Program-made: the position numbers and the translations under genes
Part shown: positions 1 through 64,000 of the stretch, piece by piece
Position numbering within the stretch: the stretch's first letter is position 1
Layout of the letters: the number at the start of each line of letters is the position of its first letter
NCBI GenBank assembly: GCA_023409735.1
Contig: JAEYRB010000010.1
Span: 153,404 to 217,403, forward strand
Source of the DNA: Bacillota bacterium
Lineage (GTDB): Bacteria > Bacillota > Clostridia > Acetivibrionales > DTU013
Length of the DNA: 64,000 nt
Direction: 5' to 3'
Notes under the pieces: generated by a model
What the model saw: the letters and a program-made list of their open reading frames with translations, nothing else
What the model was told of the DNA's origin: nothing
Database searches by the model: none

Positions 1-1
1 A

Positions 2-460
2 AAGTATATTCCTGATGCGGCTATAACTACCGATGTTATGGTTGGCTTTCCGGGGGAAACAGACGAAGAATTTGAACGTACATATAAATTCCTTGAAGAG
101 ATAGAATTCTCTAAGATGCATGTGTTTAAATACTCTCCCAGAAAGGGAACGCCGGCAGCAGCCTTTGAAGGGCAGGTCGACGGTAATGTCAAGGAGGCAA
201 GAAGTGCCAGAGTTATCAAGCTTTCGGAACGTTTGGGCATAGAGTACATCAACAGGTTTGTGGGCAGAGAGCTTCCGGTACTTTACGAGCAGGAGGTAAA
301 AGGGACGGAAGGCTTTTATGAAGGGCTAACACCAAATTACATAAGAGTTGTATCAAAAGGGGATAATAGCCTTGCAGGTAAAATAGTCGCAACAAGACTG
401 ATCAGCGCCGATAAGGAAGGAAATGCAGAAGGGGAGCTTGTTTCAGACGATATTACTTGA
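2..460 (+). CDS. radical-SAM methylthiotransferase (MiaB/MtaB family), C-terminal part with TRAM-like domain; 5' end outside window
   Basis: Frame open from window edge (KYIPDAAITTDVMVGFPGETDEEFERTYKFLEEIEFSKMHVFKYSPRKGTPAA), the conserved segment after the radical-SAM core of MiaB/MtaB enzymes. Confidence 0.8.
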   Translation, partial: KYIPDAAITTDVMVGFPGETDEEFERTYKFLEEIEFSKMHVFKYSPRKGTPAAAFEGQVDGNVKEARSARVIKLSERLGIEYINRFVGRELPVLYEQEVKGTEGFYEGLTPNYIRVVSKGDNSLAGKIVATRLISADKEGNAEGELVSDDIT

Positions 461-662
461 TTTTTAGACATTAATATTTGTACAATACTTCGGTATAGAT
501 GCTCAAAGTCATGAACATTTTGTACAATACTTTGGCAAAATTATTGAGATTTATTCATATTGAATAATATTACTGCATGTATTATTATAAGAATATAGCA
601 AACATATGTTTTATAGCAAATTTGCAATACCAAGGAAGTCGTTGGGCAGGAGCGTGATTAAT

Positions 663-917
663 ATGGCAAATAGCGAGACCATGATGTTTAAAATGGAAAA
701 GGATAAGGATAAGGAAGCACAGGAGATTTTATTCAGCGTGTACAAAGCACTGAATGAAAAGGGTTATAACCCGATAAATCAGCTTGTTGGGTATATACTT
801 TCCGGCGATCCTACATATATAACAAATCACCTCAATGCCAGAAGTATTGTGCGAAGACTTGAAAGAGATGAACTGCTTGAGGAACTTGTAAGATTCTATC
901 TGGAAAACAAGAAGTGA
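663..917 (+). CDS. ireB: IreB-family regulatory phosphoprotein (UPF0297)
   Basis: [45 protein letters not shown] is the UPF0297/IreB signature; AGGAG 10 nt before ATG 663 (track ORF starts further upstream at 606). Confidence 0.85.
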
Positions 918-924
918 TGAAAGG

Positions 925-949
925 CCCCGACTGGTTCGGGGTTTATTTG
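925..949 (+). terminator. intrinsic terminator after ireB
   Basis: CCCCGA-ctggt-TCGGGG hairpin followed by TTTATTTGT. Confidence 0.6.
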
Positions 950-1291
950 TGTAAATAAGTGCTGTAGCTTGCGGAAAAGAGACAAAAAGAAGAGTCAGAA
1001 AGGGATGGTTCCTTTTGACTCACAGGATGTTCATGCGTTCTTGTATGCAGCTTGCGGCATGGATGTTCATGGAATATTGTGATGAACTTAGAGAATGCAG
1101 TGAGGATCAATAAATTTGCCGGAAGAACACAGAGGAACTCAGGAGAGTAAGTTAATCATAGTAAGGATTCCAGCTGCAGTGAAAGCTCGCGAAATTGCAG
1201 TAAGCGTTTATTGAGCTGCGGTTAGGTATTTGTACGATTTTGCAGAATCGTATTATTGCAGTGAAGGTTGATGAGTTTACAGGGAGGATTC

Positions 1292-2239
1292 ATGGAATAC
1301 AGGGAGCTTGGAAAAACCGGACTAAAGGTTTCAAGAATGTGCTTCGGTGCGCTCGTTATCGGTCCGCTGCAGCTTAATATGCCACCTGCGGAGGGGGCCA
1401 AGGTAATTAAAGCAGCGCTGGAGCGGGGAGTTAATTTTATAGATACGGCTGAGCTTTATGGAACCTATGACCATATCAGAGAAGCCTGCAGGGGGTGTAA
1501 GGAAAGGCCGATAATATCAACAAAATCCTACGCTTATTCTGCTGAGGGGGCCAGGAAGAGCCTTGAAAAAGCCAGAAGGGCACTGGATACTGATGTGATT
1601 GACATATTTATGCTTCATGAACAGGAAAGCAGACTCACTCTAAGGGGGCACAGAGAAGCCCTGGAATTTTACCTCAATGAACGCGAAAAGGGGAGAATAA
1701 AAGCGGTTGGTGTTTCTACGCACAATATTGAGGTTGTAAGAGCAATTAGTCAGATGCCCTACATTGATGTAGTACACCCTCTTATTAACCTGACGGGAAT
1801 AGGCATAGGTGACGGCACCAGAGATGAAATGCTGGACGCCATAAAGGAGGCCTATGAATGTGGTAAGGGCATATATAGCATGAAAGCCTTGGGAGGAGGC
1901 AATTTGCTTTATTCATATGATGAGTGCATGGGCTTTATTCTGGGTATCCCATATATACATTCTACAGCTGTAGGCATGCAGAGTGTAGAAGAAGTAGAAA
2001 TGAATGTGCTAAGATTTGAGAACAAGGAAATTGCTGACGGCCTGAAGGCGTCAATAACCTCAAAGGGAAAGCATCTGCATATCGATTACTGGTGCGAGCA
2101 TTGCGGAAGGTGTGTTGAGCGCTGCAAGCAGGGAGCCTTGTCACTGGTAGACAATAAAGTGACAATTGACAAAGATAAGTGTCTTTTGTGCGGATATTGC
2201 GGAAGCGTCTGTCCGCAGTTTGCTATAAAAATATGCTGA
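1292..2239 (+). CDS. aldo/keto reductase fused to a C-terminal 2x[4Fe-4S] ferredoxin domain
   Basis: MEYRELGKTGLKVSRMCFG...FIDTAELYG AKR N-terminus; C-terminal CEHCGRCVERC and CLLCGYCGSVCP cluster motifs; GGGAGG before ATG 1292. Confidence 0.85.
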   Translation: MEYRELGKTGLKVSRMCFGALVIGPLQLNMPPAEGAKVIKAALERGVNFIDTAELYGTYDHIREACRGCKERPIISTKSYAYSAEGARKSLEKARRALDTDVIDIFMLHEQESRLTLRGHREALEFYLNEREKGRIKAVGVSTHNIEVVRAISQMPYIDVVHPLINLTGIGIGDGTRDEMLDAIKEAYECGKGIYSMKALGGGNLLYSYDECMGFILGIPYIHSTAVGMQSVEEVEMNVLRFENKEIADGLKASITSKGKHLHIDYWCEHCGRCVERCKQGALSLVDNKVTIDKDKCLLCGYCGSVCPQFAIKIC

Positions 2240-2525
2240 TATGCATACTAGTATTAACCTTGAAACATAATAATCCGCTGTAAGTATAAGAATGATTTTG
2301 CCTTGAAATAATCCGTTAGCGTAAATATAACGAGGCGAAAGATATTCTCCGCTTCGCTGTAACTCACTAGCATGTTGGTGTGTTGTAAAGGAAATTCATG
2401 CTCTTTGCTCATGTATCATGGGTATGGAATGTGTTATAATTTTTTATTATCGGTTGAAGAAAGCAATTTGTTGAACTGGTTGACCTGAATAACACAAAAT
2501 GCACCAGCGCACTTTGGAGGACTTA

Positions 2526-2942
2526 ATGAGAATAATGGGTATTGATTTTGGATACAGTAGAATAGGAATTGCTGTAAGTGATCCTCTTGGATGGACAGCA
2601 CAGGGACTTGACACGATCTCTTGGAAAGGCTCCATGGAGCAGCCCGCTGCGAAAGTAAAGCAGCTTGTAGATGAGTATAAGGTTGAGAAGATAGTAATAG
2701 GACTGCCGAAAAACATGAATGATACTATCGGGCCAAGCGGCGAGATGGCTATGGAATTTGGAGATATGCTTTCAAAGATAACCGGACTTGAGATCATAAA
2801 ATGGGATGAAAGGCTTACGTCTGTTGCTGCTAATCGTGCAATGCATGAGATGGGTATGAAGACTTCAAAAAAGAGGGGCGCTGTTGATAGAATAGCAGCT
2901 GTATTTATATTACAGGGGTATCTTGACAGTATCTCAAAATAG
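2526..2942 (+). CDS. ruvX: Holliday-junction resolvase-like nuclease RuvX/YqgF
   Basis: MRIMGIDFGYSRIGIAVSD...VEKIVIGLPKNMNDT...WDERLTS; GGAGG 5 nt before ATG 2526. Confidence 0.9.
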   Translation: MRIMGIDFGYSRIGIAVSDPLGWTAQGLDTISWKGSMEQPAAKVKQLVDEYKVEKIVIGLPKNMNDTIGPSGEMAMEFGDMLSKITGLEIIKWDERLTSVAANRAMHEMGMKTSKKRGAVDRIAAVFILQGYLDSISK

Positions 2943-2996
2943 AGGTAAGTTATTTATGTAAAGAGCAATTGAAGAAAGCGAAAAGGAGGCTTTGGC

Positions 2997-3287
2997 ATGG
3001 ACGAAGAAAGAGATGATATAGTTGTATTAGTTGATGAAAACGGTGAAGAGGTTGAATTTGAGCATATTGATACAATAGAAATGAATGGAAATGAGTATGT
3101 TGTTCTTGCTCCGCTTAGTGAAGATGAAGAAGAAGAGCTAGACGAGGAAGAAGTTATTATATTAAAGGTCGAGCATGGTGAAGATGGTGAGGATACCTTT
3201 ATTACCATTGAGGATGATGATGAGTTGGATGATGTCTTCGATGAGTTCCAGTCAAGGATGGAAGATCTATTCGAGCCTGAAGACTAA
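2997..3287 (+). CDS. DUF1292 (UPF0473) acidic protein
   Basis: IVVLVDENGEEVEFEHIDTIEMNGNEYVVLAP core plus acidic tail; usual partner of ireB/ruvX in Firmicutes. Confidence 0.8.
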   Translation: MDEERDDIVVLVDENGEEVEFEHIDTIEMNGNEYVVLAPLSEDEEEELDEEEVIILKVEHGEDGEDTFITIEDDDELDDVFDEFQSRMEDLFEPED

Positions 3288-3307
3288 AATATTTCCCGGG
3301 TATTGAC

Positions 3308-3339
3308 AAATCAGCATCTTTTTAGATGCTGATTTTTTG
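3308..3339 (+). terminator. intrinsic terminator
   Basis: AAATCAGCATCT-tttt-AGATGCTGATTT followed by TTTTG. Confidence 0.8.
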
Positions 3340-3438
3340 TACTCTTTACATTGTTAATATTATCCATTTGAAGGGATTTATAAAATATTAATAGAATATT
3401 ATATAGGTTTTATTTACTAATTCCTCTGGAGGTATGAA

Positions 3439-4509
3439 ATGTACAAAAGAATTAGCGTTCTATTTGTTGTTTCTGCACTTTGTGTATTTTTATTTACTGC
3501 TTGCGGACAGGAGAAACAACAGCCTGTGGACTTGCAGGTATCCACAACTGAGACTGAACCGACTAAAACACCGGAAACATCGCCTGAACCATCTCCGGAA
3601 TCGACTCCGGAGCCTGCCTCTGCAATTGAGGATGGCTTTACTGTCCCTGAAGAGGGGGTCAGGCCTATAGCTGTAATGATTGATAACGAGGGTTCAAAGG
3701 TGCTGCCACAGGGAGGAATTGACAAGGCACAGATAGTTTATGAGGCTATTGTAGAGGGCGGCCTTACCAGATTGATGGCTGTATTTTGGGGAACTGATCC
3801 GGAACTGATAGGCCCGGTCAGAAGCTCAAGGCACTACTTCCTTGATTTCAGCATGGAATATGATGCCATGTATGCCCATGTAGGCTGGAGCACTTATGCA
3901 CAAAATGACATTACAAAGCTGAAAATAAACAACATCAACGGGTTATATCTGGGTACTGATGTATTCTGGGACCTCACTAATGATAGAAAGAACTGGCAGG
4001 ATACCTATACATCAATGGAAAAGCTGGAGGCGTATGCGGATAAGAAGTATAAAACTACTACTGATACAAAGTATCCGTTCACTTATAATCAGACAGAGGT
4101 TGTGCCGACATCAGGGCAAAATGCAAATTCTGTAACCTTTAAATATCCATCAATGACCTCCGAATATAAATATGACAGTGAAGCAGGGCTCTACAAGCGC
4201 TACAGATATGACAAGCCGCATATGGAAAGAGTAAGCGGGGAACAACTTACAGCTAAAAACATAATTGTAAGATATACAAACAGCTATACAATTAAGGGAG
4301 ACAAGTATGGCCGACAGGAAATGGATACGACAGGAAGCGGAGACGGCTACTACATAACAGGCGGCAAGGCAATAAAAATTAAGTGGAGTAAGGCATCAAG
4401 AGGTGCACAGACAAAATACACAGACGAAGCCGGAACCGCATTAACTTTGAATAGAGGGCAGACTTGGATTCAGGTAGTGCCTCTTTCTTCAAAGGTCACT
4501 ATAGAATAA
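3439..4509 (+). CDS. DUF3048-domain lipoprotein (YerB-like)
   Basis: Signal peptide with lipobox LFTAC, Pro/Thr/Glu-rich linker, then RPIAVMIDNEGSKVLPQGGIDKAQIVYEAIVEGGLTRLMAVFW typical of DUF3048. Confidence 0.8.
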   Translation: MYKRISVLFVVSALCVFLFTACGQEKQQPVDLQVSTTETEPTKTPETSPEPSPESTPEPASAIEDGFTVPEEGVRPIAVMIDNEGSKVLPQGGIDKAQIVYEAIVEGGLTRLMAVFWGTDPELIGPVRSSRHYFLDFSMEYDAMYAHVGWSTYAQNDITKLKINNINGLYLGTDVFWDLTNDRKNWQDTYTSMEKLEAYADKKYKTTTDTKYPFTYNQTEVVPTSGQNANSVTFKYPSMTSEYKYDSEAGLYKRYRYDKPHMERVSGEQLTAKNIIVRYTNSYTIKGDKYGRQEMDTTGSGDGYYITGGKAIKIKWSKASRGAQTKYTDEAGTALTLNRGQTWIQVVPLSSKVTIE

Positions 4510-4608
4510 TAAGATATTTTTCAATATCTTTAATAAAAAGTGTTAGTGAATAGAATAACTGGGTATAAATTAATTATGCTAATTAAGAAACGAAAGGGTG
4601 ACTGATTT

Positions 4609-4944
4609 ATGCAAAAATTATGGAAATGCAGTGTATGCGGATATTTACATTATGGAGACGAGGCACCTGAAAGCTGCCCTAAGTGCGGCGCCCCAAAGGA
4701 TAAATTTGTTGAACTTGGGCAGGAAGATGCTGAAAAGATATTAAAGTCAGACAGAACCAATAGTATCCATATGGAGATCATTGGTTTGGCAGAAAAAATG
4801 CAGAAGCTGGCGCAGGAGGGAATTGAGATAAATCTTGATCCACCATGTGTTTCTGCGTTCGAGAAAGCTCTTTATGAAGCCTTGGTTATTAAGCAAAGGG
4901 CCAAAGCTGAACTCGAAGGCCATATGAAAAGGGGTAAATGGTAA
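4609..4944 (+). CDS. rubredoxin-like zinc-ribbon protein, function unknown
   Basis: N-terminal CSVCGY...CPKCGAPKDKF (CxxC...CxxC) followed by a helical ~70 aa tail. Confidence 0.6.
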   Translation: MQKLWKCSVCGYLHYGDEAPESCPKCGAPKDKFVELGQEDAEKILKSDRTNSIHMEIIGLAEKMQKLAQEGIEINLDPPCVSAFEKALYEALVIKQRAKAELEGHMKRGKW

Positions 4945-5023
4945 GATCCTCTGTGTTTTCGAGGAAGCAGTCGATCCAGGTTGACAGTTAAAAGTAAATT
5001 AAAAAATTTTAGTAGTTATATAG

Positions 5024-5055
5024 GGAATCCGGTCTATAGCCGGATTCCTTTTTTT
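5024..5055 (+). terminator. intrinsic terminator
   Basis: GGAATCCGG-tctatag-CCGGATTCC followed by T7. Confidence 0.85.
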
Positions 5056-5300
5056 ATGGCTCTGTGTCAATAGTTAGGGTGGGGCTCTAGCAAAATAAAA
5101 TATTGATATATTTTTCTGCCAGATAATCTAGTAAATATTCTGGTTACTGCCAGTTTTATTTTATATGGATATCAAACAGAGGCTGAGCTGATACCGCGGC
5201 TGGGTTACGTCACAAAACAGGCTGTAGTATGTAAGGTCTTTTTCAAGCAGCTACAATACTTTTCTGCTAGTCTCTCAAGTATTATTAATTCAATTAGTAA

Positions 5301-7067
<1,767 letters not shown>

Positions 7068-7120
7068 TTATGTTTCTATTTTTCTTAAATTTATTGCCAA
7101 GCCCAAGGATCATGAATCAT

Positions 7121-7154
7121 CAAAAGACTTGCTTTATTTATTGTTCGGCAAGTC
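7121..7154 (-). terminator. probable terminator of the GOGAT-glnA-ANTAR operon
   Basis: On the minus strand GACTTGC-15 nt loop-GCAAGTC followed by TTTTG. Confidence 0.45.
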
Positions 7155-7222
7155 ATTCAAATACTTATAAGTTACAGATTTGCTTAAGTATCATCAATTG
7201 CACAACAAATCCATATTATACT

Positions 7223-7335
7223 CATAAGTATCTATAGCACTATGAATCTGTCATATGGATATAAGTTATCTACAGCACTATGATTCCATCATAAGCCATA
7301 AGTATCTATAGCATTATGAATCCGTCATATGTCAT
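7223..7335. repeat. ~37-39-bp degenerate tandem repeat x3 abutting the 3' end of the ANTAR gene
   Basis: CATAAGTATCTATAGCACTATGAATCTGTCATATGG / TATAAGTTATCTACAGCACTATGATTCCATCATAAGC / CATAAGTATCTATAGCATTATGAATCCGTCATATG. Confidence 0.8.
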
Positions 7336-7338
7336 AAT

Positions 7339-7926
7339 TCAGTTTTCATATGTTCTGATGATATTCTCTGCTATCTCTCGCTTTGTTAGCCGCATATCCA
7401 TAGCTTGTTTTTCAATGAATCTGTGTGCTTGATCCTCATTCATGTTCAGATACTTGATCAGCACCCATTTTGCCCTGTTCACTATGCGTATTTCATCCAT
7501 TTTTGCCATAAGTGTCTTGTTCTTTGCTTCGGCTGTTCTCAGTCTCCCGCGCATGGCAACAGCAAGCTTTACTGCGCTGTACATAATAGCTTTGCTTACG
7601 GGCTTTGCAACAGTAATTACCCCATAGTTCTCCACCTTATAGGAAACATCATTATACAGCTCACCTTTTACGAGGAGTATAACACCTGAAGGATTTGTAT
7701 GTACAACATCAAGGGCAAAATCAGCTCCGAATTCATCGCTGAGCGGCGCATTTATTATAACTATGTCATATTCTGCACAAACCAACTTACGCTTAGCTGA
7801 GCTGCAATCCTTAATGAGCTCAACTGGGCTGAAGGATGAGGGCGGCAGAAGCTCCAAAAGCTGCTCGAGTATTTTATTTGTACTTGATACTACAAGGACA
7901 CTGCTCATTGTTCTCTCGGCAAGCAT
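7339..7926 (-). CDS. ANTAR-domain RNA-binding regulator with an atypical (pseudo-)receiver domain
   Basis: C-terminal IVNRAKWVLIKYLNMNEDQAHRFIEKQAMDMRLTKREIAENII = ANTAR; N-terminal CheY-like fold with SS for the acidic pair and N (IVIINAPL) at the phospho-acceptor position. Confidence 0.85.
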   Translation of the reverse strand: MLAERTMSSVLVVSSTNKILEQLLELLPPSSFSPVELIKDCSSAKRKLVCAEYDIVIINAPLSDEFGADFALDVVHTNPSGVILLVKGELYNDVSYKVENYGVITVAKPVSKAIMYSAVKLAVAMRGRLRTAEAKNKTLMAKMDEIRIVNRAKWVLIKYLNMNEDQAHRFIEKQAMDMRLTKREIAENIIRTYEN

Positions 7927-7942
7927 AGTAACAGCCCCCCGA

Positions 7943-9160
7943 TCAAAGAGAAAGCATTACGTACGTATCGATAACGCGACGCGGCAAAATGCTTTGCACA
8001 AAGCTGCTTGTGCTCATCAGCCTTGAAGCTTCATCAAGACTCAATGGTAAAGTCTTTAAAGTATCAAGCATCACCTTGTCTGCCTTGAAAAGGTTCACAT
8101 CTGTAGATGGCGGAGGTGTTAGCTTATTTTTGATTCCGTCAAGTCCGGCATATAATATGGCGGTATATGCCAGATAGGGGTTAGCTGTGGCATCAGGAGA
8201 GCGAAGCTCGATTCTGGCATGCTGCCGGTCAGCCGCAGGAATACGTATCAGCTGTGAACGATTCTGAGGAGACCAGGTGATATATTTTGGTGCCTTGCAC
8301 TCTCCAAGCCTTTTGTAGGAAGCGTGAACGGGATTGAGGAGCATTGTTATATCTTGTATATGTTCAAGTATTCCTGCCATAAAAGCTTCAATGCAGTTTT
8401 CATTGTTGATGCTGTGGAGCGAAAGGTTTATATGCATTCCACTGCCGCTTTTACCTTCAAGGGGTTTTGGATCAAAGGAGGCGTGGAGCCCGTTTCGTGC
8501 AGCTATGGTTTTTACAACAGTTTTGAAGGTTATTGCGTTGTCTGCCGCAGACAGTATGTCGCTGTAGTGAAAATCTATTTCGTTCTGACCGGGACCTTCC
8601 TCATGGTGTGATGCCTCCGGCTTTATTCCCATATCTTCTAGAGTAAGGCATATTTCACGCCTTACGTTCTCACCTGCATCTTCAGGAGCAATATCCATAT
8701 ATCCGGCACTGTCAAACGGTATATTAGTGGGATGGCCGTTCTCATCATTTTTGAAAAGATAGAATTCAAATTCTGCTCCCACATAGCATATAATACCCAT
8801 TTCACTTGCAGCAGCTACTGCTTTTTTCAAAAGCATACGAGTATCAAGCTCAAAAGGTGTGCCGTCGGGATGCTTTATATCGCAGAACATACGAACAACG
8901 CGGCCCTGAGATGGACGCCATGGCAATAGCGACAGCGTTGACGGATCGGGAAACAGGAAAAGGTCTGATTTTACTTCATCTCCAAAACCTCTGACTGCAG
9001 AGGCATCGAAGGATATTCCGTGATCGAATGCACCATCTAGCTCGTCTGAAAGAATTGATATATTCTTTGGTACTCCGAAGATGTCGCAAAATGCAAGCTT
9101 TATAAACTTTACATCCTCTTCCTTAACATAATCCAGTACTTCTTTTTTTGTATAGTACAT
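7943..9160 (-). CDS. glnA: glutamine synthetase, type I, unusually short (405 aa)
   Basis: EFEFYLF, ASHHEEGPGQNEIDF, GSGMHINLS, NPVHASYKRL, WSPQNRSQLIRIP and IELRSPDATANPYLA motifs present; ends about 20 aa earlier than B. subtilis GlnA by my alignment. Confidence 0.9.
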   Translation of the reverse strand: MYYTKKEVLDYVKEEDVKFIKLAFCDIFGVPKNISILSDELDGAFDHGISFDASAVRGFGDEVKSDLFLFPDPSTLSLLPWRPSQGRVVRMFCDIKHPDGTPFELDTRMLLKKAVAAASEMGIICYVGAEFEFYLFKNDENGHPTNIPFDSAGYMDIAPEDAGENVRREICLTLEDMGIKPEASHHEEGPGQNEIDFHYSDILSAADNAITFKTVVKTIAARNGLHASFDPKPLEGKSGSGMHINLSLHSINNENCIEAFMAGILEHIQDITMLLNPVHASYKRLGECKAPKYITWSPQNRSQLIRIPAADRQHARIELRSPDATANPYLAYTAILYAGLDGIKNKLTPPPSTDVNLFKADKVMLDTLKTLPLSLDEASRLMSTSSFVQSILPRRVIDTYVMLSL

Positions 9161-9174
9161 CCGATTCCCTCCAA

Positions 9175-9894
9175 TCAGTTTTGAACATAGAGCTGCTTAT
9201 ATGGATTACTTGTGTTAGGTGTCAATGTATAAAAGTTTTTGTTAAAAATTTCATTTTTATCAGTATAAAACAATTCGGAAAATGTATCAATATATGCAGA
9301 AATTTCTTCCATATCGCATTGGCTTGATTGATTGACTGCTACCTGACGGGGAAACCTTGCAGAAAGCTTTTCTGCGCGTATGACTATTTTGCCGCCGTGC
9401 ATCCCTGTGCCGCAGAAATTACCAAGAATTTCTTCATCCTTAAAGCCTAGTCCTAAAACTATGATTAACCCTCCTGCCTGATATTCTCCAAGAAAGCTTC
9501 CGCATTTGCCGCCAATTACCATAACCGGTTTTTTATCTGCATATGCCTTCATATGGATGCCTGCACGATAGCCTACATCTCCCTTTATGAATATCTCGCC
9601 ACCCCTCATTGCATAGCCTGCTGCATCACCGCAGCTGCCATGGACAACGATTCTTCCTGAATTCATAGTATCGCCTGTGGCGTCCTGTGCGTTTCCGTTG
9701 ACAACTATTGTGGCACCATCCAGATATGCACCCAGGGCATTGCCGGGAACACCATTGATCATAAGCGTTCCACTGCTTCTGCCAGCCCCGATAAAACGCT
9801 GCCCAAGACAGCTGTTAATGGTGATTTCACCTTCGGTAGATACAATTTGTCTGTTTAAAAAATTGTATCCAATATTTTCACTGTTTAATATCAT
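9175..9894 (-). CDS. glutamate synthase GXGXG (GltB C-terminal beta-helix) domain protein
   Basis: Gly-rich repeats VVHGSCGDAAGYAMRGGEIFIKGDVGYRAGIHMK...VIGGKCGSFLGEYQAGG; start overlaps the stop of the upstream ORF. Confidence 0.8.
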   Translation of the reverse strand: MILNSENIGYNFLNRQIVSTEGEITINSCLGQRFIGAGRSSGTLMINGVPGNALGAYLDGATIVVNGNAQDATGDTMNSGRIVVHGSCGDAAGYAMRGGEIFIKGDVGYRAGIHMKAYADKKPVMVIGGKCGSFLGEYQAGGLIIVLGLGFKDEEILGNFCGTGMHGGKIVIRAEKLSARFPRQVAVNQSSQCDMEEISAYIDTFSELFYTDKNEIFNKNFYTLTPNTSNPYKQLYVQN

Positions 9895-11132
9895 GATTTT
9901 ACACCTCCCAGTTTTTCATCCCTGAATTTTCTTGAAAAAGCTGCCAGACCGGGCTGTTTGAAGATTAAGGCGCTATCTATGCTTGACAGCGGCGTACGTT
10001 CACGGATAAGTGAGGTGTATATTCCTGCCTTATTTACATCACCTATCATTATATACCCCTTTAGCAGATCGTTTTTGTAAAACAGCTTCTTAAGACTTTC
10101 TGAGCTGTGTTCTTCGTATTTTTCCCCGTCATAATTACCGGCAGTAATAATGTGCATTCCAAAAAAACCGATTGCATTCATGGGGATTGCTTTATTATAG
10201 ACCATGCTGCCACCGGCCATATTGATACCGGCCACATGGCCTCCGTAGTAAGCATTTGGAAGCAAAGCCAGGACACGATCAGTGTCTGAGGAAATATCAT
10301 GGCACTCAGTACAATCTCCTGCTGCAAAAATGTTTTCCAGGGTTGTTTCCATTTTGCTGTTTACGTTAATACCTTTATTTACTAAACCACCGGCGTCCTT
10401 AACAAGAGCTGTATTAGGGCGTACGCCCACTGCGGTGACCAATATGTCGAAGCTAAGTTCTTCTCCGCTTGTAAGGAGAGCGGCATTACCCCTGAACTCC
10501 TTAACGGAGGTGCCGAGCTTGAATTCTATACCATGTGTTTCAAGGTGTTTTTGGACCAGAGCTGCACCTTCACTGTCCAGTATGCTTGATAGAATTGATG
10601 GTGCAAGGTCAATTACTGTAACACTGTTTACCCGTTTAGTTATTCCTTCGGCGCATTTAAGGCCTATAAGCCCCCCGCCGATAATGAGAATCCTTTTGTC
10701 CTTACCAAGTACAGTATCCAGTGCGATTGCATTGTCAAGAGTCATAAAGCTGAAGTGGTTTGAAACTGTCTCCAAGCCCTTCATAGGAGGTACAAACGGA
10801 GAGGAGCCTGCTGCAACAAGAAGCTTATCATAAATCACGCTCTCTCCGCTTTCGAGAAGCACCTGACATGCTATTGTATCAATTTTCACAGCCTTTTTAC
10901 CAAACTGTGCTGTGCACTTATTATCAGAATAAAAGGAGTCCGGCCTGTATTTCATCCTTTGTTCGTCTGTTTTTCCCTGCAGCAAGTAAGAAATAAGCGG
11001 GCGCGAGTACATATGATATGGCTCATCGCTTATAATTGTGATACTGCCTTTATTGTCAATTTCACGGATTCCCTCGACACAGCCTGCAGCAGCAGTTGAA
11101 TTTCCTATTATAACATATCGCAATATACTCAC
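9891..11132 (-). CDS. FAD/NAD(P)-dependent pyridine nucleotide-disulfide oxidoreductase, probable electron-input subunit of the split GOGAT
   Basis: Two Rossmann motifs (VIIGNSTAAAG; ILIIGGGLIGLKCAE) and AAGDC; overlaps neighbouring ORFs by 4 nt on both sides. Confidence 0.8.
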   Translation of the reverse strand: MSILRYVIIGNSTAAAGCVEGIREIDNKGSITIISDEPYHMYSRPLISYLLQGKTDEQRMKYRPDSFYSDNKCTAQFGKKAVKIDTIACQVLLESGESVIYDKLLVAAGSSPFVPPMKGLETVSNHFSFMTLDNAIALDTVLGKDKRILIIGGGLIGLKCAEGITKRVNSVTVIDLAPSILSSILDSEGAALVQKHLETHGIEFKLGTSVKEFRGNAALLTSGEELSFDILVTAVGVRPNTALVKDAGGLVNKGINVNSKMETTLENIFAAGDCTECHDISSDTDRVLALLPNAYYGGHVAGINMAGGSMVYNKAIPMNAIGFFGMHIITAGNYDGEKYEEHSSESLKKLFYKNDLLKGYIMIGDVNKAGIYTSLIRERTPLSSIDSALIFKQPGLAAFSRKFRDEKLGGVKS

Positions 11133-11557
11133 CTCTCTTCATATACTATAGCTTGGTTTGGACATCCTTCAATACATTTAGGATTGCCTGAAGAATTTTC
11201 AATACAAAGCTCACATTTTTGCATAACTCCGTTATCGGCCGGCATAATTGCACCATATGGACAGGATAATATGCAAGTATAGCACTGTACACATTTATCC
11301 TTATTGATGCGCACAACCCCATTTTCTCTAGTTAGAGCGCCTGTTATGCAGTTCATCACACATAGTGGTTCATCACAATGACGGCAGGAAACTGCAAAGC
11401 ATATTTTCCCATCAGTCTCAACATGTATATTCGGTTGTATTTTTATATTTTTCAGTGCGGTAAACATATTATCCTTGCCTGAATTTGCAAATGCGCAGTA
11501 GTATTCGCATAAATGACAGCCAAGGCACCAATCTTCGTTAACATAAACTCGCTTCAT
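11129..11557 (-). CDS. 4Fe-4S dicluster ferredoxin-like protein
   Basis: CLGCHLCEYYC, CRHCDEPLCVMNC, CVQCYTCILSCP and CIEGCP motifs; GAGGTG 6 nt before ATG at 11557. Confidence 0.8.
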   Translation of the reverse strand: MKRVYVNEDWCLGCHLCEYYCAFANSGKDNMFTALKNIKIQPNIHVETDGKICFAVSCRHCDEPLCVMNCITGALTRENGVVRINKDKCVQCYTCILSCPYGAIMPADNGVMQKCELCIENSSGNPKCIEGCPNQAIVYEER

Positions 11558-11567
11558 AGAAAGCACC

Positions 11568-13073
11568 TCACTCCCCGGCATGTTTGATTCCAAGTATTTC
11601 GAGCTCCTTTATGCCAAGTCCTATACCGCGGAGCATCAAGCGGTTTCCTCTAAGAGCTTCTATGGAGTTAATGCCCATTGCGCCCATAAGCTCTTTAATT
11701 TCGTGATTCCATGCAGTAACAAGGTTAACAAGCCTATGATAGGCGATATCAGGATTTAATCTTTTGACAAGCTCTGGGCGCTGGGTCGCAATACCCCAGT
11801 TGCATTTTCCTGCCTGGCAGCTTCTGCACAGGTGACAGCCTATGGCGAGCAGAGCGGCAGTTGCTATATATACGGCGTCGGCTCCAAGTGCTATAGCCTT
11901 TACAACATCGGAGCTGCTGCGTATACTGCCACCGATTACAAGTGAGACATCGCCTCGGATACCTTCATCACGCAGCCTTTGATCTACGCTGGCAAGTGCA
12001 AGCTCCACAGGTATGCCTACATTATCTCTTATTCTTGTAGGAGCAGCTCCTGTGCCGCCTCTGAAGCCGTCTATAGCTATGATATCAGCGCCGCTTCTGG
12101 CTATGCCGCTTGCAATAGCAGCGATATTGTGAACAGCTGCTACCTTTACAATAACAGGCTTCTTATAGCTTGTGGCCTCTTTAAGGGAGTATACCAATTG
12201 TCTTAGATCCTCTATTGAATATATGTCATGATGAGGTGCAGGGGAGATGGCGTCCGAGCCCTCAGGTATCATTCTGGTCTTTGATATGTCGCCTACGATT
12301 TTTGAGCCGGGAAGGTGACCGCCTATGCCGGGTTTAGCACCCTGACCCATTTTTATCTCAATTGCTGCACCTGCTTCAAGATAGCCCTTATGAACTCCAA
12401 AACGTCCTGAGGCAACCTGCACTATTGTATTTGGCCCGTATTGATAGAAGTCCTCATGGAGTCCGCCCTCGCCAGTGTTATAGCAGGTACCGAGCTCACT
12501 TGCGGCAAGAGCAAGGCTTTTGTGGGCGTTATAGCTGATGGAGCCATAGGACATGGCAGAAAACATGATCGGCATTGGAAGCTCAAGCTGAGGGGACATT
12601 TTTGTTTTAATAGTCCCATCCTCGTTTCTTTCTATTTTATCGGGCTTTTTGCCAAGGAATACCTTTGTTTCCATGGGCTCTCGAAGCGGGTCTATAGGTG
12701 GATTTGTCACCTGTGATGCATTTATTAGTATTTTGTCCCAGTAAACAGGAAATTCCTTAGGGCAGCCCATTGAGGACAAAAGCACTCCTCCGCTGTCTGC
12801 CTGGCGGTATATCTCCTTTATAGACTGGTCGCTCCAGTTTGCATTTTCTCTGAAGCGGTGTTCTGAGGGCCTTATTTTAAGGGCCCTTGTGGGACACAAG
12901 GAAACACAGCGGTGACAGTTGACGCATTTTGCTTCGTCGCTGATCATAACACCAAGCTCTGAGTCAAAGCTGTGAACCTCATTTGCGCACTGCCTTTGGC
13001 AGACCTTGCATTGTATGCACCTGGAACTGTCCCGTACTACTTCGTAATCAGGATATATAAATTGTATCGGCAT
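11568..13073 (-). CDS. glutamate synthase FMN-binding domain protein (GltB domain-2-like) with N-terminal 2x[4Fe-4S]
   Basis: CIQCKVCQRQC, CVNCHRCVSLCP, then NTGEGG, GQGAKPGIGGHLPG, SPAPHHDIYSIEDL and DGFRGGTGAAP. Confidence 0.9.
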   Translation of the reverse strand: MPIQFIYPDYEVVRDSSRCIQCKVCQRQCANEVHSFDSELGVMISDEAKCVNCHRCVSLCPTRALKIRPSEHRFRENANWSDQSIKEIYRQADSGGVLLSSMGCPKEFPVYWDKILINASQVTNPPIDPLREPMETKVFLGKKPDKIERNEDGTIKTKMSPQLELPMPIMFSAMSYGSISYNAHKSLALAASELGTCYNTGEGGLHEDFYQYGPNTIVQVASGRFGVHKGYLEAGAAIEIKMGQGAKPGIGGHLPGSKIVGDISKTRMIPEGSDAISPAPHHDIYSIEDLRQLVYSLKEATSYKKPVIVKVAAVHNIAAIASGIARSGADIIAIDGFRGGTGAAPTRIRDNVGIPVELALASVDQRLRDEGIRGDVSLVIGGSIRSSSDVVKAIALGADAVYIATAALLAIGCHLCRSCQAGKCNWGIATQRPELVKRLNPDIAYHRLVNLVTAWNHEIKELMGAMGINSIEALRGNRLMLRGIGLGIKELEILGIKHAGE

Positions 13074-14167
13074 TATTTTGACCCCCTATCCAAAGTAACA
13101 ATTACAGGCTCTCCGCCCCTTGGATACCATATCCTTGAGGGGGACGGCTCCATCATTCTAATGGCGCATTCCTCACTGGCGAAGTAAACTATATCGCCCT
13201 TCTCAGCTGCCACCATCGACCTTAGCTTAAGCCTGTCATTGAGTGCCATAAGTCCACCCTCAAAGCCCAACAATATTGAGAAAGGTCCCGTAATGAGCAA
13301 GCTGCTGAAGGTGTTCCTAAGGAAGGTAAGACGCTCCTCTTCCTTTTTGCTCTTTGTTTCTATAGTGCTCCAGAAGGGAGCTGCTATAACGCTGGCAGCC
13401 TCTTCAAGAGTTAAGCCCTGTCGTCTGAGCAGGTAGTCGAATATATATGTAATTACCTCGGTATCTGTAAGCAGAGTACACTTATAACCAAACATCTCGA
13501 TATATCTCCTGTTTGCATCATAGGAGGATATCTCACCATTATGCACTATGGAATAATCCAGCATTGCAAAGGGATGCGCCCCGCCCCACCAGCCGGGAGT
13601 GTTGGTCGGATAGCGGCCATGAGCTGTCCAGCTGTAGCCTTCATATTCATCCAGACGGTAGAATTCGCCCACATCCTCGGGGAAGCCCACTGCTTTGAAT
13701 ACGCCCATGTTCTTGCCACTTGAAAACACATATGAGCCTTTGTATTCCTTGTTGATCCTCAGTACCGCTCTGGCCATGTACTCCTTTTCATCAAGCTGGC
13801 TGTCTTTAAGCTTGTTGTTGTTGGGAGCTACAAAATAGCGCCATATTAATGGCTCGTTAACTATTTTTGGCGATTTGCGTATTGGAATTTTTGAAAGATT
13901 AATAACCTCAAACATCTTATCGAGATATCTCTCACATTCATCTCTAGCTGCTATGCTGTCGTAAAATATATGGAGAGCATAGAAGTCCTTGTACTGCGGA
14001 TATATGCCATAGCCTGCAAAACCGCCGCCTAAACCATTGGACCTTTCATGCATAGTCGTCATGGACTTCACAATTGTTTCACCGCATATATTATTACCGC
14101 TTCTTGAGATTACACCTGCTATGGCGCAGCCTGACGGAATACGGATATCGCCTTCTCTTGGCAGCAT
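13073..14167 (-). CDS. class-II glutamine amidotransferase (GltB domain-1-like)
   Basis: PSGCAIAGV nucleophile context, HGRYPTNTPG, HNGEISSY; GAAGGGA 9 nt before ATG at 14167 (track ORF starts at TTG 14176). Confidence 0.85.
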   Translation of the reverse strand: MLPREGDIRIPSGCAIAGVISRSGNNICGETIVKSMTTMHERSNGLGGGFAGYGIYPQYKDFYALHIFYDSIAARDECERYLDKMFEVINLSKIPIRKSPKIVNEPLIWRYFVAPNNNKLKDSQLDEKEYMARAVLRINKEYKGSYVFSSGKNMGVFKAVGFPEDVGEFYRLDEYEGYSWTAHGRYPTNTPGWWGGAHPFAMLDYSIVHNGEISSYDANRRYIEMFGYKCTLLTDTEVITYIFDYLLRRQGLTLEEAASVIAAPFWSTIETKSKKEEERLTFLRNTFSSLLITGPFSILLGFEGGLMALNDRLKLRSMVAAEKGDIVYFASEECAIRMMEPSPSRIWYPRGGEPVIVTLDRGSK

Positions 14168-14186
14168 ATTCTTCAATCCCTTCTGT

Positions 14187-14239
14187 AAAAAATAAAAGCG
14201 CTCACAAAGAGATATGTGTATCTCTTAATGAACGCCTTT
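14187..14239 (-). promoter_or_regulatory. leader hairpin plus U-tract in the 5' UTR of the GOGAT-glnA operon (candidate attenuator)
   Basis: Minus-strand RNA: AAAG(G)CG..[AAGAGATA-caca-TATCTCTT]..CGCTTT then TATTTTTT, lying between the promoter and the RBS. Confidence 0.45.
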
Positions 14240-14250
14240 GTTCTTTTAAC

Positions 14251-14279
14251 AGTATATGCCTGTGCATATGATTTGTCAA
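14251..14279 (-). promoter_or_regulatory. sigma-A-type promoter of the GOGAT-glnA-ANTAR operon
   Basis: Minus strand TTGACA (14279-14274), 17-nt spacer, TATACT (14256-14251). Confidence 0.6.
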
Positions 14280-14403
14280 TAATAAATGAATGATTTAATA
14301 ACAAAACTTGCAGTAATGGCTTAAAAGAATGTTGAAATACAAACATTTGACTAACTAATAACAAGAATATGAAAGAAAATATTTAAAACTTGCATTTTTA
14401 CTA

Positions 14404-14432
14404 TTGACAATGCATAAACATGATAGTAGAAT
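14404..14432 (+). promoter_or_regulatory. sigma-A-type promoter of glnN-amt
   Basis: TTGACA 14404-14409, exactly 17 nt, TAGAAT 14427-14432. Confidence 0.65.
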
Positions 14433-14442
14433 GATTGCATTG

Positions 14443-14497
14443 AAACGGCAAAGACGCCGCAGGATTTAACTGTGGTGTCTTTGCCGTTTTTTGTTTT
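14443..14497 (+). terminator. intrinsic terminator inside the glnN 5' leader (attenuator)
   Basis: AAACGGCAAAGAC(GCCGCAG-gatttaa-CTGTGGT)GTCTTTGCCGTTT followed by TTTGTTTT, located between the promoter and the GGGGTGAG RBS of glnN. Confidence 0.8.
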
Positions 14498-14519
14498 AAT
14501 TTTTTGAAGGGGTGAGATT

Positions 14520-16616
14520 ATGAGTAATGTACCTGAAATGTTCGGATGTATGGTATTCAATGATGCAGCAATGAAACAGAGACTTCCAAAAGAAACATAC
14601 AAGGCGATGCAAAATGCCATAAAGAATGGCCAGCGCCTTAATATCGACATAGCAAATGTAGTAGCAAATGCAATGAAGGATTGGGCAGCCGAAAAGGGTG
14701 CAACACATTTTACGCATTGGTTTCAGCCAATGACCGGTATTACAGCGGAAAAGCATGATAGCTTTATAGCGCCGGTGGAAGGCGGTAAGGTTATAATGGA
14801 ATTTTCAGGAAAGGAGCTTGTACACGGCGAGCCCGATGCGTCGAGTTTCCCCTCAGGTGGACTCAGAGCTACATTTGAAGCCAGAGGCTACACTGCGTGG
14901 GATCCTACATCATACGCTTTTATAAAGGATAAGACACTGTGTATACCTACGGCCTTCTGCTCCTATGACGGAAAGGCGCTGGATAAGAAAACGCCGCTTC
15001 TCAGGTCGATGGAGGCCATTAACAGGCAGGCACTTCGTGTCCTTAAACTATTCGGGAATGAGGATGTGACTTCTGTTAACACCACGATAGGGCCTGAGCA
15101 GGAGTATTTCATTATCGACAAGGGTGTGTATGAAAGACGTAAGGACTTGATATTTGCAGGTCGCACACTTTTCGGAGCAAAACCGCCTAAAGGACAGGAG
15201 CTGGAGGACCACTATTTCGGAGCTATTAAGCCCAGAATATCAGCATTTATGCAGGAGCTTGACGAAGAGCTGTGGAGACTTGGTGTGCTTGCGAAAACGA
15301 AGCATAACGAAGTAGCCCCGGCACAGCACGAACTGGCGCCTATTTTTGAGACCGTAAACATAGCAACAGATCATAATCAATTAACTATGGAGACTATGAA
15401 AAAGGTAGCTCAGAAGCATGGAATGGTATGCCTGCTGCATGAAAAACCCTTTGCAGGTGTTAATGGAAGCGGTAAGCATAATAACTGGTCGATCAGCACA
15501 AATACCGGTGTGAATCTTCTTGAACCGGGTGATACACCCCATGAGAACGCGCAGTTCCTGTTGTTTTTATGCGCTGTTATTAAGGCTGTTGATGATTATC
15601 AGGATCTCCTGAGAATATCAGTTGCAACAGCGGGTAATGACCACAGGCTTGGTGCAAATGAAGCTCCTCCTGCAGTTGTATCAATATTTTTGGGAAGTGA
15701 GCTAAGTGAAATACTCGACTCTATCGAAAAGGGTACAGCCTATGATGTAAAGGAAAAGACGCAGTTGAAGGTTGGCGTCCATGTCCTTCCGCGATTCCCC
15801 AGAGATATGACAGACCGCAACAGAACCTCACCATTTGCCTTTACAGGCAACAAATTTGAATTCCGCATGCCCGGTTCATCTCTGTCTGTGGCGGGAGTTA
15901 ACGTAGTGCTTAATACAGCAGTTGCTGAGGAACTGAGACAATTTGCCGACAGACTTGAGGTTTCACAGAGTTTGAATGATGACCTGAATAAACTTATAAA
16001 GGATGTTGTAAGCCGGCATAAGCGGATATTGTTCAACGGAAACGGTTATGATGAGGAATGGATAAAGGAAGCAACTGAAAAACGTGGGCTTCTCAATCTT
16101 AAGACTACACCTGACTGTATGCCTTATTTCCTGCATGAAAAGAACATAGCGCTGTTTACTTCCCACAGAGTATTTTCAGAGGCAGAAATGAAGTCTCGGT
16201 ATGAAATACTCCTGGACAATTATTGTAAGACGATCAGAATAGAAGCTCTTACAATGCTTCAAATGTCAAAGCAGGATATCCTGCCGGCAATTTCGGCATA
16301 TGTTAAGGAGCTAAGCTTGACAGCTGCCGCTAAGAAGCAGTGCGTTACAACGGCGGATTGCACATTTGAAGAAAAAACCGTTGAGAAGTTATCCGGATTA
16401 TGCGCTGCAATTTATAGGAATATGAGCAGCCTTGATGCTATTATGCTTGATGTACAAAACAACAAGGATACTACGGATCAAGCTGTATTTATAAAGGATA
16501 ATGTAATACCTATGATGAATGAGCTGCGCGCTACAGTTGATGAGGCAGAAACACTATGTTCAGCGAATTGGTGGCCGATGCCCACATATGGAGAGCTATT
16601 GTTCAGCGTAAAATAG
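14520..16616 (+). CDS. glnN: glutamine synthetase, type III
   Basis: 698 aa; N-terminus [20 protein letters not shown] and core [31 protein letters not shown] and [14 protein letters not shown] match the GS-III class. Confidence 0.9.
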
Positions 16617-16727
16617 TCAGGTTAATTTTATAATTGTTTAATTAATGCGTTGCCTGAAGGGCTACGGCAAAAAGACGAGAGGGGCTCGAGGTACCCGAAA
16701 CTTTTATTATTCAAGGGAGGCGAATGT

Positions 16728-18455
16728 ATGGATAAATATCTAGAACTATTCTCTGATGTCAATACCATGTGGGTGTTAATAGCGTCAGCACTTGTATTCT
16801 TTATGCAGGCTGGGTTTGCTATGGTTGAAACCGGATTTACTCGTGCAAAAAATGCCGGAAACATTATAATGAAGAATATGATGGACTTCTGTATCGGGGC
16901 ACCGCTTTATTGGATCGTGGGCTTCGGTATAATGTTTGGCACACAAAGTGCAATATTTGGCGGAATCGATATTTTAACACAGGGCGACTATAGCGCAGTG
17001 TTGCCGGAGGGTGTCAGCTTTTTCAGCTATTTTATATTCCAGACGGTTTTTTGCGGAACAGCTGCAACAATAGTTTCAGGAGCAATGGCTGAGAGAACTA
17101 AATTCAGTGCCTACTGCATATATAGTGCTATGATCAGTCTTATAATATATCCTGTATCAGGTCACTGGATATGGGGCGGCGGCTGGCTGGCTCAGTTGGG
17201 CTTCCATGATTTTGCTGGTTCAACAGCGGTGCATCTTGTTGGTGGTATATGTGCGCTTGTAGGCGCTTCTATACTTGGACCTCGTATAGGCAAATATGAT
17301 AAAAATGGTAAACCTCAGGCAATTCCGGGACACAGCCTTACCTTGGGTGCACTTGGTGTATTTATACTATGGTTTTGCTGGTTTGGCTTCAATGGCGGTT
17401 CAACTGTATCAATGTCAAATGGCGGAGCTGAGCTGGCCGGAAAGGTTTTCTTCAACACGAATCTCGCAGCAGCAACCGCAACTGTAGCAGTTATGATAAT
17501 TACATGGATAAGATATAGAAAGCCCGACGTGTCAATGACTCTTAACGGTTCCTTGGCGGGACTAGTAGCAATTACAGCCGGATGTGACGTAGTAAACCCT
17601 TGGGCAGCAGCAGTCATAGGAATAATTGCAGGAACTGCAGTTGTATTCGGAATCGAATTTATTGATAAGGTAATGAAGATCGACGACCCAGTCGGAGCCG
17701 TGGGCGTACACTTTATGAATGGTGCACTTGGAACGATTCTTACAGGTGTATTCGCTTCAAATGAAGCTCTCGAAGACATGGGAATGAGCCGTCTGCACTT
17801 TCTTGGAGTTGAGGTTCTGGGCGTGCTTGTAACAACCTTGTGGGCGGGTGTAGCAATAAGTATAGTCTTCTTCATAATAAAGAAAACTGTTGGACTTCGT
17901 GCCGATGCCCAGGCAGAAATCGATGGACTTGATATTCATGAGCACGGCCTTGTGAATGCATACGCCGACTTCATGCCATCAATTCCTGCAGTGAATGTGG
18001 ATGTTGCACTGCCCGGTATACCTAAGGGCTCGATACCGGTTGATGAGGCAGTACCGGTTCAGCTTAAGACCTTCTCTGGAACGGTTACCGGCTCTGATGT
18101 AAAAATGAGCAAGGTAGAGATTATATTTAAGCAGGAGCGCTTTGAAGCTTTTAAGGAAGCAATGCTGGGAATAGGCATAACAGGAATGACTGTTACTCAT
18201 GTGCTTGGCTGCGGTGTACAGAAGGGAAAGCCGGAATATTACCGAGGTATTATTCAGCAGATAGAGCTTCTGCCCAAGGTTCAGGTTGAGATAGTCGTTT
18301 GCAAGGTGCCTGTGCGAACAGTAATTGAAACAGCTAAGAGAGTATTGTACACAGGACATATAGGTGATGGAAAAATATTTGTATATGATGTTGAAAATGT
18401 TGTAAAGGTTCGCACCGGTGAAGAAGGCTATGATGCTCTGCAGGATGTTGAATAA
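16728..18455 (+). CDS. amt: ammonium transporter (Amt) fused in frame to a C-terminal P-II (GlnB/GlnK) domain
   Basis: Amt core (FMQAGFAMVETG, DFAGSTAVHLVGG, GWFGFNGGS, GVHFMNGALG), ~50-aa linker, then MSKVEIIFK...GITGMTVTHVLGCGVQKG...IGDGKIFVYDVENVVKVRTGEEG from 18105; AGGGAGG before ATG 16728. Confidence 0.9.
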   Translation: MDKYLELFSDVNTMWVLIASALVFFMQAGFAMVETGFTRAKNAGNIIMKNMMDFCIGAPLYWIVGFGIMFGTQSAIFGGIDILTQGDYSAVLPEGVSFFSYFIFQTVFCGTAATIVSGAMAERTKFSAYCIYSAMISLIIYPVSGHWIWGGGWLAQLGFHDFAGSTAVHLVGGICALVGASILGPRIGKYDKNGKPQAIPGHSLTLGALGVFILWFCWFGFNGGSTVSMSNGGAELAGKVFFNTNLAAATATVAVMIITWIRYRKPDVSMTLNGSLAGLVAITAGCDVVNPWAAAVIGIIAGTAVVFGIEFIDKVMKIDDPVGAVGVHFMNGALGTILTGVFASNEALEDMGMSRLHFLGVEVLGVLVTTLWAGVAISIVFFIIKKTVGLRADAQAEIDGLDIHEHGLVNAYADFMPSIPAVNVDVALPGIPKGSIPVDEAVPVQLKTFSGTVTGSDVKMSKVEIIFKQERFEAFKEAMLGIGITGMTVTHVLGCGVQKGKPEYYRGIIQQIELLPKVQVEIVVCKVPVRTVIETAKRVLYTGHIGDGKIFVYDVENVVKVRTGEEGYDALQDVE

Positions 18456-18794
18456 GACATTAAAATGACTATGATACACTGCATGGATCGTCAGTACGGC
18501 ATGTCCCATTCATACAGGCAGCCTGCAGAAATGTAATGCATGTAAGATATAGCTTAAAGACATAAGCCTTATCCGCAAGCAGTGAGCAGGTATGTAATGT
18601 ACTCCATGTTAGAGTTAGCCATGTATTGTCTATTAATATGCAAGTGAATTATCTATCAATCAAAATTGAGTTGTTAGTAAAGCTGCGTTACTTACACCAC
18701 GAGCATTAGACAGTGGGTAATGCTTCACACATGTGTGCGGTAGCGAAATACTCATGATTCATTACTAGAAGTAACTGATATAGTAAATCAAGCC

Positions 18795-18839
18795 CCGGAG
18801 GTGTAGAATAAATGCCTCCGGCGGCAGCATTTTTGGAGG
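18795..18839 (+). promoter_or_regulatory. asnB leader hairpin with possible anti-Shine-Dalgarno alternative
   Basis: CCGGAGG (18795-18801), 13-nt loop, CCTCCGG (18815-18821), then CATTTTT and the SD GGAGG (18835-18839); CCTCC could pair with either GGAGG. Confidence 0.35.
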
Positions 18840-18848
18840 TAAATTGAT

Positions 18849-20429
18849 ATGTGTTGTATTATGGCTATAGACAGAAGCAATATTGGAATGGAAAGATTTA
18901 TACAATGCTTCAACCGTACTGTTTCCAGGGGACCTGACATGACAAGGGTGATCGAACTGGATAACGGGGGGATTATGGGCTTTCACCGTCTGGCTATTAT
19001 GGGCCTTGACGAAAGCGGAATGCAGCCGTTTACACTTAATAACAATTATATAGTATGTAATGGTGAAATGTACGGCTTTCGCAAAATGAAGCAACAGCTA
19101 TCTGAAAAATACTGCTTCGTGAGTAATTCGGACTGCGAAATACTGCTGCCAATGTATGAGAGCTATGGCTATGATATGTTCAGAAGGCTTGATGCGGAAT
19201 TTGCCATGATTATTTATGACAGCAGGAAAAAATCCTTTGTAGCGGCTAGAGATCCCATAGGTATAAGACCTTTATTTTATGGTGAAGGTCATGAGGGTGA
19301 GATGCTGTTCGCCTCTGAAGCTAAGAATCTGGTAGGCTTGACAGACAAGATAATGCCTTTTCCTCCGGGTTATTATTATGCAGAAGGTAAATTCACTTGC
19401 TACTGCAACATAGCTCAAAGGCAGGAGTATGTTACTAATGACTTGGAGACTGCATGCAGGAATATACATGATAAGCTGGTTAAAGGGATAGAAAAAAGAC
19501 TTGATGCTGATGCCCCTGTGGGCTTTCTTCTGAGTGGCGGCCTTGACAGCTCACTGGTATGCTCGGTGGCTGCAAAAATTCTAGGAAAGCCTATACGTAC
19601 CTTTGCCATAGGGATGAGCGGGGATGCGATAGACCTGAAATACGCTCGCCAGGTAGCTGAATACATAGGCAGCGAGCATAGAGAAATAATTATTGACAGA
19701 CATAAGGTGCTTACATCCATAGCCGAGGTCATAAGCGTGCTTGGCACTTACGATATTACAACCATAAGGGCAAGTATTGGCATGTACCTGATCTGTAAGG
19801 CAATACATGAAACCACAGATATACGCGTCCTGTTGACAGGCGAGATATCTGACGAAATATTCGGGTATAAATATACTGATTTTGCGCCTTCAGCTGAGGA
19901 ATTCCAGTTGGAAGCGGAAAAACGCCTTCGGGAGCTGCACATGTATGATGTACTAAGAGCTGACAGGTGTATCTCATCTAATTCTATTGAGGCAAGGGTA
20001 CCCTTCGGTGATTTGGATTTCGTAAAATATGTTATGAGCATTCCGGCTGAAATGAAGCTTAATACCTATGGTAAGGGCAAATATCTGCTCAGACATGCAT
20101 TTGAAGGAGACTATCTTCCGGATAACATACTCTACCGTGAAAAAGCTGCCTTCAGTGATGCGGTGGGCCACTCCATGGTAGATTATATAAAGGAATATGC
20201 AGAAGAATATTACAGTGATAATGAATATGAGGAGAAACGAATGAAGTATTCGTTCGCAACGCCATTTACAAAGGAATCACTGCTGTATAGGGAAGTGTTT
20301 GAAAAGTACTATCCAGCACAGGCGGAGATGGTCAAGGATTTCTGGATGCCTAACAAGACATGGGAAGGCTGCAATGTGGATGATCCCTCTGCAAGAGTGT
20401 TGAAGAATTACGGCGGCAGCGGCGAGTAA
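18849..20429 (+). CDS. asnB: asparagine synthase (glutamine-hydrolysing), AsnB type
   Basis: N-terminal MC nucleophile, FLLSGGLDSS PP-loop, typical AsnB C-terminal half. Confidence 0.9.
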   Translation: MCCIMAIDRSNIGMERFIQCFNRTVSRGPDMTRVIELDNGGIMGFHRLAIMGLDESGMQPFTLNNNYIVCNGEMYGFRKMKQQLSEKYCFVSNSDCEILLPMYESYGYDMFRRLDAEFAMIIYDSRKKSFVAARDPIGIRPLFYGEGHEGEMLFASEAKNLVGLTDKIMPFPPGYYYAEGKFTCYCNIAQRQEYVTNDLETACRNIHDKLVKGIEKRLDADAPVGFLLSGGLDSSLVCSVAAKILGKPIRTFAIGMSGDAIDLKYARQVAEYIGSEHREIIIDRHKVLTSIAEVISVLGTYDITTIRASIGMYLICKAIHETTDIRVLLTGEISDEIFGYKYTDFAPSAEEFQLEAEKRLRELHMYDVLRADRCISSNSIEARVPFGDLDFVKYVMSIPAEMKLNTYGKGKYLLRHAFEGDYLPDNILYREKAAFSDAVGHSMVDYIKEYAEEYYSDNEYEEKRMKYSFATPFTKESLLYREVFEKYYPAQAEMVKDFWMPNKTWEGCNVDDPSARVLKNYGGSGE

Positions 20430-20720
20430 CCTCGATGCTAAAGAATTACAACGGCAGTAGGGGCCTCTAGACTTCAGTGCCGAAGAATATAGAGGCAACA
20501 GGGGCATGTAGATCACGGTGCTGAAGGAATGCTGCGACCGAGTGGTCTATGCCCCCAACCCAATGCCGAAGAATTGCAGCGGGTAGCGGCGAGTAGACTT
20601 CAGTGCCGAAGAATTACGGCAGCAGCGGTGAGTAACCTCGATGCTAAAGAATTACAACGGCAGCGTCGAGTAACATGTGGCGAAGTAGCGCAGCTAGCCG
20701 CTGCAAATCAACTGGCCCCT
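20398..20720. repeat. ~40-bp degenerate tandem array (~8 units) starting inside the last codons of asnB
   Basis: TG(C/T)(C/T)GAAGAATTACGGCGGCAGCGGCGAGTAA-like units at ~20398, 20436, 20478, 20519, 20564, 20604, 20642 and 20678; several retain a TAA or TAG. Confidence 0.8.
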
Positions 20721-20769
20721 CAACGCAGCTAGCCGTTACTGCCAGTTCCTCAGCGTCGCAACAAAGCAG

Positions 20770-21696
20770 CTAAGCATTACCGCTGATCTCCTCAAGTGCT
20801 GTAATAAGCTTATACAATAGCTGATTGACAGGTGTTGCAACTCCATATTGTTGTCCCAGTTCTATTACCGTACCTGCAAATATATCAACCTCTGTTTTCC
20901 TGCCTGCTTCTACGTCTTGCAGCATAGAGGTCTTGCCCAGAGGAGAAATTGCTTCGAGAACAGCTGCATATTGCGCCAAATCGTCTTCTGACAGCCTTAC
21001 CCCTACTCTTTCCGCAATGGCGATGACCTCCCGTGATGCGGCGAACATGAGCTCACGAGCAGCGCCGGGTTTTGTAAATGGACCATAGGGTGCCCGCAAA
21101 ACTGCTGACACCTGGTTAATTCCTACATTCATCATAAATTTCCACCATTGCTCCCGGATTATATCCTCGGGTATGGTATAGGGAATATGCGCTTTATCAA
21201 AGAAGTCCCGAATAGCCTGTACCTTTAAAGAGGCTGCTGAATCCTCCCGGTCGCCAAATACGATTTTTCCAATTTTACTATACTGAATATTAGTCCCAGA
21301 CCGCACTGAATCTGTTGCTACTACAAAGGAATGGAGCATTTTATCCATGCCATATGTATTGCCGATTCGCTCCTCGCTGGAAATACCGTTTAAAAGTGAA
21401 AGTATTATAGTATCAGAACCGATAAGAGTCTTTATATCCGAAATGGCTTGCTCTAAATGGTGCTGCTTGACTGCAACAATAACTAGATCGGCAGTTTCTT
21501 TTATTGACCCCGGATACACATAATCAAAGGAGGTCAATTTCTCGTTAATTTTTATGCCTGACTCGGTATATCTTTTAGCACGCTGGCTATCCACTATTAC
21601 CTTAAGCTGACCGGGACAGTACTCCTGTATCCTTCCAGCATAAGCTCCGCCTACTGCTCCGAGTCCGATCAGATATACACGCTGTATTTGGCTCAT
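20770..21696 (-). CDS. panE: 2-dehydropantoate 2-reductase (ketopantoate reductase family)
   Basis: VYLIGLGAVGGAYAGRI Rossmann N-terminus, ~308 aa, ApbA/PanE-like C-terminal domain (KTSMLQDVEAGRKTEVD). Confidence 0.8.
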   Translation of the reverse strand: MSQIQRVYLIGLGAVGGAYAGRIQEYCPGQLKVIVDSQRAKRYTESGIKINEKLTSFDYVYPGSIKETADLVIVAVKQHHLEQAISDIKTLIGSDTIILSLLNGISSEERIGNTYGMDKMLHSFVVATDSVRSGTNIQYSKIGKIVFGDREDSAASLKVQAIRDFFDKAHIPYTIPEDIIREQWWKFMMNVGINQVSAVLRAPYGPFTKPGAARELMFAASREVIAIAERVGVRLSEDDLAQYAAVLEAISPLGKTSMLQDVEAGRKTEVDIFAGTVIELGQQYGVATPVNQLLYKLITALEEISGNA

Positions 21697-21983
21697 TGAT
21701 ATGATCCTCCTAAAATGCTTGCTGTAGTTTTATATTGAATATTTATTATAAAGTATTATGACATTTTTAGCTTTGAAATTCAATTGCTTATAAATCTGCA
21801 GGCGCGGCAATAGTTAATATAATAAGCCGAAGCCGCCAAATAAGTGAAAGAAGTATAACTGGCAGTAAAACTATATTTAATAGCAACAGTAAAATAAATG
21901 ATTTAATAACCGCAATGGGGGTTATTATAAGAGCATTCAAGCTGTCGTGCGATATTTTCGGTAATGCGAAACGCACATAACAG

Positions 21984-22018
21984 ATTATATCATGAAAACT
22001 ATGTTTTCATGATATAAT
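21984..22018. promoter_or_regulatory. perfect 16-3-16 palindrome (candidate operator) containing an extended -10 box on each strand
   Basis: ATTATATCATGAAAAC-tat-GTTTTCATGATATAAT; each arm reads TGATATAAT outward, toward the CDF gene (+) and panE (-). Confidence 0.6.
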
Positions 22019-22030
22019 TATGGCGAACAA

Positions 22031-22066
22031 TATAAGTAAAGTAAATCATATAAGTAAAGTAAATCA
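22031..22066. repeat. exact 18-bp tandem duplication in the CDF upstream region
   Basis: TATAAGTAAAGTAAATCA x2; GCTATTAATAAA also occurs twice at 22083 and 22101. Confidence 0.8.
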
Positions 22067-22138
22067 TATTAATAAAGAAAATGCTATTAATAAAACAAAC
22101 GCTATTAATAAATAAATGATAAGGATGCGTCTAAAGAT

Positions 22139-23038
22139 ATGAGTCATTCATATGATGTAAACAAAGCAAAAGCTGCAAATGCTGAGGAAAATATATTAAT
22201 TGCCTTTTTCCTCAACTTTGCATTTATTATTATAGAGGTAATCGGCGGACTTTTGACCAACAGCATTGCCATTTTATCCGACGCGATCCATGATTTCGGA
22301 GACTGTACGGCAATCGGTTTTGCATATGCTATGGAAAAGCTATCAAGCAAAAATGCTGATGATTTCTATACCTATGGATATAAGCGCTTTTCGCTGCTCT
22401 CAGCTTTGGTTACAAGCCTGATTCTCGTCGTCGGCGGTGCTGTGGTTGTTTATTCGTCTATAAAGAGGCTTTTTTCACCTCAGGAGGTCAGCGGTCTTGG
22501 TATGCTGATTATTGCAGTAATTGGAGTTGTCGTTAACGGCCTTGCAGTTTTGAAAACCTCTCATGGACATAAGCTGAATGAGAAGGTTATCAGCCTTCAC
22601 ATGCTCGAGGATGTATTAGGCTGGGCTGTGGTGCTTGTGGGAAGCATTTTCATATGGCTATTTGGACTTCATATTGTTGATCCGATACTTTCAATAGGCA
22701 TTAGCTTTTTTATACTGATCCAGGCGCTAAGAAATATGAGACGAGCATTTCAGACGCTTCTGGAAAGGGCTCCGGTACACTTTGATATGGCTGCATATAA
22801 AGGTGAGCTTTTGAAAATCCAAAATGTAAGTGATGTCCACCATGTACATGTTTGGGAGTTGGACGACGAAAACCTTTTGGCTACGCTTCATGTTGTAGTG
22901 CCGGATAATCTTATGACTGATGATATAAAGAGGCTCAAACAATCAATCAAGGAAGAAAGCGCTAAATATAACATAGGACATCTAACGATTCAGGTCGATT
23001 TCGCGTCTGAAGATGACAATTGTAAATCGTGCGTATAG
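22139..23038 (+). CDS. cation diffusion facilitator family metal exporter (CzcD/ZitB-like)
   Basis: Six TM segments with SDAIHDFGD and HMLEDVLGW metal-site motifs, plus a C-terminal cytoplasmic domain. Confidence 0.85.
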   Translation: MSHSYDVNKAKAANAEENILIAFFLNFAFIIIEVIGGLLTNSIAILSDAIHDFGDCTAIGFAYAMEKLSSKNADDFYTYGYKRFSLLSALVTSLILVVGGAVVVYSSIKRLFSPQEVSGLGMLIIAVIGVVVNGLAVLKTSHGHKLNEKVISLHMLEDVLGWAVVLVGSIFIWLFGLHIVDPILSIGISFFILIQALRNMRRAFQTLLERAPVHFDMAAYKGELLKIQNVSDVHHVHVWELDDENLLATLHVVVPDNLMTDDIKRLKQSIKEESAKYNIGHLTIQVDFASEDDNCKSCV

Positions 23039-23363
23039 ATTCATGAAAACTATTAATAGCAGCCAAACCATCACATATTGCCTGTAAAGTTGAAAGTCAC
23101 ATTTCTGAGCAAAATTTCAGCTTTGGTGTAACCATTATCCTTTATTTAAGTCAAGCTGCTTTACCAATTTGGCAATGTTTTGGCTGACAACTCTTTCTTA
23201 ATTCATTATATAATAAAATGCAAATTAAAACGATTGACATTATAGGCACTTCGGTAGTATCATAAGCAATGGTTAGCTAATTAATGATTATGAAGCTGAT
23301 AATAAACAGGCTAATTATAAATAACACATTAATAATGAATAGCTTATGGAGAAAGGAGTTCAC

Positions 23364-23837
23364 ATGAGAAAAATTTGTGACAGCAGTAATCGTGAAAGGG
23401 ACATGATTTTTATGCTGGTCAGCTTCGCCATAAAGCACAGGAAGGTTATGCAGAATCTCCTGGACAAGACGGGTGTATATCAGGCGCAATATTACCTTTT
23501 AATGGTGATTTCCTGTAATCAGTATGCCTCGCAGAAGGAGCTTGCAGATTCATTGGAAATATCTACAGCAACTGTCGCTGTATCCCTAAAAAAACTCGAA
23601 ACCGGCGGTTATATCAAAAAGGTAATGGATGAGAATGATAACCGGCTAAATAAGATCGTCATCACTGAAAAGGGAAACAAGGTGGTAGAGGAAAGCAGGA
23701 AAATCTTTAAATTACGAGATGAGAGAATTTTTCGTGGATTTACGGATAATGAAATGGATACTTTGAGCGAAATGGTACAAAAGCTAAACCAAAATCTCGC
23801 AAGCATGGAGGAGGACATAAAAGCAGAAAAGCAATAG
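23364..23837 (+). CDS. MarR-family transcriptional regulator
   Basis: Winged HTH QKELADSLEISTATVAVSLKKLETGGYIKKVMDENDNRLNKIVITEKG; AAAGGAG 5 nt before ATG 23364. Confidence 0.8.
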   Translation: MRKICDSSNRERDMIFMLVSFAIKHRKVMQNLLDKTGVYQAQYYLLMVISCNQYASQKELADSLEISTATVAVSLKKLETGGYIKKVMDENDNRLNKIVITEKGNKVVEESRKIFKLRDERIFRGFTDNEMDTLSEMVQKLNQNLASMEEDIKAEKQ

Positions 23838-24033
23838 CTTTAATTATAAAGTAATTAAGGGCAGAAGGAGATAAGTAGTATTTCTGTAGTACAGGGAGGC
23901 TAAAGCTATTTATATAAAGTAAATAAGCAGCGGCTCCTGCAATTACGGAAGCTCAAAACAGTGATTTTTATAAACAAACTATAGTATCAATTTTTATTAT
24001 TGAAGAAACAGATGGGGATGTGAAAGAAAAGGT

Positions 24034-25770
24034 ATGAAAAAGTATTGGAAATATATCAGGCCATATTTACCGGCGTTCATAATAGGACCGATCCTTATGA
24101 TCGTTGAAGTTATTGGCGAAGTTATAATGCCTCTGCTTCTAAGTCGCATTATAGATTATGGTGTAAATGAAAGCAGGGGAGTTTCATATATAATTATGAT
24201 GGGAGCCTCGATGGTAGCTACGGCGCTGTTGATGATGGCAGGCGGTACAGGAGGAGCTTATTTTGCAATAAAGGCTTCCTCGGGCTTTGCAAATGACCTG
24301 CGTAAAGATATGTTTGGTAAAATTCAGGAGTTTTCATTTGCCAACCTTGATCAATATAGCACAGGGTCCCTTGTTACAAGACTGACAAATGATATTACAA
24401 CTGTACAGAATATGATCCAGATGCTTATGAGAATGGCGCTGAGAGCTCCGGGAATGCTGATAGGTGCGCTTATTATGGCATTTTCATTAAATTTGAGGCT
24501 GGCACTGGTCATAGCATGTGTTATCCCGTTATTGTCAGTTGCGATTTTTTTCATTATAAAAACAGGCTTTCCTCGGTTCACTGCCATGCAAAAGAAGGTG
24601 GATGCTCTCAATACTGCTACTCAGGAGAATCTGACAAATATAAGGGTTGTGAAATCCTTTGTTAGGGAGGATCACGAAGAGAAGAAATTCGGAAATGCCA
24701 ATAAGGAGTTAAAAGAAAAGACAATTCAAGCCATTAAGGTAGTTATTTTTACATTTCCGGTCATTATGCTGGCAACGAATATTACAACGGTAGCTGTAGT
24801 ATGGTTCGGAGGCAATCAAGTCATTGCCGGGAGCATGACAGCCGGTGTTCTCAATGCCTTTGTCAACTATGTTGCTCAGATCCTGATATCACTGATGATG
24901 GTATCAATGATCATACTTAACAGCGCAAGAACACTTGCATCCGTTAAGCGTATCAATGAAGTCCTTAACACCAATATTGACCTTTCCGATGATAATGCCG
25001 AAAAAAAGGACGCTGTTGTTACAAGCGGCAAAATCGAATTCAGGGATGTCTGCTTCAAATATTATAAAAACAATGAGAAATGGGTGCTGGAGAATATCAA
25101 CCTTACTATCATGCCGGGTGAGACTGTAGGCATCATAGGGTCAACAGGCTGTGGAAAATCAAGCCTTGTTCAGATGATCCCGCGTCTATACGACGCAGAT
25201 GTTGGAGAAGTATTAGTGGATGATATAAATGTTAAGGACTACTCACTAAGAAACCTTCGTGAAGGTGTAGGCATAGTACTACAGAAGAACATTCTATTCT
25301 CAGGGACCATAAAGGAAAATCTTAAATGGGGTAATGAGAATGCTGATGATGAGACGGTCACAAAATACGCTGAATTTGCACAGGCGAACGGATTTGTCAC
25401 ATCCTTTAAGGAAGGTTATGATACTGAGCTTGGCCAGGGAGGAACGAATGTTTCGGGCGGTCAGAAGCAGAGGTTATGTATTGCCCGAGCAATGCTTAAG
25501 GAGCCTAAAATACTTATTCTTGATGACAGTACAAGTGCAGTTGATACGGCTACAGAGGCAAGGATCAGGGAAAGCTTTACAAAGGGACTGAAGGATACAA
25601 CTAAGCTTATTATTGCACAAAGGATCTCATCGGTAATTGATGCTGACAAGATAGTGGTCATAGATGACGGAAGGATTACCGGTATTGGCTCGCACGCTGA
25701 ACTTATGCAGGACTGCGAAGCATACAAAGAGATTTATTATTCGCAGATGGATAAGGAGGTGACTGCGTAA
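24034..25770 (+). CDS. ABC exporter, fused permease/ATPase (half of a heterodimeric pair)
   Basis: Six-TM domain plus Walker A GSTGCGKSS, signature VSGGQKQR and Walker B ILILDDSTSAVD. Confidence 0.9.
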   Translation: MKKYWKYIRPYLPAFIIGPILMIVEVIGEVIMPLLLSRIIDYGVNESRGVSYIIMMGASMVATALLMMAGGTGGAYFAIKASSGFANDLRKDMFGKIQEFSFANLDQYSTGSLVTRLTNDITTVQNMIQMLMRMALRAPGMLIGALIMAFSLNLRLALVIACVIPLLSVAIFFIIKTGFPRFTAMQKKVDALNTATQENLTNIRVVKSFVREDHEEKKFGNANKELKEKTIQAIKVVIFTFPVIMLATNITTVAVVWFGGNQVIAGSMTAGVLNAFVNYVAQILISLMMVSMIILNSARTLASVKRINEVLNTNIDLSDDNAEKKDAVVTSGKIEFRDVCFKYYKNNEKWVLENINLTIMPGETVGIIGSTGCGKSSLVQMIPRLYDADVGEVLVDDINVKDYSLRNLREGVGIVLQKNILFSGTIKENLKWGNENADDETVTKYAEFAQANGFVTSFKEGYDTELGQGGTNVSGGQKQRLCIARAMLKEPKILILDDSTSAVDTATEARIRESFTKGLKDTTKLIIAQRISSVIDADKIVVIDDGRITGIGSHAELMQDCEAYKEIYYSQMDKEVTA

Positions 25771-27698
25771 TGAGTAATATCAGTGAGAAAAGAAAAGAAG
25801 AGCTGCTGCGTAAGTATGGCAGTAATTCATCAAGCATGGCAGGGAAAGGCGGCTTTGGCCCGGGTGGAGGACGAAAAGGCCCAGGTGGCCCAAGAGGCGG
25901 CTTTGGCGGAGGCAAACCGAAGAATGCTTCTGCTGCTATAGGAAGATTGCTTTCATATTTAGGAAAAGACAAGCTAAAGCTGCCCTTTGCATTTGCGTGT
26001 GTGCTGATAAGCTCTATTTCAGCGCTTGGCGGCAGTTACATACTACGTCCTGTTATAAATAATCTTGTTGATGTAAATAAGTCAGCTGAGGAAAAGGTGA
26101 ACAGCCTACTGACAGGAATCATGACTATGATAGGCATCTATCTTTTAAGTGTAGTGTTTTCCTATGCGCAGCAGAGAATAATGGTCCAGATATCACAAAA
26201 TGCACTTGTAAAAATCAGAAAGGATTTATTCAGCAAAATACAGAAGCTGCCTGTAAAATATCATGATACACATACGCATGGGGAGATAATGAGCCGCTTT
26301 ACAAATGACCTTGAGTCTGTGGGAGAAATGTTCAATAATACATTGCCGCAGGTGTTCTCAGGTGTTATTACGCTTATTGGAACTGTGACGCTGATGTTTG
26401 TGACAAATTGGATACTTGCGGTTGTTACTATTGCTACGATGCCTCTTTTGTTTCTTGCGGGCGGTGCGATAGGAAAAAAGAGCAGAAAGTATTATAAAGG
26501 GCAGCAGCAGGCACTCGGTGCTGTAAATGGATACATTGAAGAATCCATTACCGGTCAGAAGGTTATTAAGGTATTCTGCCATGAGGATACAGCTGTTGAT
26601 GAATTCGGAGTATTGAGCGATGACCTGAGAAGCAAGCAGATCAAGGCACAGTTTTTTGGTGGCATAATGGGCCCTGTTATGGGAAATCTGAGTCAGGTAA
26701 GCTATGCATTATCAGCAACTGTAGGCGGTATTCTGTGTCTGACATCAAATTTTGATATTGGTGGCCTGACCGTATTTACAAACTATTCAAGACAGTTTTC
26801 AAGGCCTATCAGTGAGCTGTCAATGCAGGTAAATGTTATTTTTGCAGCGCTGGCCGGAGCAGAAAGAGTTTTCGAGGTAATGGACGAGGAGCCTGAGACT
26901 GAAGATCCTCGGGATGCAATTAACATATGCTCGGAAGCAGAGCCTGCATCAGGAGCAAGGCCAATCAGAGGCAAGGTCGAATTGAATAATGTTACCTTTG
27001 GATATGTTCCTGACAAAATGGTCCTGAAGAATTTGTTTGTAACTGCAGAGCCTGGTGAAAAAATCGCTTTCGTGGGTTCCACTGGTGCCGGTAAGACGAC
27101 TATTACTAACCTTATAAACAGATTTTATGATATTGAGCAGGGTACAATAACAATTGATGGTGTTAATATTAAAGATATTTCGAAGAACTCCTTAAGAGGA
27201 AATATAGCAATGGTTCTGCAGGATACACATTTATTCTCCGGAACTGTAAGGGAAAATATAAGATACGGCCGTCTTGATGCAACTGATGAAGAGGTTATAG
27301 CTGCTGCAAAGATCGCAAGTGCTCACTCATTTATAGAGAGGCTTTCTGATGGATATGATACAATACTGGAGGGAGATGGAGCCAATCTGAGTCAGGGGCA
27401 GCGCCAGCTTTTGAATATAGCCAGAGCAGCAATCTCCAGAGCGCCTATTCTTATACTTGATGAAGCCACCAGTTCAGTCGATACAAGAACTGAAAAGCAT
27501 ATTGAACATGGTATGGACCGCCTGATGAAGAACAGGACTACATTTGTTATTGCCCATAGATTATCAACCGTTAGGGATTCCGACCTCATCATAGTGCTTG
27601 AGCATGGCGAGATTGTGGAGCGCGGTACCCATGATGAGCTTCTTGCCATGAAGGGCAGGTACTATCAGCTTTATACAGGTGCAGTCGAGCTGGACTAA
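25770..27698 (+). CDS. ABC exporter, fused permease/ATPase (second half), with a Gly-rich N-terminal extension
   Basis: ATG overlaps the upstream stop; GKGGFGPGGGRKGPGGPRGGFGGGKPK tail, then TMD, GSTGAGKTT, LSQGQRQL and ILILDEATSSVD. Confidence 0.9.
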   Translation: MSNISEKRKEELLRKYGSNSSSMAGKGGFGPGGGRKGPGGPRGGFGGGKPKNASAAIGRLLSYLGKDKLKLPFAFACVLISSISALGGSYILRPVINNLVDVNKSAEEKVNSLLTGIMTMIGIYLLSVVFSYAQQRIMVQISQNALVKIRKDLFSKIQKLPVKYHDTHTHGEIMSRFTNDLESVGEMFNNTLPQVFSGVITLIGTVTLMFVTNWILAVVTIATMPLLFLAGGAIGKKSRKYYKGQQQALGAVNGYIEESITGQKVIKVFCHEDTAVDEFGVLSDDLRSKQIKAQFFGGIMGPVMGNLSQVSYALSATVGGILCLTSNFDIGGLTVFTNYSRQFSRPISELSMQVNVIFAALAGAERVFEVMDEEPETEDPRDAINICSEAEPASGARPIRGKVELNNVTFGYVPDKMVLKNLFVTAEPGEKIAFVGSTGAGKTTITNLINRFYDIEQGTITIDGVNIKDISKNSLRGNIAMVLQDTHLFSGTVRENIRYGRLDATDEEVIAAAKIASAHSFIERLSDGYDTILEGDGANLSQGQRQLLNIARAAISRAPILILDEATSSVDTRTEKHIEHGMDRLMKNRTTFVIAHRLSTVRDSDLIIVLEHGEIVERGTHDELLAMKGRYYQLYTGAVELD

Positions 27699-27928
27699 GG
27701 TGAAAAAGGCAGTAGAGTAAAACCAGCTGGATCAAGATACGCGAAAGGGCATGAGAGCGTGATGTTTTACGTTATTGATAGTGGGAGTACTTTGAAGATC
27801 AAGTAGGTACTATCAGCTTTATATAGGTGCTGTCGAGCTGGACTAAGGTGAAAAAGACAGTAGAGTAAAACCAGCTGGATCAAGATACGCGAAAGGCAGG
27901 AGAGCGTAATGTTTTACGTTATTGATAA
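27657..27928 (+). repeat. 148-bp-period tandem duplication of the ABC-3'end / corA-5'start junction
   Basis: 27657-27780 and 27805-27928 are near-identical (AGGTACTATCAGCTTTATA(C/T)AGGTGC...GTTTTACGTTATTGATA); copy 1 leaves a 14-codon corA-start remnant, MFYVIDSGSTLKIK*, at 27762-27806. Confidence 0.9.
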
Positions 27929-28844
27929 TGAGGATATCAGTGAGGTCAAGCTGGAGAAAATCAGCCCTGATCAGATCAGTGTGGGGTATATGACTCTGGA
28001 TGAACTGAAGCAGAAGTATTCTCAGCTTAAAATAAGCCGAAGCGTCATTGATGACTGTGAAGCCTATGATTCTCAGCTTCGTACAAGCTTAGATGTATAC
28101 GACAATTACACCTTTGGAATCATAAATGTGGTTCGCCTTGAAAATGTGATGAAGGAACGGGATAAGGTAGCCTTTATCATCAAAAAAAATCAGTTTATCC
28201 TCATAAAAATTCAGGATACCGATAACAGCACCATGGACGTATTTCGTGGTGCTGTTGGAAGATTTAAGCAAAATGCTACGCTTGAAAAGGTGATATACGG
28301 TATCATGGAAAGGCTTCTTGCTAACGGTAACAAGGTACTGGAGATTTATGAGCTGCGCGTGATGCAAATGGAAAGGGAGGTTGTTGCAGGAAAGCTTAAT
28401 CGAAAGCTTAATGCAGAGATCTACAACCTTCGAAACCGTTTGTCTGTAATGAGGAACTATTATGAGCAGCTGGTGGACATAGGTGAAGCGCTGCAGGAAA
28501 ATGAAAATGGGCTCTTTGTAGAAGACGAATTGAAATATTTCAAAATATATACAGATAAGGCTGGGCGGCTGAGCGACAACACGCAAGCCCTTAGCGAAAG
28601 CCTTATTCATCTGAGAGAGGCAATAGACGCATCGCTGAACTACAGTATGAACAGGACAATGAAGCTGTTTACGGTTGTTTCTGTTATATTTCTTCCGCTG
28701 TCACTAATAGTTGGCTGGTATGGAATGAATTTTGCCTACATGCCTGAGCTTAAGTGGAAATTTGGCTATCCGGCCGTTATTATTTTGTGCGTAGTGGTTA
28801 CAGCAGTATGCTTGTTTTATTTCAGAAAAAAGAAATGGCTATAG
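27909..28844 (+). CDS. corA: CorA-family magnesium/cobalt transporter
   Basis: C-terminal two TM segments with the GWYGMNF (GMN) motif. Confidence 0.85.
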   Translation: MFYVIDNEDISEVKLEKISPDQISVGYMTLDELKQKYSQLKISRSVIDDCEAYDSQLRTSLDVYDNYTFGIINVVRLENVMKERDKVAFIIKKNQFILIKIQDTDNSTMDVFRGAVGRFKQNATLEKVIYGIMERLLANGNKVLEIYELRVMQMEREVVAGKLNRKLNAEIYNLRNRLSVMRNYYEQLVDIGEALQENENGLFVEDELKYFKIYTDKAGRLSDNTQALSESLIHLREAIDASLNYSMNRTMKLFTVVSVIFLPLSLIVGWYGMNFAYMPELKWKFGYPAVIILCVVVTAVCLFYFRKKKWL

Positions 28845-28866
28845 GATACTGCAGTAGAAGACAGTA

Positions 28867-28893
28867 AAGGCAGCTAAATTGTTTAGCTGCCTT
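28867..28893 (+). terminator. terminator hairpin after corA
   Basis: AAGGCAGCTAAA-ttg-TTTAGCTGCCTT (12-bp perfect stem); weak U-tract. Confidence 0.6.
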
Positions 28894-29027
28894 AGTTGTA
28901 TATATGGAGCTGTTCATGACCATAAGTAAAGTATAATCTGTCACAATTGCAGATACCATGCTTTTTCCTGAGTCACAGGATGGTATGAGCTACTGTTGAC
29001 TTAGGCACATAAATTGCCTTAGCAGCT

Positions 29028-30026
29028 TTAATTGCATACCCCGCGCTTTTTTATGAGCCACAGGACGGTATCGGCAACCGTGTCCTTCAGATCACGCGGC
29101 GTGAATCCGAGCTTCAATGTAGCCTTGTCATGTGAGAAGATACTGTTGCTTTCAAGTGCTCTGAGTGCGTATCGTGTGTATAATGGTCGTTTGTGTAATA
29201 ACTTTCCCGCATACTCTATCAGCGGAGCAGCAGACTTTGCCAGCCAAAGCGGGATACATGGCTTTTTATATCCATGGACGACAAGACGGATGTATTTGAA
29301 TAAATCTTTAACTGTACAATACCGATTTGAAAGTATATAGCATTCACCTGCAGTACCCTTGTCGGCAGCGAGAATACAGCCCTTTGCCACATCACGCACA
29401 TCTACGAAATCATACCCTCCATTAACGCCTGCAGGAAGCTTGCCGGTTATATAGTCAGCAATCATCTGTACCATATGGTTCCTACCATTGTCGAAGGGCC
29501 CAATAATGCCCGAAGGGTGTACAATTACTGCATCAAGGCCTGCCTTAACTGCATTGATGACCGCCTCCGATGCCTCTGCCTTTGTTTTGGCGTAAGCACC
29601 TACAACTGTATCGGGAGAAAAGCTGCCTACCTCTGTAATCGTCGCCATGTCCGGTGCTTCTGGAATTGCGTGCACTGAGCTTACATAAACAAGACGAGTG
29701 ACATGGTGCTTCATACTCTTTGCTATGATATTCTTTGTTCCATTCACGTTGACGGTGTATAACTGCGGCGATACATTATTTGCCATACTGATAAGTCCGG
29801 CTGTATGGATCACTATTACCGAGTAGCCCCCTGTGCGGCTGAAGATAGGCTCCAGAGTATCAAGCTTTGTAACATCTCCTCTATAGTAGGTTATGTTTCC
29901 ACCATCAGATGCTTCTTCTGAGGGCAGGATAAGTCCTCTCACAAGACAATCAAGCCTTGATAAATAACGAATAATTGTGCTTCCCAAATGCCCGGCAGCA
30001 CCTGTAACAATATAGAGCTTTTTCAT
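29028..30026 (-). CDS. NAD-dependent epimerase/dehydratase family (extended SDR) protein
   Basis: TGAAGHLGS Rossmann motif and YAKTK (YxxxK) catalytic motif. Confidence 0.8.
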   Translation of the reverse strand: MKKLYIVTGAAGHLGSTIIRYLSRLDCLVRGLILPSEEASDGGNITYYRGDVTKLDTLEPIFSRTGGYSVIVIHTAGLISMANNVSPQLYTVNVNGTKNIIAKSMKHHVTRLVYVSSVHAIPEAPDMATITEVGSFSPDTVVGAYAKTKAEASEAVINAVKAGLDAVIVHPSGIIGPFDNGRNHMVQMIADYITGKLPAGVNGGYDFVDVRDVAKGCILAADKGTAGECYILSNRYCTVKDLFKYIRLVVHGYKKPCIPLWLAKSAAPLIEYAGKLLHKRPLYTRYALRALESNSIFSHDKATLKLGFTPRDLKDTVADTVLWLIKKRGVCN

Positions 30027-30071
30027 AAACAGCAGCCTCCCTGACTGATCCTCCTGACTGTACTACCTTGG

Positions 30072-30197
30072 CCGTGCCACCTTAGCCGTGCAAGCTAAAC
30101 CGTGCCACCCTAGCCGTGCCACCTTAGCCGTGCCACCTTAGCCGTGCCACCTTCGCCGTACCACCTTAGCCGTGCCACCTTAGCCGTGCCACCCTAG
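30072..30197. repeat. 14-nt tandem repeat x9 (CCGTGCCACCTTAG) in the SDR/TetR divergent intergenic region
   Basis: Nine head-to-tail units counted from 30072 to 30197, four of them identical to the consensus CCGTGCCACCTTAG, plus a partial tenth (CCGAT). Confidence 0.95.
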
Positions 30198-30345
30198 CCG
30201 ATCATTCTTGACTAGTGCACCTGATTTTATTATAATGACACTGTGTTGGCTTTACAACCATCAGATGATTTAATGACGATGTGTTTGAAACATTTCAGCT
30301 ATAAATGTTGGATTTGCAACATCCTCGGGAGGTGCTGTTATTTAT

Positions 30346-30915
30346 ATGGAAAAAGAAAATCAAAGAGTTAGGCTTACCAAGCTACTTCTGAAGGATAAGC
30401 TAAAAGAGCTGCTTACCAAAAAGCCAATAAACCGTGTGACAGTGAAGGAAATTTGTCAGGTTGCAGAAATTAACCGATCGACCTTTTATCAGCACTATTC
30501 TGACCAATATGCGTTACTGGACGATATTGAGTCGGATATTATCAAGCAGACAGACGAGTTTATAGACAAAATAAACCCTGAACAAAGCGGAAGGCAATAT
30601 CTCATATACCTGTTGTCATATATCAGAGAAAACGGCAGTATTTTATCTATCCTTCTTAGTCCCCAGTCAAGCATGACCTTTCAGCCGCGCTTTATGGCTT
30701 CGGTACTAAAAAGGATTAGTGCAAAAATTGAACCTGTGTTTTTTTCTTCGGAGCTCTTTCCGTATTTTTCACAATTCCTTATCATGGGGAACATTAGTGT
30801 AATTGAGCAGTGGATTAAGAATGATTTTTACCTGCTGGATGAAGAGGTCGCGGACATGATTTATCGGCTTTCCGACAGCGCAATGAAGATGTTCATCAGC
30901 ATGAATAAGAAATAA
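30346..30915 (+). CDS. TetR/AcrR-family transcriptional regulator
   Basis: N-terminal HTH VTVKEICQVAEINRSTFYQHY. Confidence 0.75.
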   Translation: MEKENQRVRLTKLLLKDKLKELLTKKPINRVTVKEICQVAEINRSTFYQHYSDQYALLDDIESDIIKQTDEFIDKINPEQSGRQYLIYLLSYIRENGSILSILLSPQSSMTFQPRFMASVLKRISAKIEPVFFSSELFPYFSQFLIMGNISVIEQWIKNDFYLLDEEVADMIYRLSDSAMKMFISMNKK

Positions 30916-31110
30916 GGTGGAACATTTCACCCCATGAATAAATTGTAGCACCTTATTTTAAACTCTGTTAGACTATATTGTTGTTTTTATGCTATGAAAA
31001 AATGGTGCTTTTCGTAATCGGATTTGCACCATTTATAAATATTATGACATGCGTATAAACAATTACTAAAGGTAGAGCTCATAATCTCTTCAACAAATTG
31101 ATTTATTTCA

Positions 31111-31515
31111 TTACTTAAAATGTACATCAACTACGGTAATATGGTTGTCAAATTGATTTGTGCCAGATAATAAATCAAATACATTCAAATTGTTAGAATC
31201 TATATGATTACTTTTTAATTCCTTTATAGGAATAGTCATAATCATGTTTGCGCCTATTATACCGGATAAATTTGTTTGTAGCAATTTCTTTTGTAATTCT
31301 TTATCTTCTACTTCTAATACCTTAGTCGTATTTTTCATACTGTCAAATTTTATAGTAATATATCCAATATCTTGTTGTTGAGAATAATCTTCTGCTGAAC
31401 ACCCGACAGCAATGAATGAACTGAAATCTTTAGGTCTATTAGTTAAAATAAGAATAACTGATGAAATTACTGCTATAGTTATAAACATGATAAGGATAAT
31501 TTTCTTTTTACTCAT
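31111..31515 (-). CDS. hypothetical membrane-anchored protein
   Basis: GGAGGA 7 nt before ATG 31515; single N-terminal TM (IILIMFITIAVISSVILIL) and an AT-rich coding region; no family recognised. Confidence 0.5.
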   Translation of the reverse strand: MSKKKIILIMFITIAVISSVILILTNRPKDFSSFIAVGCSAEDYSQQQDIGYITIKFDSMKNTTKVLEVEDKELQKKLLQTNLSGIIGANMIMTIPIKELKSNHIDSNNLNVFDLLSGTNQFDNHITVVDVHFK

Positions 31516-31678
31516 TAGATATTCCTCCATCTATTATGCAAATAATCTATACCTCGCAGTTATTCTAATGTTATCTCTAATAGCAACCCGGGTCAAGTCT
31601 TTGAAAATTATACATATATACTCACAACCACGGTATTTGTTTGATTTTGCAAAACCTGCACCCCCTGCAAAACTATGG

Positions 31679-32434
31679 CTAAACCGCAAGCCTCTGTGTA
31701 AAGCGAGACAAGAATTCCTTTGTCCTTGCATTCTTAGGATATTCAAATATATCCTTAGGGCTACCTTCTTCACAAATAATACCTTCAGACATGAAAACAA
31801 CATGGTTGCTTACATCATGTGCAAAAGCCATTTCATGTGTTACAACGATCATGGTCATTCCATCTGCAGCAAGATCCTGCATAACTACAAGCACTTCGCC
31901 AACTGTTTCAGGGTCAAGGGCTGAAGTAGGCTCATCAAACAGCAGTACCTCCGGGTCCATGGCAAGCGCACGGGCAATTGCTACACGCTGCTTCTGTCCG
32001 CCGGATAATTGATGCGGCTTAGCGTTTATATAAGGCGCCATTCCAACCTTCTCAAGGTACCTTATCGCATGCTTTTTTGAATCATCCTTATTCTTTTTCA
32101 GCACCTTTGTTTGTCCAATAACGCAGTTATCAAGAACAGAAAGGTTGTTGAAAAGATTGAAGGATTGGAATACCATGCCAACATGAGTCCTATATTCAGA
32201 TGCATTTACCTTTTTATCTGTAATAGGGGTGTCATGGTAAAGTATTTGACCTGTAGTTGGTGTCTCCAAAAGGTTTATGCAGCGCAGCAGCGTTGATTTT
32301 CCTGAACCTGAAGCACCGATAATTGAGGTTACATCACCCTTTGATACAGTAAAGTCAATATCACGAAGAACAACATTTGTGCCAAAGGTCTTACCTAAAT
32401 GACTTATTCTTAAAATCTCATCACTCATTATCAT
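31679..32434 (-). CDS. amino-acid ABC transporter ATP-binding protein
   Basis: [24 protein letters not shown] and [11 protein letters not shown]; polar amino-acid uptake (GlnQ/HisP-like) type. Confidence 0.9.
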
Positions 32435-33231
32435 ACCCTCCTTTTCATTTCAGGACCATGCAGTAATCCGCTTGTATGTGCAAGTGTATCTGTTGTTGCC
32501 AGGTCAAAGTTTGCATTTCCATCCAACTTCTTTTCCCACTTACGAAGGATGATGGAGGTCATCAATGTCATTATGAGATACACAACCATGGCAATAGACA
32601 TACTCTCAAAATACCAGTAATATGCTCCGGCAGTCTGCTTAGCCGAATAGAACAGCTCTACGGTACCGATTACGCTTAAAACAGAGGTGTCCTTGATATT
32701 AATGATCAGGTTGTTGCCTATTTGTGGGATAATATTGCGCAGCGTTTGTGGAAATACGACATAGAGCATAGTCTGGAAATGTGTCATACCAATTGCCTTT
32801 GCGCCCTCTGTCTGTCCGTCGTCAACCGAAATGATACCTCCGCGAACGGTTTCAGCCATATATGCTCCGGTGTTAATAGATACTATAAAGAAGGCAGCTG
32901 TCCACATACCCATACTCAAATTCAGATACATCATAGCACCGTAGTATATAAACATCGCCTGTACTATCATAGGAGTTCCGCGGAATACTTCAACGTAGAT
33001 CTTCATAATAATATTTGCCAATTTGAGAAGTATACGCTTCGCGATAGAATCATTGTTGTTAACTGGAATAGTTTGTACAATTCCTACAATGAAACCTATC
33101 AGGCAGCCGATCACTGTGCTTACAACTGCGATCACTAATGTTGTGGCGGCGCCTCGCAGGAAAGAACCGTTATAATTTGTTAATAAATAAATAATTCGTC
33201 CTAAAAAATCACTTGGTAAATTGCTTGACAT
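32431..33231 (-). CDS. amino-acid ABC transporter permease (His/Glu/Gln/Arg/opine family)
   Basis: EAA-loop region [22 protein letters not shown]; AAGGAG 10 nt before ATG at 33231 (track ORF extends to 33312). Confidence 0.85.
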
Positions 33232-33406
33232 AATGAAAGAACTCCTTTCCGAAACAAGGCGGTTAACAACGCTCAGCGGCACAAATAAATCAAATAAAAG
33301 TCTCGTAGGCATTGAGCCCCTTTGGCCTATTCTATTGCTATTTGGGCAACGCCATTAATTGAAAAAATGAGAGCAGAAGCTTGCCTGCTCTCATGTATAA
33401 GTCTGC

Positions 33407-34246
33407 TTATTCCGACAGCGGCTGTACAGAAATTGCTTCCTTCATGATTTCTTCATAGTCATCAGCAGTCATTGTGCTAAGAACGCTGTTGATTTTTTCA
33501 ACCAGCTTTGTGTTGCCCTTCTTGCAGCTGATGCCTATATTGATTTCTTCATCAGATACCTCGTAATTGTCGTCAGTACCTGTGAAATCCATAAGCTTCA
33601 CATCAGGGTATGCATTAACTGCAGCAAGCGCTGTAGGATAATCGGTGCATACCAGATCAACCTTGCCTGATTCAAGTGCAACAAGCATTGCAGGCGCGGT
33701 TTCCTGAGCAGGAAGAATATTTGCATTCTTTATCTGAGGAAGACATACATCGTACCAAACAGTATTGAGCTGTGAAGTACAGGTTGCGCCATCAAAACCG
33801 GAAATTCCTGTTGCATCCGCGTACTTGCCGTCAGCCTTTACCAGTGATACAAGAGATGCATAGTAGTATGGAGTTGTGAAATCAACAGTCTGTGCACGCT
33901 TTGCGGTAATTGACTGACCGCAGATACCTGCATCGATCTCACCGGACTGTACTGCCAGAGGAATTGAATCCCAGTCCATCTTGTATACTTGAAGCGTCCA
34001 GCCGTTGGCCTCGCATATTTTCTTTGCCATCATAACATCATAACCATATGCGTAATCGCTGCTGTTAAATATTTGCACACCACCGTTGGAATCATCTGAT
34101 TGCGTCCAGTTATACGGGGCATAAGCGCACTCCATACCTACACGGAAAACCTTTGTTGACAAAACAGATTTGTTGTCAGCTCCGCACCCGGCAAGTGCAA
34201 TAACAAGTATGCATACTAATACGATCGATAAAATCCTTTTTAACAT
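33407..34246 (-). CDS. amino-acid ABC transporter substrate-binding lipoprotein
   Basis: Lipobox LAGCG, then a family-3 solute-binding fold (FRVGMECAYAPYNW...). Confidence 0.85.
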   Translation of the reverse strand: MLKRILSIVLVCILVIALAGCGADNKSVLSTKVFRVGMECAYAPYNWTQSDDSNGGVQIFNSSDYAYGYDVMMAKKICEANGWTLQVYKMDWDSIPLAVQSGEIDAGICGQSITAKRAQTVDFTTPYYYASLVSLVKADGKYADATGISGFDGATCTSQLNTVWYDVCLPQIKNANILPAQETAPAMLVALESGKVDLVCTDYPTALAAVNAYPDVKLMDFTGTDDNYEVSDEEINIGISCKKGNTKLVEKINSVLSTMTADDYEEIMKEAISVQPLSE

Positions 34247-34308
34247 TTTGTTTCCCTCCTATTTGTTAACATGACAATTCTTTAACATATTCGTCAAATT
34301 TTTATATT

Positions 34309-34520
34309 AAAAAAACCATGGCGGCAATGCAACCATGGCAACGAATAGACTTTCGCAGCAATGACAGCGCTCCGCGTTTGCGGCAGTCCGTCGAATATTG
34401 TTCGACGTCCCAGGCAATCAAATTCTCAGGCAAGAATCCAACCCTTCGGCGAAAAGCCCTTTCTCATGCTGCGGATGCACTGTCCATAGCAGGTATGGTA
34501 CTTATCCTTTTCGCGCCTCT
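34309..34520 (-). promoter_or_regulatory. lysine riboswitch (L-box) with terminator, in the 5' leader of the amino-acid ABC operon
   Basis: Minus-strand RNA reads AGAGGCGCGAA..AGTA..GAGAAAGGG..TCGCCGAAGGG..GCCTGGGAC..CGGAGCGCTGTCA, then CCATGG-11 nt-CCATGG plus T7 (34338-34309). Confidence 0.8.
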
Positions 34521-34612
34521 ATCATAATTTTGTGTACTATATTAATGTATTGAATCAAATATAAGACTTTTTCGGCTTTATGTCAAGCCTGTTGGAGAAT
34601 AATCAGTCCAAT

Positions 34613-34680
34613 TTCATGAGACCAATTTCATGAGACTTCATGAGTACTTATTTCATGAGTACTTATTTCATGAGTTTCAT
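34613..34680. repeat. five closely spaced copies of TTCATGAG (spacing 14, 10, 15, 15 nt)
   Basis: Copies at 34613, 34627, 34637, 34652 and 34667, with a partial TTTCAT at 34675; just upstream of the riboswitch-operon promoter region. Confidence 0.8.
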
Positions 34681-35171
34681 AAAGCAGTGATTTTTTATTA
34701 AAACGATCCTTAACTTTATCGCAGGCCCCTTTCTCCGGTTCACTTGTTAATACATGTTCACGAAATGTGTCAGATCTTTTAATAGCTACGGCTTTTACAT
34801 TTTAGTTGCACTGAATAATCATAAGCTTGTATTTGGTAAGCTTTGTGGAAAGTAATATTTACGAAGCTCGTAAACGCATTCGGCAGCTAAATATTGAAGA
34901 AGGTACGAAAGGGAAAATATTCAATATATAAAGCTTTGCCATATATTTATGAACAGGAAGGATAATACAATTGATCAAAAACTTCCTTATTCCTTATTGA
35001 AGGTGCAAGTGAAGATATAGCAATAATCATACTGAGCTACTTTTTTCGGCTCGTCAAGCAACTGGTCCGGAGGATATAATAATATTTTTTCTGTGTTGGA
35101 TGCATAAGCAAGAAGATTGATGCCAATCTGGTCTTGAATGCTTGTTTCTTTCAATACTCCGCTGCAGGTAT

Positions 35172-36068
35172 TTATGGAGAAGGAGTAGGTTTCCCATACG
35201 GCAGTAATCCCCTTATGTGAGCATGCATCTCATCAAATTTACTTGTGCGTATTTGAATGCGTTTCCCGATGCGAGCTGCAAGGTTATATGCAAAGTCTTT
35301 ACAAGCATCCTTGTTATACAGTTGTATGGTGCTCAAATGCATCACATCAAGGCCTTGCCTCTCAAGAATTGATGATCGCATAGTATCCTTACCCTGTTCC
35401 AATGGTGTGTTATGAAAAGCAAAGCTATCATATTCAACTGCCACTTTTGCTTGCCTATAATATAGATCAGCAAAGCAGCGATATTGCCCAAGCTGTGCTT
35501 GCGCATCATCTTTTAAAATTATCTCATAATTAAATGCTACACCGTTAAGCCCATATCCACCTAGAGCATAGGGCAATGCAAGAACCATATAAGAAAGCGA
35601 TTCCATGATCGATGCGGAGCCGTTTTCTATATACTTTACTGCTCGTATGGCTTTGCGATGCCCTCGATGCCATGCGGCTCTTGAAAGAAATGTAGTGAGC
35701 TTTTGTTTTGTTGTGATTGCTGCAGCAGGGACTCCGGGAGGATGTGCACATAATTGCAGACCCAGCAGAATTAGCCTGTGAATATCTAATTTGAATGCAA
35801 GCTCAAGGAATAGAAGCTCGGGTGATGCGACCTTTTTACCATCTTGGGTTTTTACAGCACCTGCTGGTAGAGGAATTTCACACGAGTGGGCAATCTTTCC
35901 ATTAGTACGAAATCGGTCAACACGCTTAGAAACCGAAATATCTATTGAATCGGTCTCTTTAACCTTATCATTAAGAATAGTGTCGATATTTGGAATGTTC
36001 CACATTGTGGCAGCAGTGTAATAACTAAAATAACCAATCATGTAATAATTATACATTTTATCGCACAA
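35172..36068 (-). CDS. hypothetical protein with a C-terminal DUF559/Vsr-like endonuclease-fold domain
   Basis: VASPELLFLELA... and C-terminal VAVEYDSFAFHNTPLEQGKDTMRSSILERQGLDVMHLS resemble the EYDG..H....D..R...L...G motif of DUF559 proteins; no good RBS, start uncertain (TTG 36068 or ATG 36056). Confidence 0.45.
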   Translation of the reverse strand: MCDKMYNYYMIGYFSYYTAATMWNIPNIDTILNDKVKETDSIDISVSKRVDRFRTNGKIAHSCEIPLPAGAVKTQDGKKVASPELLFLELAFKLDIHRLILLGLQLCAHPPGVPAAAITTKQKLTTFLSRAAWHRGHRKAIRAVKYIENGSASIMESLSYMVLALPYALGGYGLNGVAFNYEIILKDDAQAQLGQYRCFADLYYRQAKVAVEYDSFAFHNTPLEQGKDTMRSSILERQGLDVMHLSTIQLYNKDACKDFAYNLAARIGKRIQIRTSKFDEMHAHIRGLLPYGKPTPSP

Positions 36069-36115
36069 AAATTCAAGGGGGATACCTATAATTAATAAAG
36101 TGTCAAGTGTTAGAG

Positions 36116-36439
36116 GTTACTGTTTAGACACCCTCTTTACTGGAGCTATTGTGCAATGTAAGAACACCAATAAGCGTAATGCAGCCTAGAGATATCTTGT
36201 CAGAGCGAAGATCAGCAAGTCGACTGTTTGAGGAAAAATGCTTCATCTTATTTTACTCCGAAGCATTTTTACGAGTTTCGACTTCCTAGTGCTTTTACTT
36301 TGTAAAAGCATTACATTAATGTAGCCTCTTTTTAGCGCTTGCGCTAAAAAATACTTGCTTAACTAGATAGCTCTTGCAAATGGAGCATCAGTTTCGTCAT
36401 TGTGCAATAGCTCCGTAGATTTTATGTCTGAACAGTAAC
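36116..36439. mobile_element. 324-bp MITE-like non-autonomous element with ~43-bp imperfect terminal inverted repeats and an 8-bp target-site duplication
   Basis: TGTTAGAG at 36108-36115 and 36440-36447 directly flanks GTTACTGTTTAGACA...GGAGCTATTGTGCAATG (left) and CATTGTGCAATAGCTCC...TGTCTGAACAGTAAC (right); no ORF; three perfect internal hairpins. Confidence 0.6.
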
Positions 36440-36641
36440 TGTTAGAGCATAAAGATGTGCAAAAATACAAGTATGGTGTAAATTATTAAATATAATGGAA
36501 ATTATAGGGCGTAAATGAGCAGAATTTCAAGTACGGTGCAGATGTATAGGCGAAAACTAATGTTTCATGCGGTAATTAATGAAATAATTCTATGCTTTGA
36601 ACGATAATGGCAAGTGTTATGTAAACAATGGTAGCAAATGC

Positions 36642-36719
36642 TGTTCCGTAGTTGAAAAACTGCACAAAAACTTGCGATTTTTCTAAAGACGTGTTCCGTA
36701 GTTGAAAAACTGCACAAAA
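36642..36719. repeat. exact 28-nt direct repeat x2, period 50
   Basis: TGTTCCGTAGTTGAAAAACTGCACAAAA at 36642-36669 and 36692-36719. Confidence 0.9.
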
Positions 36720-37012
36720 TACTGAAAATTTACAAGAATTGTTCAGATATTTATTATATAGAACTAGCAAATACTCATTGGGTAGCGGTACTATGTATTT
36801 AGTTGACTCATGTCTTGACGAATTTCAAAATCTAATCGACAATATGAGTAACCGCCAATTCATAAAGTAGAGAACTACTGATATACAACGGCGAATTAAT
36901 GGAGCTAAGAGTTATAGTGAATAGTTCCTAATACTTAACGACGAATTGGGATCAAGTATAGGTATTATAAGAAGTAGAATTAATATTGAAAAAAGTGTGT
37001 AGGGATAAAAAA

Positions 37013-37513
37013 ATGAAAAATTTATATATTGTCGGCGGCACAATGGGTGTTGGAAAGACGACCACATGTCGGATACTTAAAGCTAAATTACATAACAGCG
37101 TTTTCCTTGATGGCGACTGGTGCTGGGACATGGAACCTTTTCAGGTAACAAATGAAACCAAGGCCATGGTGATGGATAATATTTGTCACTTGCTTAACAA
37201 CTTTATACGCTGCTCAGCATATGATAATATAATTTTCTGTTGGGTCATGCATGAGCAGGCAATTATTGACGATATTATATCAAGGCTTGACACTAGAGGC
37301 TGTTCCATAAGAAAAGTATCCTTGATCTGCAGTAGAGAGTCGCTCATTTGCAGGCTGAAAAAGGACGTGCGGGCTGGCCTAAGAAAAGAGGATGTAATTG
37401 AAAGAAGCCTCGCAAGAATTCCGCTTTACTATGCTTTGAACACTCAAAAAATTGATGTATCAAATATTACCCCTGAGCAGGCAGCACAAAAAATTATGGG
37501 AATATGTGACTAG
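37013..37513 (+). CDS. P-loop NTPase / small-molecule-kinase-like protein
   Basis: MKNLYIVGGTMGVGKTTT Walker A at the N-terminus; ~166 aa; ATG 37013 (track ORF starts at TTG 36986). Confidence 0.6.
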   Translation: MKNLYIVGGTMGVGKTTTCRILKAKLHNSVFLDGDWCWDMEPFQVTNETKAMVMDNICHLLNNFIRCSAYDNIIFCWVMHEQAIIDDIISRLDTRGCSIRKVSLICSRESLICRLKKDVRAGLRKEDVIERSLARIPLYYALNTQKIDVSNITPEQAAQKIMGICD

Positions 37514-37625
37514 GATAAGCAGCTCGGCTAAATGTACCGTTTCAATGGCGATAATACCATCTCCGCGGCGATAATAACTTGTGAGAATCTTTATAGAATT
37601 GTTGATAAAAATATTTAATCGTGGA

Positions 37626-37889
37626 TTATTTTCCACAGCCCAGACTAACAGCCCAGTTTACATGTTTGCTGCGACAATCTTTATAGTCACAGTCTGTAAG
37701 CATGTGAGTGACTGAAGCTTTAACCTCACCAGAACTACGTGCAAATGGTCGTCTGGTACCAGCTGCAAGCAGTTTGTTAATAAGTTTCTGAAGTAATTCT
37801 TTAGGTAATGTTTGAAGTAGTCCTTTATCCTTCGGGGATGACTGTTTGTGTGAATTATCGATGTGATTATTACAGCATGCAGAAGGCAT
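37626..37889 (-). CDS. hypothetical Cys-rich 87-aa ORF (doubtful)
   Basis: Open frame only; no Shine-Dalgarno upstream and no recognisable family. Confidence 0.25.
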   Translation of the reverse strand: MPSACCNNHIDNSHKQSSPKDKGLLQTLPKELLQKLINKLLAAGTRRPFARSSGEVKASVTHMLTDCDYKDCRSKHVNWAVSLGCGK

Positions 37890-38289
37890 ACGAAGCTTTA
37901 TGCAGGGGGAATTGCTACATGCCTGTAGAATATCCGCAGAAAATATATCTTAAAACCAAGGTTGAGGGAAGCATTACGCTTAGATAATACGAATAACATT
38001 ACTAGCGGGATTATTACTGTAAAGTAAAAAAATAGGACTGTAAAAGCCGACATTGCCGTTGGAGAGAAATCTGTTTTTCAAACCGCTGACAGCAAAAAGT
38101 TATTCTTAAAAATTAATCTTGACAGCATACAAAATATAGTAAAGTATATAATCATATGTCGGCTAATAACAAGGGGTCTAAAAGTACCTTATGTTAATGT
38201 TATATGGTTGATATTATTTCACTTAATGGTTGATATTATTTCACATACAGGATGAACATTAAATTCATCAGAAAGCTTGGGGTGCCAAA

Positions 38290-39186
38290 ATGACAGACTC
38301 GATAATAAAGCAGGCTGGGGAACAGGGAATAAGACTTGCCGTAATTCCAAGTGAATGTTTGAACGATGTAAAAAGCGATATTTCAAAGCTGGCAAATGAA
38401 AACGAGCTTAACGGTTTTCAAAAATGGATAACAGAAGAGCAGTATGTGCTCGATATACCTAAAGTTGCCTTTGAGGTAAGCTCAATTATTGTTGCTGTTT
38501 TTCCTGTTAAGCTTATTCATACTTTATATCATTATAAAGGAAGGTGTGCCAGAGACATCCTTGAATACTCGGAAATTGATGTGAGAGCAGTTGTTAAGCT
38601 TCTGGCCAAGCAAAATGGTTTTAATGCTGAGACTGTGGAATGGATTCCGGAAAAGCGTATTGCAGTTCGCAGTGGGTTATGCGAGTATGGAAGAAACAAC
38701 ATTGCATATTCGAAGGATTTTGGAAGCTTTATGGGAATTAATGTTTTTATAAGTGATCTATTACCTGAAAAGTACATCTGGCGTGAGGTCAAAAACGCTA
38801 ATGCTTGTACCAACTGTGGCTTGTGCATAGAAAATTGCCCGACAGGTGCGATTTTGCATGATAGATTTTTAATTAATAATGAATACTGTATAACAAAAGT
38901 CAATGAATGGGGTACACATGAAATGCCTGAATGGATTCCCAAGAAGGCGCATCACCATTTGACAGGATGTTTGCGTTGTCAGGATATTTGCCCTATGAAT
39001 AAGAAATGTTTTGCCGGCATATCGGATAAGGTCGAGTTTAACGATATAGAAACAGAGTACCTTTTATCGGACAAAAGTCATGCAGCACCTGATGGTCTGA
39101 AGGAAAAGTTGGAAAAATGTCACATTGATTCAGCCTATGAAAGCTTGCCGAGAAACCTGCGGCTGATGCTTGATAATGCGGAATAA
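38290..39186 (+). CDS. 4Fe-4S dicluster protein, epoxyqueuosine-reductase (QueG)/reductive-dehalogenase-like
   Basis: CTNCGLCIENCPTGAI and LTGCLRCQDICPMNKK resemble the two QueG cluster motifs; shorter (298 aa) than canonical QueG. Confidence 0.55.
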   Translation: MTDSIIKQAGEQGIRLAVIPSECLNDVKSDISKLANENELNGFQKWITEEQYVLDIPKVAFEVSSIIVAVFPVKLIHTLYHYKGRCARDILEYSEIDVRAVVKLLAKQNGFNAETVEWIPEKRIAVRSGLCEYGRNNIAYSKDFGSFMGINVFISDLLPEKYIWREVKNANACTNCGLCIENCPTGAILHDRFLINNEYCITKVNEWGTHEMPEWIPKKAHHHLTGCLRCQDICPMNKKCFAGISDKVEFNDIETEYLLSDKSHAAPDGLKEKLEKCHIDSAYESLPRNLRLMLDNAE

Positions 39187-39204
39187 TTACTGGGAGGCTT
39201 TAAA

Positions 39205-39828
39205 ATGGTAAATCGCTGTATTGCATTTGATGTAGAAACTCCAAGCTATGCAAATGACCGTATTAGCGCTATCGGTATAACGGTCATCGACAATGGTGTT
39301 ATTGTTGACGATTTCTATTCTCTTGTAAATCCGGAGGTTCACTTTGATCCATTCAATATCCGTCTCACAGGTATTACACCGAAGATGGTAGCAGATCAGC
39401 CAACATTTCCACGACTTTGGGAGAAGATAGAGCAAGTTATGGGCAGCGGCCTGCTGATTGCCCATAATGCACCTTTTGATATGGGTGTACTGGCACAATG
39501 CTTGAACGCTTATGGAATAGAATGGCAGCCTTTTACATATTACGCCTGCACCTGTGCAATGGGACGGGCCTGCTATCCGAAGCTCGAAAATCACAAACTA
39601 AACACACTTTGTGATTATTTGGGTTTCGAGCTCGATCATCACAATGCCGGAAGTGACAGCCGCGCCTGTGCCATGCTGCTGCTGAATTACATACAGCATG
39701 GTTTGAAGACTGATCGTTTTATGAGACGGTATGATTTGATACAGCGTTGTACAATTCGTCAGACTCCGAAATCACAGCCAAGTGAGGAAACAAAACAGTT
39801 TCACAAAATGAAAACACTGCTTGGTTAA
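39205..39828 (+). CDS. DEDDh 3'-5' exonuclease (DnaQ/epsilon-like domain)
   Basis: Exo I AFDVET, Exo II LIAHNAPFDMGVL, Exo III HHNAGSDSRACA; starts 18 nt after the previous gene. Confidence 0.8.
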   Translation: MVNRCIAFDVETPSYANDRISAIGITVIDNGVIVDDFYSLVNPEVHFDPFNIRLTGITPKMVADQPTFPRLWEKIEQVMGSGLLIAHNAPFDMGVLAQCLNAYGIEWQPFTYYACTCAMGRACYPKLENHKLNTLCDYLGFELDHHNAGSDSRACAMLLLNYIQHGLKTDRFMRRYDLIQRCTIRQTPKSQPSEETKQFHKMKTLLG

Positions 39829-40235
39829 TTTCAATCATTTCTGGTCTGGAGTCCGAAGGTATAATATCTATTTCCGTTCTGTTCCCTATGTCCGGATAAT
39901 ACCGGAATCATTTTCTTCAATTGAATATACCAGGGCACCGGACAGGAACTCTGCATATTTCTGCACTATGTGACCTTGTCATTGGTAAATAATTCCTTAA
40001 ATTTTATTCAATAAACCCATATTCAGTCTAGATCTATATTGTCAGCGGTGAGACTGCATTTAAGGTAGGTGTGTGGCACTGACAAGATACAAACTGAATA
40101 GGACAAAAAAATTTTTGTAAAGTATTGACATACTACTTTGTTGGATGTATAGTTAATTACATAAGTAATGAACCGAGGTGCCAATGAACTAAGGCAGCCA
40201 GTTAACTATTTAATTAATGAATGGAGGTGCAAAGG

Positions 40236-40610
40236 TTGAAGCTGGACTTTAGTAATGAAAAATCTATTTACCTTCAGATTGCCGAGAGTATTGAGGATGA
40301 TATTATCCGGGGCGTAATAGAAGAGGAAACACAGATCCCTTCGATAAACCAGATGGCTGTCCTGTATAAAATAAATCCTGCTACGGCAGGCAAAGGCATA
40401 AATGTATTGGTAGACCGTGAAATTGTATACAAGAAGAGAGGTATAGGTATGTTTGTTGCAAGCGGTGCAAAAAAGAGAATTCAAGAGTCAAGGAAAAGCA
40501 TCTTTTATGAAAAATATATCATGGCTTTGATTGAAGAAGCAAGAAAACTCGGTTTGGGGACCACTGAGCTGATTGAAATGATAAAGAAGGGGGCAGAAGA
40601 AGATGAGTGA
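40236..40610 (+). CDS. GntR-family (YtrA-subfamily) transcriptional regulator
   Basis: IYLQIAESIEDDIIRGVIEEETQIPSINQMAVLYKINPATAGKGINVLVDREIVYKKRGIGMFV; GGAGGTG 6 nt before TTG 40236 (alternative start ATG 40221). Confidence 0.75.
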   Translation: MKLDFSNEKSIYLQIAESIEDDIIRGVIEEETQIPSINQMAVLYKINPATAGKGINVLVDREIVYKKRGIGMFVASGAKKRIQESRKSIFYEKYIMALIEEARKLGLGTTELIEMIKKGAEEDE

Positions 40611-41475
40611 GTTTATACTGGAAACAAAAAACCTCAATAAAAGTTATGGCAATGTTAAGGCACTGCAGGATTTTTCTATAAGGATTGAGGAAAACAAAAT
40701 ATATGGCCTGCTCGGACGTAATGGCGCGGGTAAAACGACATTTTTGAATTTGATCTCGTCCAGGATATTTGCAGAAAGCGGCGAAATTCTAATGCATGGA
40801 CAAAACGTTGTGGAGAATGGAGAGCTTCTGCCGAAAATATGCTATATCCCGGAAAAAAACTATTTTATTCCCACCATGCGCGTTTCGGAAATACTAAAAA
40901 ATGCTGCAACATTTTTTGAAAACTTCGATTATGAATATTCTAAGGAGCTTTGTGCGAAGTTTGGCATAAATCCAAGAAAAAAATATAAGGCTCTTTCAAG
41001 AGGTTATGAATCAATTATTCGCGTCATAATTGGTTTGTCCTCCAGAGCTCCGCTGACCATATTTGATGAACCTGTCCTGGGCCTTGACGCTTCAGTTAGA
41101 GATCTGTTCTACAGGGAGCTTATTGAGGATTATACTAAGCATCCCCGTACCTATGTCATTTCTACACATCTGATCGAGGAATCTGCTGACGTGTTTGAGG
41201 AAGCCATCATTATTAAGGAGGGTGTGCTAATTGAACAGTTAACTGTAGAGGAGTTAAAGGAAAGGGCTCACTATATTTCGGGTAAGGCAGATGATGTGGA
41301 TAAAATAGTAAGAGGCATGAACGTGCTTCACAGTGAAATGATCGGTAATGTCAAGATTTGTTCCGTCTTTGAAGCATTATCAGGTGAAGTCCTTGAGAAG
41401 CTTTCGTCAAATAATGTAGACATGTCACCTATCCCGTTCCAGAAGCTGTTTATATACCTTACAAACAAGAATTAG
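40603..41475 (+). CDS. ABC transporter ATP-binding protein (YtrB-like)
   Basis: Walker A GRNGAGKTT and Walker B TIFDEPVLGLD; overlaps the GntR gene stop. Confidence 0.85.
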   Translation: MSEFILETKNLNKSYGNVKALQDFSIRIEENKIYGLLGRNGAGKTTFLNLISSRIFAESGEILMHGQNVVENGELLPKICYIPEKNYFIPTMRVSEILKNAATFFENFDYEYSKELCAKFGINPRKKYKALSRGYESIIRVIIGLSSRAPLTIFDEPVLGLDASVRDLFYRELIEDYTKHPRTYVISTHLIEESADVFEEAIIIKEGVLIEQLTVEELKERAHYISGKADDVDKIVRGMNVLHSEMIGNVKICSVFEALSGEVLEKLSSNNVDMSPIPFQKLFIYLTNKN

Positions 41476-41486
41476 GAGGAATTAAC

Positions 41487-42221
41487 ATGAACAGATTTGC
41501 TAAATGCATTCAATTTCAGCTTAAATCAATGGCCATAAGCACACTTGTTTATACCGCAATATATTATGTAGCTTGTATACTGCTTTTCACTATTGTGAGC
41601 ATCAGCATAGATACTTCAGATAGTAGCAACAGCATTAGCTCCGGCTTTTATATAGGGAGCGCCATTTTTGCCATGATATATGTCATGTCAAACTATAGAA
41701 CCAATTTCAATTATCTGATGATATTCGGCAACTCCAGAAAGAACATATTTTTCTCATTTGCCGTTACAGCCTTGGTCATGTCAGCTGCGCTATCCCTGAT
41801 TTCTGTTTTGACACAGTGGTTTGAGGAGGTTGTTCTTCCGACTCCCGCCTTCGGGGCTTCCATAAGCTTACTTAAACTTGCCTATGGAAATACAAATATT
41901 GCATTAGAGTTCTTATATTATTCAGCATTATTCATTCTGATTTGTTCTTTTGCGATGTTGTACAGTTCATTGGCCTATAAACTAGGTAAAGTGTTTATTA
42001 CGGTGTTCTGGGTAGTTTTTGGCCTCTCATTTATTATTCTTCCGATGTCTGCAGGCTTAAATACACCGTTTGCCAGCTTTATTTTAAATGCATTGATAGC
42101 CTTTTTCCGAATAGGTACCTCCAACGGTATCCTATTGGCACCTGTCAATTTCATTATCGCATCGGTATTATTTGCTGCAATAACCTATCTGCTCTCACGC
42201 AGGCAGCCGCAAACCGCATAA
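41487..42221 (+). CDS. integral membrane protein, probable permease partner of the YtrA-type module
   Basis: About six hydrophobic segments; position immediately after the ATPase. Confidence 0.6.
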   Translation: MNRFAKCIQFQLKSMAISTLVYTAIYYVACILLFTIVSISIDTSDSSNSISSGFYIGSAIFAMIYVMSNYRTNFNYLMIFGNSRKNIFFSFAVTALVMSAALSLISVLTQWFEEVVLPTPAFGASISLLKLAYGNTNIALEFLYYSALFILICSFAMLYSSLAYKLGKVFITVFWVVFGLSFIILPMSAGLNTPFASFILNALIAFFRIGTSNGILLAPVNFIIASVLFAAITYLLSRRQPQTA

Positions 42222-42267
42222 AGCTAAAGCCGGGTTCAAAAATTGATGGTATGTGCTCCGGGGCCTT

Positions 42268-42355
42268 GCTACCCACGCACAGGTGGAAGCCAATTATCAA
42301 CGAAGCTATCACCAATGATTATTATGTTGCGCTACCCACGCACAGGTAGGAGCCA
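42268..42355. repeat. direct repeat x2 (17 nt exact, ~25 nt similar), period 63, between convergent genes
   Basis: GCTACCCACGCACAGGT at 42268-42284 and 42331-42347. Confidence 0.8.
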
Positions 42356-42386
42356 TACTAAATAACCTGTTAGCTAAAGTTTAGGT

Positions 42387-44234
42387 TTACCCCAGAGCAT
42401 ATTCTATCAGCCAGTCGTTAACCTGAAGTATATATGCAAGCATTTGCGGTCCTGCCATCAGCTGCCCAAACCACGGTTTGCCATAGTCCTTTGGAATTGA
42501 AAGAAAGTGTTCAACCTTATCGCGGCTTATGAATCGGTTGACCGGCGACTCACGATTATTAAGCACCTTATAAAACTCCTGAATAAGTAAAGCCTCGTAT
42601 TCCGGATTGTACGTTTTGGGATACGGGGACTTTTTACGCCATAAAAGCTCGTCAGGAAGTAATCCACGGCAGGCATTGCGCAGAAGTGATTTTTCGACTC
42701 CGTCTTTGTATTTCATGCTCCATGGCACATTGTAGAGATATTCGATTATTCTATGATCGGCAAACGGAACTCGTGCTTCAAGTCCACACGACATACTCAT
42801 CCTGTCCATGCGGTCAAGTAGTGTTGACATAAACCAACGCATATTCAGATAACTGATTTCACGATGACGTGTTTCCTCAGGACTTTCTTCGCCTTCAAGC
42901 TTTGGTGTTTCACTTATTGATTCCTTATAACGCTGGCGTATATATGGCTTAAGTTCAAGCCTGGCTATTGTTTCGTCATTTAACAGCATTGTTCTTGCTG
43001 CCAGGTCAGTTGACCATGGAAATCCATCTGTGTTAAACAGTTCTTCCCTGTAGAACCATGGATAGCCGCCGAATATTTCATCAGCACATTCTCCGGTCAG
43101 AACAACTTTATTCTGCTGCTTGACCAGCGAACAAAAATACATTAACGACGCATCAACATCGGTCATGCCCGGCAGATCCTTTGCGCGCATTGCTGCAGGA
43201 AGCATATCTACCAATTCTTTCTCATTACATTCGAGGTAAGCATGATTGAGGGGAAATGCTTTAATCATTTTCTCAACATACGGACGGTCACGGGTAGGCT
43301 GAAACTGATTAGAGGCAAAGTACTTGTCGTTGCCGCTGAAGTCAAAGGAAAAGGTATTGAGCATCATACCGTCACGACACATGAAATCGGCTGCTACCGC
43401 GGTTACAATGCTTGAGTCGAGCCCGCCGGATAAGAATGTGCAAACTGGAATATCTGATACCATCTGTCGTGTGATTGCATCTTTAACAAGAAATGAGACA
43501 TTATCTACGGTCTGCTCATAGCTGTCAGCATGCCTTGCCGCTTTAAGCCTCCAGTAATTGTGTTCGGTGAATCCGTCCTGTGAAAATATAGCATAATTTC
43601 CCGGGAGTATCTCATTTATACCATGAAAAACTCCACAACCTGCGGTTCTCGAAGGCCCGAGTCCGAAAATCTCCCTAAGACTGTTATCATCAATTGCAGG
43701 ATGGACCCCCGGATGTCTGAAAAGTGCTTTAATTTCTGAACCGAAAACCAGCAGATTGTTTTTTAGAGAATAGAAAAGGGGCTTGACTCCAACGCGATCA
43801 CGGCATAGCATGAGCCGCTTTTCTCTGTCATCCCAGATAGCAAACGCAAAAATGCCATTGAGCTGTGATACAAATTCCGGGCCGTATTCTATGTATGAAT
43901 AAAGAATAACCTCTGTATCACCGGTTGTTTCAAAGACATAGCCCTTTTGCTTCAGAGGAGCCGACAGTTCGTCTGTATTATATATTTCTCCATTATATAT
44001 GATTATATAATCATAACCGCCGACTCTGCGCTGCATTGGCTGAATGGCGCCCTCAATATCTCTTATCGAAAGCCTGGAATGGGCAAAGCCGATATTTCTA
44101 TCTAAAAAGCTTCCTGCCTGATCTCCTCCGCGATGATCAATTCTTTCTCTCATTGATGTAAGTATCCTATCCCAATAATCTGCTTTATTTAAATAATTAT
44201 CATGGTAATTACAAAAACCTGCTATACCGCACAT
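42387..44234 (-). CDS. asparagine synthase (glutamine-hydrolysing), long 615-aa paralogue
   Basis: MCGIAGF N-terminal nucleophile and TFLSGGLDSS PP-loop. Confidence 0.9.
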   Translation of the reverse strand: MCGIAGFCNYHDNYLNKADYWDRILTSMRERIDHRGGDQAGSFLDRNIGFAHSRLSIRDIEGAIQPMQRRVGGYDYIIIYNGEIYNTDELSAPLKQKGYVFETTGDTEVILYSYIEYGPEFVSQLNGIFAFAIWDDREKRLMLCRDRVGVKPLFYSLKNNLLVFGSEIKALFRHPGVHPAIDDNSLREIFGLGPSRTAGCGVFHGINEILPGNYAIFSQDGFTEHNYWRLKAARHADSYEQTVDNVSFLVKDAITRQMVSDIPVCTFLSGGLDSSIVTAVAADFMCRDGMMLNTFSFDFSGNDKYFASNQFQPTRDRPYVEKMIKAFPLNHAYLECNEKELVDMLPAAMRAKDLPGMTDVDASLMYFCSLVKQQNKVVLTGECADEIFGGYPWFYREELFNTDGFPWSTDLAARTMLLNDETIARLELKPYIRQRYKESISETPKLEGEESPEETRHREISYLNMRWFMSTLLDRMDRMSMSCGLEARVPFADHRIIEYLYNVPWSMKYKDGVEKSLLRNACRGLLPDELLWRKKSPYPKTYNPEYEALLIQEFYKVLNNRESPVNRFISRDKVEHFLSIPKDYGKPWFGQLMAGPQMLAYILQVNDWLIEYALG

Positions 44235-44316
44235 AAAATCCCCTCAATCCAATAAAAGTCTCTGGGGCATCGAACCCCCATCGCCTTTTTGCTGTAGACC
44301 TTTGGTCAACGCCATT

Positions 44317-44352
44317 AAAAAAAGGCGCTCCTCTAAAAAGAAAAGCGCCTTT
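44317..44352 (-). terminator. intrinsic terminator located in the 5' upstream region of the long asparagine synthase gene
   Basis: Minus strand AAGGCGCT-14 nt-AGCGCCTT followed by T7; about 80 nt upstream of the ATG. Confidence 0.7.
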
Positions 44353-44693
44353 GCTTTACAGTCTAGTATATGCAGTATGCAGCCCGAGGTTACAACTTCT
44401 CAAGCTCCTGTTTGTATGTTGAATAATTTCACTCTTTAGAAAAATAATATTAAGCAACAAGCATCAGCCTCGCACAGATGTATAGAAAATACGCTTATTT
44501 CTGTCACAGGGCTCTAAAACGGGCTGTATGCTTCTACTAAGTGCAATGTGCAGGATTTTTAATTTATTCATTAGTGGAATAAATTAAAAGGTTTCTCGGG
44601 AAAGATTGTGGAGAAACTATTAAAGGCTTTTAATAAAAAAGGTATTGTAAAAAAACTTATGAAAAATGTAATTTTATAAAGGAGGACAGTAAA

Positions 44694-45188
44694 ATGAGTA
44701 AAGACAAAACGCTTAATAACCTGATGGAGGCTTTTGCCGGAGAAGCTCAGGCCAACAGAAAATATCTGGCATATGCCAAAAAAGCTGAAAAGGATGGAAA
44801 AACAAATGCAGCAAAATTGTTTAGAGCAGCTTCTGATGCTGAGACATTACATGCATTAAAGCATTTTGAAGTTGCGGGAAAAATCGGTTCAACCGAGGAT
44901 AACTTGAAGGATGCAGTTGCAGGCGAGACTAGCGAGTTTACAGACATGTACCCTGATTTTGTGAAAGAAGCTGAATCGGATGGAAACAAAGCAGCGCTTA
45001 TGTCCTTTTCTTTTGCTATGAAAGCGGAAGAGGTTCATGCGAAACTTTATAAAGAGGCGTTAGAAAACATAGATCAAACGGAAGAGGTTTTCTATTATCT
45101 CTGCCCTGTATGTGGAAACATCGAGAAGAGTCGTCCTGATAAATGCAGCATATGCGGTGTTCCGGGGGATAAGTTTATAAAGTACTAA
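44694..45188 (+). CDS. rubrerythrin
   Basis: Ferritin-like EAQANRKY...ETLHA...E..EF...EEVHA di-iron motifs plus a C-terminal CPVCG...CSICG rubredoxin-like domain; AAGGAGG RBS. Confidence 0.85.
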   Translation: MSKDKTLNNLMEAFAGEAQANRKYLAYAKKAEKDGKTNAAKLFRAASDAETLHALKHFEVAGKIGSTEDNLKDAVAGETSEFTDMYPDFVKEAESDGNKAALMSFSFAMKAEEVHAKLYKEALENIDQTEEVFYYLCPVCGNIEKSRPDKCSICGVPGDKFIKY

Positions 45189-45383
45189 GCTAGCAAATAC
45201 AGTTTCCTTTAGCCAATTTGTGGAGGCCAATTATCACGTCTTTCACAACTGAAGAAATGTATATATCCTTAACTCGCCTGATATTATTCTATACGGTAAT
45301 GGCAAAGAGATGTTGTTATCTGCCGTGATTTTGTACTTTTTCACTACTATTTTTTCAGAAATGGATCATCTAAATATACAGAT

Positions 45384-45432
45384 AAAGGCCGCCATATGCG
45401 ATACATGAGCGTATCAAGACGACGGCCTTTTT
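45384..45432 (+). terminator. hairpin plus U-tract
   Basis: AAAGGCCG...(inner GATAC/GTATC)...CGGCCTTT followed by TT; about 200 nt downstream of rubrerythrin. Confidence 0.5.
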
Positions 45433-45540
45433 ACTGTTCGAAAACACTTGCTAGAAATCAGAGGGTTAATGCCCTGTTTGTAAAAGTAAGACAAGGTTAA
45501 AATACTCCATAAATATTCTGTGGTAAACGTCAAATGTGCC

Positions 45541-45565
45541 AAAAAACCCGCTAAAATAGCGGGTC
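45541..45565 (-). terminator. terminator of tRNA-Pro
   Basis: Minus strand ACCCGCT-atttt-AGCGGGT followed by T6. Confidence 0.75.
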
Positions 45566-45578
45566 TTTGGACAGTCTG

Positions 45579-45654
45579 TGGTCGGAGTGGCGGGATTTGA
45601 ACCCACGGCCTCTTGGTCCCGAACCAAGCGCGCTACCATCTGCGCTACACCCCG
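45579..45654 (-). tRNA. tRNA-Pro (anticodon CGG), CCA encoded
   Basis: 76 nt: CGGGGTG-TA-GCGC AGATGGTA GCGC-G-CTTGG TTCGGGA CCAAG-AGGCC-GTGGG TTCAAAT CCCGC-CACTCCG-A-CCA folds as a cloverleaf. Confidence 0.95.
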
Positions 45655-45676
45655 ATACTTGAAATCATGCTTAATT

Positions 45677-45705
45677 ATTTTAACACCAAAAATGGCATAA
45701 TGCAA
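45677..45705 (-). promoter_or_regulatory. probable promoter of tRNA-Pro
   Basis: Minus strand TTGCAT, 17 nt, (TGT)TAAAAT extended -10, about 20 nt before the mature 5' end. Confidence 0.5.
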
Positions 45706-46445
45706 TGGTTAAATTGCAACCGCGATAATAAACATAATTTGCCCTTAATTGTAAAACTAAACTCCACCCCACTTTTTCAATGATGTGGACTTTACTTTTA
45801 CAAATTCATAGTTAAAGGCACTATGGACTTTACCTTTACAAGTATTAGCGCGTTTTTGCATCAGTTATCAGGGCAGGACCGATGCGCCATTTATACCGAT
45901 TATGTTTCCAAGCACCGCCCGATGTGCTCAAGCATAGCATATTTAATGTCCAGCTTAGAAGTCCTTTCTCACAGGGGCTGGTCACATACCTTGCATGCTG
46001 CTCGCCCATGCATCCTGCATTGCAGGTGCCTCTATCCAATTGCGTACCTGGCAGTATACCCATGGGGTAAGAAACAATAATGGATTTCTGTTTCGCAGAA
46101 ACACTACAATATGTAACATTTTGCTTTAGCAAAATTTATTTCTCCATAATCGGTACTGCTGTTCCTTGCTTATACAGCGTAGATTTTGCAAGTACTTACC
46201 TTTTTCACTTAAAATGTAATAACAAAGTGTATTCTAGTATCATGATGCCTTTTTGTTATAATGAAGAGGAGAGATACACGTATGTCAAAACATTTGACTT
46301 TATTCATCTAAGGGGCTTAGATTACAAGTTCTAAAATAGCTACTACACAAGAACTTTATGAACGATTAACTTAATAACTTTTGATAATGTCGTTTTAGTT
46401 TCATTTTACCTATAGGGAAAGACTCTTGCCAGTCTCACTATATTC

Positions 46446-47321
46446 CTATAGCGTGCTTTGAATAAATGTCTCGGTATCAGATTTTATCAGCCCTCCTGAG
46501 AGCTTTCGATATTGAAAAGGGCTGGTGTGGAAATGCTTTTCAAAGGTGTATCCAAAATGCTGCCGGCTGTTAAAGCCGGATTGAAAGGCAATATCGGTAA
46601 TGCTCGTATTTGTGTTTTTGAGAAGGAAGGTTGCTCTGTCAAGACGCAGATTATTGGTATAGGTCATGATGGAACAGCCGACATATCTGGAAAATAGTGT
46701 GTGAAGATAAGAGCGATTGATCCCAACAAATTCTGCTATCATATCAGAGGATATATCTTCTAAATAATGTGAGTTGATATATTCTTTTGCTTTTTTAATG
46801 TAGAGTGTTCCCGCATGGCGTTTCCTGCTGCCTGTGCATCTTGATATGCCTGCCAATAGCTGACATAATAGCAACTCGATCAGGTACTGGTCGTCCGGTT
46901 GCTTTTTCTCGAGCATTTCAATTAATCTTCTCAAATATTCATAAACGTTCTCGCTGTCACAAAGCAATAAGAAATCCTGGTGTCCATCCAAAAACACCTG
47001 AAAGGACTTTACACGCTCTGCAAGGTAGCCAAGATCTATTCCCTTGGGATCAGGCGAACATGAAAACTCTAGATTTAAAATTGTACAGGGGATGCCCTTC
47101 TCCACTAACAGCTGATGCGGGACATTCTGATCAATGAAAACAAACTGTTTTGGATTGATTCCAATTAACTGACCATCCAACCATACCTTGCAGCTGCCGT
47201 CAGCAATGTACATGATTTCGCAGCGGTCATGCGCATGCTCTGTCATGTGGAACTCTTCCAGCTGAAAGCTGTAAAATGCATTAATTGTAGCATAGCGGTT
47301 TTTTGATAAGTATATACTCAT
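46446..47321 (-). CDS. AraC-family transcriptional regulator (cupin sensor plus HTH)
   Basis: N-terminal cupin (HAHDRCEIMYIADG) and C-terminal ITDIAFQSGFNSRQHFGYTFEKHFHTSPFQYRK. Confidence 0.85.
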   Translation of the reverse strand: MSIYLSKNRYATINAFYSFQLEEFHMTEHAHDRCEIMYIADGSCKVWLDGQLIGINPKQFVFIDQNVPHQLLVEKGIPCTILNLEFSCSPDPKGIDLGYLAERVKSFQVFLDGHQDFLLLCDSENVYEYLRRLIEMLEKKQPDDQYLIELLLCQLLAGISRCTGSRKRHAGTLYIKKAKEYINSHYLEDISSDMIAEFVGINRSYLHTLFSRYVGCSIMTYTNNLRLDRATFLLKNTNTSITDIAFQSGFNSRQHFGYTFEKHFHTSPFQYRKLSGGLIKSDTETFIQSTL

Positions 47322-47496
47322 AAGAATATTATATTATAAACATAAAAATATTCAACAATTTATTGCATTTCAATAATTACCATGTTTTTATTCCACATTT
47401 AATATACCAATGTTTTATTATTATTACAGGCCAATGCATTATTATATTTCCACAGTGTTAGCTATGGCATAAAAAACATAGAAAAGGAGAATGATT

Positions 47497-48966
47497 ATGA
47501 GCTTTAAAATTGCTTTTATCGGGGCGGGGAGCCTGATTTTCGCCAGAAGACTTCTTACAGATATTATGTCGGTACCTGAATTCCGGGATGTTTCAATAGC
47601 CTTTACAGATATCAATGAGCACAATCTGAAATCTGTAACAGAGCTTTGCCAGAGAGACCTTGAAGAAAACGGCATACACACGAAGATCCAATCTACCCTT
47701 AATCGGCGCGAAGCATTTAAAGATGCAAAATATATTATCAACTGTGTTCGCATCGGAGGTCTGGAGGGCTTTGAGATTGATATAGAAATTCCGTTGAAGT
47801 ATGGTGTCGACCAGTGTGTTGGAGATACTCTCTGTACCGGTGGGATCATGTACGGACAGCGTGTAATTGCAGCACTGCTGGATTTTTGCAAGGATATCCG
47901 GGAGGTTTCCTGCAAGGATGCGATACTGCTTAACTACTCCAATCCAAACGCTATGGCAACATGGGCCTGCAACAAATACGGCGGCGTGAGAACTATTGGA
48001 TTATGTCATGGTGAAATTCATGGTGAGGATCAGATCGCAGAGGTTTTGGGTATACCAAGAAGCGAGCTTGATATAATATGTGCAGGCATCAATCATCAAA
48101 CCTGGTACATTTCTGTTAAGCATCATGGTGTCGAGCTTAAAGATCAGCTGCTGGAGGGATTTTTAAAGCATGCGAAATTTTCTCAGACTGAAAAGGTCAG
48201 AATTGATATATTGAAGAGATTTGGCTACTATTCTACCGAATCCAATGGTCACCTGTCTGAGTATGTACCGTGGTACCGTAAGCGTCCTGATGAGATAAAG
48301 GATTGGATAGACCTTTCTGTCTGGATAAACGGCGAAACAGGAGGTTATCTTCGGTTTACCCGCGAGGAGCGAAACTGGTTTGAAACGGATTTCCCACAAA
48401 TGCTGCAGGAACCATCTCATAAATACGACGGGTCACAGCGAAGCCGTGAGCATGGCTCTTATATTATAGAAGCCCTTGAAACCGGCAGGGTGTACAGAGG
48501 CCATTTCAACGTGATGAATAACGGATGCATTACCAATTTACCTGAGGAGTGTGTTGTTGAGGTGCCATGCTATGCAGATGGAAACGGCATATCAGTACCA
48601 AAAATAGGTGAGCTGCCTCTTGGTTGCGCAGCTGTTTGTTCTCAGTCTATTTGGGTGCAGCGTCTGGCTGTGGAAGCGGCTGTTTCCGGCAATGAAATGT
48701 TGCTCAAACAGGCTGCGATGATGGATCCGCTGACAGGTGCGGTCTGCAATCCTCCTGAAATATGGCAGATGATCGATGAGATGCTGGTAGCACAGGAAAG
48801 GTGGCTGCCTCAGTATAAGTCAGTTATTGCCGAGGCAAAAGAACGGCTGTCATCAGGAACCCTTATACCAACCAACAGCAGTTATGCCGGCGCGGCAAGA
48901 CTCAAGGATAAAACAATCGAAGAAATAAAAGCAGAACGGGATAGTCGCAGTATTACGGCAGATTGA
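47497..48966 (+). CDS. glycoside hydrolase family 4 (alpha-galactosidase/alpha-glucosidase type)
   Basis: KIAFIGAGSLIFARRL NAD-binding N-terminus, GLCHG and INH motifs; divergent from the AraC gene; AAGGAG 7 nt before ATG 47497. Confidence 0.85.
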   Translation: MSFKIAFIGAGSLIFARRLLTDIMSVPEFRDVSIAFTDINEHNLKSVTELCQRDLEENGIHTKIQSTLNRREAFKDAKYIINCVRIGGLEGFEIDIEIPLKYGVDQCVGDTLCTGGIMYGQRVIAALLDFCKDIREVSCKDAILLNYSNPNAMATWACNKYGGVRTIGLCHGEIHGEDQIAEVLGIPRSELDIICAGINHQTWYISVKHHGVELKDQLLEGFLKHAKFSQTEKVRIDILKRFGYYSTESNGHLSEYVPWYRKRPDEIKDWIDLSVWINGETGGYLRFTREERNWFETDFPQMLQEPSHKYDGSQRSREHGSYIIEALETGRVYRGHFNVMNNGCITNLPEECVVEVPCYADGNGISVPKIGELPLGCAAVCSQSIWVQRLAVEAAVSGNEMLLKQAAMMDPLTGAVCNPPEIWQMIDEMLVAQERWLPQYKSVIAEAKERLSSGTLIPTNSSYAGAARLKDKTIEEIKAERDSRSITAD

Positions 48967-48975
48967 TAAAGAATT

Positions 48976-49227
48976 TGCTCCAAAGTATGGGTAGACAGCA
49001 TTGCTCAAAGGGTGCTGGCAGATGGTGTTCTCCAATGCATGGGCAGACATCATTTTACAAGGTGTTGACAGACAGTGTTGCTCCAATGTATGGACGACAG
49101 CATTGCTCAAAGGCGTGGACAGAAGCATCGTTCCAAGCTGTGGACAGGTGGTATTTTGAGCAGAATTTCAACTTTGGAACACTTTATTAAAAACACCTGT
49201 ATATTTTGAGCAGAATTTCAACTTTGG
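48976..49227. repeat. ~7 degenerate 23-28-bp tandem units, followed by an exact 26-bp repeat x2 (period 50)
   Basis: TTGCTC(C)AA.G..TGG.CAGA..GCA units from 48976 to 49153; TATTTTGAGCAGAATTTCAACTTTGG at 49152 and 49202. Confidence 0.8.
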
Positions 49228-49264
49228 GACATTTTAGCATACGAAATTATGGATGATTAACATT

Positions 49265-49310
49265 AAAATGGCACATTTTATTGAAAAATATCAATAAAAT
49301 GTGCCATTTT
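49265..49310. terminator. 20-bp perfect inverted repeat (bidirectional terminator-like hairpin)
   Basis: AAAATGGCACATTTTATTGA-aaaata-TCAATAAAATGTGCCATTTT. Confidence 0.75.
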
Positions 49311-49441
49311 ATGGCAAACACTTGTTCCAAACTTGATTTTTTGCACATTTTTTCTTTAATCGCCTAAAGTGGGTATTGATATCAGCTAAATAAAATAAGT
49401 ATGATAGAAGATAATAAGTGAATTAACAAAGGAGAAAAGAA

Positions 49442-50038
49442 ATGAGTAAAGTATTGTACATTAAAGCAAATGCAAAGGAAGATGACCAATCCAGAACCTT
49501 TAAAATATCCGAAGCCTTTATTGCAGAATATAAAAAGCGGCATGCGCAGGATGAGATAGCTGTTCTTGATTTATATGATGAGAATATTGAGTTTTTAAGT
49601 AAGGAAGGTATAAGTCTGAAATTCAACCCCGGTGAGGGTAAAAATCCATTGTTAAGATATGCCCATCAATTTGTCGAAGCAGATAAATTTGTCTTTGCAG
49701 AGCCTCTCTGGAATCTAAGCATTCCTGCAATATTGAAGGCTTATATAGACTGTATCTGCATTGTGGGAATAACCTTTAAGTACACTGCCGATGGCCCTGT
49801 TGGACTTTGTAAAGGGAAAAAGACCTTAAATATAATAACCAGGGGCGGCGAATATTCTACCGGACCGCTAGCAGACTTGGAAATGGGTGATAAGTATTTG
49901 CGTACCATTTTAGGCTTTTTGGGGATTACCGACTATACAACAATATCAGCTGATGGACTTGATATTATTGGCGTCGATATTGATGCAATTGTTAATAAAG
50001 CAATAAAGGAAGCTGTCGAATTGGCTAAGACATTTTAA
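49442..50038 (+). CDS. azoR: FMN-dependent NADH-azoreductase
   Basis: MSKVLYIKANAKEDDQSRTFKISEAFI...PLWNLSIPAILKAYID... typical AzoR/flavodoxin-like fold; AAGGAG RBS. Confidence 0.85.
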   Translation: MSKVLYIKANAKEDDQSRTFKISEAFIAEYKKRHAQDEIAVLDLYDENIEFLSKEGISLKFNPGEGKNPLLRYAHQFVEADKFVFAEPLWNLSIPAILKAYIDCICIVGITFKYTADGPVGLCKGKKTLNIITRGGEYSTGPLADLEMGDKYLRTILGFLGITDYTTISADGLDIIGVDIDAIVNKAIKEAVELAKTF

Positions 50039-50116
50039 TCGCGGTGCTTCAGAATTATATTTTGTTTATTCACAAAAAGGATCTCTTTATTAAAATACTC
50101 ATTATGCCATTACATT

Positions 50117-50148
50117 AGCAAAACTCATTTGGTTTTGCTTTTTATTTT
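50117..50148 (+). terminator. intrinsic terminator after azoR
   Basis: AGCAAAAC-tcatttg-GTTTTGCT followed by TTTTATTTT. Confidence 0.7.
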
Positions 50149-50384
50149 AGGTTTTAGCCTGTTTCGCTCGCAGTTTGAGTGAAGCAGTTGGAGTAAAAAA
50201 GATTATGTAAGTACATAGGACTTAACGAAGCAACTATTAGGAAATACACAAAGATCTAGAGAAGCACGACATAATGTTTGAAAGTTAAGTGAAACAGAAT
50301 AGAGCTGATAAATCATATATTATCTACAAATTGTATGATATAATTACCTTCAACAAAAATTGACAAGCATGGGAAGACAAAATA

Positions 50385-51692
50385 ATGAAGAGTACCAAAA
50401 ATTTTAATACGCCTGCGATGTTCCTTATTCTTGAGGGCATTGCATATACAACGGTATTTAACCTTTACAACCCGTTCATCCAGATGTTCGCAAAGAGAAT
50501 GGGCGGGAATGATCTGCACACAGCGCTCCTGAATGCATTACCCCCTTTAGTGGCAATTTTCACACTAATACCGTTGGGCATTGCAATTGAACGAGTTAAT
50601 CGCAAAAGGCAAATTGTTCTACTGCTACTGCTTTTTATGAGCGCATTTTTCGCAGCAATATCGTTTACGCCTGTTTTACCTCAATCAGCAAGGGTTATGG
50701 TATATGTGGTAGCAATTGGACTCCTGAATCTACCGGGAGCGCTATACCTGGCTACATGGCAGTCATATTTTGCAGATAATTTTGAAGGCTCTTTTGCCAA
50801 CCGTATTTATACTTTAAGGAGCAAATATTCTCAATTTGCAGGGCTTATTACAGTACTTATAACCGGATTGGCCTTAACATATATACCAAAGTCTGATGCT
50901 CAGAGAATTGATATTTACAGGATTTTTTACCTGCTCTGCTTTGCACTGACGCTGGTGCAGCTGTACTTTTTTTCTAAAGTGAAGGGCAAACAGCCTGCAC
51001 ATTATAACATGAGTATAGCAGCCCGGCAGCAAGACGGCGGGGGACAGTCAGGCCGCTCATATGATTTTACCTTAAAAGACCTTCGGGAGATGCTTACTAA
51101 CAAAAAGTTTGTAATATTTTGTGGCTGCGGCCTTGTTTTTCACTTTTCGTGGCAGATGGCCTGGCCTGCACTTTTTATTTATCACACTCAATATGCGTCT
51201 CTTAACGAACTGCAGCTCAGTATATTAAGTCTATTCAACGGACTTGCACAAGTCGTATCCTTTTCATTATGGAGCAAATTAATAGAAAAGAAAGGGAGCA
51301 ATCTGGTTATGGCTATTAGTGCGTCAGGCTTTGCAGTTGTACCTCTGATGTACTCCATGACCTTGCTGAGTTTTCCTGTTATCACACTTTTAAACGCGAT
51401 TGGCGGAGTGTTTATGGCAGGCTTCAGTCTGTCGCTGTTCCTGGGTCTTCTTGAAACGTTGCCTGAAGGAAAGAAAACGGTTTATGTATCGGTTTTTAAT
51501 ACGCTGATCAACATAACGGGATTTTTTGCTCCATTGGTGGGGACATGGTTTTATACCAGGACAAACATATTTTTCATACTGTTCGCAGCAGGAATTCTGC
51601 GCTTGCTCGGCACCTTCCTTTATCTTCTGAGATGGTACAGTATCAAGAAGCGTCAGCGGCATGATAATGTGACTGCTGCAGTTCATCGATAA
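50385..51692 (+). CDS. MFS transporter
   Basis: About 12 hydrophobic segments in two halves separated by a charged loop. Confidence 0.8.
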   Translation: MKSTKNFNTPAMFLILEGIAYTTVFNLYNPFIQMFAKRMGGNDLHTALLNALPPLVAIFTLIPLGIAIERVNRKRQIVLLLLLFMSAFFAAISFTPVLPQSARVMVYVVAIGLLNLPGALYLATWQSYFADNFEGSFANRIYTLRSKYSQFAGLITVLITGLALTYIPKSDAQRIDIYRIFYLLCFALTLVQLYFFSKVKGKQPAHYNMSIAARQQDGGGQSGRSYDFTLKDLREMLTNKKFVIFCGCGLVFHFSWQMAWPALFIYHTQYASLNELQLSILSLFNGLAQVVSFSLWSKLIEKKGSNLVMAISASGFAVVPLMYSMTLLSFPVITLLNAIGGVFMAGFSLSLFLGLLETLPEGKKTVYVSVFNTLINITGFFAPLVGTWFYTRTNIFFILFAAGILRLLGTFLYLLRWYSIKKRQRHDNVTAAVHR

Positions 51693-51963
51693 CAGCTTAG
51701 CACCCGGATCCGGTTCTCTTACAGTAGTTGCTATTGCTAAATTTTTGCTATTTGGGTATATTATTGTGAGAGTATGAATTTTTGCAATTATAAAAATGCA
51801 TAATTGTTTATGAAATTTGTAATTAATTATGAAAGCTCGGACTTGCCTGGAGAACGGCTGCTGATAAATGAATGCAGAAGGTAGATTTTACTGTTTATCG
51901 GGCTGTTAGACCTAAGATATGGACGAAAGTCAATATGAACTCTAATTATCATAGAAAGCCAAT

Positions 51964-53868
51964 ATGGAGGATATTATGCCCGTTACTATAAGAGATGATA
52001 TATTGCAAAGTGTAGAAAAGCCGGCAAGATATACAGGCGGAGAATTGAACTGTGTCCTGAAGGATCATTCCTCAGTAGACATAAAATTTGCATTTTGCTT
52101 TCCTGATGTATATGAAGTAGGAATGTCTCATCTGGGGATGAAAATACTTTACCACCTTCTCAATGAGCGTGAGGATACCTGTTGCGAAAGGGTTTTCGCT
52201 CCATGGACGGATATGGAGGCGAGAATGCGCGAAAATAACATTCCCCTGTTTGCGCTGGAATCAAAGGAGCCTGTGGGCAGCTTTGACTTTATCGGCTTCA
52301 CGCTTCAATATGAAATGAGCTACACGAATATACTCAATATGCTCGACCTCTCCGGTGTTCCTCTATTGAGTGCAGATAGAGGCGAGGATCAACCCTTTGT
52401 ATGTGCCGGCGGTCCATGTGCATATAATCCTGAGCCGCTTGCGGATTTTATAGATTTCTTCATGCTTGGAGAAGGAGAAGAAATTATTAATGAGGTAATG
52501 GATGCATACAAGGCATGGAAAAAGGAAGGCTCCTCCAGGGAGAGCTTCCTCAGCAGGATCGCAGCTATTGAAGGTATTTATGTTCCACGCTTCTACAAGA
52601 CCACATATAATGATGATGGAACAATTAAGGCAGTTGAGCCTGTAAGTCCGTCATATCCGGCAAAGATCAGAAAAAGAATTATTAAGGATATGGACAACAT
52701 ATACTACCCTGATAAGCTGGTGGTGCCATATACATCTATCGTTCACGACAGAATAATGCTTGAGCTTTTCAGAGGCTGCACAAGAGGCTGTAGGTTTTGC
52801 CAGGCCGGATTTGTGTACAGACCTGTAAGGGAGAGAACGCCTGAGAAACTTCTGGAGATGGCAAAGAAGCTTGAAAAGAGTACAGGCTACGAGGAAATAT
52901 CGCTTACATCACTCAGCACCAGCGATTACTCTGGACTGCCATGTCTTACGTCAGGCCTCATTGAGGAGATGGAGCCTATGAAGGTGAATTTAGCATTACC
53001 TTCACTTCGTATTGATTCCTTTTCACTTGACCTGATGGAAAAGGTGCAAAAGGTCCGCAAGAGCGGCCTCACCTTTGCTCCGGAGGCAGGAACACAGCAC
53101 CTGAGAGATGTAATAAACAAGGGAGTAACGGAAGAGGATCTGCTGAGCTCTGTAAGCCTTGCTTTCCGTGGTGGATGGAATGGCGTTAAGCTCTACTTCA
53201 TGATAGGACTGCCATTTGAAACTATGGAGGATGTGGAAGGCATAGCCGACCTGGGCATGAAGGTCGTCAACGAGTACCTGAAGATTCCAAAAGGCCAGCG
53301 GGCCAGAGGAATGGAGGTCACTATAAGCACCTCATCCTTTGTGCCAAAGCCATTTACACCTTTCCAGTGGGAAGCACAGGACACTATGGACAAATTATCC
53401 GAAAAACAGCATTTCTTAAAAAGTAACCTGAAGGACAGACATCTGAAATATAACTGGCATGATACAAAGACAAGTCTTTTAGAGGCGGTATTTGCACGGG
53501 GAGACAGGAAAACAGGAAAGGTGCTCGCTAAAGCTTGGAGCCTGGGATGCAAATTCGACAGCTGGGGAGATCTTTTTAATTATAATTTATGGATGAAGGC
53601 ATTCGACGAATGCGGGATTGATCCTGCATTCTATGCTAATAGAAAACGATCCTATGATGAAGTGTTCCCGTGGGATCACATAGACATAGGCGTATCAAAG
53701 AAATTTCTGATAAATGAGAACCGCAAGGCTGAAAAGGGCGAGGTCACAGTCAACTGCATGAAATCATGTGCAGGCTGCGGTGTAGCTTCCTTTGAATGCG
53801 GTATCTGCAGTACAAAAGGGGCAAAGACTGCACAGGGCTGCAATGAAGGGGGGGCTGAACGTGAATAG
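51964..53868 (+). CDS. uncharacterised B12-binding-domain radical SAM protein (TIGR03960-like)
   Basis: VEKPARYTGGELN N-terminus and radical-SAM CTRGCRFCQAG motif, ~630 aa; start could be ATG 51976 (GGAGGA upstream). Confidence 0.8.
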   Translation: MEDIMPVTIRDDILQSVEKPARYTGGELNCVLKDHSSVDIKFAFCFPDVYEVGMSHLGMKILYHLLNEREDTCCERVFAPWTDMEARMRENNIPLFALESKEPVGSFDFIGFTLQYEMSYTNILNMLDLSGVPLLSADRGEDQPFVCAGGPCAYNPEPLADFIDFFMLGEGEEIINEVMDAYKAWKKEGSSRESFLSRIAAIEGIYVPRFYKTTYNDDGTIKAVEPVSPSYPAKIRKRIIKDMDNIYYPDKLVVPYTSIVHDRIMLELFRGCTRGCRFCQAGFVYRPVRERTPEKLLEMAKKLEKSTGYEEISLTSLSTSDYSGLPCLTSGLIEEMEPMKVNLALPSLRIDSFSLDLMEKVQKVRKSGLTFAPEAGTQHLRDVINKGVTEEDLLSSVSLAFRGGWNGVKLYFMIGLPFETMEDVEGIADLGMKVVNEYLKIPKGQRARGMEVTISTSSFVPKPFTPFQWEAQDTMDKLSEKQHFLKSNLKDRHLKYNWHDTKTSLLEAVFARGDRKTGKVLAKAWSLGCKFDSWGDLFNYNLWMKAFDECGIDPAFYANRKRSYDEVFPWDHIDIGVSKKFLINENRKAEKGEVTVNCMKSCAGCGVASFECGICSTKGAKTAQGCNEGGAERE

Positions 53869-54595
53869 TATACGTGTTCGCTTTACACGAGGAGATGAAG
53901 TAAAATTCATATCTCACCTTGACTTAATGAAGGTGTTCGAAAGAGCTATCAGGCGCTCCGGTTTGCCCATAGCATACTCACAGGGTTATAACCCGCACCC
54001 CGGAATGGTTTTCGGCCTTCCGCTTTCTGTGGGGACTACAAGTTGTGGTGAATATGCCGATTTTGAACTGAGCCGTGAAATCGATGCAGATGAATTCATG
54101 GATACTCTTAACAAGTGCCTTCCATGCGGGATCAATATAACCGATGCTGCTGAAAAAAACGTTAAGTCGAATATTATGGCGTCAATAGCACAGGCTGATT
54201 ATTCAATAGACATATTTCTGCATGAAACTCTCTCGCAGCAGGAGGCAGAAGAAAAGCTCAAAAGTATGATGAGTTTGGAACAGATCATTGTAATGAAGAC
54301 AGGAAAGGCCGGCAGCAAAGAGGTAGACGTAAAACCGCTCATAGTAAATGTAAGGCTGGAGAAAATTGAAATGGTGCCTGCCGGCTATGAAGCTTTTGAA
54401 ACGGCCTTCACATTAAAATGTACATTTAAGGCAGGAAGTGCCTCTAACCTAAGGCCGGAGCTGTTCGTGGCAGCGCTGTCCAAGTATGGGGTATTTGCTG
54501 TTGAAGCGTCCCGATTCCACAGAGATACTCTTTATGTAGAAAAAAACGGAGTTATGATAGATCCGATGGACACAGCAGTATTGAATGAAGCGTAA
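53861..54595 (+). CDS. radical-SAM-linked protein (TIGR03936/DUF2344-like)
   Basis: IRVRFTRGDEVKFISHLDLMKVFERAIRRSGLPIAYSQGYNPHP; GTG 53861 overlaps the upstream stop (GTGAATAG). Confidence 0.7.
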   Translation: MNSIRVRFTRGDEVKFISHLDLMKVFERAIRRSGLPIAYSQGYNPHPGMVFGLPLSVGTTSCGEYADFELSREIDADEFMDTLNKCLPCGINITDAAEKNVKSNIMASIAQADYSIDIFLHETLSQQEAEEKLKSMMSLEQIIVMKTGKAGSKEVDVKPLIVNVRLEKIEMVPAGYEAFETAFTLKCTFKAGSASNLRPELFVAALSKYGVFAVEASRFHRDTLYVEKNGVMIDPMDTAVLNEA

Positions 54596-54668
54596 GCGAT
54601 AATGTTCAATAAACATTTGATGGATATAGTGGAAACATACTAATAAAATATAGCTTGTCTTATTATTA

Positions 54669-55985
54669 ATGGGCGGTGGAATTTTGAAGAGTGAATTAAT
54701 AGTTGATGTAGGAATTGGAGAAAACAGAGTTGCTCTGTTGGAGGATGATGAGCTCGCGGAAATATACCTCGAAAACAGCAGCAGTGAAAGACTGGTGGGA
54801 AACATATACAGGGGAAAGGTAACAAGCGTCCTACCGGGAATGCAGGCGGCCTTTATTGACATAGGGTATGAAAAGAATGCGTTTTTGTATGCCGGTGACG
54901 TTATTGAAAAGAAGGAATACTCTGATGACGAGGATGATGATTCCAATGGCAGCCACGACTGCAACATTGCAGATGTGCTCAAAGCAGGGCAGGAGCTGAC
55001 TGTTCAGGTGATCAAGGAACCAATAGGCTCAAAAGGACCAAGAGTTACCACCAATATCACTCTTCCCGGAAGGCACCTGGTGCTTTTACCGGGGGCAAAT
55101 TATACCGGTGTATCCAGAAGAATTGAAAGCGAGAGCGAAAGAGCAAAGCTAAAAAATGCAGCAGAGAGGATCAAGCCTGACGGAATGGGGCTTATTGTCA
55201 GAACAGCTTCCGAAGGAAAGGAAGAGGAGGACTTTATAGATGACCTTGGCTTTCTTGTTAAGCTATGGGATAACATAAAAAAGAAGGAGAAAAGCGGACC
55301 TGTTCCACGGTGCATGCATAAGGATCTTGGCCTGATATCCAGAACAGTGCGCGATATGTTCACAAGGGACATCAACAAGTTTGTTATAAACAGCAGGGAA
55401 GAATACGAGAAGGTACTTGAAATAGTTGATATGCTGTCGCCTGCGCTAAAATGCAGGGTTGAGTATTACAGCAAGGATTATGATATATTTGAGTATTACC
55501 AGCTGGAATCCAAGATCGCAAGAGCTCTTTCCAGAAGGGTCTGGCTGAAGTGCGGAGGCTATCTGGTTATAGACAGGACAGAGGCTCTGACCGTTATTGA
55601 TGTAAACACAGGTAAATATGTAGGTGCCAACAGCCTGGAAAACACCGTCGTGAAGACAAATATTGAGGCGGCCAGAGAAATTGCCAAGCAGATCAGGCTT
55701 CGGGATATTGGGGGCATAATAATAATCGACTTTATAGATATGCATGAGCATGAGCATCAGCAAATGGTGCTTGATGAGCTCAAACAGGCACTTAGAAGGG
55801 ATAGGACCAAGACAACGGTGGTTGGTATGACGGGACTTGGACTAATAGAGATGACAAGGAAAAAGGTGCGTAAGGAGCTTTCAACACAGCTCATAACAGA
55901 CTGCCCGTGTTGTGATGGAACCGGAAAGGTCATTTCGCCTAAAGCTGCTGCACATAATGTAGAAAAGGAGATAATGAGGAAATAA
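54669..55985 (+). CDS. rng: ribonuclease G/E family (Rng/CafA-like)
   Basis: S1 domain (VGNIYRGKVTSVLPGMQAAFIDIG), catalytic region (LTVIDVNTGKYVG, GIIIIDFIDM) and Zn-link CPCCDGTG; start may be TTG 54684. Confidence 0.85.
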   Translation: MGGGILKSELIVDVGIGENRVALLEDDELAEIYLENSSSERLVGNIYRGKVTSVLPGMQAAFIDIGYEKNAFLYAGDVIEKKEYSDDEDDDSNGSHDCNIADVLKAGQELTVQVIKEPIGSKGPRVTTNITLPGRHLVLLPGANYTGVSRRIESESERAKLKNAAERIKPDGMGLIVRTASEGKEEEDFIDDLGFLVKLWDNIKKKEKSGPVPRCMHKDLGLISRTVRDMFTRDINKFVINSREEYEKVLEIVDMLSPALKCRVEYYSKDYDIFEYYQLESKIARALSRRVWLKCGGYLVIDRTEALTVIDVNTGKYVGANSLENTVVKTNIEAAREIAKQIRLRDIGGIIIIDFIDMHEHEHQQMVLDELKQALRRDRTKTTVVGMTGLGLIEMTRKKVRKELSTQLITDCPCCDGTGKVISPKAAAHNVEKEIMRK

Positions 55986-55997
55986 AAAACAGGGACA

Positions 55998-56115
55998 TTG
56001 ACAATAAAACTCTTGTGTGTTAAACTATTTCGGTAACCGCTCGGGCAGGGCTTCAAAATGCGACAATATTCGCTGCCTTATTTCCGGCGAGTCTGTTAAC
56101 AGGAGGTATAAACCC
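55998..56115 (+). promoter_or_regulatory. rplU promoter and structured leader (possible L21-leader type)
   Basis: TTGACA 55998-56003, 17 nt, TAAACT 56021-56026; the leader forms nested pairings CTCG/CGAG, GGCAG/CTGCC and GCGA/TCGC before the AGGAGG RBS. Confidence 0.45.
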
Positions 56116-56427
56116 ATGTATGCTGTTATTGAAACAGGTGGTAAGCAATACAAGGTGCAGGAAGGCGATGTAGTCTTTATAGAGAAGCTCGATGTTGAGG
56201 ATGGAGCTGCAGTTACCTTTGATAAGGTTCTGGCAGTTTCTGACGAAGGGAATGTGACTTTTGGAAAGCCATTAGTTGAGAATGCATTTGTGTCTGCAAA
56301 AGTGCTTGGACAAGGTAAGGATAAGAAAATTATCGTTTTCAAGTACAAGGCAAAGAAGAACTACAGAAATAAGAACGGACACAGACAGCCATATACTAAA
56401 GTACAGATAGAAAAGATCAGTGTATAA
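56116..56427 (+). CDS. rplU: 50S ribosomal protein L21
   Basis: [18 protein letters not shown]...; AGGAGG 9 nt upstream. Confidence 0.95.
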
Positions 56428-56446
56428 TTGATCTCAGGCTTGTGAA

Positions 56447-56779
56447 ATGATTAAGGCAATAGTAGGTAAGAATTTATCGGGTTCTATAAGGCGCTTAAGC
56501 ATAAAGGGGCATTCGGGCTATGCAGAAGAAGGACAGGACATTATATGCTCCGCTGTTTCTGCAATAGCATATACGACAGCCGGTGCGCTCGGTGAACTGG
56601 CAGGCATTGAAGAATGCTACAGTGAAGCTTCAGGGTACATGATGATCAGTCTGCCTGAGAATATAACGGCACAGCAGGAAGCAACTGCCGAGATTATACT
56701 CCGCACGGCAGAGATAGGCTTAAAGCAAATAGAACTCTCATATGGTAAATATGTAGTAGTAGTTGAAGAGGAGGTGTAA
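56447..56779 (+). CDS. prp: ribosomal-processing cysteine protease Prp
   Basis: [20 protein letters not shown] signature; located between rplU and rpmA. Confidence 0.85.
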
Positions 56780-56783
56780 TCCG

Positions 56784-57062
56784 ATGATTAAAATTAATCT
56801 CCAGCTGTTCGCTCACAAAAAGGGAGTTGGCAGCTCAAGAAACGGCCGTGACAGTGCGGCTCAAAGACTCGGTGTCAAGAGGGCTGACGGACAGTTTGTT
56901 CTGGCCGGCAACATTCTTGTAAGACAAAGAGGTACAAAGATTCATCCTGGCGAGAATGTAGGAATAGGCAAGGATGACACCCTTTTTGCTCTGGCTGATG
57001 GAAAGGTTAAGTTTGAAAGACTGGGCAAGGACAAAAAGCAGTGTAGTATAGTAGTTGGTTAA
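56784..57062 (+). CDS. rpmA: 50S ribosomal protein L27 with Prp-cleavable N-terminal extension
   Basis: [24 protein letters not shown]...; GAGGAGG upstream of ATG 56784. Confidence 0.95.
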
Positions 57063-57077
57063 TATGTATAAAATAAG

Positions 57078-57106
57078 TCCCGGCAGAACTAGCCGGGATT
57101 TTTTTC
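57078..57106 (+). terminator. intrinsic terminator after rpmA
   Basis: TCCCGGC-agaacta-GCCGGGA followed by T8. Confidence 0.85.
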
Positions 57107-57201
57107 TTATACGGCATTGCCCGAAGGGCACACAGCAAAAAGGCAAGAGGTGCTTGATGCCGGTATTTTTCTTATACCGGGCATTTGCATGCTGACACTA
57201 A

Positions 57202-58497
<1,296 letters not shown>

Positions 58498-58512
58498 TAG
58501 TTTTAAATTTAT

Positions 58513-58735
58513 CAAGGGCAATAAATCGGAACAGAGTAATGAGAATATACGAAGGGCAATCAATCAGTACGCAATAATGTGAATGTATGAAGGACATTTA
58601 TTCGGAATAGAATAATGGGAATATACGAAGGACATTTATTCCAACGAATTAATTTATTGCGACCATATTTATTGAAAATATGGCAAAAGCATTTATCCAA
58701 GAATGAATAATATTGTGGAAAACATTCAACAGCTT
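58513..58735. repeat. ~38-bp degenerate tandem array (5-6 units) downstream of obg
   Basis: (C/G)AAGG(G/A)CA(A/T)T... units starting at 58513, 58551, 58589 and 58627, then looser copies at 58674 and 58718. Confidence 0.8.
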
Positions 58736-58807
58736 ATCAACATACTCTGTGCGGGATAAGCTACTATGAAATTTGAGCCGGTGCACAGCGGCAGAATGGC
58801 GGTTTAT

Positions 58808-59098
58808 ATGCTTACTAGCAAGCAGAGAAGCTATCTTAAAAGCTTATCAAATACAATGGAGCCTATATTTCAGGTAGGCAAGGGCGGAATTGGCGATAAT
58901 ATGGTAAAACAGTTCAGCGATGCTCTTGAGGCAAGGGAGCTGATCAAGGCGTCTGTCCTGAGAAATTCTGAGGCGAGTGCCCGGGAAGTATGCGAAGAGC
59001 TTGCACAACTGACCGGTGCTGAGGTCGTGCAGGTTATTGGCAATAAGTTTGTACTTTACAAGGAATCAGAAAAGCACAAGGAGATTGTGCTGGAATAA
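58808..59098 (+). CDS. yhbY: YhbY-family (CRM domain) ribosome-assembly RNA-binding protein
   Basis: MLTSKQRSYLKSLSNTMEPIFQVGKGGI...; start chosen at ATG 58808 by family N-terminus (track ORF from 58766). Confidence 0.8.
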   Translation: MLTSKQRSYLKSLSNTMEPIFQVGKGGIGDNMVKQFSDALEARELIKASVLRNSEASAREVCEELAQLTGAEVVQVIGNKFVLYKESEKHKEIVLE

Positions 59099-59107
59099 AG
59101 TTTCTTA

Positions 59108-59743
59108 CTAGCCTCTCTTTTTTGTGAGGGAATCAATAATTTCGCTGTATATCTCGGAAGAATGCTTTTCCCAGCTTTCACACACAGCTCGGGCATCCTT
59201 TCTTGTACCAACAGCAGCTTTCAGTTCTATGAGAGGGAAGTCTTTCTCACCGATTCTGCAAATGACAGTGAACTTATTTTCACTTTCCGGGACAAAATCT
59301 GCTGAGATGAGCATTTCACTCTCAATTTGTTTTTTTGCGCCGGGAAGCATATTATCCAGTTGTTTTCTGATTCCCGGAGAAATTAGATTAATAAAATACT
59401 GCAGCGCCTTTTTCCCTGCCGGAGTGATTACGAAGCCGCTAACACTGTCACTTCCTTTAGTACTGCCAATACTACTGTCAATACTGCTTGCATTTCCGCC
59501 GATACTTCTGTCAACATTACTGCCGATACTACTCTCGGCTTTTTTGATCTCAGCAGGCTTTATATGCATTCCGTCAAGCAGCTCATTGAAGCACTGCTGA
59601 AAAACGAAATAATTCATAAGCCTGGTTTCCAGCACCAGAGTAGTTAGATCATTATTGCTGACCGGCATGTTGAGTTTGTCCATTATATACATGATTATAA
59701 GCTTGTTCTGCACTATTTCGCTGCTGCTGCCCAATGAATTCAT
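59108..59743 (-). CDS. DUF4364-family protein with a Ser/Gly/Ile-rich repeat insertion
   Basis: KLIIMYIMDKLNMPVSNNDLTTLVLETRLMNYFVFQQCFNELL resembles DUF4364; GGGGG 7 nt before ATG 59743. Confidence 0.6.
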   Translation of the reverse strand: MNSLGSSSEIVQNKLIIMYIMDKLNMPVSNNDLTTLVLETRLMNYFVFQQCFNELLDGMHIKPAEIKKAESSIGSNVDRSIGGNASSIDSSIGSTKGSDSVSGFVITPAGKKALQYFINLISPGIRKQLDNMLPGAKKQIESEMLISADFVPESENKFTVICRIGEKDFPLIELKAAVGTRKDARAVCESWEKHSSEIYSEIIDSLTKKRG

Positions 59744-60136
59744 TTCGCTGCCCCCAAATAAATCTGGAATTTGTCGTAACATACCTTTGTAATATACTAG
59801 TGAAACTATTATAACATTTTCCTTATTCATTATGAATCTAATATACAATATTACTATAAAATCATACATTATTATGATATAGCATTGTTAATGATAAATG
59901 CAATGTGTCATATTTTCTCATAAACATATTGCTATTTTATATTGAAAGACTGGTGTCACTGTTGTATTATGTGAAATTAGAGGTTGTTGAGAGAATTGCA
60001 ACCTCTATATTTGCAGCTTGACCTTGAAAGTTAAGCCTCTCAAAATCAGTTGAGAATTTGTGACAAAGCTCAAGAAGTCAGCTTCTTTTAAGTGGCAGAC
60101 AGATAATCAACAACAATAATGGAAGGATAGATGAGT

Positions 60137-60970
60137 ATGAAAAAAATAGTAACAATACAGGATATATCGTGTGTGGGTAAATGCTCTTTAACAGTAGCTC
60201 TACCGATCATATCAGCTATGGGAGTTGAAACCGCGATTATTCCAACAGCGGTACTGTCTACTCATACAATGTTTAAGAATTTTACATTCCACGATCTAAC
60301 AAGTGAAATCGTTCCGATTGCAGAGCATTGGAAGAGTGAAAATATTGGATTTGATGCTATTTACACAGGATATCTGGGATCCTTTGAGCAGATAGATATA
60401 GTATCTAAGTTCTTTGAGGATTTCAAGACAGATGACAATCTGATATTTGTAGATCCAGTTATGGCTGATAATGGAAAATTATATCCTGCATTTAATGAAG
60501 CTTTTGCCAAGGAAATGGCAAAGCTGTGCGGCAAAGCAGATATTATTGTTCCCAATCTGACAGAAGCTCATTTTATGACAGATATACCATATAAGGAAAG
60601 CTATGATGAGGAATATATTAAAGAAATGCTTCAGGCACTGCTTGCTCTTGGCCCGAAAATAGCGGTACTCACCGGAGTGTGTCTGGAACCCGGCAAGACA
60701 GGAATTATGGGCTTGGATGGAGAAACCGGAGAGTACTTCCACTATTACCATGAGAGGCTTGATGCTATATATCATGGTACAGGTGACATCTTTGCCAGCA
60801 CGACAGTAGGTGCTCTTATGAATGGTAAAGGAATTTCAGAATCATTCAAGATTGCTGCTGATTATACGCTTGAAACGATACGCGCTACAATGAATAGCGA
60901 TGATAAGGCTTGGTATGGCGTGGATTTTGAGACAACGATACCGCTGCTGCTTAAAATTCTTGGCAAATAG
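60137..60970 (+). CDS. pdxK: pyridoxal/pyridoxamine kinase (ribokinase superfamily)
   Basis: KKIVTIQDISCVGKCSLTVALPIISAMGVE...DPVMADNGKLY...GTGDIFAS. Confidence 0.8.
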   Translation: MKKIVTIQDISCVGKCSLTVALPIISAMGVETAIIPTAVLSTHTMFKNFTFHDLTSEIVPIAEHWKSENIGFDAIYTGYLGSFEQIDIVSKFFEDFKTDDNLIFVDPVMADNGKLYPAFNEAFAKEMAKLCGKADIIVPNLTEAHFMTDIPYKESYDEEYIKEMLQALLALGPKIAVLTGVCLEPGKTGIMGLDGETGEYFHYYHERLDAIYHGTGDIFASTTVGALMNGKGISESFKIAADYTLETIRATMNSDDKAWYGVDFETTIPLLLKILGK

Positions 60971-61169
60971 ATTATTTGGCACACCTTCAATATACTTTGG
61001 AAATTAAGTATGATAATTTGTTAATTCACTAAGTATGAGAGGCAGAGAAGATACTACGGGCTTGTGAAGCTGAACTCAATAGTAAACGTGCTCAGCTCAA
61101 ACCTGTGTATCTTTGCAGTACATTATAACATGCTGAGACTCTGCCTCATACTCCTCACTAGAATCCTGT

Positions 61170-61334
61170 CTAGCTCTTATTCTTCGGGGAAAGCTTTTTC
61201 TCAACCGCCTTGTAGCCGGAAACAACACCCTCCTCCATCTTTTTTGCACCGGAGGCTACTCCTTCTTCCATTTTCTTATAGCCTGCAGCTATGCCTTTCT
61301 CAATTTTCTTTTCAGTCTTCTTAATTTTATCCAC
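61170..61334 (-). CDS. 54-aa small protein absent from the ORF track, with internal G-YKK-EEGV repeats
   Basis: AAGGAGGAG then 6 nt then GTG at 61334; my translation is MDKIKKTEKKIEKGIAAGYKKMEEGVASGAKKMEEGVVSGYKAVEKKLSPKNKS*, stop at 61170-61172. Confidence 0.55.
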   Translation of the reverse strand: MDKIKKTEKKIEKGIAAGYKKMEEGVASGAKKMEEGVVSGYKAVEKKLSPKNKS

Positions 61335-61566
61335 GTTTTTGCTCCTCCTTGTAATTAGTTATTACCAATAAAATATGTTTTACTGTAAAACAAGTAAAAA
61401 ATATTTTTAATGTAAAAGAAAGGCTGAAAAAGGGCGTTTTCGTTTACATTTGGAAGACAGGAAAGTTGATTATTGGTTGACTCACTATGAAAACTTGTAC
61501 TATAATAGTTTAAAATATAAATATTTACATCCTAAGGCAAAAACTAGGAAAAAGGGAGGATTTGTG

Positions 61567-63648
61567 ATGAAAGCGTTAAAGAAACTGGTAACACTGGTCT
61601 CAGCAGCTGCTATAGTTATTTCAACTATATCATCTGCATACGCAAAGGTACCCGATGTGGATGGACATTGGGCAGCAGCCGAGATCAACACCTGGATCGA
61701 CAGAGGAGTCATCAGTGGATATCCTGATGGATCATTTGCACCTGAGAAATCCATAACAAGAGCAGAATTTTCGAGCATAATGAGCAAGTTATTCAGATAT
61801 GTTGATAAAGCAAAAAGTACGTTTGTTGATGTAGAAGCTAAGGCATGGTACTCTGAAGATGTATCAAAAGCATCAGCAGCAGGTATCATCAAAGGTGACG
61901 GAGGAAAATTCCGCCCCAACGATCCTATTACAAGACAGGAAGCAGCTGTTATCATCAGCAGGGCATTCACGCTGGAAGCAAAGAATGTTAATGCAGCAGA
62001 TAAGTATTCGGATAAGAAAAGTATAGCTGCATGGGCACTTGATGCAGTAAACGCATTAACCTCAAACGGTTATATGTCAGGCAGAGCAAATGAAGGCTTC
62101 GCTCCGGCTGCCAAAATAACCAGGGCTGAGACGGTTAAGCTTATTGATAACATACTTTCTGATGTAAAGAGTGAAAAGGGTACATATACCGCTAATGTAG
62201 AAAAGAGCCTTCTTGTTAATGCAGATGGCGTTATACTCAAGGACATAGTCATAAAGGGCGACCTGATACTTGCCCAAGGTATATCAGACGGGGATGTCAC
62301 ACTGGATAATGTCAAGGTAGAAGGCAGAACGATCGTACTTGGCGGCGGAGAAAACAGTGTACATTTTGTAAATACCAGCCTTTCAAAGCTTTTGGTTATA
62401 AAGATTGGCGGTAAAGTCAGGATAGTAGCTGAGGGATCAACCAATATTGATGAAACCTCATTGCTCTCAGGAGCAAAACTCGAAGAAAAAGATCTAAAGG
62501 GTGAAGGCTTTAAAAAGGTTGAAGTAATAGCTTTGGAACCCGGACAGGAGCTTGTATTGAACGGAGATTTTGAAGAGATTACCGTTGATACACCTGCTGC
62601 GGAAATCAAGCTGGTACAATCCACAGTAGGCAAGCTTTCAGTAACCGAAAAAGCTGCAGGCGCAAAAATTGATATAGCTGCAGATTCAAAAGTAAAAAAT
62701 CTTAATATAGAAGCTGCTGTAAGTGTAACAGGAAAAGGAAAGGTTGAAACTGCAAGCATAAATGCTAATGGAGCAACTATTGAGATGAAACCTGATAAGG
62801 TTGAAGTTGCAGCAGGTGTTACAGCAAATGTCAACGGTAAAGAGATTAAAGGAGATGGAAACACTTCCAGCGGCGGATTTGTTCCATATACTCCGATAGA
62901 GAGCTCGTTAAACATGTCACTTTTAACAAATGGTACTAGTATTGCGGCCGCTAAAAATGGCAGCACCTATACGTTTGATTTGACAGGTGTAGCCGGTGAT
63001 GTCTCGCTTAATGGCTTAAAGGTTGAGAGTACTCCTACAGCAACAGACCTGAAGTTTATTGATGTAGACAGAACTGTAGCTGGAACTAACGGTACATTTA
63101 AATTTAGCGGTAGTGATTCACTTATTGATGCTTACTTTGGGATAGGCTTTAACTTTGACGGTGATGTAAGTGTTCAGACTCTTAAGAGCATACTCAGCGG
63201 AACAATCACAAAAGAAGCTATAGTTATGAATGGCAGCAGTGAAGTAAAAAAGGTGACAATAGTCGTCAAGATATCAAATTCCGGAAATGTTTTTGGTGAC
63301 GAGGAGATATTGAACTGCTATACTATAAAGTCAACAACTTCGGGAGCAATAACTGCCACACTTAAAACAGGAAAAGAGACAATTTCTGTTCTCTCCGGCA
63401 GCGGATTTTATACATCTCTTAAGAACATGATCACCATCCCTTCAGGGTATTCCTTTAATGGAGTAGCAATAGGAAGCGGTGATTATGAGACTAGTAACAT
63501 TGAAATACTTGAGGACTTGGCGTCAGCAGTAGAAAAGGGTATTAATGAAATAACCCTCGGGGATCTGAAAGCTAAAAATATAACAGTAAAGTTAAAGGCC
63601 AGCAGTCCTAATAATCCAGACAGAGTAATTATGGTAACATTTGCTTAA
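61567..63648 (+). CDS. secreted cell-wall protein with three N-terminal SLH domains
   Basis: Signal peptide MKALKKLVTLVSAAAIVISTISSAYA; three SLH repeats (GHWAAAEINTWIDRGVISGYPDGSFAP..; WYSEDVSKASAAGIIKG..; WALDAVNALTSNGYMSG..); AGGGAGGA RBS. Confidence 0.85.
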   Translation: MKALKKLVTLVSAAAIVISTISSAYAKVPDVDGHWAAAEINTWIDRGVISGYPDGSFAPEKSITRAEFSSIMSKLFRYVDKAKSTFVDVEAKAWYSEDVSKASAAGIIKGDGGKFRPNDPITRQEAAVIISRAFTLEAKNVNAADKYSDKKSIAAWALDAVNALTSNGYMSGRANEGFAPAAKITRAETVKLIDNILSDVKSEKGTYTANVEKSLLVNADGVILKDIVIKGDLILAQGISDGDVTLDNVKVEGRTIVLGGGENSVHFVNTSLSKLLVIKIGGKVRIVAEGSTNIDETSLLSGAKLEEKDLKGEGFKKVEVIALEPGQELVLNGDFEEITVDTPAAEIKLVQSTVGKLSVTEKAAGAKIDIAADSKVKNLNIEAAVSVTGKGKVETASINANGATIEMKPDKVEVAAGVTANVNGKEIKGDGNTSSGGFVPYTPIESSLNMSLLTNGTSIAAAKNGSTYTFDLTGVAGDVSLNGLKVESTPTATDLKFIDVDRTVAGTNGTFKFSGSDSLIDAYFGIGFNFDGDVSVQTLKSILSGTITKEAIVMNGSSEVKKVTIVVKISNSGNVFGDEEILNCYTIKSTTSGAITATLKTGKETISVLSGSGFYTSLKNMITIPSGYSFNGVAIGSGDYETSNIEILEDLASAVEKGINEITLGDLKAKNITVKLKASSPNNPDRVIMVTFA

Positions 63649-63679
63649 CATTTATTTTTAGTATATAATTAATAAGTTA

Positions 63680-63707
63680 GGACTTATCTGGTAAACCAGA
63701 TAAGTCC
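63680..63707 (+). terminator. 12-bp perfect hairpin after the SLH gene (no clear U-tract)
   Basis: GGACTTATCTGG-taaa-CCAGATAAGTCC. Confidence 0.5.
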
Positions 63708-63947
63708 CACTTATGATGTAGAGTAGTTTAAGACAATGAATTACATAGTATTTCAGGTAATTCTAATCAAGAATTCGAAGCTTTTTTAATGGTGTTTCGG
63801 CCCATTAAAAAGTCAGAAGGAAATAGCATAGCAGGACAAGCTTGCCACATATGAGGCACGCTATGGCGAAGCTATGCCTAAAACCGGCAGCGCATTAATG
63901 CACGTTCCGAATGTGTAAATTAGTAGTACAGCAGTAAAAAGGTAAAT

Positions 63948-64000
63948 ATGAAAAAAGTAATTATTACGGCAGTTATAGTTTTATTTGCTCTTACAGCGTT
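63948..64000 (+). CDS. start of a membrane or secreted protein, truncated by the window edge
   Basis: ATG 63948 then MKKVIITAVIVLFALTA (signal/TM-like); only a weak RBS (AAAGG). Confidence 0.3.
   Translation, partial: MKKVIITAVIVLFALTA

Follow-up and report, generated by a model that had tools for sequence, protein, structure and literature searches.

A divergent ammonium-assimilation cluster in Clostridia with putative ANTAR-type switches in both leaders

How might a cluster for the assimilation of ammonium be regulated when it encodes an ANTAR protein and neither a DNA-binding regulator nor a kinase? The question is raised by positions 7339 to 20429 of a 64,000-nt stretch (the window) of contig JAEYRB010000010.1 from a Bacillota bacterium. 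An earlier note had read there two arms of genes leading from the uptake of NH4+ to glutamine, glutamate and asparagine. The gene calls by Pfam and NCBIfam bear out this pathway: the two-armed cluster is real, homology searches having given all ten open reading frames the nitrogen-related functions claimed for them, and the list of open reading frames in 7339-20429 contains, as had been said, no DNA-binding regulator or kinase. The cluster is flanked by pyrG and panE and comprises the following features.

7339-7926, minus strand: ANTAR antiterminator protein P0001 with pseudo-receiver domain, 195 aa, last gene of the minus arm (Pfam ANTAR, 58.8 bits)
7943-9160, minus strand: short GS-I paralog, 405 aa (Pfam Gln-synt_N and Gln-synt_C)
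9175-9894, minus strand: GXGXG (GltB C-terminal domain) subunit of split glutamate synthase (Pfam GXGXG, 97 bits)
9891-11132, minus strand: FAD/NAD(P)H pyridine-nucleotide-disulfide oxidoreductase (Pyr_redox_2, 189 bits, and Rubredoxin_C)
11129-11593, minus strand: 4Fe-4S dicluster ferredoxin subunit (Fer4_11 and related models)
11568-13073, minus strand: FMN (Glu_synthase) subunit with N-terminal 2x[4Fe-4S] ferredoxin module (Glu_synthase, 471 bits)
13073-14176, minus strand: glutamine amidotransferase subunit of class II (Ntn), at the head of the minus arm (GATase_2)
14520-16616, plus strand: type III glutamine synthetase, 698 aa (GSIII_N, 274 bits; Gln-synt_C; Gln-synt_C-ter)
16650-18455, plus strand: ammonium transporter fused to P-II, 601 aa from TTG, start codon uncertain (Pfam)
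18456-18848, plus strand: spacer ahead of asnB, 393 nt (sequence read directly)
18849-20429, plus strand: asparagine synthase B, glutamine-hydrolysing (NF006949, 611 bits against a cut-off of 499 bits)

By Pfam and NCBIfam, the minus arm holds a five-gene split glutamate synthase, the 405-aa GS-I paralog and the pseudo-receiver ANTAR protein, with intergenic gaps of at most 16 nt and a 4-nt overlap of the GXGXG gene with the gene before it. The oxidoreductase is likely the electron-input subunit, in place of the flavin domain of GltD, and the product of 11129-11593 is similar to YgfT and AegA in their Fe-S N-termini (NCBIfam). The true start of the GATase gene is likely the ATG at 14167, which is preceded by a ribosome-binding site (GAAGGGA); the ortholog in the closest relative (L151) has 364 aa. 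In the plus arm, the same searches agree with the type-III GS, the Amt-PII fusion and asnB proposed for it. In the fusion, the Amt domain spans residues 40-435 and the P-II domain residues 486-591 (Pfam; TIGR00836 above cut-off), and the genome has no other strong match to P-II.

The content proposed for the minus arm stands as well, except that its "type-I GS" is, judged by sequence, a short and atypical paralog. The gene lies 16 nt upstream of the ANTAR gene, and its product scores 377 bits against the GlnA model TIGR00653, below the cut-off of 429 bits. Compared with canonical GS, it lacks 12 residues after GSGMHINLS and about 25 residues at the C-terminus, reads DASA in place of DGSS, and has ECKAP for GYEAP, placing a Lys at the position of the flap Glu, while retaining the metal, ATP and glutamate motifs.

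Clues to regulation are found in the region between the two arms, which contains the following elements.

14187-14246, minus strand: minus-arm leader with hexaloop hairpin GAAC-AAAGGC-GUUC at 14243-14230 (match to model R1, fold, conservation)
14251-14279, minus strand: sigma-70 promoter of the minus arm, TTGACA-17-TATACT (11/12 matches; conserved in L151)
14404-14432, plus strand: sigma-70 promoter of the plus arm, TTGACA-17-TAGAAT (11/12 matches; conserved in L151)
14443-14499, plus strand: plus-arm leader with hexaloop hairpin CGGC-AAAGAC-GCCG at 14446-14459 (terminator scan, fold, R1)

In both arms the promoter is followed directly by a single hexaloop hairpin (C-AAAGRC-G) overlapping with a strong intrinsic terminator, hairpin and terminator being mutually exclusive. 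The minus-arm hairpin is nested within the 5' arm of its terminator, the end of which reads UUUUAUUUUUU; the minus-arm leader (MFE -27.4 kcal/mol, z -8.4) is the genome's best match to model R1, at 26 bits. In the plus arm, a terminator scan found a terminator of 20 bp with a U-tract after it, the 5' arm of which is formed by the hairpin (MFE -38.4 kcal/mol, z -8.6; R1 match of 21.5 bits). To judge from sequence and predicted fold, both leaders are ANTAR-type antitermination switches, and the exclusive pairing of terminator with a hexaloop of ANTAR signature in both of them makes the proposed ANTAR control of the cluster plausible.

Related genomes repeat the pattern. In counts made without selection, the hexaloop motif lies ahead of 37 of the 45 GS-III genes from related loci and occurs in the GATase leaders of 17 of 20 relatives. 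The stems covary, with 95.7% of cells pairing as against 71.4% in shuffles and with changes on both sides in four of five stem pairs, in an alignment that was itself selected for hairpins. The terminators could conceivably obey something other than an ANTAR protein (a riboswitch, a leader peptide or another RNA-binding protein), the likeness of the hexaloop being a coincidence. Proven antitermination targets of ANTAR proteins have two hexaloops and each leader here has one (a second was seen in 10 of 68 cases, where chance alone predicts 12.6%), and genome G019 (96% complete, 180 contigs) has the motif and no ANTAR match. I nevertheless consider such control very improbable: at about 60 nt the leaders are short, and they show neither a conserved structure of aptamer size nor a match in Rfam, the conserved positions are exactly those of the ANTAR signature (A1, G4, hexaloop), of the 21 genomes in which the motif lies ahead of GS-III 20 have one or more ANTAR genes, and in dozens of genomes the switch and an ANTAR gene are physically linked. 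The minimal ANTAR motif is a single hexaloop (PMC8934654).

Are the two arms regulated together, or do they merely lie side by side through shared metabolism or horizontal transfer? The spacer of 393 nt that asnB has to itself favors the latter. At its end, immediately upstream of the ribosome-binding site, is a GC-rich hairpin; the spacer contains no ANTAR-type element (no R1 match) and no Rfam match at E<=5; relatives have a T-box or a short gap at this position. Since no switch was found before asnB, its membership in the plus-arm operon is unproven. The content of the arm is also fluid, the Amt-PII gene being absent from it in L151. Mere adjacency is still a reading to which I give very little credence, given the same switch on both arms, directly after near-consensus promoters, and the divergent placement of GS-III in 39 of 49 cases among 80 related loci from Clostridia. 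In the same set, GS is followed by an ANTAR gene in 73 of 76 cases, and every one of the 11 complete Amt genes has P-II fused to it. The arrangement is more than chance, because the same order of genes recurs in dozens of genomes. By the same token, the synteny comparison that the earlier note had called for takes away the special standing it gave to the extended divergent layout with GS-III and Amt-PII: the layout is widespread in Clostridia and matches Clo1313_2030-2038 of C. thermocellum (PMC4676874, PMC9888227), so that the cluster adds a good example to a system already known.

The regulon appears to extend beyond the cluster, which makes the earlier description incomplete. A third switch is found elsewhere in the window.

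42387-44234, minus strand: second asparagine synthase of 615 aa, preceded by the third switch (Asn_synthase, 288 bits, and GATase_7)
44336-44363, minus strand: third hexaloop/terminator switch, AAAGC-AAAGGC-GCUUU (R1, 19.7 bits; sequence and terminator fold checked)

This second asparagine synthase lies 24 kb from the cluster, and a canonical glnA of 444 aa on contig C53 is also preceded by a hexaloop/terminator switch. The folds of the four leaders have z-scores of -8.6, -8.4, -3.8 and -4.1. Four of the six top matches in the R1 scan of the genome are intergenic leaders of nitrogen genes; the remaining matches, to E=10, lie inside a coding region or have no gene after them.

Taken together, the region is probably an antitermination regulon of the NitR type, in which an ANTAR protein governs genes for the assimilation of ammonium. 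Each of the two back-to-back sigma-70 promoters would start one transcript, and the first 20 or so nucleotides would fold into a small hairpin. Its hexaloop has A in the first and G in the fourth position and is closed by a C-G pair. The hexaloop and the 3' half of the hairpin would be shared with the 5' arm of the terminator. Left alone, the RNA would adopt the terminator fold, and transcription would halt ahead of the first gene; held by an active ANTAR dimer, the hairpin would block the terminator and let the polymerase read through into the seven-gene operon of GOGAT, GS paralog and ANTAR protein or into the GS-III/Amt-PII unit. With the canonical glnA and the second asparagine synthase, the units under such control would number four. 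The genes, promoters, hairpins and terminators can be seen in the sequences, as can their conservation; that an ANTAR protein binds the hairpin, to what signal, and which of two paralogs it is, I infer.

P0001 matches Rv1626 (1s8n, E 2e-10) and EutV in a sequence search of PDB, and the best folds for its AF2 model (pLDDT 90.5) are Rv1626, EutV (TM 0.73) and AmiR. It has Asn59 at the phospho-acceptor position, nearly invariant across its family, and VSST in place of the acidic pocket. It is not the only candidate regulator: a second paralog, P0121, lies on contig C23 in a conserved order (AsnC-aminotransferase-ANTAR-prfA) and keeps the Asp at the phospho-acceptor position. P0121 may even run the hexaloop leaders for the most part, the GS-ANTAR pair of the cluster being a later-acquired module for a second input, accessory or redundant. 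The two closest relatives, G006 and G017 (GS-III 71-72% and GATase 79% identical), lack both the paired GS and a P0001-type ANTAR protein, and the sole ANTAR protein in each is orthologous to P0121, with which it has 51-55% identity and shares its genomic context. G006 has the arrangement found here (GS-III, divergent GOGAT, then pyrG) with both hexaloop leaders; in G017, GS-III, with a hexaloop ahead of it, shares a contig with the GATase gene. Because these genomes keep the leaders without a cluster-type ANTAR protein, P0001 is not strictly required for the switch. Conversely, four genomes (G008, G027, G029 and G033) whose only ANTAR protein is of the P0001 type still have the hexaloop before GS-III, so that this type can evidently serve alone, and the P0001-type gene lies inside the hexaloop-controlled operon in those 73 of 76 loci. 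I consider a leading role for P0121 less likely than not; it is compatible with the ANTAR regulon proposed above.

Within that regulon, P0001 has neither a phospho-acceptor Asp nor a partner kinase, and therefore it would be a ligand or a partner protein that controls its activity. The partner considered most likely, by analogy with AmiC-AmiR and GS-TnrA, is the GS paralog, which would be co-translated with P0001 and would sense glutamine. The suggestion comes from their adjacency in the related loci, from the altered flap residue, and from the phenotype that a study of a glnA deletion in C. thermocellum reportedly found.

Among known systems, one of the closest is that of C. saccharobutylicum NCP262 (glnA-nitR-gltAB), where GS and GOGAT genes are under NitR antitermination (Stutz 2007, cited in PMC6316151). 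There the ANTAR protein is encoded directly after glnA and GS and GOGAT genes are clustered, as here; the genes are reported to be induced through antitermination when nitrogen is limiting, and an antisense-RNA layer was reported (Stutz et al. 2007, cited in PMC6316151). The cluster described here differs in its five-gene split GOGAT (gltA/gltB in NCP262), in the shortening of the adjacent GS, and in having GS-III, Amt-PII and asnB as a divergent arm.

C. (Acetivibrio) thermocellum DSM 1313 shares the GOGAT cluster (Clo1313_2032-2036, with a GATase class-II protein, an Fd-type glutamate synthase and a 4Fe-4S protein named), followed by a type-I-alpha GS and a receiver-ANTAR protein, and deletion of its GOGAT genes gives a nitrogen phenotype (PMC4676874, PMC9888227, PMC5887222). 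Clo1313_2030-2036 are co-expressed (PMC4676874), and a GS-III gene (Clo1313_2038) lies next door. The AmtB-PII fusion (Clo1313_2260), inside the cluster here, is elsewhere in that genome, asnB is not reported as a member, and the three papers do not describe the leader RNA switch seen here.

EutV of Enterococcus faecalis has the receiver fold, long helix and ANTAR bundle of P0001 (the TM of 0.73 is to RNA-bound EutV), and in eut leaders, too, an A1/G4 hexaloop competes with an intrinsic terminator (Ramesh 2012, PMC3369931; Walshe 2022, PMC8934654). EutV, however, is a phosphorylated response regulator with a kinase, EutW, whereas P0001 has no acceptor Asp and no kinase; the target of EutV has two hexaloops (P1, P2) before ethanolamine genes, where here a single hexaloop sits at the extreme 5' end of the RNA and nitrogen-assimilation genes follow. 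AmiR of Pseudomonas aeruginosa (fold match 1qo0) is, like P0001, a pseudo-receiver that cannot be phosphorylated, and is controlled through sequestration by a ligand-binding partner, AmiC. No AmiC-like protein of periplasmic-binding fold is encoded here, the GS paralog being only a candidate partner. The logic might also be shared with Bacillus subtilis, where GS signals glutamine status to TnrA/GlnR by protein-protein contact, though these are DNA binders of the MerR type, unlike the ANTAR protein, and no ANTAR protein is known to make such a contact. Finally, ANTAR RNA matches precede P-II, amt, GS and GOGAT genes (PMC3369931), and the ANTAR nitrogen regulons predicted for the Firmicutes Desulfotomaculum reducens and D. 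acetoxidans resemble the one described here in having several elements before such genes; those elements were found by a dual-hairpin model (PMC3369931), while the element conserved here is a single hairpin.

The genes named in the earlier note were all found where it had placed them (ORF map, Pfam, NCBIfam), and its claim that no DNA-binding regulator or kinase is encoded within 7339-20429 was borne out by the ORF map. The cluster, flanked by pyrG and panE, consists of two divergent arms, the minus arm being defined by the same three sources:

14176 down to 7339, minus strand: the minus arm, seven genes
Gene 1: class-II GATase
Gene 2: FMN Glu_synthase domain with an N-terminal 2x[4Fe-4S] module
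Gene 3: 4Fe-4S dicluster protein
Gene 4: Pyr_redox_2 flavoprotein
Gene 5: GXGXG domain protein
Gene 6 (7943-9160): glutamine synthetase (GS), 405 aa
Gene 7 (7339-7926): ANTAR protein, 195 aa (P0001)
14520-20429, plus strand: the plus arm
Gene 1: GS-III, 698 aa
Gene 2: ammonium transporter-P-II fusion (Amt-PII), a single ORF 33 nt after GS-III
Gene 3: AsnB, 393 nt after Amt-PII, above the NCBIfam equivalog cut-off

Since neighboring genes of the minus arm either overlap or are separated by gaps of at most 16 nt, the arm may be regarded as one tight operon. Its predicted glutamate synthase (GOGAT) is split, the Ntn-GATase, FMN and GXGXG domains of GltB appearing in Pfam as separate coupled genes that overlap by 1-26 nt, and I infer its probable electron donor from the flavoprotein and ferredoxin subunits. 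GS-III scores 274.5 bits for GSIII_N, 72.7 for the catalytic domain and 140.6 for the C-terminal domain, and the genome has three GS genes altogether. Across the genome P-II is matched strongly just once, by the domain in the Amt fusion (83.5 bits); a weak second match of 39 bits lies within a 231-aa frame (contig C28:75201-75485, minus strand), and there is no other.

Of all promoter matches in the 15 kb scanned (6800-21800), the best two lie in the 343-bp spacer between the arms, and a hairpin with a six-nucleotide loop (hexaloop) begins 7-13 nt past each -10 box:

Minus-strand promoter: TTGACA-17-TATACT, 11/12
14243-14230, minus strand: minus-arm hairpin GAAC-AAAGGC-GUUC
Plus-strand promoter: TTGACA-17-TAGAAT, 11/12
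14446-14459, plus strand: plus-arm hairpin CGGC-AAAGAC-GCCG

In each arm, the hairpin's loop and 3' half double as the 5' arm of a long terminator, which is followed by a U-run. The plus leader alone folds as the terminator (-38.4 kcal/mol, z -8.6), as does the minus leader (-27.4 kcal/mol, z -8.4), and in the MFE fold the hairpin and the terminator are mutually exclusive, the loop and the hairpin's 3' half pairing with the terminator's 3' arm. What characterizes ANTAR targets is a hexaloop with A1 and G4 in competition with a terminator (PMC3369931, PMC8934654); both cluster leaders bear this signature and are predicted to be targets of ANTAR-type antitermination. Neither the leaders nor the spacer ahead of asnB contain a known RNA family according to Rfam, applied to the window at gathering thresholds and to 6800-21000 at E<=5. 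Elsewhere in the window Rfam reports a lysine riboswitch (34357-34529, minus strand, 79.5 bits), a tRNA gene (45582-45654, minus strand) and, at threshold, an L21 ribosomal leader (56025-56104, plus strand, 36.5 bits).

The extent of the regulon was assessed by searching the whole 3.76-Mb assembly with a covariance model of the hairpin, used in place of a regular-expression scan for hairpin plus terminator, which was rejected after producing 99 matches, mostly noise. The model gave 11 matches at E<=10. Four of these are intergenic and have a terminator following and a nitrogen gene downstream: the switches of the minus arm, the plus arm, the canonical glnA and a second asparagine synthase. Six of the other seven fall within coding sequence, and the last (C18:127126-127153) lacks a close downstream gene. 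The two predicted targets outside the cluster are:

44336-44363, minus strand: third switch in the window, AAAGC-AAAGGC-GCUUU then a U-run, preceding the second asparagine synthase
42387-44234, minus strand: second asparagine synthase, glutamine-dependent, 615 aa, 24 kb from the cluster
Contig C53 (5.3 kb), locus L091 3084-3111: switch GGAAC-AACGGC-GUUCU with terminator, ahead of glnA
Contig C53, locus L091 ORF 3179-4513: canonical GS-I, 444 aa, Gln-synt_C 468 bits

The loops of the four leaders read AAAGAC, AAAGGC, AAAGGC and AACGGC, and A1 and G4 are conserved across relatives as well. The same search of the genome found no ANTAR element before the cluster's asnB. In relatives, asnB either lies 17-90 nt after GS-III or P-II or is preceded by a T-box; a T-box ahead of the window's asnB was considered and rejected: three relatives (L014, L016, L026) carry one, but the window does not. 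The 393-nt spacer (18456-18848) has a GC-rich hairpin, CCGGAGG...CCUCCGG, just 5' of the asnB ribosome-binding site.

Canonical ANTAR substrates contain two hexaloops (Ramesh 2012, PMC3369931). For the leaders considered here I rejected a dual-hexaloop motif: another AnnGnn hexaloop is seen within 45 nt in 10/68 cases upstream and 10/68 downstream, no commoner than the chance rate of 12.6%, and an upstream hairpin is excluded by space, given that the -10 box ends 7-13 nt ahead of the hairpin. Walshe et al. (PMC8934654) showed an ANTAR dimer contacting a single hexaloop and raised the question of how widespread single-hexaloop sites are, while proposing that two hexaloops are needed during transcription. 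The cluster leaders are predicted to be natural single-hexaloop attenuators, and one-hexaloop antitermination, if true, contradicts the view that active transcription requires two.

The conservation of these features was assessed from the family of P0001 (1961 database proteins at E<=1e-10), one genome being scanned for each species. The 80 loci obtained, onto which the window proteins were mapped, span Oscillospiraceae, Ruminococcaceae, Lachnospiraceae, Sedimentibacter, Romboutsia, Defluviitalea, Christensenella and other Clostridia. A GS gene is directly upstream of the ANTAR gene in 73 of the 76 evaluable loci (the gap in the window is 16 nt), and pyrG lies within 500 nt downstream in 37/70. 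The GOGAT cluster is present in its five-gene form in 10/49 loci and in a three-gene form in 5/49. The divergent layout with GS-III and Amt-PII, which the earlier note had singled out as deserving attention, turns out to recur in related Clostridia, with GS-III upstream on the opposite strand in 39/49 loci. The order Amt <- GS-III <-> GOGAT -> GS -> ANTAR is found, within a 10-kb flank reach, in L042, L054, L061, L080 and L084, and Amt is fused to P-II in all 11 of the 11 complete Amt ORFs. The closest locus, L151 (ANTAR protein 82% identical), shares the layout, except that its GS-III and asnB genes have no Amt-PII between them; the promoters and the two leader hairpins hardly differ from those of the window, and the intervening spacer has diverged.

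The hairpin with a T-tract occurs in the 350 nt ahead of 37 of 45 GS-III genes and ahead of 17 of 20 GATase genes. These unselected counts are a fairer measure of conservation than an alignment of 61 instances, selected for hairpins, in which 95.7% of cells pair (71.4% in shuffles) and both sides have changed in 4 of 5 pairs. The stems vary by lineage with pairing kept (CGGC/GCCG, CGAC/GUCG, CAGC/GCUG, AGAC/GUCU, GAAC/GUUC). The hairpin is also found ahead of pyrG in 11/45 relatives. In the window, the stretch that separates the ANTAR stop codon from pyrG (7223-7331) is filled, instead of by a hexaloop switch, by three direct copies of about 36 nt (CATAAGTATCTATAGCACTATGAATCTGTCATATG), 71-94% identical and spaced by 38 and 36 nt.

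The ANTAR domain of P0001 (residues 139-190) scores 58.8 bits against a cut-off of 27.3 (PF03861), and the protein matches Rv1626 (E 2e-10) and EutV in sequence. Its AF2 model (pLDDT 90.5) has a helix at 112-160 followed by two further helices, and the best Foldseek matches are Rv1626, EutV (TM 0.73, RNA-bound form) and AmiR; the modeled fold thus has the architecture of ANTAR proteins, i.e., a sensor domain, a long coiled-coil helix and a three-helix ANTAR bundle. The receiver-like domain has Asn59 at the position of the phospho-acceptor Asp and VSST where the acidic pair (DD) would be, which makes P0001, like AmiR, a pseudo-receiver. Asn59 and the PLxDExG motif that follows are nearly invariant in the family, and no kinase is encoded in the cluster or its flanks. 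Judging from these residues, a ligand or a partner protein must control P0001. Aligned with EutV, and assuming a numbering offset of 2, the invariant His168 of P0001 falls at the position of Tyr164, the aromatic residue of EutV that stacks on G4. As to the basic residues of helix 1, which also contact the RNA, R151 and K153 fall within the KAK stretch. His168 could stack on G4 in the same way.

The earlier note's description of the ANTAR protein as the only encoded regulator holds for the cluster, but not for the circuit, for the genome has two ANTAR genes. The second:

Contig C23, locus L090 5855-6442, minus strand: P0121, 195 aa, Asp kept at the phospho-acceptor position

P0121 is only 30% identical to P0001, over the C-terminal half, and lies in a conserved order of genes (AsnC-type regulator, class I/II aminotransferase, ANTAR, prfA), with no hexaloop switch detected nearby. 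Of 40 relatives, 33 have one or more ANTAR genes. A class of relatives that seemed to lack ANTAR in a protein search at E<=1e-20 was dismissed as an artefact of the threshold, Pfam revealing ANTAR proteins of other subfamilies in 34/41 genomes. Three subfamilies may be distinguished: the P0001 type, accompanied by a variant GS; the classical type, which adjoins a canonical glnA in 11 genomes; and the P0121 type, which stands unpaired.

G006 and G017, the closest relatives that have a GOGAT cluster, possess the P0121 type as their only ANTAR, in G006 within the same genomic context as in the window's genome. G006 is a relative of the same family, and its cluster (L166, G006:C10:17000-29600) runs GS-III <-> GATase-FMN-Fer4-flavoprotein-GXGXG -> pyrG, an arrangement identical to that of the window but with just 117 nt between GXGXG and pyrG and without the GS-ANTAR pair. 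The pair therefore acts like a module that can be inserted or deleted. In G017, GS-III and the GATase gene share one contig. Both hexaloop/terminator leaders are retained in G006, and the hexaloop ahead of GS-III in both genomes; it is likewise retained in four genomes with only the P0001 type (G008, G027, G029, G033). It thus appears that the switch can be served by either subfamily; the window's genome carries both.

The earlier note had called the GS of the minus arm type I. It carries Gln-synt_N and Gln-synt_C domains, but at 377.1 bits it falls below the cut-off of 429.15 for GlnA (NCBIfam TIGR00653), and its Gln-synt_C score is 320 bits as compared to 468 for the GS-I on C53. Relative to canonical GS-I it has a 12-residue deletion after GSGMHINLS, lacks about 25 C-terminal residues and has a flap one residue shorter (-GECKAP for VPGYEAP). 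Ser53 is replaced by Ala (DASA for DGSS), and a Lys, conserved in the short clade, occupies the position of the catalytic flap Glu, both positions being assigned by alignment only. I take this Glu of the ammonium site to be E327 in Salmonella and E304 in B. subtilis. The metal, ATP and glutamate motifs (ExE, HHE..E, GxGxH, NRS..R, ELR), whose roles are those known from GS structures, are kept, each with 90% conservation or more among members of the short clade. ANTAR-adjacent GS proteins come in a short form of 397-416 aa (about 50 loci) and a near-canonical form of 429-449 aa (about 20 loci).

The near-universal pairing with ANTAR, the altered ammonium site and the presence of a normal glnA elsewhere make it plausible that the short paralog is a sensor. 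Deletion of its homologue in C. thermocellum, glnA (Clo1313_2031), reportedly deregulates nitrogen metabolism. By analogy with AmiC/AmiR and with GS/TnrA, the GS paralog would sequester or release the antiterminator P0001, as a switch acting on RNA, and the ancestral paralog P0121 would read the same single-hexaloop leaders as P0001, bringing two signals to one RNA element. The membrane-tethered P-II fused to Amt would be an alternative partner for P0001. The full proposal, that the short GS is a Gln/2-oxoglutarate sensor of P0001 and not primarily an enzyme, with P0121 reading the same leaders, I regard as tentative and rather improbable as it stands. In many gut, rumen and cellulolytic Clostridia, which lack NtrBC, nitrogen seems to be controlled mainly by ANTAR antitermination. 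The locus offers a compact test case for single-hexaloop antitermination, for the signal sensed by a pseudo-receiver ANTAR and for a sensor role of the paired GS, a single genome combining three GS types with two ANTAR paralogs and four leaders.

Systems of this kind are already known, from NitR, from Desulfotomaculum and from C. thermocellum. In C. saccharobutylicum the GS/GOGAT genes are induced by NitR, an ANTAR protein whose gene follows glnA, through antitermination under nitrogen limitation (as cited in PMC6316151). In regulons of the NitR type, the GS gene lies directly 5' of the ANTAR gene, as in the window and in 73/76 related loci; the earlier note had described this arrangement as known. 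Ramesh et al. predicted ANTAR regulons in Desulfotomaculum before P-II, amt, GS and GOGAT genes (PMC3369931). C. thermocellum Clo1313_2036-2030 matches the minus arm in gene order, is co-expressed, and has been deleted and phenotyped (PMC4676874, PMC9888227, PMC5887222); this homologous cluster is an existing target of metabolic engineering for ethanol yield. GS-III is next door there too, but the AmtB-PII fusion, part of the plus arm in the window, lies elsewhere in the C. thermocellum genome (PMC4676874, PMC9888227, PMC5887222).

Follow-up and report, generated by a model that had tools for sequence, protein, structure and literature searches.

Two divergent nitrogen-assimilation operons, the GOGAT operon on the minus strand and the glnN operon on the plus strand, are separated by a 343-nt spacer (14177-14519), and the leader of each probably works as a protein-dependent attenuator of the ANTAR type, in which an ANTAR dimer bound to a hexaloop hairpin would prevent termination. 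Each leader contains exactly one hexaloop hairpin with A at loop position 1, G at loop position 4 (A1/G4) and four Watson-Crick pairs, located inside the 5′ arm of an intrinsic terminator. The initial annotation had proposed ANTAR antitermination at both leaders. That idea gained from the finding of an embedded, covarying hairpin and of further nitrogen operons with such leaders, but it needs correction on two points: the canonical pair of hairpins is absent, and the co-encoded regulator is not the obvious effector.

Promoters and terminators of the divergent leaders

The genes and leader elements in the window (the whole 64-kb stretch of DNA that was analysed) are as follows.

14520-16616, plus strand: glnN, type III glutamine synthetase (GS), ATG at 14520
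16650-18455, plus strand: Amt-PII fusion gene, next after glnN
18849-20429, plus strand: asnB, after a 390-nt spacer behind the Amt-PII gene
14167 down to 7339, minus strand: GOGAT operon, split, archaeal-type glutamate synthase
7943-9160, minus strand: GS-like gene, 405 aa, 16 nt before the ANTAR gene
7339-7926, minus strand: gene of the type A ANTAR regulator, 195 aa, at the end of the GOGAT operon (Pfam ANTAR, E 4.6e-16)
42387-44234, minus strand: second asnB of the window, identity by TIGR01536
14404-14409 and 14427-14432, plus strand: predicted glnN promoter, TTGACA, 17 nt, TAGAAT (11/12 consensus match)
14443-14505, plus strand: intrinsic terminator of the glnN leader, a 20-pair stem-loop at 14443-14489 and a U-rich tract to 14505
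14446-14459, plus strand: glnN hexaloop hairpin (P2-like) CGGC[AAAGAC]GCCG, with A1, G4 and a C-G closing pair
14506-14516, plus strand: glnN ribosome-binding site GAAGGGGTGAG, followed by the ATG start codon to 14522
14279-14274 and 14256-14251, minus strand: predicted GOGAT promoter, TTGACA, 17 nt, TATACT (11/12 consensus match)
14187-14243, minus strand: intrinsic terminator of the GOGAT leader, a nested hairpin at ~14243-14198, then TTTTATTTTTT at 14197-14187
14243-14230, minus strand: GOGAT hexaloop hairpin GAAC[AAAGGC]GTTC, with A1, G4 and a C-G closing pair
14184-14177, minus strand: GOGAT ribosome-binding site AGAAGGGA, with ATG at 14167-14165

The products of the GOGAT operon are a GATase_2 protein (13073-14167), an FMN domain, a ferredoxin, a Pyr_redox_2 protein, a GXGXG domain, the GS-like protein and the ANTAR regulator. 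By its homologues the genome belongs with gut and rumen Clostridia such as Oscillospirales and Acutalibacteraceae-like MAGs and Clostridium methylpentosum. The untranslated 390-nt spacer ahead of asnB (18456-18848) contains a hairpin, CCGGAGG...CCTCCGG (~18794-18822), followed by a T-run; neither an Rfam match nor an ANTAR-type hexaloop was detected in this spacer. At five loci of relatives (L007, L092, L099, L103 and L113) glnN has no leader of its own and lies directly 3′ of an asnA-like gene, whose product ends ...GGGIGQSR.CMLLLGKAHIGEVQ...; because of this position, glnN is probably co-transcribed with the asnA-like gene there.

Both promoters described in the initial annotation, TTGACA-17-TAGAAT on the plus strand and TTGACA-17-TATACT on the minus strand, were recovered at the places given there, each with 11 of the 12 consensus positions. 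A consensus scan revealed no other site of this quality in the 14 kb around, all remaining sites scoring at most 10/12. With 11/12 matches in both hexamer pairs, 17-nt spacing and a position that is kept in relatives, the two sites look like σ70 promoters with predicted start sites. In 10 relatives and 24 further species a glnN-type promoter (11-12/12) precedes the hairpin by 9-14 nt, and the GOGAT promoter is kept 4-9 nt upstream of the hairpin in relatives G006, G017, G037 and G007. Midway between the divergent promoters is a palindrome, AATGTT-N8-AACATT (14328-14347), a possible DNA-binding site that is not kept as such in the closest relatives G006 and G017, and TTGCA(T/A/G) words are repeated upstream of both promoters, in the window as well as in relatives. 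Another promoter-like sequence, TTGATA-17-TATACT (10/12; 9290-9262, minus strand), lies within the GXGXG gene, a short way ahead of the genes for the GS-like protein and the ANTAR regulator.

The long hairpin and U-tract that had been noted ahead of the glnN ribosome-binding site were confirmed at 14443-14489: the stem-loop has 20 pairs, 10 of them G-C, and is followed by TTTGTTTT, the combination of G+C-rich stem and U-tract expected of a rho-independent terminator. Its minimum free energy is −39.6 kcal/mol (z = −7.1; none of 200 shuffled sequences was as stable), and its apical part covaries among relatives. The nested hairpin described before the GOGAT ribosome-binding site is likewise present. 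It combines an outer helix, AAAGGCGTTCA/TGTGAGCGCTTT, with an inner 8-bp hairpin, giving about 19 pairs in the stem and a minimum free energy of −28 kcal/mol (z = −4.2; 1 of 200 shuffles as stable). Both terminators end upstream of the ribosome-binding sites.

A single hexaloop hairpin in each terminator

Targets of ANTAR proteins are marked by a hexaloop whose first base is A and whose fourth is G (Ramesh et al. 2012, PMC3369931; PMC8934654), and the loops of both hairpins conform to this definition. The initial annotation had failed to find a hexaloop pair by eye; a pair is indeed absent, but a hexaloop hairpin is not, since each leader has one. The whole of the glnN hexaloop hairpin is contained in the 5′ arm of its terminator. 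Both hairpins match the GnfR recognition sequence GGCAANGGCGCC, and the stretches CGGCAAAGACGCCG and GAACAAAGGCGTTC of the window leaders are nearly identical to the conserved Geobacter sequence CAGGCAANGGCGCC, which overlaps terminators in the leaders of nitrogen genes controlled by the ANTAR regulator GnfR (PMC2995071). Two hexaloop-like structures over the ribosome-binding sites, TTTTG[AAGGGG]TGAGA and TTTT[ACAGAA]GGGA, were rejected, each resting on three G-U pairs.

Constrained folding revealed that the hexaloop hairpin and the terminator share nucleotides and are mutually exclusive in both leaders. When the hexaloop hairpin was enforced, the energy of the glnN leader rose from −36.8 to −10.5 kcal/mol with loss of the helix beside the U-tract, and that of the GOGAT leader from −25.6 to −11.2 kcal/mol, again with no helix beside the U-tract; the U-tract-proximal helix was destroyed in the same way in the third such leader of the window, that of asnB (below). 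Because the enforced hairpin blocks this helix, an alternative antiterminator structure exists in both leaders; folding had been suggested in the initial annotation as a check, with the lack of such a structure counting against the proposal. The hexaloop hairpins alone are weak (−1.6 to −5.2 kcal/mol, versus −24 to −37 kcal/mol for the terminators).

Conservation was assessed in 40 relatives with 25 glnN and 12 GOGAT leaders. A hairpin of this type is present at the terminator base in 23 of the glnN and 9 of the GOGAT leaders, and the GOGAT hairpin itself is identical or covarying in the GOGAT leaders of 8 relatives. Dozens of related Clostridia have similar leaders ahead of glnN, GOGAT and glnA, with compensatory changes in the stem. 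Stem pairs vary on both sides (CGGC/GCCG, CAGC/GCTG, GAAC/GTTC, AAAC/GTTT, ACTC/GAGT), and no change was seen in the closing C-G pair or at A2 and G4 of the loop. In an alignment of 34 leaders 89% of cells are paired, versus 33-48% with partners slid, and the covariation score is 0.67 versus 0.23 when shuffled (0 of 500 shuffles reach 0.67); a 68-row set gave 93% and 0.76, part of this pairing statistic being circular because rows were admitted only if they had a C-G closing pair, G4 and a minimum of 3-4 stem pairs. Independent of this selection is the location of the hairpin, which most leaders share. All 33 relatives with an ANTAR gene contain the pattern RAACAANGRCGTTY, with many of its matches just upstream of glnA, and none of the 7 relatives without one contains it, a co-occurrence that is suggestive but no formal test, since the relatives are kin and the counts are not phylogenetically independent. 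A reversed control of the pattern occurs 11 times in the 7 ANTAR-less genomes.

The arrangement by which ANTAR targets were defined, two hairpins (P1 and P2) joined by a short linker (Ramesh et al. 2012), is found in neither leader. No second hexaloop hairpin was detected on either strand of 14177-14519, even with 3-bp stems allowed, and a covariance model (R1, below) run over the same spacer at E up to 10 matched the two hairpins only. The consensus scan of the spacer revealed no other promoter-like site with a score of at least 9/12. The glnN hairpin starts 13 nt after the −10 box and the GOGAT hairpin 7 nt after it, so that the latter probably begins at the predicted transcription start or no more than ~2 nt from it, likely at +1 to +3. 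With the promoters so close, a second hairpin has no room, which accounts for the lack of the canonical pair.

The same layout is seen in relatives: a single hairpin follows 4-14 nt after the end of an 11-12/12 promoter in 10 glnN and 5 GOGAT leaders, and likewise in 24 of 79 further species. Between promoter and hairpin, none of these 15 leaders and 24 species has another hexaloop hairpin. In relatives G021, G002, G001, G030 and G005 the promoter is at least 50 nt upstream and a second hexaloop hairpin is located 20-32 nt before the first. Leaders with proximal and with distant promoters thus form two coexisting architectural classes, of which the window belongs to the P1-less one. Judged by promoter conservation, on which this claim rests, the single-hairpin design appears to be conserved in more than 30 species.

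Other leaders of the genome and candidate regulators

The genome was scanned for C-G-closed A/G..G.. hexaloops with a stem of at least 4 bp that overlap a terminator in intergenic position. The four best non-repeat matches genome-wide precede glnN, GOGAT, asnB (42387-44234) and glnA (contig C53); one further top match, a low-complexity coding repeat, was set aside. Since the best matches all precede nitrogen genes, they form a coherent four-operon regulon. All four leaders carry a GGCAANGGCGCC-like sequence over the terminator, as in attenuators of the GnfR/NitR type. As a base rate, a hairpin embedded in the 5′ arm was found at 11 of 2186 terminator-like sites in the genome. A preceding, loose scan for any A..G.. 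hexaloop on a 3-bp stem had returned 74-96 matches, mostly spurious, and extra pattern matches on contigs C1, C18 and C27 were put down to chance, lying in coding or convergent regions. The third leader of the window is organized as follows.

44317-44370, minus strand: asnB leader, with TATACT, 7 nt, the hairpin AAAGC[AAAGGC]GCTTT at 44357-44342, a terminator to 44321 and a U-run

An extra hairpin and U-tract in the asnB leader was considered as a second regulated terminator and rejected, being a copy of a dispersed genomic repeat. This repeat (~55-70 nt, roughly AATGGCGTTGRCCRAAGGNCTACAGCAAAAAGGCGAGAGGGGCTCGATGCCCCCGAGACTTTTATT) consists of a hairpin and a T-run, is sometimes tandem and occurs elsewhere in the genome at over 60 sites; the copy in the asnB leader (44305-44245, minus strand) directly follows the ANTAR-type terminator. 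In the glnA leader (contig C53, ~3056-3150, plus strand) a TTGCAT-16-TATAAT promoter is located 34 nt from the hexaloop hairpin GGAAC[AACGGC]GTTCT, and in the gap an 11-bp A-U hairpin capped by the heptaloop UGGAUAU may represent a first hairpin of non-canonical form.

The covariance model R1 (22 nt) was built from 68 leaders of other genomes and includes no sequence of the present one. Its top three matches in the 64-kb window are the glnN (20.8 bits, E 0.009), asnB (19.7 bits) and GOGAT (19.0 bits) hairpins, the next one scoring 13.9 bits. Genome-wide (3.8 Mb) the model is not specific, as matches in coding regions score equally; the equal-scoring ones (C10:126833 and those on C23, C33, C34, C39, C38 and C48) were discarded as coding DNA or as lacking a terminator. 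Specificity comes from the motif combined with a terminator and a leader position. An Rfam search of 5000-22000 at E up to 10 detected no riboswitch or ANTAR-type family; a match to BTnc201 (26.9 bits against a gathering score of 105) was dismissed as reflecting the shape of promoter plus terminator only.

Two ANTAR-domain proteins are encoded in the genome, type A at the end of the GOGAT operon (7339-7926) and type B on another contig (C23:28854-29441). Type A can be aligned with Rv1626 and EutV from end to end. Its acidic pocket is replaced by VSST and its phospho-acceptor Asp by Asn (DIVIINA versus DLVIMDV), and by these residues it is a pseudo-receiver like that of AmiR; lacking both Asp and pocket, it is likely controlled by a partner protein or ligand. 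The 195-aa type B protein is PdtaR/Rv1626-like and retains the Asp; its gene adjoins prfB and an aminotransferase/AsnC pair. AmiR (AmiR/AmiC) and NasT (NasT/NasS) are ANTAR proteins whose receivers are not phosphorylated, and AmiR, like type A, has neither the phospho-acceptor Asp nor the acidic pocket. Unlike in these two systems, no AmiC- or NasS-like protein is encoded next to type A, its neighbour being a shortened GS-like protein, and the type A gene is usually downstream of a GS-like gene in relatives as well. By analogy with AmiC/AmiR, NasS/NasT and GS/TnrA this neighbour might act as the sensor, which is pure conjecture.

The co-encoded regulator had been taken as the obvious effector, a view that the relatives do not bear out. 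The same single-hairpin leaders occur in the close relatives G006, G017, G003 and G010 with type B as the sole ANTAR protein; G008, G029 and G037 have type A only, and the present genome and G007 have both. Either lineage can therefore be the only ANTAR protein beside such leaders, and the effector here is not assignable by sequence: the binding protein may be type A, type B or both. The glnA-linked classical ANTAR proteins of relatives are only 25-30% identical to either ANTAR protein of this genome. Its place at the end of the GOGAT operon would subject the type A gene to positive feedback, and the promoter-like site at 9290-9262 (minus strand) could supply basal expression of the regulator independently of the leader terminator. 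At locus L009 of relative G008 the type A gene and glnN are transcribed divergently, and the leader of the type A gene matches R1 (1206-1227, minus strand, 15.7 bits), suggesting autoregulation.

Proposed mechanism, alternatives and relation to known systems

The mechanism that we infer, with its protein binding, nitrogen signal, transcription starts, sensor and sufficiency of one hairpin, would operate as follows. A strong, constitutive-looking promoter would fire, and the first 14-20 nt of the RNA could fold into an A1/G4 hexaloop hairpin with a C-G closing pair. By default the nucleotides of this hairpin would be absorbed into the 5′ arm of the terminator and the polymerase would stop at the U-tract before the ribosome-binding site, yielding a terminated transcript of ~50-60 nt. 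Upon nitrogen limitation, the presumed signal, an active ANTAR dimer would hold the hairpin closed while the polymerase passes the U-tract, and read-through would then allow transcription of glnN-amt/PII, GOGAT-GS-like-ANTAR, asnB and glnA.

In the ANTAR systems that have been tested, two hairpins are needed: both hexaloops are required for antitermination by EutV (PMC3369931, PMC8934654), NasR and NasT, so that a single hairpin might be insufficient here or need another factor. The 2022 structure paper on EutV-RNA (PMC8934654) leaves the antitermination role of single hexaloops open. The leaders could accordingly be canonical dual-hairpin targets after all, with transcription starting further upstream or with an unrecognised or non-canonical P1 in the leader. 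Two hairpins do precede these genes in other genera of the same order, and the glnA leader of the present genome has its extra 11-bp heptaloop hairpin between promoter and hexaloop hairpin. We nevertheless consider this reading improbable, given that 14177-14519 contains neither a second hexaloop hairpin or R1 match nor another promoter of at least 9/12, and that a near-consensus promoter is held at a fixed 4-14 nt from the hairpin in more than 30 species. That one hairpin at the extreme 5′ end suffices for ANTAR antitermination in vivo, in a P1-less class served interchangeably by two ANTAR lineages, is a proposition to which we give even chances.

Regulation of the terminators by some non-ANTAR factor, such as a different RNA-binding protein or a factor of general function, with the hexaloop a coincidental feature of a conserved terminator base, has an equally low probability in our estimate. 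It would spare two unrelated-looking ANTAR paralogues the recognition of one hairpin, and it would account for relative G019, which has the motif and shows no ANTAR gene. The glnN contig of G019, however, stops 369 nt upstream of glnN, where its sister genome G008 encodes an ANTAR gene. Moreover, the hairpins agree exactly with the A1/G4 rule and with the GnfR sequence, which has experimental support, the motif is confined to ANTAR-encoding genomes (33/33 versus 0/7), and the stem of the small hairpin covaries, which a terminator alone would not require. The least probable of the alternatives, and a very unlikely one, is that the hairpins are unregulated, being leaky terminators or mRNA-stabilising 5′ stem-loops, and that control is exerted at the promoters, for example through the palindrome at 14328-14347. 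Long 5′-terminal hairpins stabilise mRNA in Firmicutes, and both the palindrome and the repeated TTGCA words are located between the promoters. Against this, stems of 20 and ~19 pairs with U-tracts before the ribosome-binding site are efficient terminators by the usual criteria, the palindrome has no conserved counterpart in the closest relatives, and a conserved alternative hairpin confined to four nitrogen operons would be left unexplained. ANTAR-dependent attenuation therefore remains our preferred reading of the leaders.

Among known systems, the leaders resemble the GnfR attenuators of nif, glnK and amtB in Geobacter sulfurreducens (PMC2995071) in that the recognition sequence lies over the 5′ side of a nitrogen-gene terminator and the antiterminator is an ANTAR protein. 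GnfR differs in being a phosphorylated response regulator with a cognate kinase acting at σ54 promoters, whereas the promoters here are σ70-like and the linked regulator is a pseudo-receiver; in addition, the conserved sequence of GnfR targets is described as lying both upstream of and over the terminator, and here in one copy at the RNA 5′ end. The A1/G4 hexaloop, the conserved closing pairs and the placement of the hairpin in the 5′ arm of the terminator are shared with the eut leaders of Enterococcus faecalis, and alignments point to the same protein fold for EutV, a receiver-like domain plus ANTAR. EutV requires P1 and P2 with a linker of 5-12 nt, and a 20-nt extension abolishes activity (PMC3369931, PMC8934654), whereas P1 is absent here; its genes concern ethanolamine rather than GS/GOGAT. 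In Clostridium saccharobutylicum (glnA-nitR, gltAB), according to the account of Stutz et al. 2007 given in PMC6316151, NitR antiterminates GS/GOGAT genes under nitrogen limitation. As in that account of NitR, the ANTAR gene is directly 3′ of a GS-like gene here, and glnA-ANTAR pairs are widespread among the relatives.

A dual-hairpin covariance search of Firmicutes published in 2012 listed ANTAR targets upstream of GS (25 mentions), GOGAT (11) and AsnB (7) (supplement, PMC3369931); a search of the literature on NitR and on ANTAR in Ruminococcus or Lachnospiraceae returned nothing specific. ANTAR control of GS, GOGAT and AsnB genes has thus already been predicted or shown elsewhere, and the regulon itself is ordinary. 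The architecture departs from the dual hairpin that defines the family, and its single-hairpin form is probably new. If one hairpin does suffice, these leaders would represent a P1-less, promoter-proximal class of attenuators, common in Oscillospirales-like Clostridia and beyond the reach of dual-hairpin covariance searches. More than 30 species of gut and rumen Clostridia have such single hairpins close to a near-consensus promoter, at several nitrogen operons, and thereby offer a natural test of single-hexaloop function. These leaders would imply that published dual-hairpin searches undercount ANTAR regulons, and suggest that these abundant anaerobes control nitrogen assimilation mainly at steps that follow transcription initiation.

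Follow-up and report, generated by a model that had tools for sequence, protein, structure and literature searches.

The Amt-family ammonium channel and the PII protein that closes it are a textbook pair (AmtB–GlnK is the standard case of on-demand channel plugging by a PII protein, thought to be the ancestral function of PII), and the question raised by this locus is whether both are encoded here as one protein and, if so, how such a protein would be controlled. The window, that is, the whole stretch of 64,000 nucleotides that was analysed, comes from a Clostridia genome (assembly GCA_023409735.1, contig JAEYRB010000010.1), and all positions below are counted from its first nucleotide. An earlier note on this DNA had proposed that an amt reading frame continues uninterrupted through a linker of about 50 amino acids into a P-II domain. 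Reading the ORFs of the window confirmed a single stop-free frame of 575 amino acids on the forward strand, with these features:

16714..16720, forward strand: Shine–Dalgarno sequence of the fusion gene, AGGGAGG, as read in the DNA, 7 nt upstream of its start codon
16728..18455, forward strand: Amt–PII fusion gene, 575 codons plus stop (ATG 16728, TAA 18453-18455)
16767..17954, forward strand: Amt channel domain, residues 14–409, with 11 predicted long helices (Pfam, 5e-123; AF2)
17898..17972, forward strand: cytoplasmic C-terminal region of Amt, R391..GLDIHEHGLVNAYADF415, aligning with the end of E. coli AmtB (..GLDVNSHGENAY)
17973..18104, forward strand: flexible tether, residues 416–459, rich in Val, Pro, Ser and Gly (AF2 pLDDT and composition)
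18045..18062, forward strand: conserved linker motif E-A-V-P-V-Q, residues 440–445 (fusion alignments)
18105..18452, forward strand: PII (GlnK-type) domain, residues 460–575 (Pfam P-II, 1e-23 when scanned alone; PDB matches; AF2)
18213..18269, forward strand: T-loop, PII positions 37–55 (Arg47 codon 18243-18245, Gln51 codon 18255-18257)

Pfam analysis of the 575-residue protein gave Ammonium_transp at residues 14–409 (E 5e-123; PF00909, 411 bits against a cut-off of 23.2) and P-II at residues 460–565 (E 3e-22; PF00543, 84 bits against a cut-off of 25), and TIGR00836 'amt' scored 422.7 bits against a cut-off of 343.3. One polypeptide thus comprises a complete Amt channel, a linker and a complete PII domain, and the linker, at about 45 residues (416 to 459), is close to the length first proposed. 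Membership of the GlnK subgroup is judged by whether the PII gene neighbours an amt gene and is expressed with it, and here PII lies within the same ORF as amt.

A lost stop codon or frameshift joining adjacent amtB and glnK genes would give the same picture. The 1728-nt gene is, however, identical (0 differences) on seven contigs from at least four independent assemblies (ENA ERZ28597484, ENA ERZ27269263, Logan SRR13358427 and Logan SRR13401007). A search for homologues returned at least 8000 matching protein clusters (8000 of 8000 scored), and the best 120 of these all carry both Pfam domains. The two-domain architecture is kept at 36–81% identity in thousands of sequences, complete genomes included (for example Anaerocolumna sedimenticola CP048000 and Ruminococcus sp. 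JE7B6 CP162391), and stop-free fusions were found in 37 named genomes. Because many families of Clostridia share this architecture, the present frame did not arise through loss of a stop or frameshift, and we regard the chance of a sequencing or assembly artefact as negligible. How widespread the fusion is had been left open in the note. An intact fusion is present in about 75 of 300 sampled Clostridia genomes (about 120 of which have any close Amt), making it the commonest form of Amt in that sample, and it also occurs in Negativicutes, Erysipelotrichaceae, Desulfitobacterium and Treponema. In the present genome, which is 99.9% complete, it is the sole Amt and the sole canonical PII; in four of five other fusion genomes examined, no P-II hit of whatever sort turned up besides the fusion. 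Our full-text literature search found no description of an Amt–PII fusion, although an earlier mention is possible.

If the fusion is made as such, it might still serve only as a precursor or overlapping gene, releasing an ordinary GlnK-like PII by proteolysis of the linker or by initiation at Met460. This codon (nt 18105) does exist and does open the PII domain, and the exposed linker carries a conserved AVPV that is conceivable as a recognition site. The earlier note had named this Met codon as the PII start and remarked that it has no Shine–Dalgarno sequence. The latter part held, since no purine-rich sequence of this kind was found in the 25 nt ahead of Met460 (AACGGTTACCGGCTCTGATGTAAAA), but the weight given to this Met needs correcting: of 116 close homologues scored, 89 have Ile or Leu in its place, and among 46 fused domains Met occurs in only 16. 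In most fusions the residue is Ile, Leu or Phe. Judged from these alignments the Met is incidental and, as it is neither conserved nor preceded by a ribosome-binding site, a separate PII product from an internal start is unlikely. As to proteolysis, the linker apart from its motif varies in both sequence and length (32–68 amino acids in other fusions, invariably in frame). Natural fission was also considered, as there are apparently free PIIs 76–87% identical to the fused domain, and was rejected: all three cases sampled proved to be artefacts, one due to a frameshift in a long-read contig, one to an N-gap in a scaffold and one to a fused ORF that had not been called. Taking these points together we consider release of a free PII very improbable. 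The linker itself is predicted to be disordered, AF2 pLDDT being below 50 over residues 413–455 between two confident domains. Within it V444 is at least 90% conserved in the fusion alignment, and 31 of 47 fusions have an xVPV motif, some that are built on unrelated Amt lineages among them.

The PII domain aligns without gaps to residues 1–108 of E. coli GlnB (1PIL), so that its T-loop has the same length as that of GlnB. The best PDB matches are 4R25/4RX6 (E about 3e-31), which we take to be B. subtilis GlnK, and 1PIL (2.5e-28). In the AF2 model the domain has the beta-alpha-beta-beta-alpha-beta fold at a pLDDT of about 85 (strands 460–468, 488–494, 515–524 and 549–555; helices 469–481 and 529–540). 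The residues for ATP/ADP and 2-oxoglutarate (G37, Q39, K58, G87–K90 and R103) are all present, and the domain is predicted to be equipped to bind ATP and 2-oxoglutarate; position 101 differs, being Lys instead of Arg here and in 40 of the 46 fused domains in all. Invariant among the fused domains are G35, G37, Q39 (46/46), G41, G48, G87-D88-G89-K90 and F92, while R47, K58 and R103 are each kept in at least 44 of 46 (R47 in 45, K58 in 44). Arg47, the plug residue, is residue 506 of the fusion protein. The earlier assignment of Gln to the position of Tyr51, the uridylylation site, stood up in the gapless alignment (..EYYRGIIQQ..), and Gln51 is no peculiarity of the present gene, as Tyr51 occurs in none of the 46 fused domains against 52 of 66 free PIIs. 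As a site of uridylylation or adenylylation, Tyr51 belongs to proteobacterial and actinobacterial PIIs and not to the PII family as a whole, and no PII modification has been reported in Firmicutes (Merrick, 2015; PMC4285133). A search of the genome for a GlnD uridylyltransferase domain found none; with both Tyr51 and GlnD absent, uridylylation would not be expected.

In the PII tree all 46 fused domains fall into one clade with 99% support, which includes chain 4R25, while in the Amt tree the partners of this single PII lineage come from at least five Amt lineages unrelated to one another. A single ancient fusion of one Amt lineage was rejected by the Amt tree and an AU test, and independent fusions from local glnK genes were rejected because the fused PIIs make up a single clade that does not include the neighbouring free GlnKs. 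The combination of one PII lineage, five or more Amt lineages and a conserved AVPV linker points to a portable linker-plus-PII cassette.

The gene lies among genes of nitrogen assimilation, flanked by those for a type III glutamine synthetase (GS-III) and an asparagine synthetase (AsnB) and opposite those for GS-I and GOGAT:

7339..7926, reverse strand: ANTAR-domain RNA-binding regulator in the divergent GS-I/GOGAT arm (Pfam ANTAR, 4.6e-16)
14404..14432, forward strand: promoter-like site TTGACA-17-TAGAAT of the glnN/amt–PII unit (11 of 12 consensus matches; consensus match only)
14443..14489, forward strand: terminator hairpin with a U-run after it, in the leader upstream of glnN (fold)
14520..16616, forward strand: glnN, GS-III, directly upstream of the fusion gene (Pfam GSIII_N, Gln-synt_C, Gln-synt_C-ter)
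18849..20429, forward strand: asnB, glutamine-dependent asparagine synthetase, downstream neighbour (Pfam Asn_synthase, GATase_7)

The leader hairpin has a 20-bp stem and a folding energy of −38.4 kcal/mol (z = −7.7 against shuffles), and the 111-nt spacer that separates glnN from the fusion gene is not stably folded (z +1.45). The fusion gene is probably co-transcribed with glnN behind the leader terminator, which is a probable antitermination control point with the ANTAR protein as its candidate regulator. Inspection of the glnN leader by eye for the dual-hexaloop ANTAR site gave one candidate hexaloop hairpin only (GGC-AAAGAC-GCC), and an Rfam scan of window positions 5000–23000 gave no match at E up to 0.1. 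Among 37 fused loci a glnN homologue is present within 4 kb in 13, mostly directly upstream.

What the fusion would do depends on the state of its channel. The AF2 model, which is of a monomer and carries no information on PII docking, gives the long helices of the Amt domain at a pLDDT mostly above 90. Against E. coli AmtB (1XQE) the alignment retains F104/F108 (=F103/F107), W149 (=W148), D161 (=D160), H169 (=H168), F221 (=F215), S225 (=S219) and H328 (=H318), so on alignment the pore residues are intact; most of the equivalents of the twin His, the Phe gate, W148, S219 and D160 are invariant across 44 fusions, and G400, L401, D402 and H406 of the C-terminal region are invariant in the same 44. 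Mep2-type structures (5AEX etc.) are among the structural matches of the Amt domain. It is a reasonable inference that the PII domain sits permanently beside this pore, and the reading that we favour, with fair though far from full confidence, is that the protein would be a self-gated ammonium channel, closed at low 2-oxoglutarate without any covalent modification. The steps are modelled on the E. coli AmtB–GlnK structures 2NUU and 2NS1 and on B. subtilis AmtB–GlnK. Three copies of the fusion would come together in the membrane as an Amt trimer of the usual kind, and their C-terminal domains would assemble below it into a PII trimer, each on its flexible tether, that would sense cellular 2-oxoglutarate, ATP and ADP. 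With nitrogen in ample supply (low 2-oxoglutarate, ADP bound) the T-loops would extend, Arg47 would enter the cytoplasmic pore exit and uptake would stop; when nitrogen is scarce (Mg-ATP and 2-oxoglutarate bound) the T-loops would fold back and the pore would open with PII remaining tethered. Switching would thus need ligand binding alone, and the tether would fix a 1:1 ratio, keep the local PII concentration high and prevent titration of the regulator by other targets. Against this model, a plug that is always tethered might in principle keep the channel shut most of the time. The AVPV motif is given no role in it.

Also counted against self-gating is the affinity of the Amt domain, whose closest solved relatives are the non-transporting sensors Ks-Amt5 (6EU6, 3e-90) and Sd-Amt1 (8QJ3, 9e-71), E. 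coli AmtB being a weaker match (7e-56). Such ammonium receptors bind ammonium without translocating it and drive a fused enzymatic transducer (Pflueger et al., 2024; PMC11152129). Their N1/N2 signature, given there as QX6EX15NX2D[FT]X54-60TX2[ST], is matched by residues 27–117 of the fusion and by all 120 of 120 close homologues, and the nearest 50%-identity representatives other than PII fusions are mostly Amt modules within proteins of 700–2800 amino acids. These observations speak for a signalling platform, or transceptor, in which Amt would sense external ammonium and the tethered PII would be the transducer, drawing cytoplasmic partners to the membrane or letting them go (candidates include a GlnR/TnrA-type factor, glutamine synthetase and the ANTAR regulator). 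So does the position of the fused domain as sole canonical PII, since any PII output must then begin at the membrane, and so does its sharing a clade with 4R25, if that chain is the B. subtilis GlnK that anchors TnrA through AmtB. But the partners named are candidates, and uptake would be required of a protein that is the only Amt of its genome and is encoded in an assimilation operon. The signature, moreover, is shared by established transporters, plant AMT1 being one (PMC11152129), and is present in 12 of 57 free Amts sampled, while 14 of 46 fused Amts, from other lineages, are without it; having been found in only 32 of 46 fused yet in those free Amts, it was rejected as a hallmark of the fusion. 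We think the platform reading unlikely, but it is compatible with pore gating. A joint reading, which we put forward tentatively as possible but somewhat doubtful, is that the cassette arose once within the PII lineage to which B. subtilis-type GlnK also belongs, recombined onto at least five Amt lineages and displaced free PII in many gut Clostridia, that PII signalling there became wholly membrane-bound, and that the fusion would be a transceptor for both ammonium and 2-oxoglutarate with AVPV docking a partner.

The findings reach beyond this genome. In a large block of gut and rumen Clostridia the channel and PII are usually one polypeptide, often with the cell's only PII, and regulation must work without covalent modification; if so, PII signalling of these abundant anaerobes would be confined to the membrane. 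The proteins are now annotated merely as 'ammonium transporter', and fragmented assemblies give rise to spurious 'P-II family nitrogen regulator, partial' entries. As a natural 1:1 complex the fusion lends itself to study of the gating cycle by cryo-EM and electrophysiology, and it offers a ready-made design for self-regulating transporters.

Four kinds of known system may be compared with the fusion. The first is AmtB–GlnK of E. coli (2NUU, 2NS1), which consists of the same two families, both trimers in E. coli, and shares with the fusion the pore residues, T-loop length, Arg47, Q39, K58 and the GDGKIF ATP loop; the expected logic, with PII plugging the cytoplasmic pore exit at low 2-oxoglutarate, would be the same. 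There, however, two genes in the order glnK–amtB give proteins that bind reversibly and GlnD uridylylates Tyr51, whereas the fusion is one polypeptide in the order Amt–PII without Tyr51 or GlnD, and identity to the E. coli proteins is only about 40% for PII and about 35–40% for Amt. Nearer is the second, the AmtB(NrgA)–GlnK(NrgB) pair of B. subtilis, in which GlnK is largely membrane-bound through AmtB, is not known to be covalently modified and anchors TnrA to the membrane via AmtB. Its gene order is amt then glnK, as in the fusion, and its PII (as 4R25/4RX6) is the closest solved one, shares the clade marker residues C36, K67, P69, A77 and L81 and likewise has no Tyr at 51. Unlike the fusion, the pair consists of two separate proteins, the T-loop of its PII is of another type (it has no LPK58, for example), and TnrA binding is an extra role for which the fusion has only candidate counterparts. 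The third kind, Ks-Amt5 (6EU6, histidine kinase) and Sd-Amt1 (8QJ3/8QPF, diguanylate cyclase), has a cytoplasmic module fused C-terminally to Amt, as here, but the module is an enzyme-type transducer on a helical or HAMP linker and there is no transport (Pflueger et al., 2018, 2024; PMC5764959, PMC11152129), and the passages searched in these two papers make no mention of PII fusions. In the fusion, by contrast, the channel carries its own regulator on a linker with predicted disorder, and the Amt is the only one of its genome. The fourth kind has its regulation built in: plant AMT1 and fungal Mep2 carry a short C-terminal tail switched by phosphorylation. They resemble the fusion in having the pore regulator within the transporter chain and acting at the cytoplasmic face, and differ in that the place of the short tail is taken here by a complete metabolite-sensing PII domain.

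The gene for the Amt–PII fusion (window 16728–18455, + strand) encodes 575 aa in one frame, from ATG 16728 to TAA 18453–18455. There is an alternative longer frame with a TTG start at 16650, and ATG 16728 was preferred because a Shine–Dalgarno sequence (AGGGAGG) lies 7 nt ahead of it and the starts of homologues coincide with the equivalent position. Pfam places Ammonium_transp at residues 14–409 (E 5e-123) and P-II at residues 460–565 (E 3e-22), and the last 116 residues alone give a P-II match spanning the whole model. The protein also scores above the cut-off of the NCBIfam ‘amt’ model; NCBIfam has no dedicated model for a two-domain Amt–PII protein, and relatives are named just ‘ammonium transporter’ or ‘ammonia channel’ in public sources. 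The genes on either side are:

14520–16616: glnN, glutamine synthetase (GS) type III, upstream of the fusion gene
18849–20429: asnB, downstream of the fusion gene

The exact protein is present on seven contigs. Four different samples and assemblies lie behind the four contigs shown, on which the 1728 nt of the fusion gene are identical to the window sequence; the neighbours on both sides are unchanged on three of these and asnB is retained downstream on the fourth, which is short. When 5.8 billion clustered proteins were searched, all 8000 scored candidates matched (at least 8000 matches), and the best 120 of these (568–633 aa, 76–81% identity) have both Pfam domains, as has the fusion protein itself. 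Among representatives clustered at 50% identity, full-length fusions (36–64% identity) make up about 20 of the best 150 clusters. Of the best 80 loci in named genomes, 37 carry both domains in one stop-free frame; among them are loci on the complete chromosomes of Anaerocolumna sedimenticola and Ruminococcus sp. JE7B6, and others from Lachnospiraceae, Oscillospiraceae, Monoglobus, Butyricicoccus, Lawsonibacter, Mitsuokella, Allobaculum, Desulfitobacterium and three Treponema; the remaining phyla among these 80 loci have amt and glnK as separate genes. The joining of two genes by a sequencing or assembly artefact can be excluded for practical purposes, because independent assemblies are identical and homologues and named genomes carry the same stop-free fusion. 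The claim of the earlier note that an ammonium transporter and a P-II protein are encoded as one polypeptide is therefore upheld in its stop-free ORF, its two domains and its conserved architecture.

The distribution in the class was assessed in 300 genomes spread evenly over Clostridia, each at least 90% complete. An Amt was found at E <= 1e-70 in 120 of these, and about 75 (a count taken from the search table) have an intact full-length fusion, defined as coverage of the query from about 5–14 to about 572–575 with zero stops, so this Amt occurs in the class most commonly in its fused form. The genome of the window has a single Amt and two P-II matches, the fused domain and one weak match, and no canonical PII beyond the fused domain. 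The weak match (39 bits) is a 226-aa tandem PII-like protein on another contig, adjoining a DUF1538 membrane protein; the two form a transporter/PII-like pair:

Contig C28, 73701–76985 (locus L002), ORFs 1483–2163 and 2147–3271, − strand: tandem PII-like/DUF1538 pair, the PII-like gene overlapping the end of the DUF1538 gene

In four of five other fusion genomes, from five families, the fused domain is likewise the sole P-II match, and in other relatives the fusion coexists with ordinary amt and glnK pairs. A PII-only query returned many apparently ‘free’ proteins (116–201 aa, 76–87% identity). All three examined on long contigs (loci L098, L099 and L100) were artefacts, one from a long-read contig full of frameshifts, one from an N-filled scaffold gap within the linker and one from a fused ORF with a gene call covering the end alone. 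Such ‘P-II family nitrogen regulator’ entries (about 80% identical) may lead to too many free PII genes being counted in Clostridia MAGs.

The fusion gene lies in a 13-kb nitrogen cluster with the following further features:

7339–7926, − strand: ANTAR-domain protein, the only regulator in the cluster
9175–14176 (with GS type I), − strand: split glutamate synthase, five ORFs (GATase_2, Glu_synthase with Fer4, Fer4 protein, Pyr_redox_2, GXGXG)
14404–14432, + strand: promoter-like site before glnN
14443–14489, + strand: very stable terminator hairpin and U-run just before glnN (−38.4 kcal/mol, z −7.7)

The gene for GS type I follows the split glutamate synthase, and no more than about 5 kb separates the GS-I and GS-III genes. 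The opposite-strand cluster holds a CTP synthase in addition to the ANTAR-domain protein. Because a promoter-like site and hairpin precede glnN and the glnN–amt spacer lacks a stable fold (z +1.45), the fusion gene probably shares a transcript with glnN, under antitermination control. A small hairpin (GGC-AAAGAC-GCC) with an A1/G4 hexaloop as in ANTAR sites overlaps the 5′ arm of the terminator; no convincing second hexaloop hairpin was found in the glnN leader (14404–14519). In 13 of the 37 fused loci there is a glnN homologue no more than 4 kb away, and in most of these it is directly upstream. The 393 nt between the fusion gene and asnB (18456–18848, + strand) contain no + strand ORF of at least 60 aa; Rfam gives no match there, terminator-like sites are absent, and the first 145 nt are no more stably folded than shuffled sequences.

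The PII domain and E. coli GlnB residues 1–108 can be aligned without a gap, and GlnB numbering is used here. G35, G37, Q39, G41, G48, G87-D88-G89-K90 and F92 are invariant in 46 fused domains, and R47, K58 and R103 are present in 45, 44 and 45 of them respectively. Since their residues are invariant or nearly so, the nucleotide and 2-oxoglutarate sites and Arg47 are intact; in the E. coli complex (2NUU, 2NS1), Arg47 is the residue through which the T-loop is inserted into the AmtB pore. Gln at the Tyr51 uridylylation position, as read in the earlier note, was confirmed by the GlnB alignment and belongs to a group-wide trait: all 46 fused domains have V, M, I, L, F or Q there, and 52 of the 66 free PIIs of the same sample have Tyr, so by this alignment Tyr51 is wholly lost in the fused group. 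The Tyr of YRG in the T-loop is Tyr46, not Tyr51. A search of this 99.9%-complete genome gave no GlnD uridylyltransferase domain, and no PII modification has been reported in Firmicutes (Merrick 2015, PMC4285133). The Met codon at 18105 (Met460) does lack a Shine–Dalgarno sequence, as noted earlier, and is not conserved (16 of the 46 fused domains have Met here, against 60 of the 66 free PIIs; of 116 close homologues scored, 89 have Ile or Leu). A PII initiated on its own is thus not a conserved trait, and with both observations against it, release of a separate PII by processing or internal initiation is improbable.

For the trees, 112 PII and 103 Amt domains were taken from fetched loci chosen by similarity to this fusion protein, and were assigned as fused or free by frame continuity; both trees are ‘quick’ searches and the PII alignment has 114 columns. 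All 46 fused PII domains fall on one side of a branch, in a clade with 99% SH-aLRT and a long stem (0.98), marked by L16, T26, K67, P69, A77, L81, Y82, K101 and a C-terminal ..ALQD extension. Free members of this clade are limited to a pair of tandem PIIs from one relative and, when included, PDB chain 4R25, presumably B. subtilis GlnK; the sister of the clade is formed by free GlnKs of Clostridia. In the Amt tree the fused Amts occupy at least five well-separated clades, interspersed with free Amts of many phyla, and the starred branches force six state changes. A single fused Amt clade was rejected by the AU test (delta lnL 1229, p 6e-41; groups named after seeing the tree). The PII-proximal linker is conserved across unrelated Amts ([E/K/Q]-A-[V/I]-P-V, about 15 residues, ..DVK-x-TK), reading NQAVPVEV..SDVKMTKID on an Amt only 35% identical and DEAVPVQL..SDVKMSKVE in the window's fusion. 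The simplest reading is that a ‘linker motif plus PII’ cassette arose once and was then transferred among Amt paralogues. Tandem arrays that would permit recombination are present in relatives:

Genome G015, contig C13, 40000–47000 (locus L103): two different fusions next to each other, of 631 aa and 684 aa, the latter with a longer linker (about 66 aa) on an Amt of another lineage
Genome G001, contig C1, 819500–826500 (locus L101): row of glnK, fusion, glnK, amt

The Treponema fusions (L030, L031 and L045, from Treponema berlinense and two Treponema sp. MAGs) nest at two places within Clostridial clades of the Amt tree and have glnN attached, directly upstream, in two loci, which looks like lateral transfer of the glnN/amt–PII pair from gut Clostridia.

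Alignment to E. coli AmtB (1XQE) shows that all pore-defining residues are retained in the Amt domain, most of them invariant in 44 fusions:

F104/F108: AmtB F103/F107
W149: AmtB W148
D161: AmtB D160
H169 and H328: the twin His, AmtB H168 and H318
F221: AmtB F215
S225: AmtB S219

The cytoplasmic C-terminal region GLDxxEHG..AY.DF, corresponding to the end of AmtB, is also conserved. The AlphaFold2 model (44-sequence alignment; mean pLDDT 85, pTM 0.73) has the Amt domain mostly above 90, the PII domain at about 85 with a softer T-loop, and residues 413–455 below 50, which indicates a disordered tether. We lean towards a self-gated channel as the best explanation. Because Amt and PII are each trimeric, a 1:1 fusion would match the known 3:3 complex, and a disordered tether of 32–68 residues should be long enough for the PII trimer to dock beneath the Amt trimer or swing off; ligand state alone (ADP with low 2-oxoglutarate versus Mg-ATP with 2-oxoglutarate) would then drive the Arg47 T-loop into or out of the pore. 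A transceptor or platform role, as the main rival or complement, is possible but doubtful. The Amt domain has its closest matches in the receptor-type Amts Ks-Amt5 and Sd-Amt1 and contains their N1/N2 signature (QX6EX15NX2D[FT]X54-60TX2[ST]) as given in PMC11152129, and the tethered PII is the sole one available for nitrogen-status signalling; a pure sensor, however, fits poorly with a genome that has this Amt only, and the signature also occurs in real transporters according to that source and is absent from other fused lineages.

No description of or experiment on an Amt–PII fusion was found in a full-text literature search, whose reach did not extend to two relevant reviews; the covalent form is very common and evident from any domain-architecture listing. 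What is new here is how prevalent the fusion is, its standing as the only PII of several genomes, the loss of Tyr51 throughout the fused group, the unconserved internal Met, the conserved linker motif and the pattern of one PII lineage on many Amt lineages, and the parts and logic of the self-gated channel that we favour are already known from AmtB–GlnK.

Follow-up and report, generated by a model that had tools for sequence, protein, structure and literature searches.

An intergenic element of 324 bp, at positions 36116-36439 of the DNA analysed here, is one copy of a transposase-less MITE with 8-bp target duplications, and its core is a conserved rod-like fold that is kept by compensatory mutations and is under selection on the plus strand. 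The window, that is the whole stretch of 64,000 nucleotides that we analysed, corresponds to positions 153404-217403 of contig C10 in a host genome of 3.76 Mb (64 contigs, 40% G+C). The element probably acts as a structured RNA, and the reading we favour, with moderate confidence, is that the strand-selected rod is co-transcribed with neighbouring genes and acts in cis as a module for RNA processing, RNA stability or protein binding.

Together with its duplications the unit spans 36108-36447; the coordinates of its parts are collected in Table 1. A preliminary description of this DNA had reported an exact 8-bp duplication, a terminal inverted repeat in two blocks and three perfect internal hairpins, and all of these were recovered: the flanking octamers are identical, both repeat blocks pair over long range, and each hairpin has a perfect core. 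The three mismatches in the outer and inner repeats are, all three, G·T on the plus strand. The terminal 15-mer occurs at just two places in the window, both of them element ends, against an expectation of 0.33, and the element folds at -112.2 kcal/mol on the plus strand (z = -8.6 against shuffles) and at -106.4 kcal/mol on the minus strand (z = -7.1), the plus strand being the more stable. The confinement of the 15-mer to the two ends, the recurrence of the element elsewhere in the genome at 86-95% identity and a folding energy far beyond that of shuffles argue that these features did not arise by chance.

The same description had held that no ORF lies inside the element and that two of its hairpins look like bidirectional terminators. 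As to the first, two mechanical ORFs of 40 and 46 aa do overlap the element, so the statement is loose, but indels and compensatory substitutions argue against their being coding. The second was not supported, and we rejected an intrinsic terminator: the terminator scan scored 0 sites in 35900-37000, the consensus fold pairs the A run with the T run next to hairpins 1 and 3, and the loop of hairpin 1 is 15 nt long. No conserved promoter or terminator was found within the element. It lies in a divergent intergenic region between a weakly DUF559-like gene and an AAA_18 P-loop gene, and is located ~40 bp beyond a promoter-like site of the former.

Table 1. Coordinates of the element, its substructures and neighbours in the window, followed by copies elsewhere in the host genome (contig:positions)
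Feature	Position	Strand	Remarks
Target-site duplication, left copy, TGTTAGAG	36108..36115	.	exact repeat of 36440-36447
Target-site duplication, right copy, TGTTAGAG	36440..36447	.	exact repeat of left copy
Left terminal (outer) inverted repeat, GTTACTGTTTAGACA	36116..36130	+	14/15 complementary to 36425-36439; presumed transposase recognition end
Right terminal (outer) inverted repeat, TGTCTGAACAGTAAC	36425..36439	+	partner of 36116-36130
Inner inverted repeat	36142-36158 / 36398-36414		15/17 complementary
Folded core, long form	36142..36414	+	273 nt, closed by inner inverted repeat (alignment A1)
P1 closing stem, 5' arm	36143..36154	+	within inner inverted repeat; pairs with 36402-36413
P2 stem, 5' arm	36188..36203	+	pairs with 36358-36374; helix 7, 13 pairs
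P3 stem, 5' arm, GCAAGTCGA	36215..36223	+	pairs with 36278-36286; helix 9
P4 apical hairpin, AAAAATGCTTC ... GAAGCATTTTT	36232..36272	+	variable 15-nt loop; helix 11 conserved; not scored as terminator
Hairpin 1	36234-36244 / 36260-36270		11-nt arms, perfect; 15-nt loop
Hairpin 2	36287-36298 / 36302-36313		11/12 over 12-nt arms; 9-bp core TGCTTTTAC/GTAAAAGCA perfect
Hairpin 3	36329-36338 / 36341-36350		10-nt arms, perfect
Long-form insert, ~70 nt	36287..36356	+	two extra hairpins (36287-36313 and 36329-36350); in 14/83 aligned copies
Nearly invariant internal loops			GUCAGAGCGAGGA; CUGUYUGAGC; GCGAGUUUCG; CCGAGCUGAAC
Flanking gene, weak DUF559-like	35172-36068	-	one side of element
Flanking gene, AAA_18 P-loop	36986-37513	+	other side of element
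Full copies (BLAST/nhmmer)	C54, C52, C47, C23		95%, 90%, 89% and 86% identity, respectively
Interrupted copy	C19
252-bp copy	C60:29789-30040		without the segment of hairpins 2 and 3
Mini element, example	C18:210530-210602
Mini element, example	C50:8848-8919
Mini element, example	C50:54665-54751

The MITE-like character proposed in the preliminary description was borne out by further copies, by 8-bp duplications, by an interrupted argG-argH spacer and by copies in other genera. BLAST returned 16 matches to the element in the host genome and nhmmer 26. Some 7 copies are long and some 12 are short or partial (halves, minis and fragments); the further long copies number five, at 86-95% identity, and stand beside interrupted, deleted, mini and fragment copies. 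Deletion derivatives of 72-171 bp retain both of the repeat blocks, and the minis, of 72-87 bp, consist of these two blocks only. The 13-nt terminus GTTACTGTTCAGA also bounds copies in two other genomes, and a second subfamily in the host genome has the termini GTGACTATTCAGG. The same termini enclose other copies and other cargo as well, for example in a 481-bp element (L138) and in minis.

Systematic pairing of these two terminal motifs yielded 10 bounded elements of 72-324 bp in the host genome, and 9 of the 10 are flanked by 8-bp direct repeats that match at 6 or more of the 8 positions, where chance at the host's base composition would give about 2 of 8 by our estimate. Such flanks are what insertion at an 8-bp staggered cut leaves behind. 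In relatives, the duplications of older copies have mostly decayed. The family is thus small in size, free of an internal transposase gene, bounded by terminal inverted repeats, flanked by duplications of fixed length and dispersed in many copies, as MITEs are; a partner IS with matching terminal repeats, another MITE hallmark, was not found.

The preliminary description had pointed to such an IS as a way to verify the element, and none was found in the host genome or in three relatives. Fuzzy searches of the host genome and relatives for terminal-motif pairs 1-5 kb apart around a transposase gene gave none; a single 1.6-kb pair (C47:54372-56006) was discarded as a chance match inside a glycosidase-like gene. 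Self-BLAST of the host genome revealed no multi-copy IS, and none of the repeated segments that it did return contains a transposase gene that is intact; C11:23568-24132 and C29:1952-2519, which are among these segments, carry fragments of an ISL3 transposase. Nor were half-elements found next to transposase genes. Pfam searches identified transposase genes of three families in the host genome (IS66, ISL3 and IS256, a single gene each) and no match to DDE_Tnp_1, rve, IS1595, IS6 or DUF772. The IS66, ISL3 and IS256 families do make 8-bp duplications. At these three loci, however, the MITE termini had no match at up to 3 mismatches in 13; the inverted repeats around the IS256 gene, and tentatively those of IS66, are unlike the MITE termini, and for ISL3 no clear ends could be made out. 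Because no transposase gene with matching ends turned up, mobilisation in trans is something we infer. The partner transposase may be absent from the draft assemblies, and draft MAGs are frequently without their IS copies.

Occupied and unoccupied sites were compared at several loci. The 252-bp copy lies in the spacer between argG and argH, co-oriented with both genes, and the element plus one duplication accounts for 260 of the spacer's 329 nt. The two genes are adjacent in all 24 loci examined (23 of them from relatives), with spacers of 8-360 nt, mostly below 140, and the element was not found in the spacers of the relatives among these loci. Two of the genomes with an argG locus (G008 and G014) have core matches elsewhere and none on their argG contigs. 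In a neighbouring genus, two species carry the element between an HD-domain gene and a dnaE-like gene, with homologous right flanks and in opposite orientations; one of them also has a tandem paralogous copy of the ~95-bp target region that is without the element. Searches of genome and metagenome contig collections, in which very close records may be missing, did not return the exact empty-site pattern of the window copy.

The core between the inner repeats, 205-275 nt long, recurs in 12 or more species of Clostridia. When one genome per species was scanned with a 29-nt core pattern, other genomes gave at least 99 stretches; these belong to about a dozen MAG species of Clostridia with mostly digester-sample names (Hungateiclostridiaceae UBA3934, Thermoclostridium sp., Clostridiales DTU069 and DTU070, the AS06, AS02 and AS09 isolates, OH_CBB_153, OH_CDB_9 and SMAG_U7118). 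Within the host's order 10 of 149 genomes carry the core, namely the host genome, a single genome of a different family and 8 of the 37 further members of the host's family that were searched; the majority of genomes, in the family as in the order, gave no match. Since the most copy-rich species are not among these carriers, some core-carrying species come from outside the host's order, or from outside the genomes sampled. Such a patchy distribution is as expected for a mobile element.

Across these genomes the core has flanks of three kinds: the terminal repeats, the arms of a GC-rich palindromic repeat, or further cores in tandem arrays with a period of ~225 and spacers of ~20 nt. Its copy number is high and variable and many copies are truncated or deleted. 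Between genera the core is ~80% identical, with compensated stems. Most copies are of a short form, with ~205 nt between the inner repeats; the insert of the long form is present in 5 of the 6 aligned host-genome copies (the argG-argH copy being the one without it) and in 9 copies from other genomes, and the alignment shows its hairpins keeping their pairing through double changes (UUUUAC/GUAAAA to UUUUGC/GCAAAA, and UAGCGC/GCGCUA to UAACGC/GCGUUA). The core was not found in IMG/VR viral contigs, PLSDB plasmids or INPHARED phages, and no recurrent neighbouring protein family, such as an RT or a transposase, accompanies it; solely orthologous housekeeping contexts recur.

The preliminary description had offered, as an alternative to the MITE, that the long-range pairing defines a structured RNA, and covariation supports this in a way that is compatible with the MITE reading. 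An alignment of 83 distinct copies (A1) gave an RNAalifold consensus of 51 pairs, arranged as a rod of four stems, P1-P4, with nearly invariant internal loops between them. In A1, 98.5% of 4227 cells are paired, versus 28.7-45.1% when the partners are slid by 1-3 columns. Changes on both sides were found for 23 of the 51 pairs, against 9.5 +/- 1.5 in shuffles, and 0 of 500 shuffles reached the observed number. In P1 they affect helix 1 throughout (7 pairs) and helix 2 at 3 of its 4 pairs (for example AU 51 / GC 26, and AU 50 / GC 18 / GU 13), in P2 pairs 73/254 (CG 41 / UA 40) and 70/258 (AU 52 / GC 24), and in P3 pair 96/163 (UA 65 / CG 18). Transitions make up 72% of the changes in paired columns, compared with 38% in unpaired ones. 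The unpaired internal loops, such as GTCAGAGCGAGGA, are nearly invariant across the 83 copies and are the most conserved parts of the core. In the window copy two consensus pairs are broken, 36201/36360 (C·T) and 36216/36285 (C·C), which indicates that not every copy is maintained; this one may be decaying. Rfam 15 gave no match at E <= 1 for window positions 35000-38000 and none at E <= 0.1 for four related loci.

To determine which strand is folded, we counted substitutions by parsimony on a FastTree tree; as the copies are related, all p-values that follow are optimistic. Of the changes away from Watson-Crick pairing, 73 gave G·U and 19 gave A·C (binomial p = 1e-8, optimistic because of relatedness), while the same directional transitions in unpaired columns numbered 190 and 147 (Fisher p = 6e-5, optimistic likewise). 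Because an A·C on this strand is a G·U on the opposite one, the excess of G·U identifies the plus strand as the folded strand, and the counts in unpaired columns argue that mutation bias does not explain the skew. It is also present on the terminal branches alone (60 to 16), which suggests that individual inserted copies have been filtered and not master lineages alone.

Selection after insertion could be examined in three species in which a shared ECF sigma/anti-sigma operon, with sigma proteins 88-93% identical, has a core copy downstream; a fourth species' copy (L105), upstream of its sigma gene, was left out of the comparison. Between these species the core is 92-94% identical, compared with 25-67% for the linkers with their terminal-repeat remnants and 68-74% for third codon positions of the adjacent genes. 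Variation persists in the P4 loop of these same-locus copies and speaks against a simple homogenisation through gene conversion. The linkers have diverged further than the silent sites, and the locus may be a hot spot that was hit repeatedly, not the site of one old insertion.

Among copies located between co-directional genes, 36 lie sense and 15 antisense to both neighbours (p = 0.005, optimistic given the relatedness of the copies); 12 further copies lie between divergent genes and 3 between convergent ones. Firmicute genes are mostly co-oriented with replication, so that a sense orientation also places the plus strand on the lagging-strand template, and the bias cannot separate RNA from single-stranded DNA.

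On the reading that we moderately favour, the element would insert via a staggered cut that leaves the 8-bp duplications, by an enzyme, presumably of DDE type, acting in trans on the 13-15-nt terminal inverted repeats. Its interior, the rod of 205-275 nt, would have its fold kept by selection on the plus strand, also in single copies after insertion. Lying mainly between co-directional genes and in the sense direction, as between argG and argH, the element would be read as RNA when co-transcribed with these neighbours, and the rod could then work in cis, as a structured module of a 3'-UTR or between cistrons, for example by determining processing or stability, as has been reported of bcr1, ERIC and Correia elements. 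That the selected molecule is RNA rather than single-stranded DNA, and that its role is cis-regulatory, we infer from the patterns above.

A bolder proposal, which is possible though we find it doubtful, is that the 205-275-nt core constitutes an undescribed class of structured RNA, kept by purifying selection wherever it sits in the chromosome. Such an RNA, mobile and either cis-regulatory or protein-binding, would travel from one Clostridia lineage to another on at least three vehicles (the MITE, the GC-rich palindromic repeat and the tandem arrays), with the invariant loops as its specific binding or catalytic site. From the architecture of the core we also considered a retron ncRNA, an ssoA-type single-strand origin and a 6S-like RNA, and tentatively set them aside, there being no RT gene, plasmid context or Rfam match.

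We consider it unlikely that the element is a purely selfish MITE without any host RNA function, the fold of which serves its own mobilisation as single-stranded DNA, for example as a hairpin or cruciform that is recognised on the lagging-strand template, or as a folded transposition intermediate. Covariation and an asymmetry of G·T over A·C are equally expected of a folded DNA strand, G·T being the mildest mismatch in DNA hairpins too, and the coincidence of sense orientation with the lagging-strand template, the mini derivatives that keep exactly the two repeat blocks, the decay of the window copy and the patchy distribution all suit this explanation. However, a fixed 8-bp duplication combined with terminal inverted repeats characterises double-strand DDE transposition, and to our knowledge the known single-strand transposons, IS200/IS605 and the REP/RAYT repeats known as REPINs, make no duplications. 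For this reason IS200/IS605-type elements, PATEs and REPINs, which are recognised by subterminal hairpins, a HUH transposase and the lack of a target duplication, were rejected as candidates. REPINs are REP doublets mobilised by RAYT (HUH single-strand) transposases; they form hairpins, and their two arms stay complementary. Unlike the present element with its 8-bp duplications, they are much shorter and lack a target duplication. The persistence of the asymmetry on terminal branches speaks against mobility-only selection as well, and so do the same-locus cores, which were kept at 92-94% while the terminal repeats decayed, the opposite of what such selection predicts.

Less probable still is a free-standing gene for a trans-acting non-coding RNA, a new sRNA or protein-binding RNA spread by several vehicles, to which the MITE ends would be incidental. 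The recurrence of one core with three kinds of flanks, the near invariance of its internal loops in 83 copies and the lack of an Rfam match would fit such a gene, but the core is flanked by no conserved promoter or terminator (the array spacers measure just ~20 nt), its copy number is high and variable with many truncated or deleted copies, and it is absent from most genomes of the family and order. Equally improbable is a functionless fold, in which template switching that corrects quasi-palindromes, or gene conversion, produced the complementarity and recent bursts of copying the conservation: the element is indeed a long imperfect palindrome, a known substrate for template-switch mutation, its within-genome copies are young (86-95% identical) and the seemingly unrelated linkers of same-locus copies are consistent with independent recent insertions, yet template switching is symmetric for G·T and A·C, which the observed 73 to 19 (unpaired, 190 to 147) is not, the combination of highly conserved unpaired loops with a free P4 loop is a pattern of selection and not of homogenisation, and the cores of different genera are ~80% identical with compensated stems.

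The family is noteworthy for its large core (up to 275 nt), unusually clean covariation, measurable strand asymmetry and conservation above that of silent sites, and for its hosts, poorly studied thermophilic, biomass-degrading Clostridia of digesters. The alignment and consensus structure are ready for use in a new RNA family model, and the argG-argH copy offers a natural test case for the effect of a mobile RNA module on operon expression. The family can further serve as a marker for horizontal exchange among the lineages that carry it, and for annotation it explains several long 'empty' intergenic regions of the host genome.

As MITEs with compensated RNA folds are known from bcr1, ERIC and Correia elements, the kind of element described here is not new; it appears to work like these three, while the family itself gave no Rfam match and appears undescribed. 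The bcr1 repeats were reportedly treated by Okstad in 2004 and by Klevan in 2007. They are transcribed repeats of the Bacillus cereus group with direct repeats on either side, their RNA fold is kept by compensatory changes, and their genomic distribution is not conserved between strains (PMC3184786). The present element resembles them as a MITE-like intergenic repeat of Firmicutes with short direct-repeat flanks and a fold kept by compensatory changes (23 of 51 pairs here). By description the two are nevertheless set apart, bcr1 being ~155 bp long, flanked by direct repeats of 5 bp and folded as a cruciform with two stem-loops, whereas the present element has 250-324 bp, 8-bp duplications and a single four-stem rod; their hosts differ too, thermophilic anaerobic Clostridia here as opposed to the Bacillus cereus group.

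In Enterobacteriaceae and Yersinia, the hairpin of ERIC/IRU RNA modulates the decay of upstream mRNA (PMC3184786). ERIC shares with the present family an imperfect palindrome, terminal repeats, a target duplication and longer and shorter forms that arise by internal indels, and its intergenic sites are transcribed. It differs in its size of ~127 bp, its TA duplication and its proteobacterial hosts, as against duplications of 8 bp, demonstrated in the host-genome copies, and a spread over several lineages of Clostridia. The Correia elements (CREE/nemis) of Neisseria are abundant MITEs that form long RNA hairpins when co-transcribed and affect the expression of neighbouring genes and mRNA processing (PMC3184786). 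They measure 104-157 bp and have a TA duplication and 26-bp terminal repeats with promoter elements and an IHF site. An interior comparably conserved to that of the present element is not reported for them in PMC3184786.

A 481-bp element in one species of a neighbouring genus (L138) carries the terminal inverted repeats of the MITE at its ends, around a different interior, in which part of the core, the conserved rod-like fold that lies between the inner inverted repeats of the MITE, follows GAGCTATT in inverted orientation (TCATTCCGCTAAAGTTTCCTTAT). Judged from this arrangement, the termini apparently mobilise cargo other than the standard interior as well. In that same species and in a second one of its genus (L029 and L037, respectively), the spacer that separates an HD-domain gene from a dnaE-like gene contains the element, with homologous right flanks and in opposite orientations. 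This points either to in-place inversion mediated by its inverted repeats or to a hot spot that received insertions more than once.

The core was also observed in two other settings. In a MAG of Clostridiales DTU070 it is present as tandem arrays, with spacers of only ~20 nt and without the outer terminal repeats. In four closely related MAG species, it is enclosed by a GC-rich palindromic repeat, which has one complementary arm on each side of it (..GTCGCCCGTCGTCACCGAAAGCACCCGAGCCACCCGCTG and CCGCGGGTCCTGGTTCGGGTGTTTCG..GGGCGAC) and is modular and itself repeated; there was no match in Rfam. At one of these loci (L090), the ~500-bp composite of core and palindromic repeat is flanked by a 13-nt direct repeat, CACCCGCTGGTT.

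Between the MITE of the window and the AAA_18 gene lie two copies of a ~30-nt direct repeat (GTTCCGTAGTTGAAAAACTGCACAAAA), spaced by 50 nt, which could be a regulator binding site. The assembly also contains argG twice, with 87% identity between the two encoded proteins, which could reflect a paralogue or the 2.4% contamination reported for this genome.

Finally, the window contains a second repeat family, far commoner than the MITE, with a unit of ~62 nt (AAGTCTCGGGGGCATCGAGCCCC..TTTTTGCTGTAGACC..CAACGCCATTA). BLAST returned ~100 matches in the window's genome, about half of them spanning most of the unit, and some copies are arranged head to tail. Two further copies adjoin truncated MITE fragments, and in two MITE copies the repeat is inserted at an identical point, directly after GTGCAA in the left arm of P1, the stem that closes the core.

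Coordinates of the repeats, elements and genes described (C, contig, of the window's genome unless stated; L, locus in another genome)
Feature	Location	Genome	Remarks
~62-nt repeat	window 44256-44317
~62-nt repeat	C19:27788-27851
~62-nt repeat	C18:135453-135490
~62-nt repeat	C11:21136-21191
~62-nt repeat	C28, ~35960-36010, immediately downstream of 35959		read by eye, no BLAST coordinate
~62-nt repeat, head to tail (examples)	C24:21921-22048; C32:6-131; C36:50453-50575
Core, tandem array	L122:3957-4936	Clostridiales DTU070	4.3 units, period 225, 81% matching
Core, further tandem arrays	L088, L098, L064, L071, L042, L131
Core within palindromic repeat	L090:3720-4235; also L054, L057, L059, L048, L072, L125
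MITE termini, different interior	L138 (G008:C6:94777-95257)	G008
Element, opposite orientations	L029:1418-1663	G008
Element, opposite orientations	L037:1417-1659	G019
~30-nt direct repeat pair	window 36638-36720
argG	G000:C5:1378-2592	G000 (window's genome)
argG	C60:30068-31285	G000
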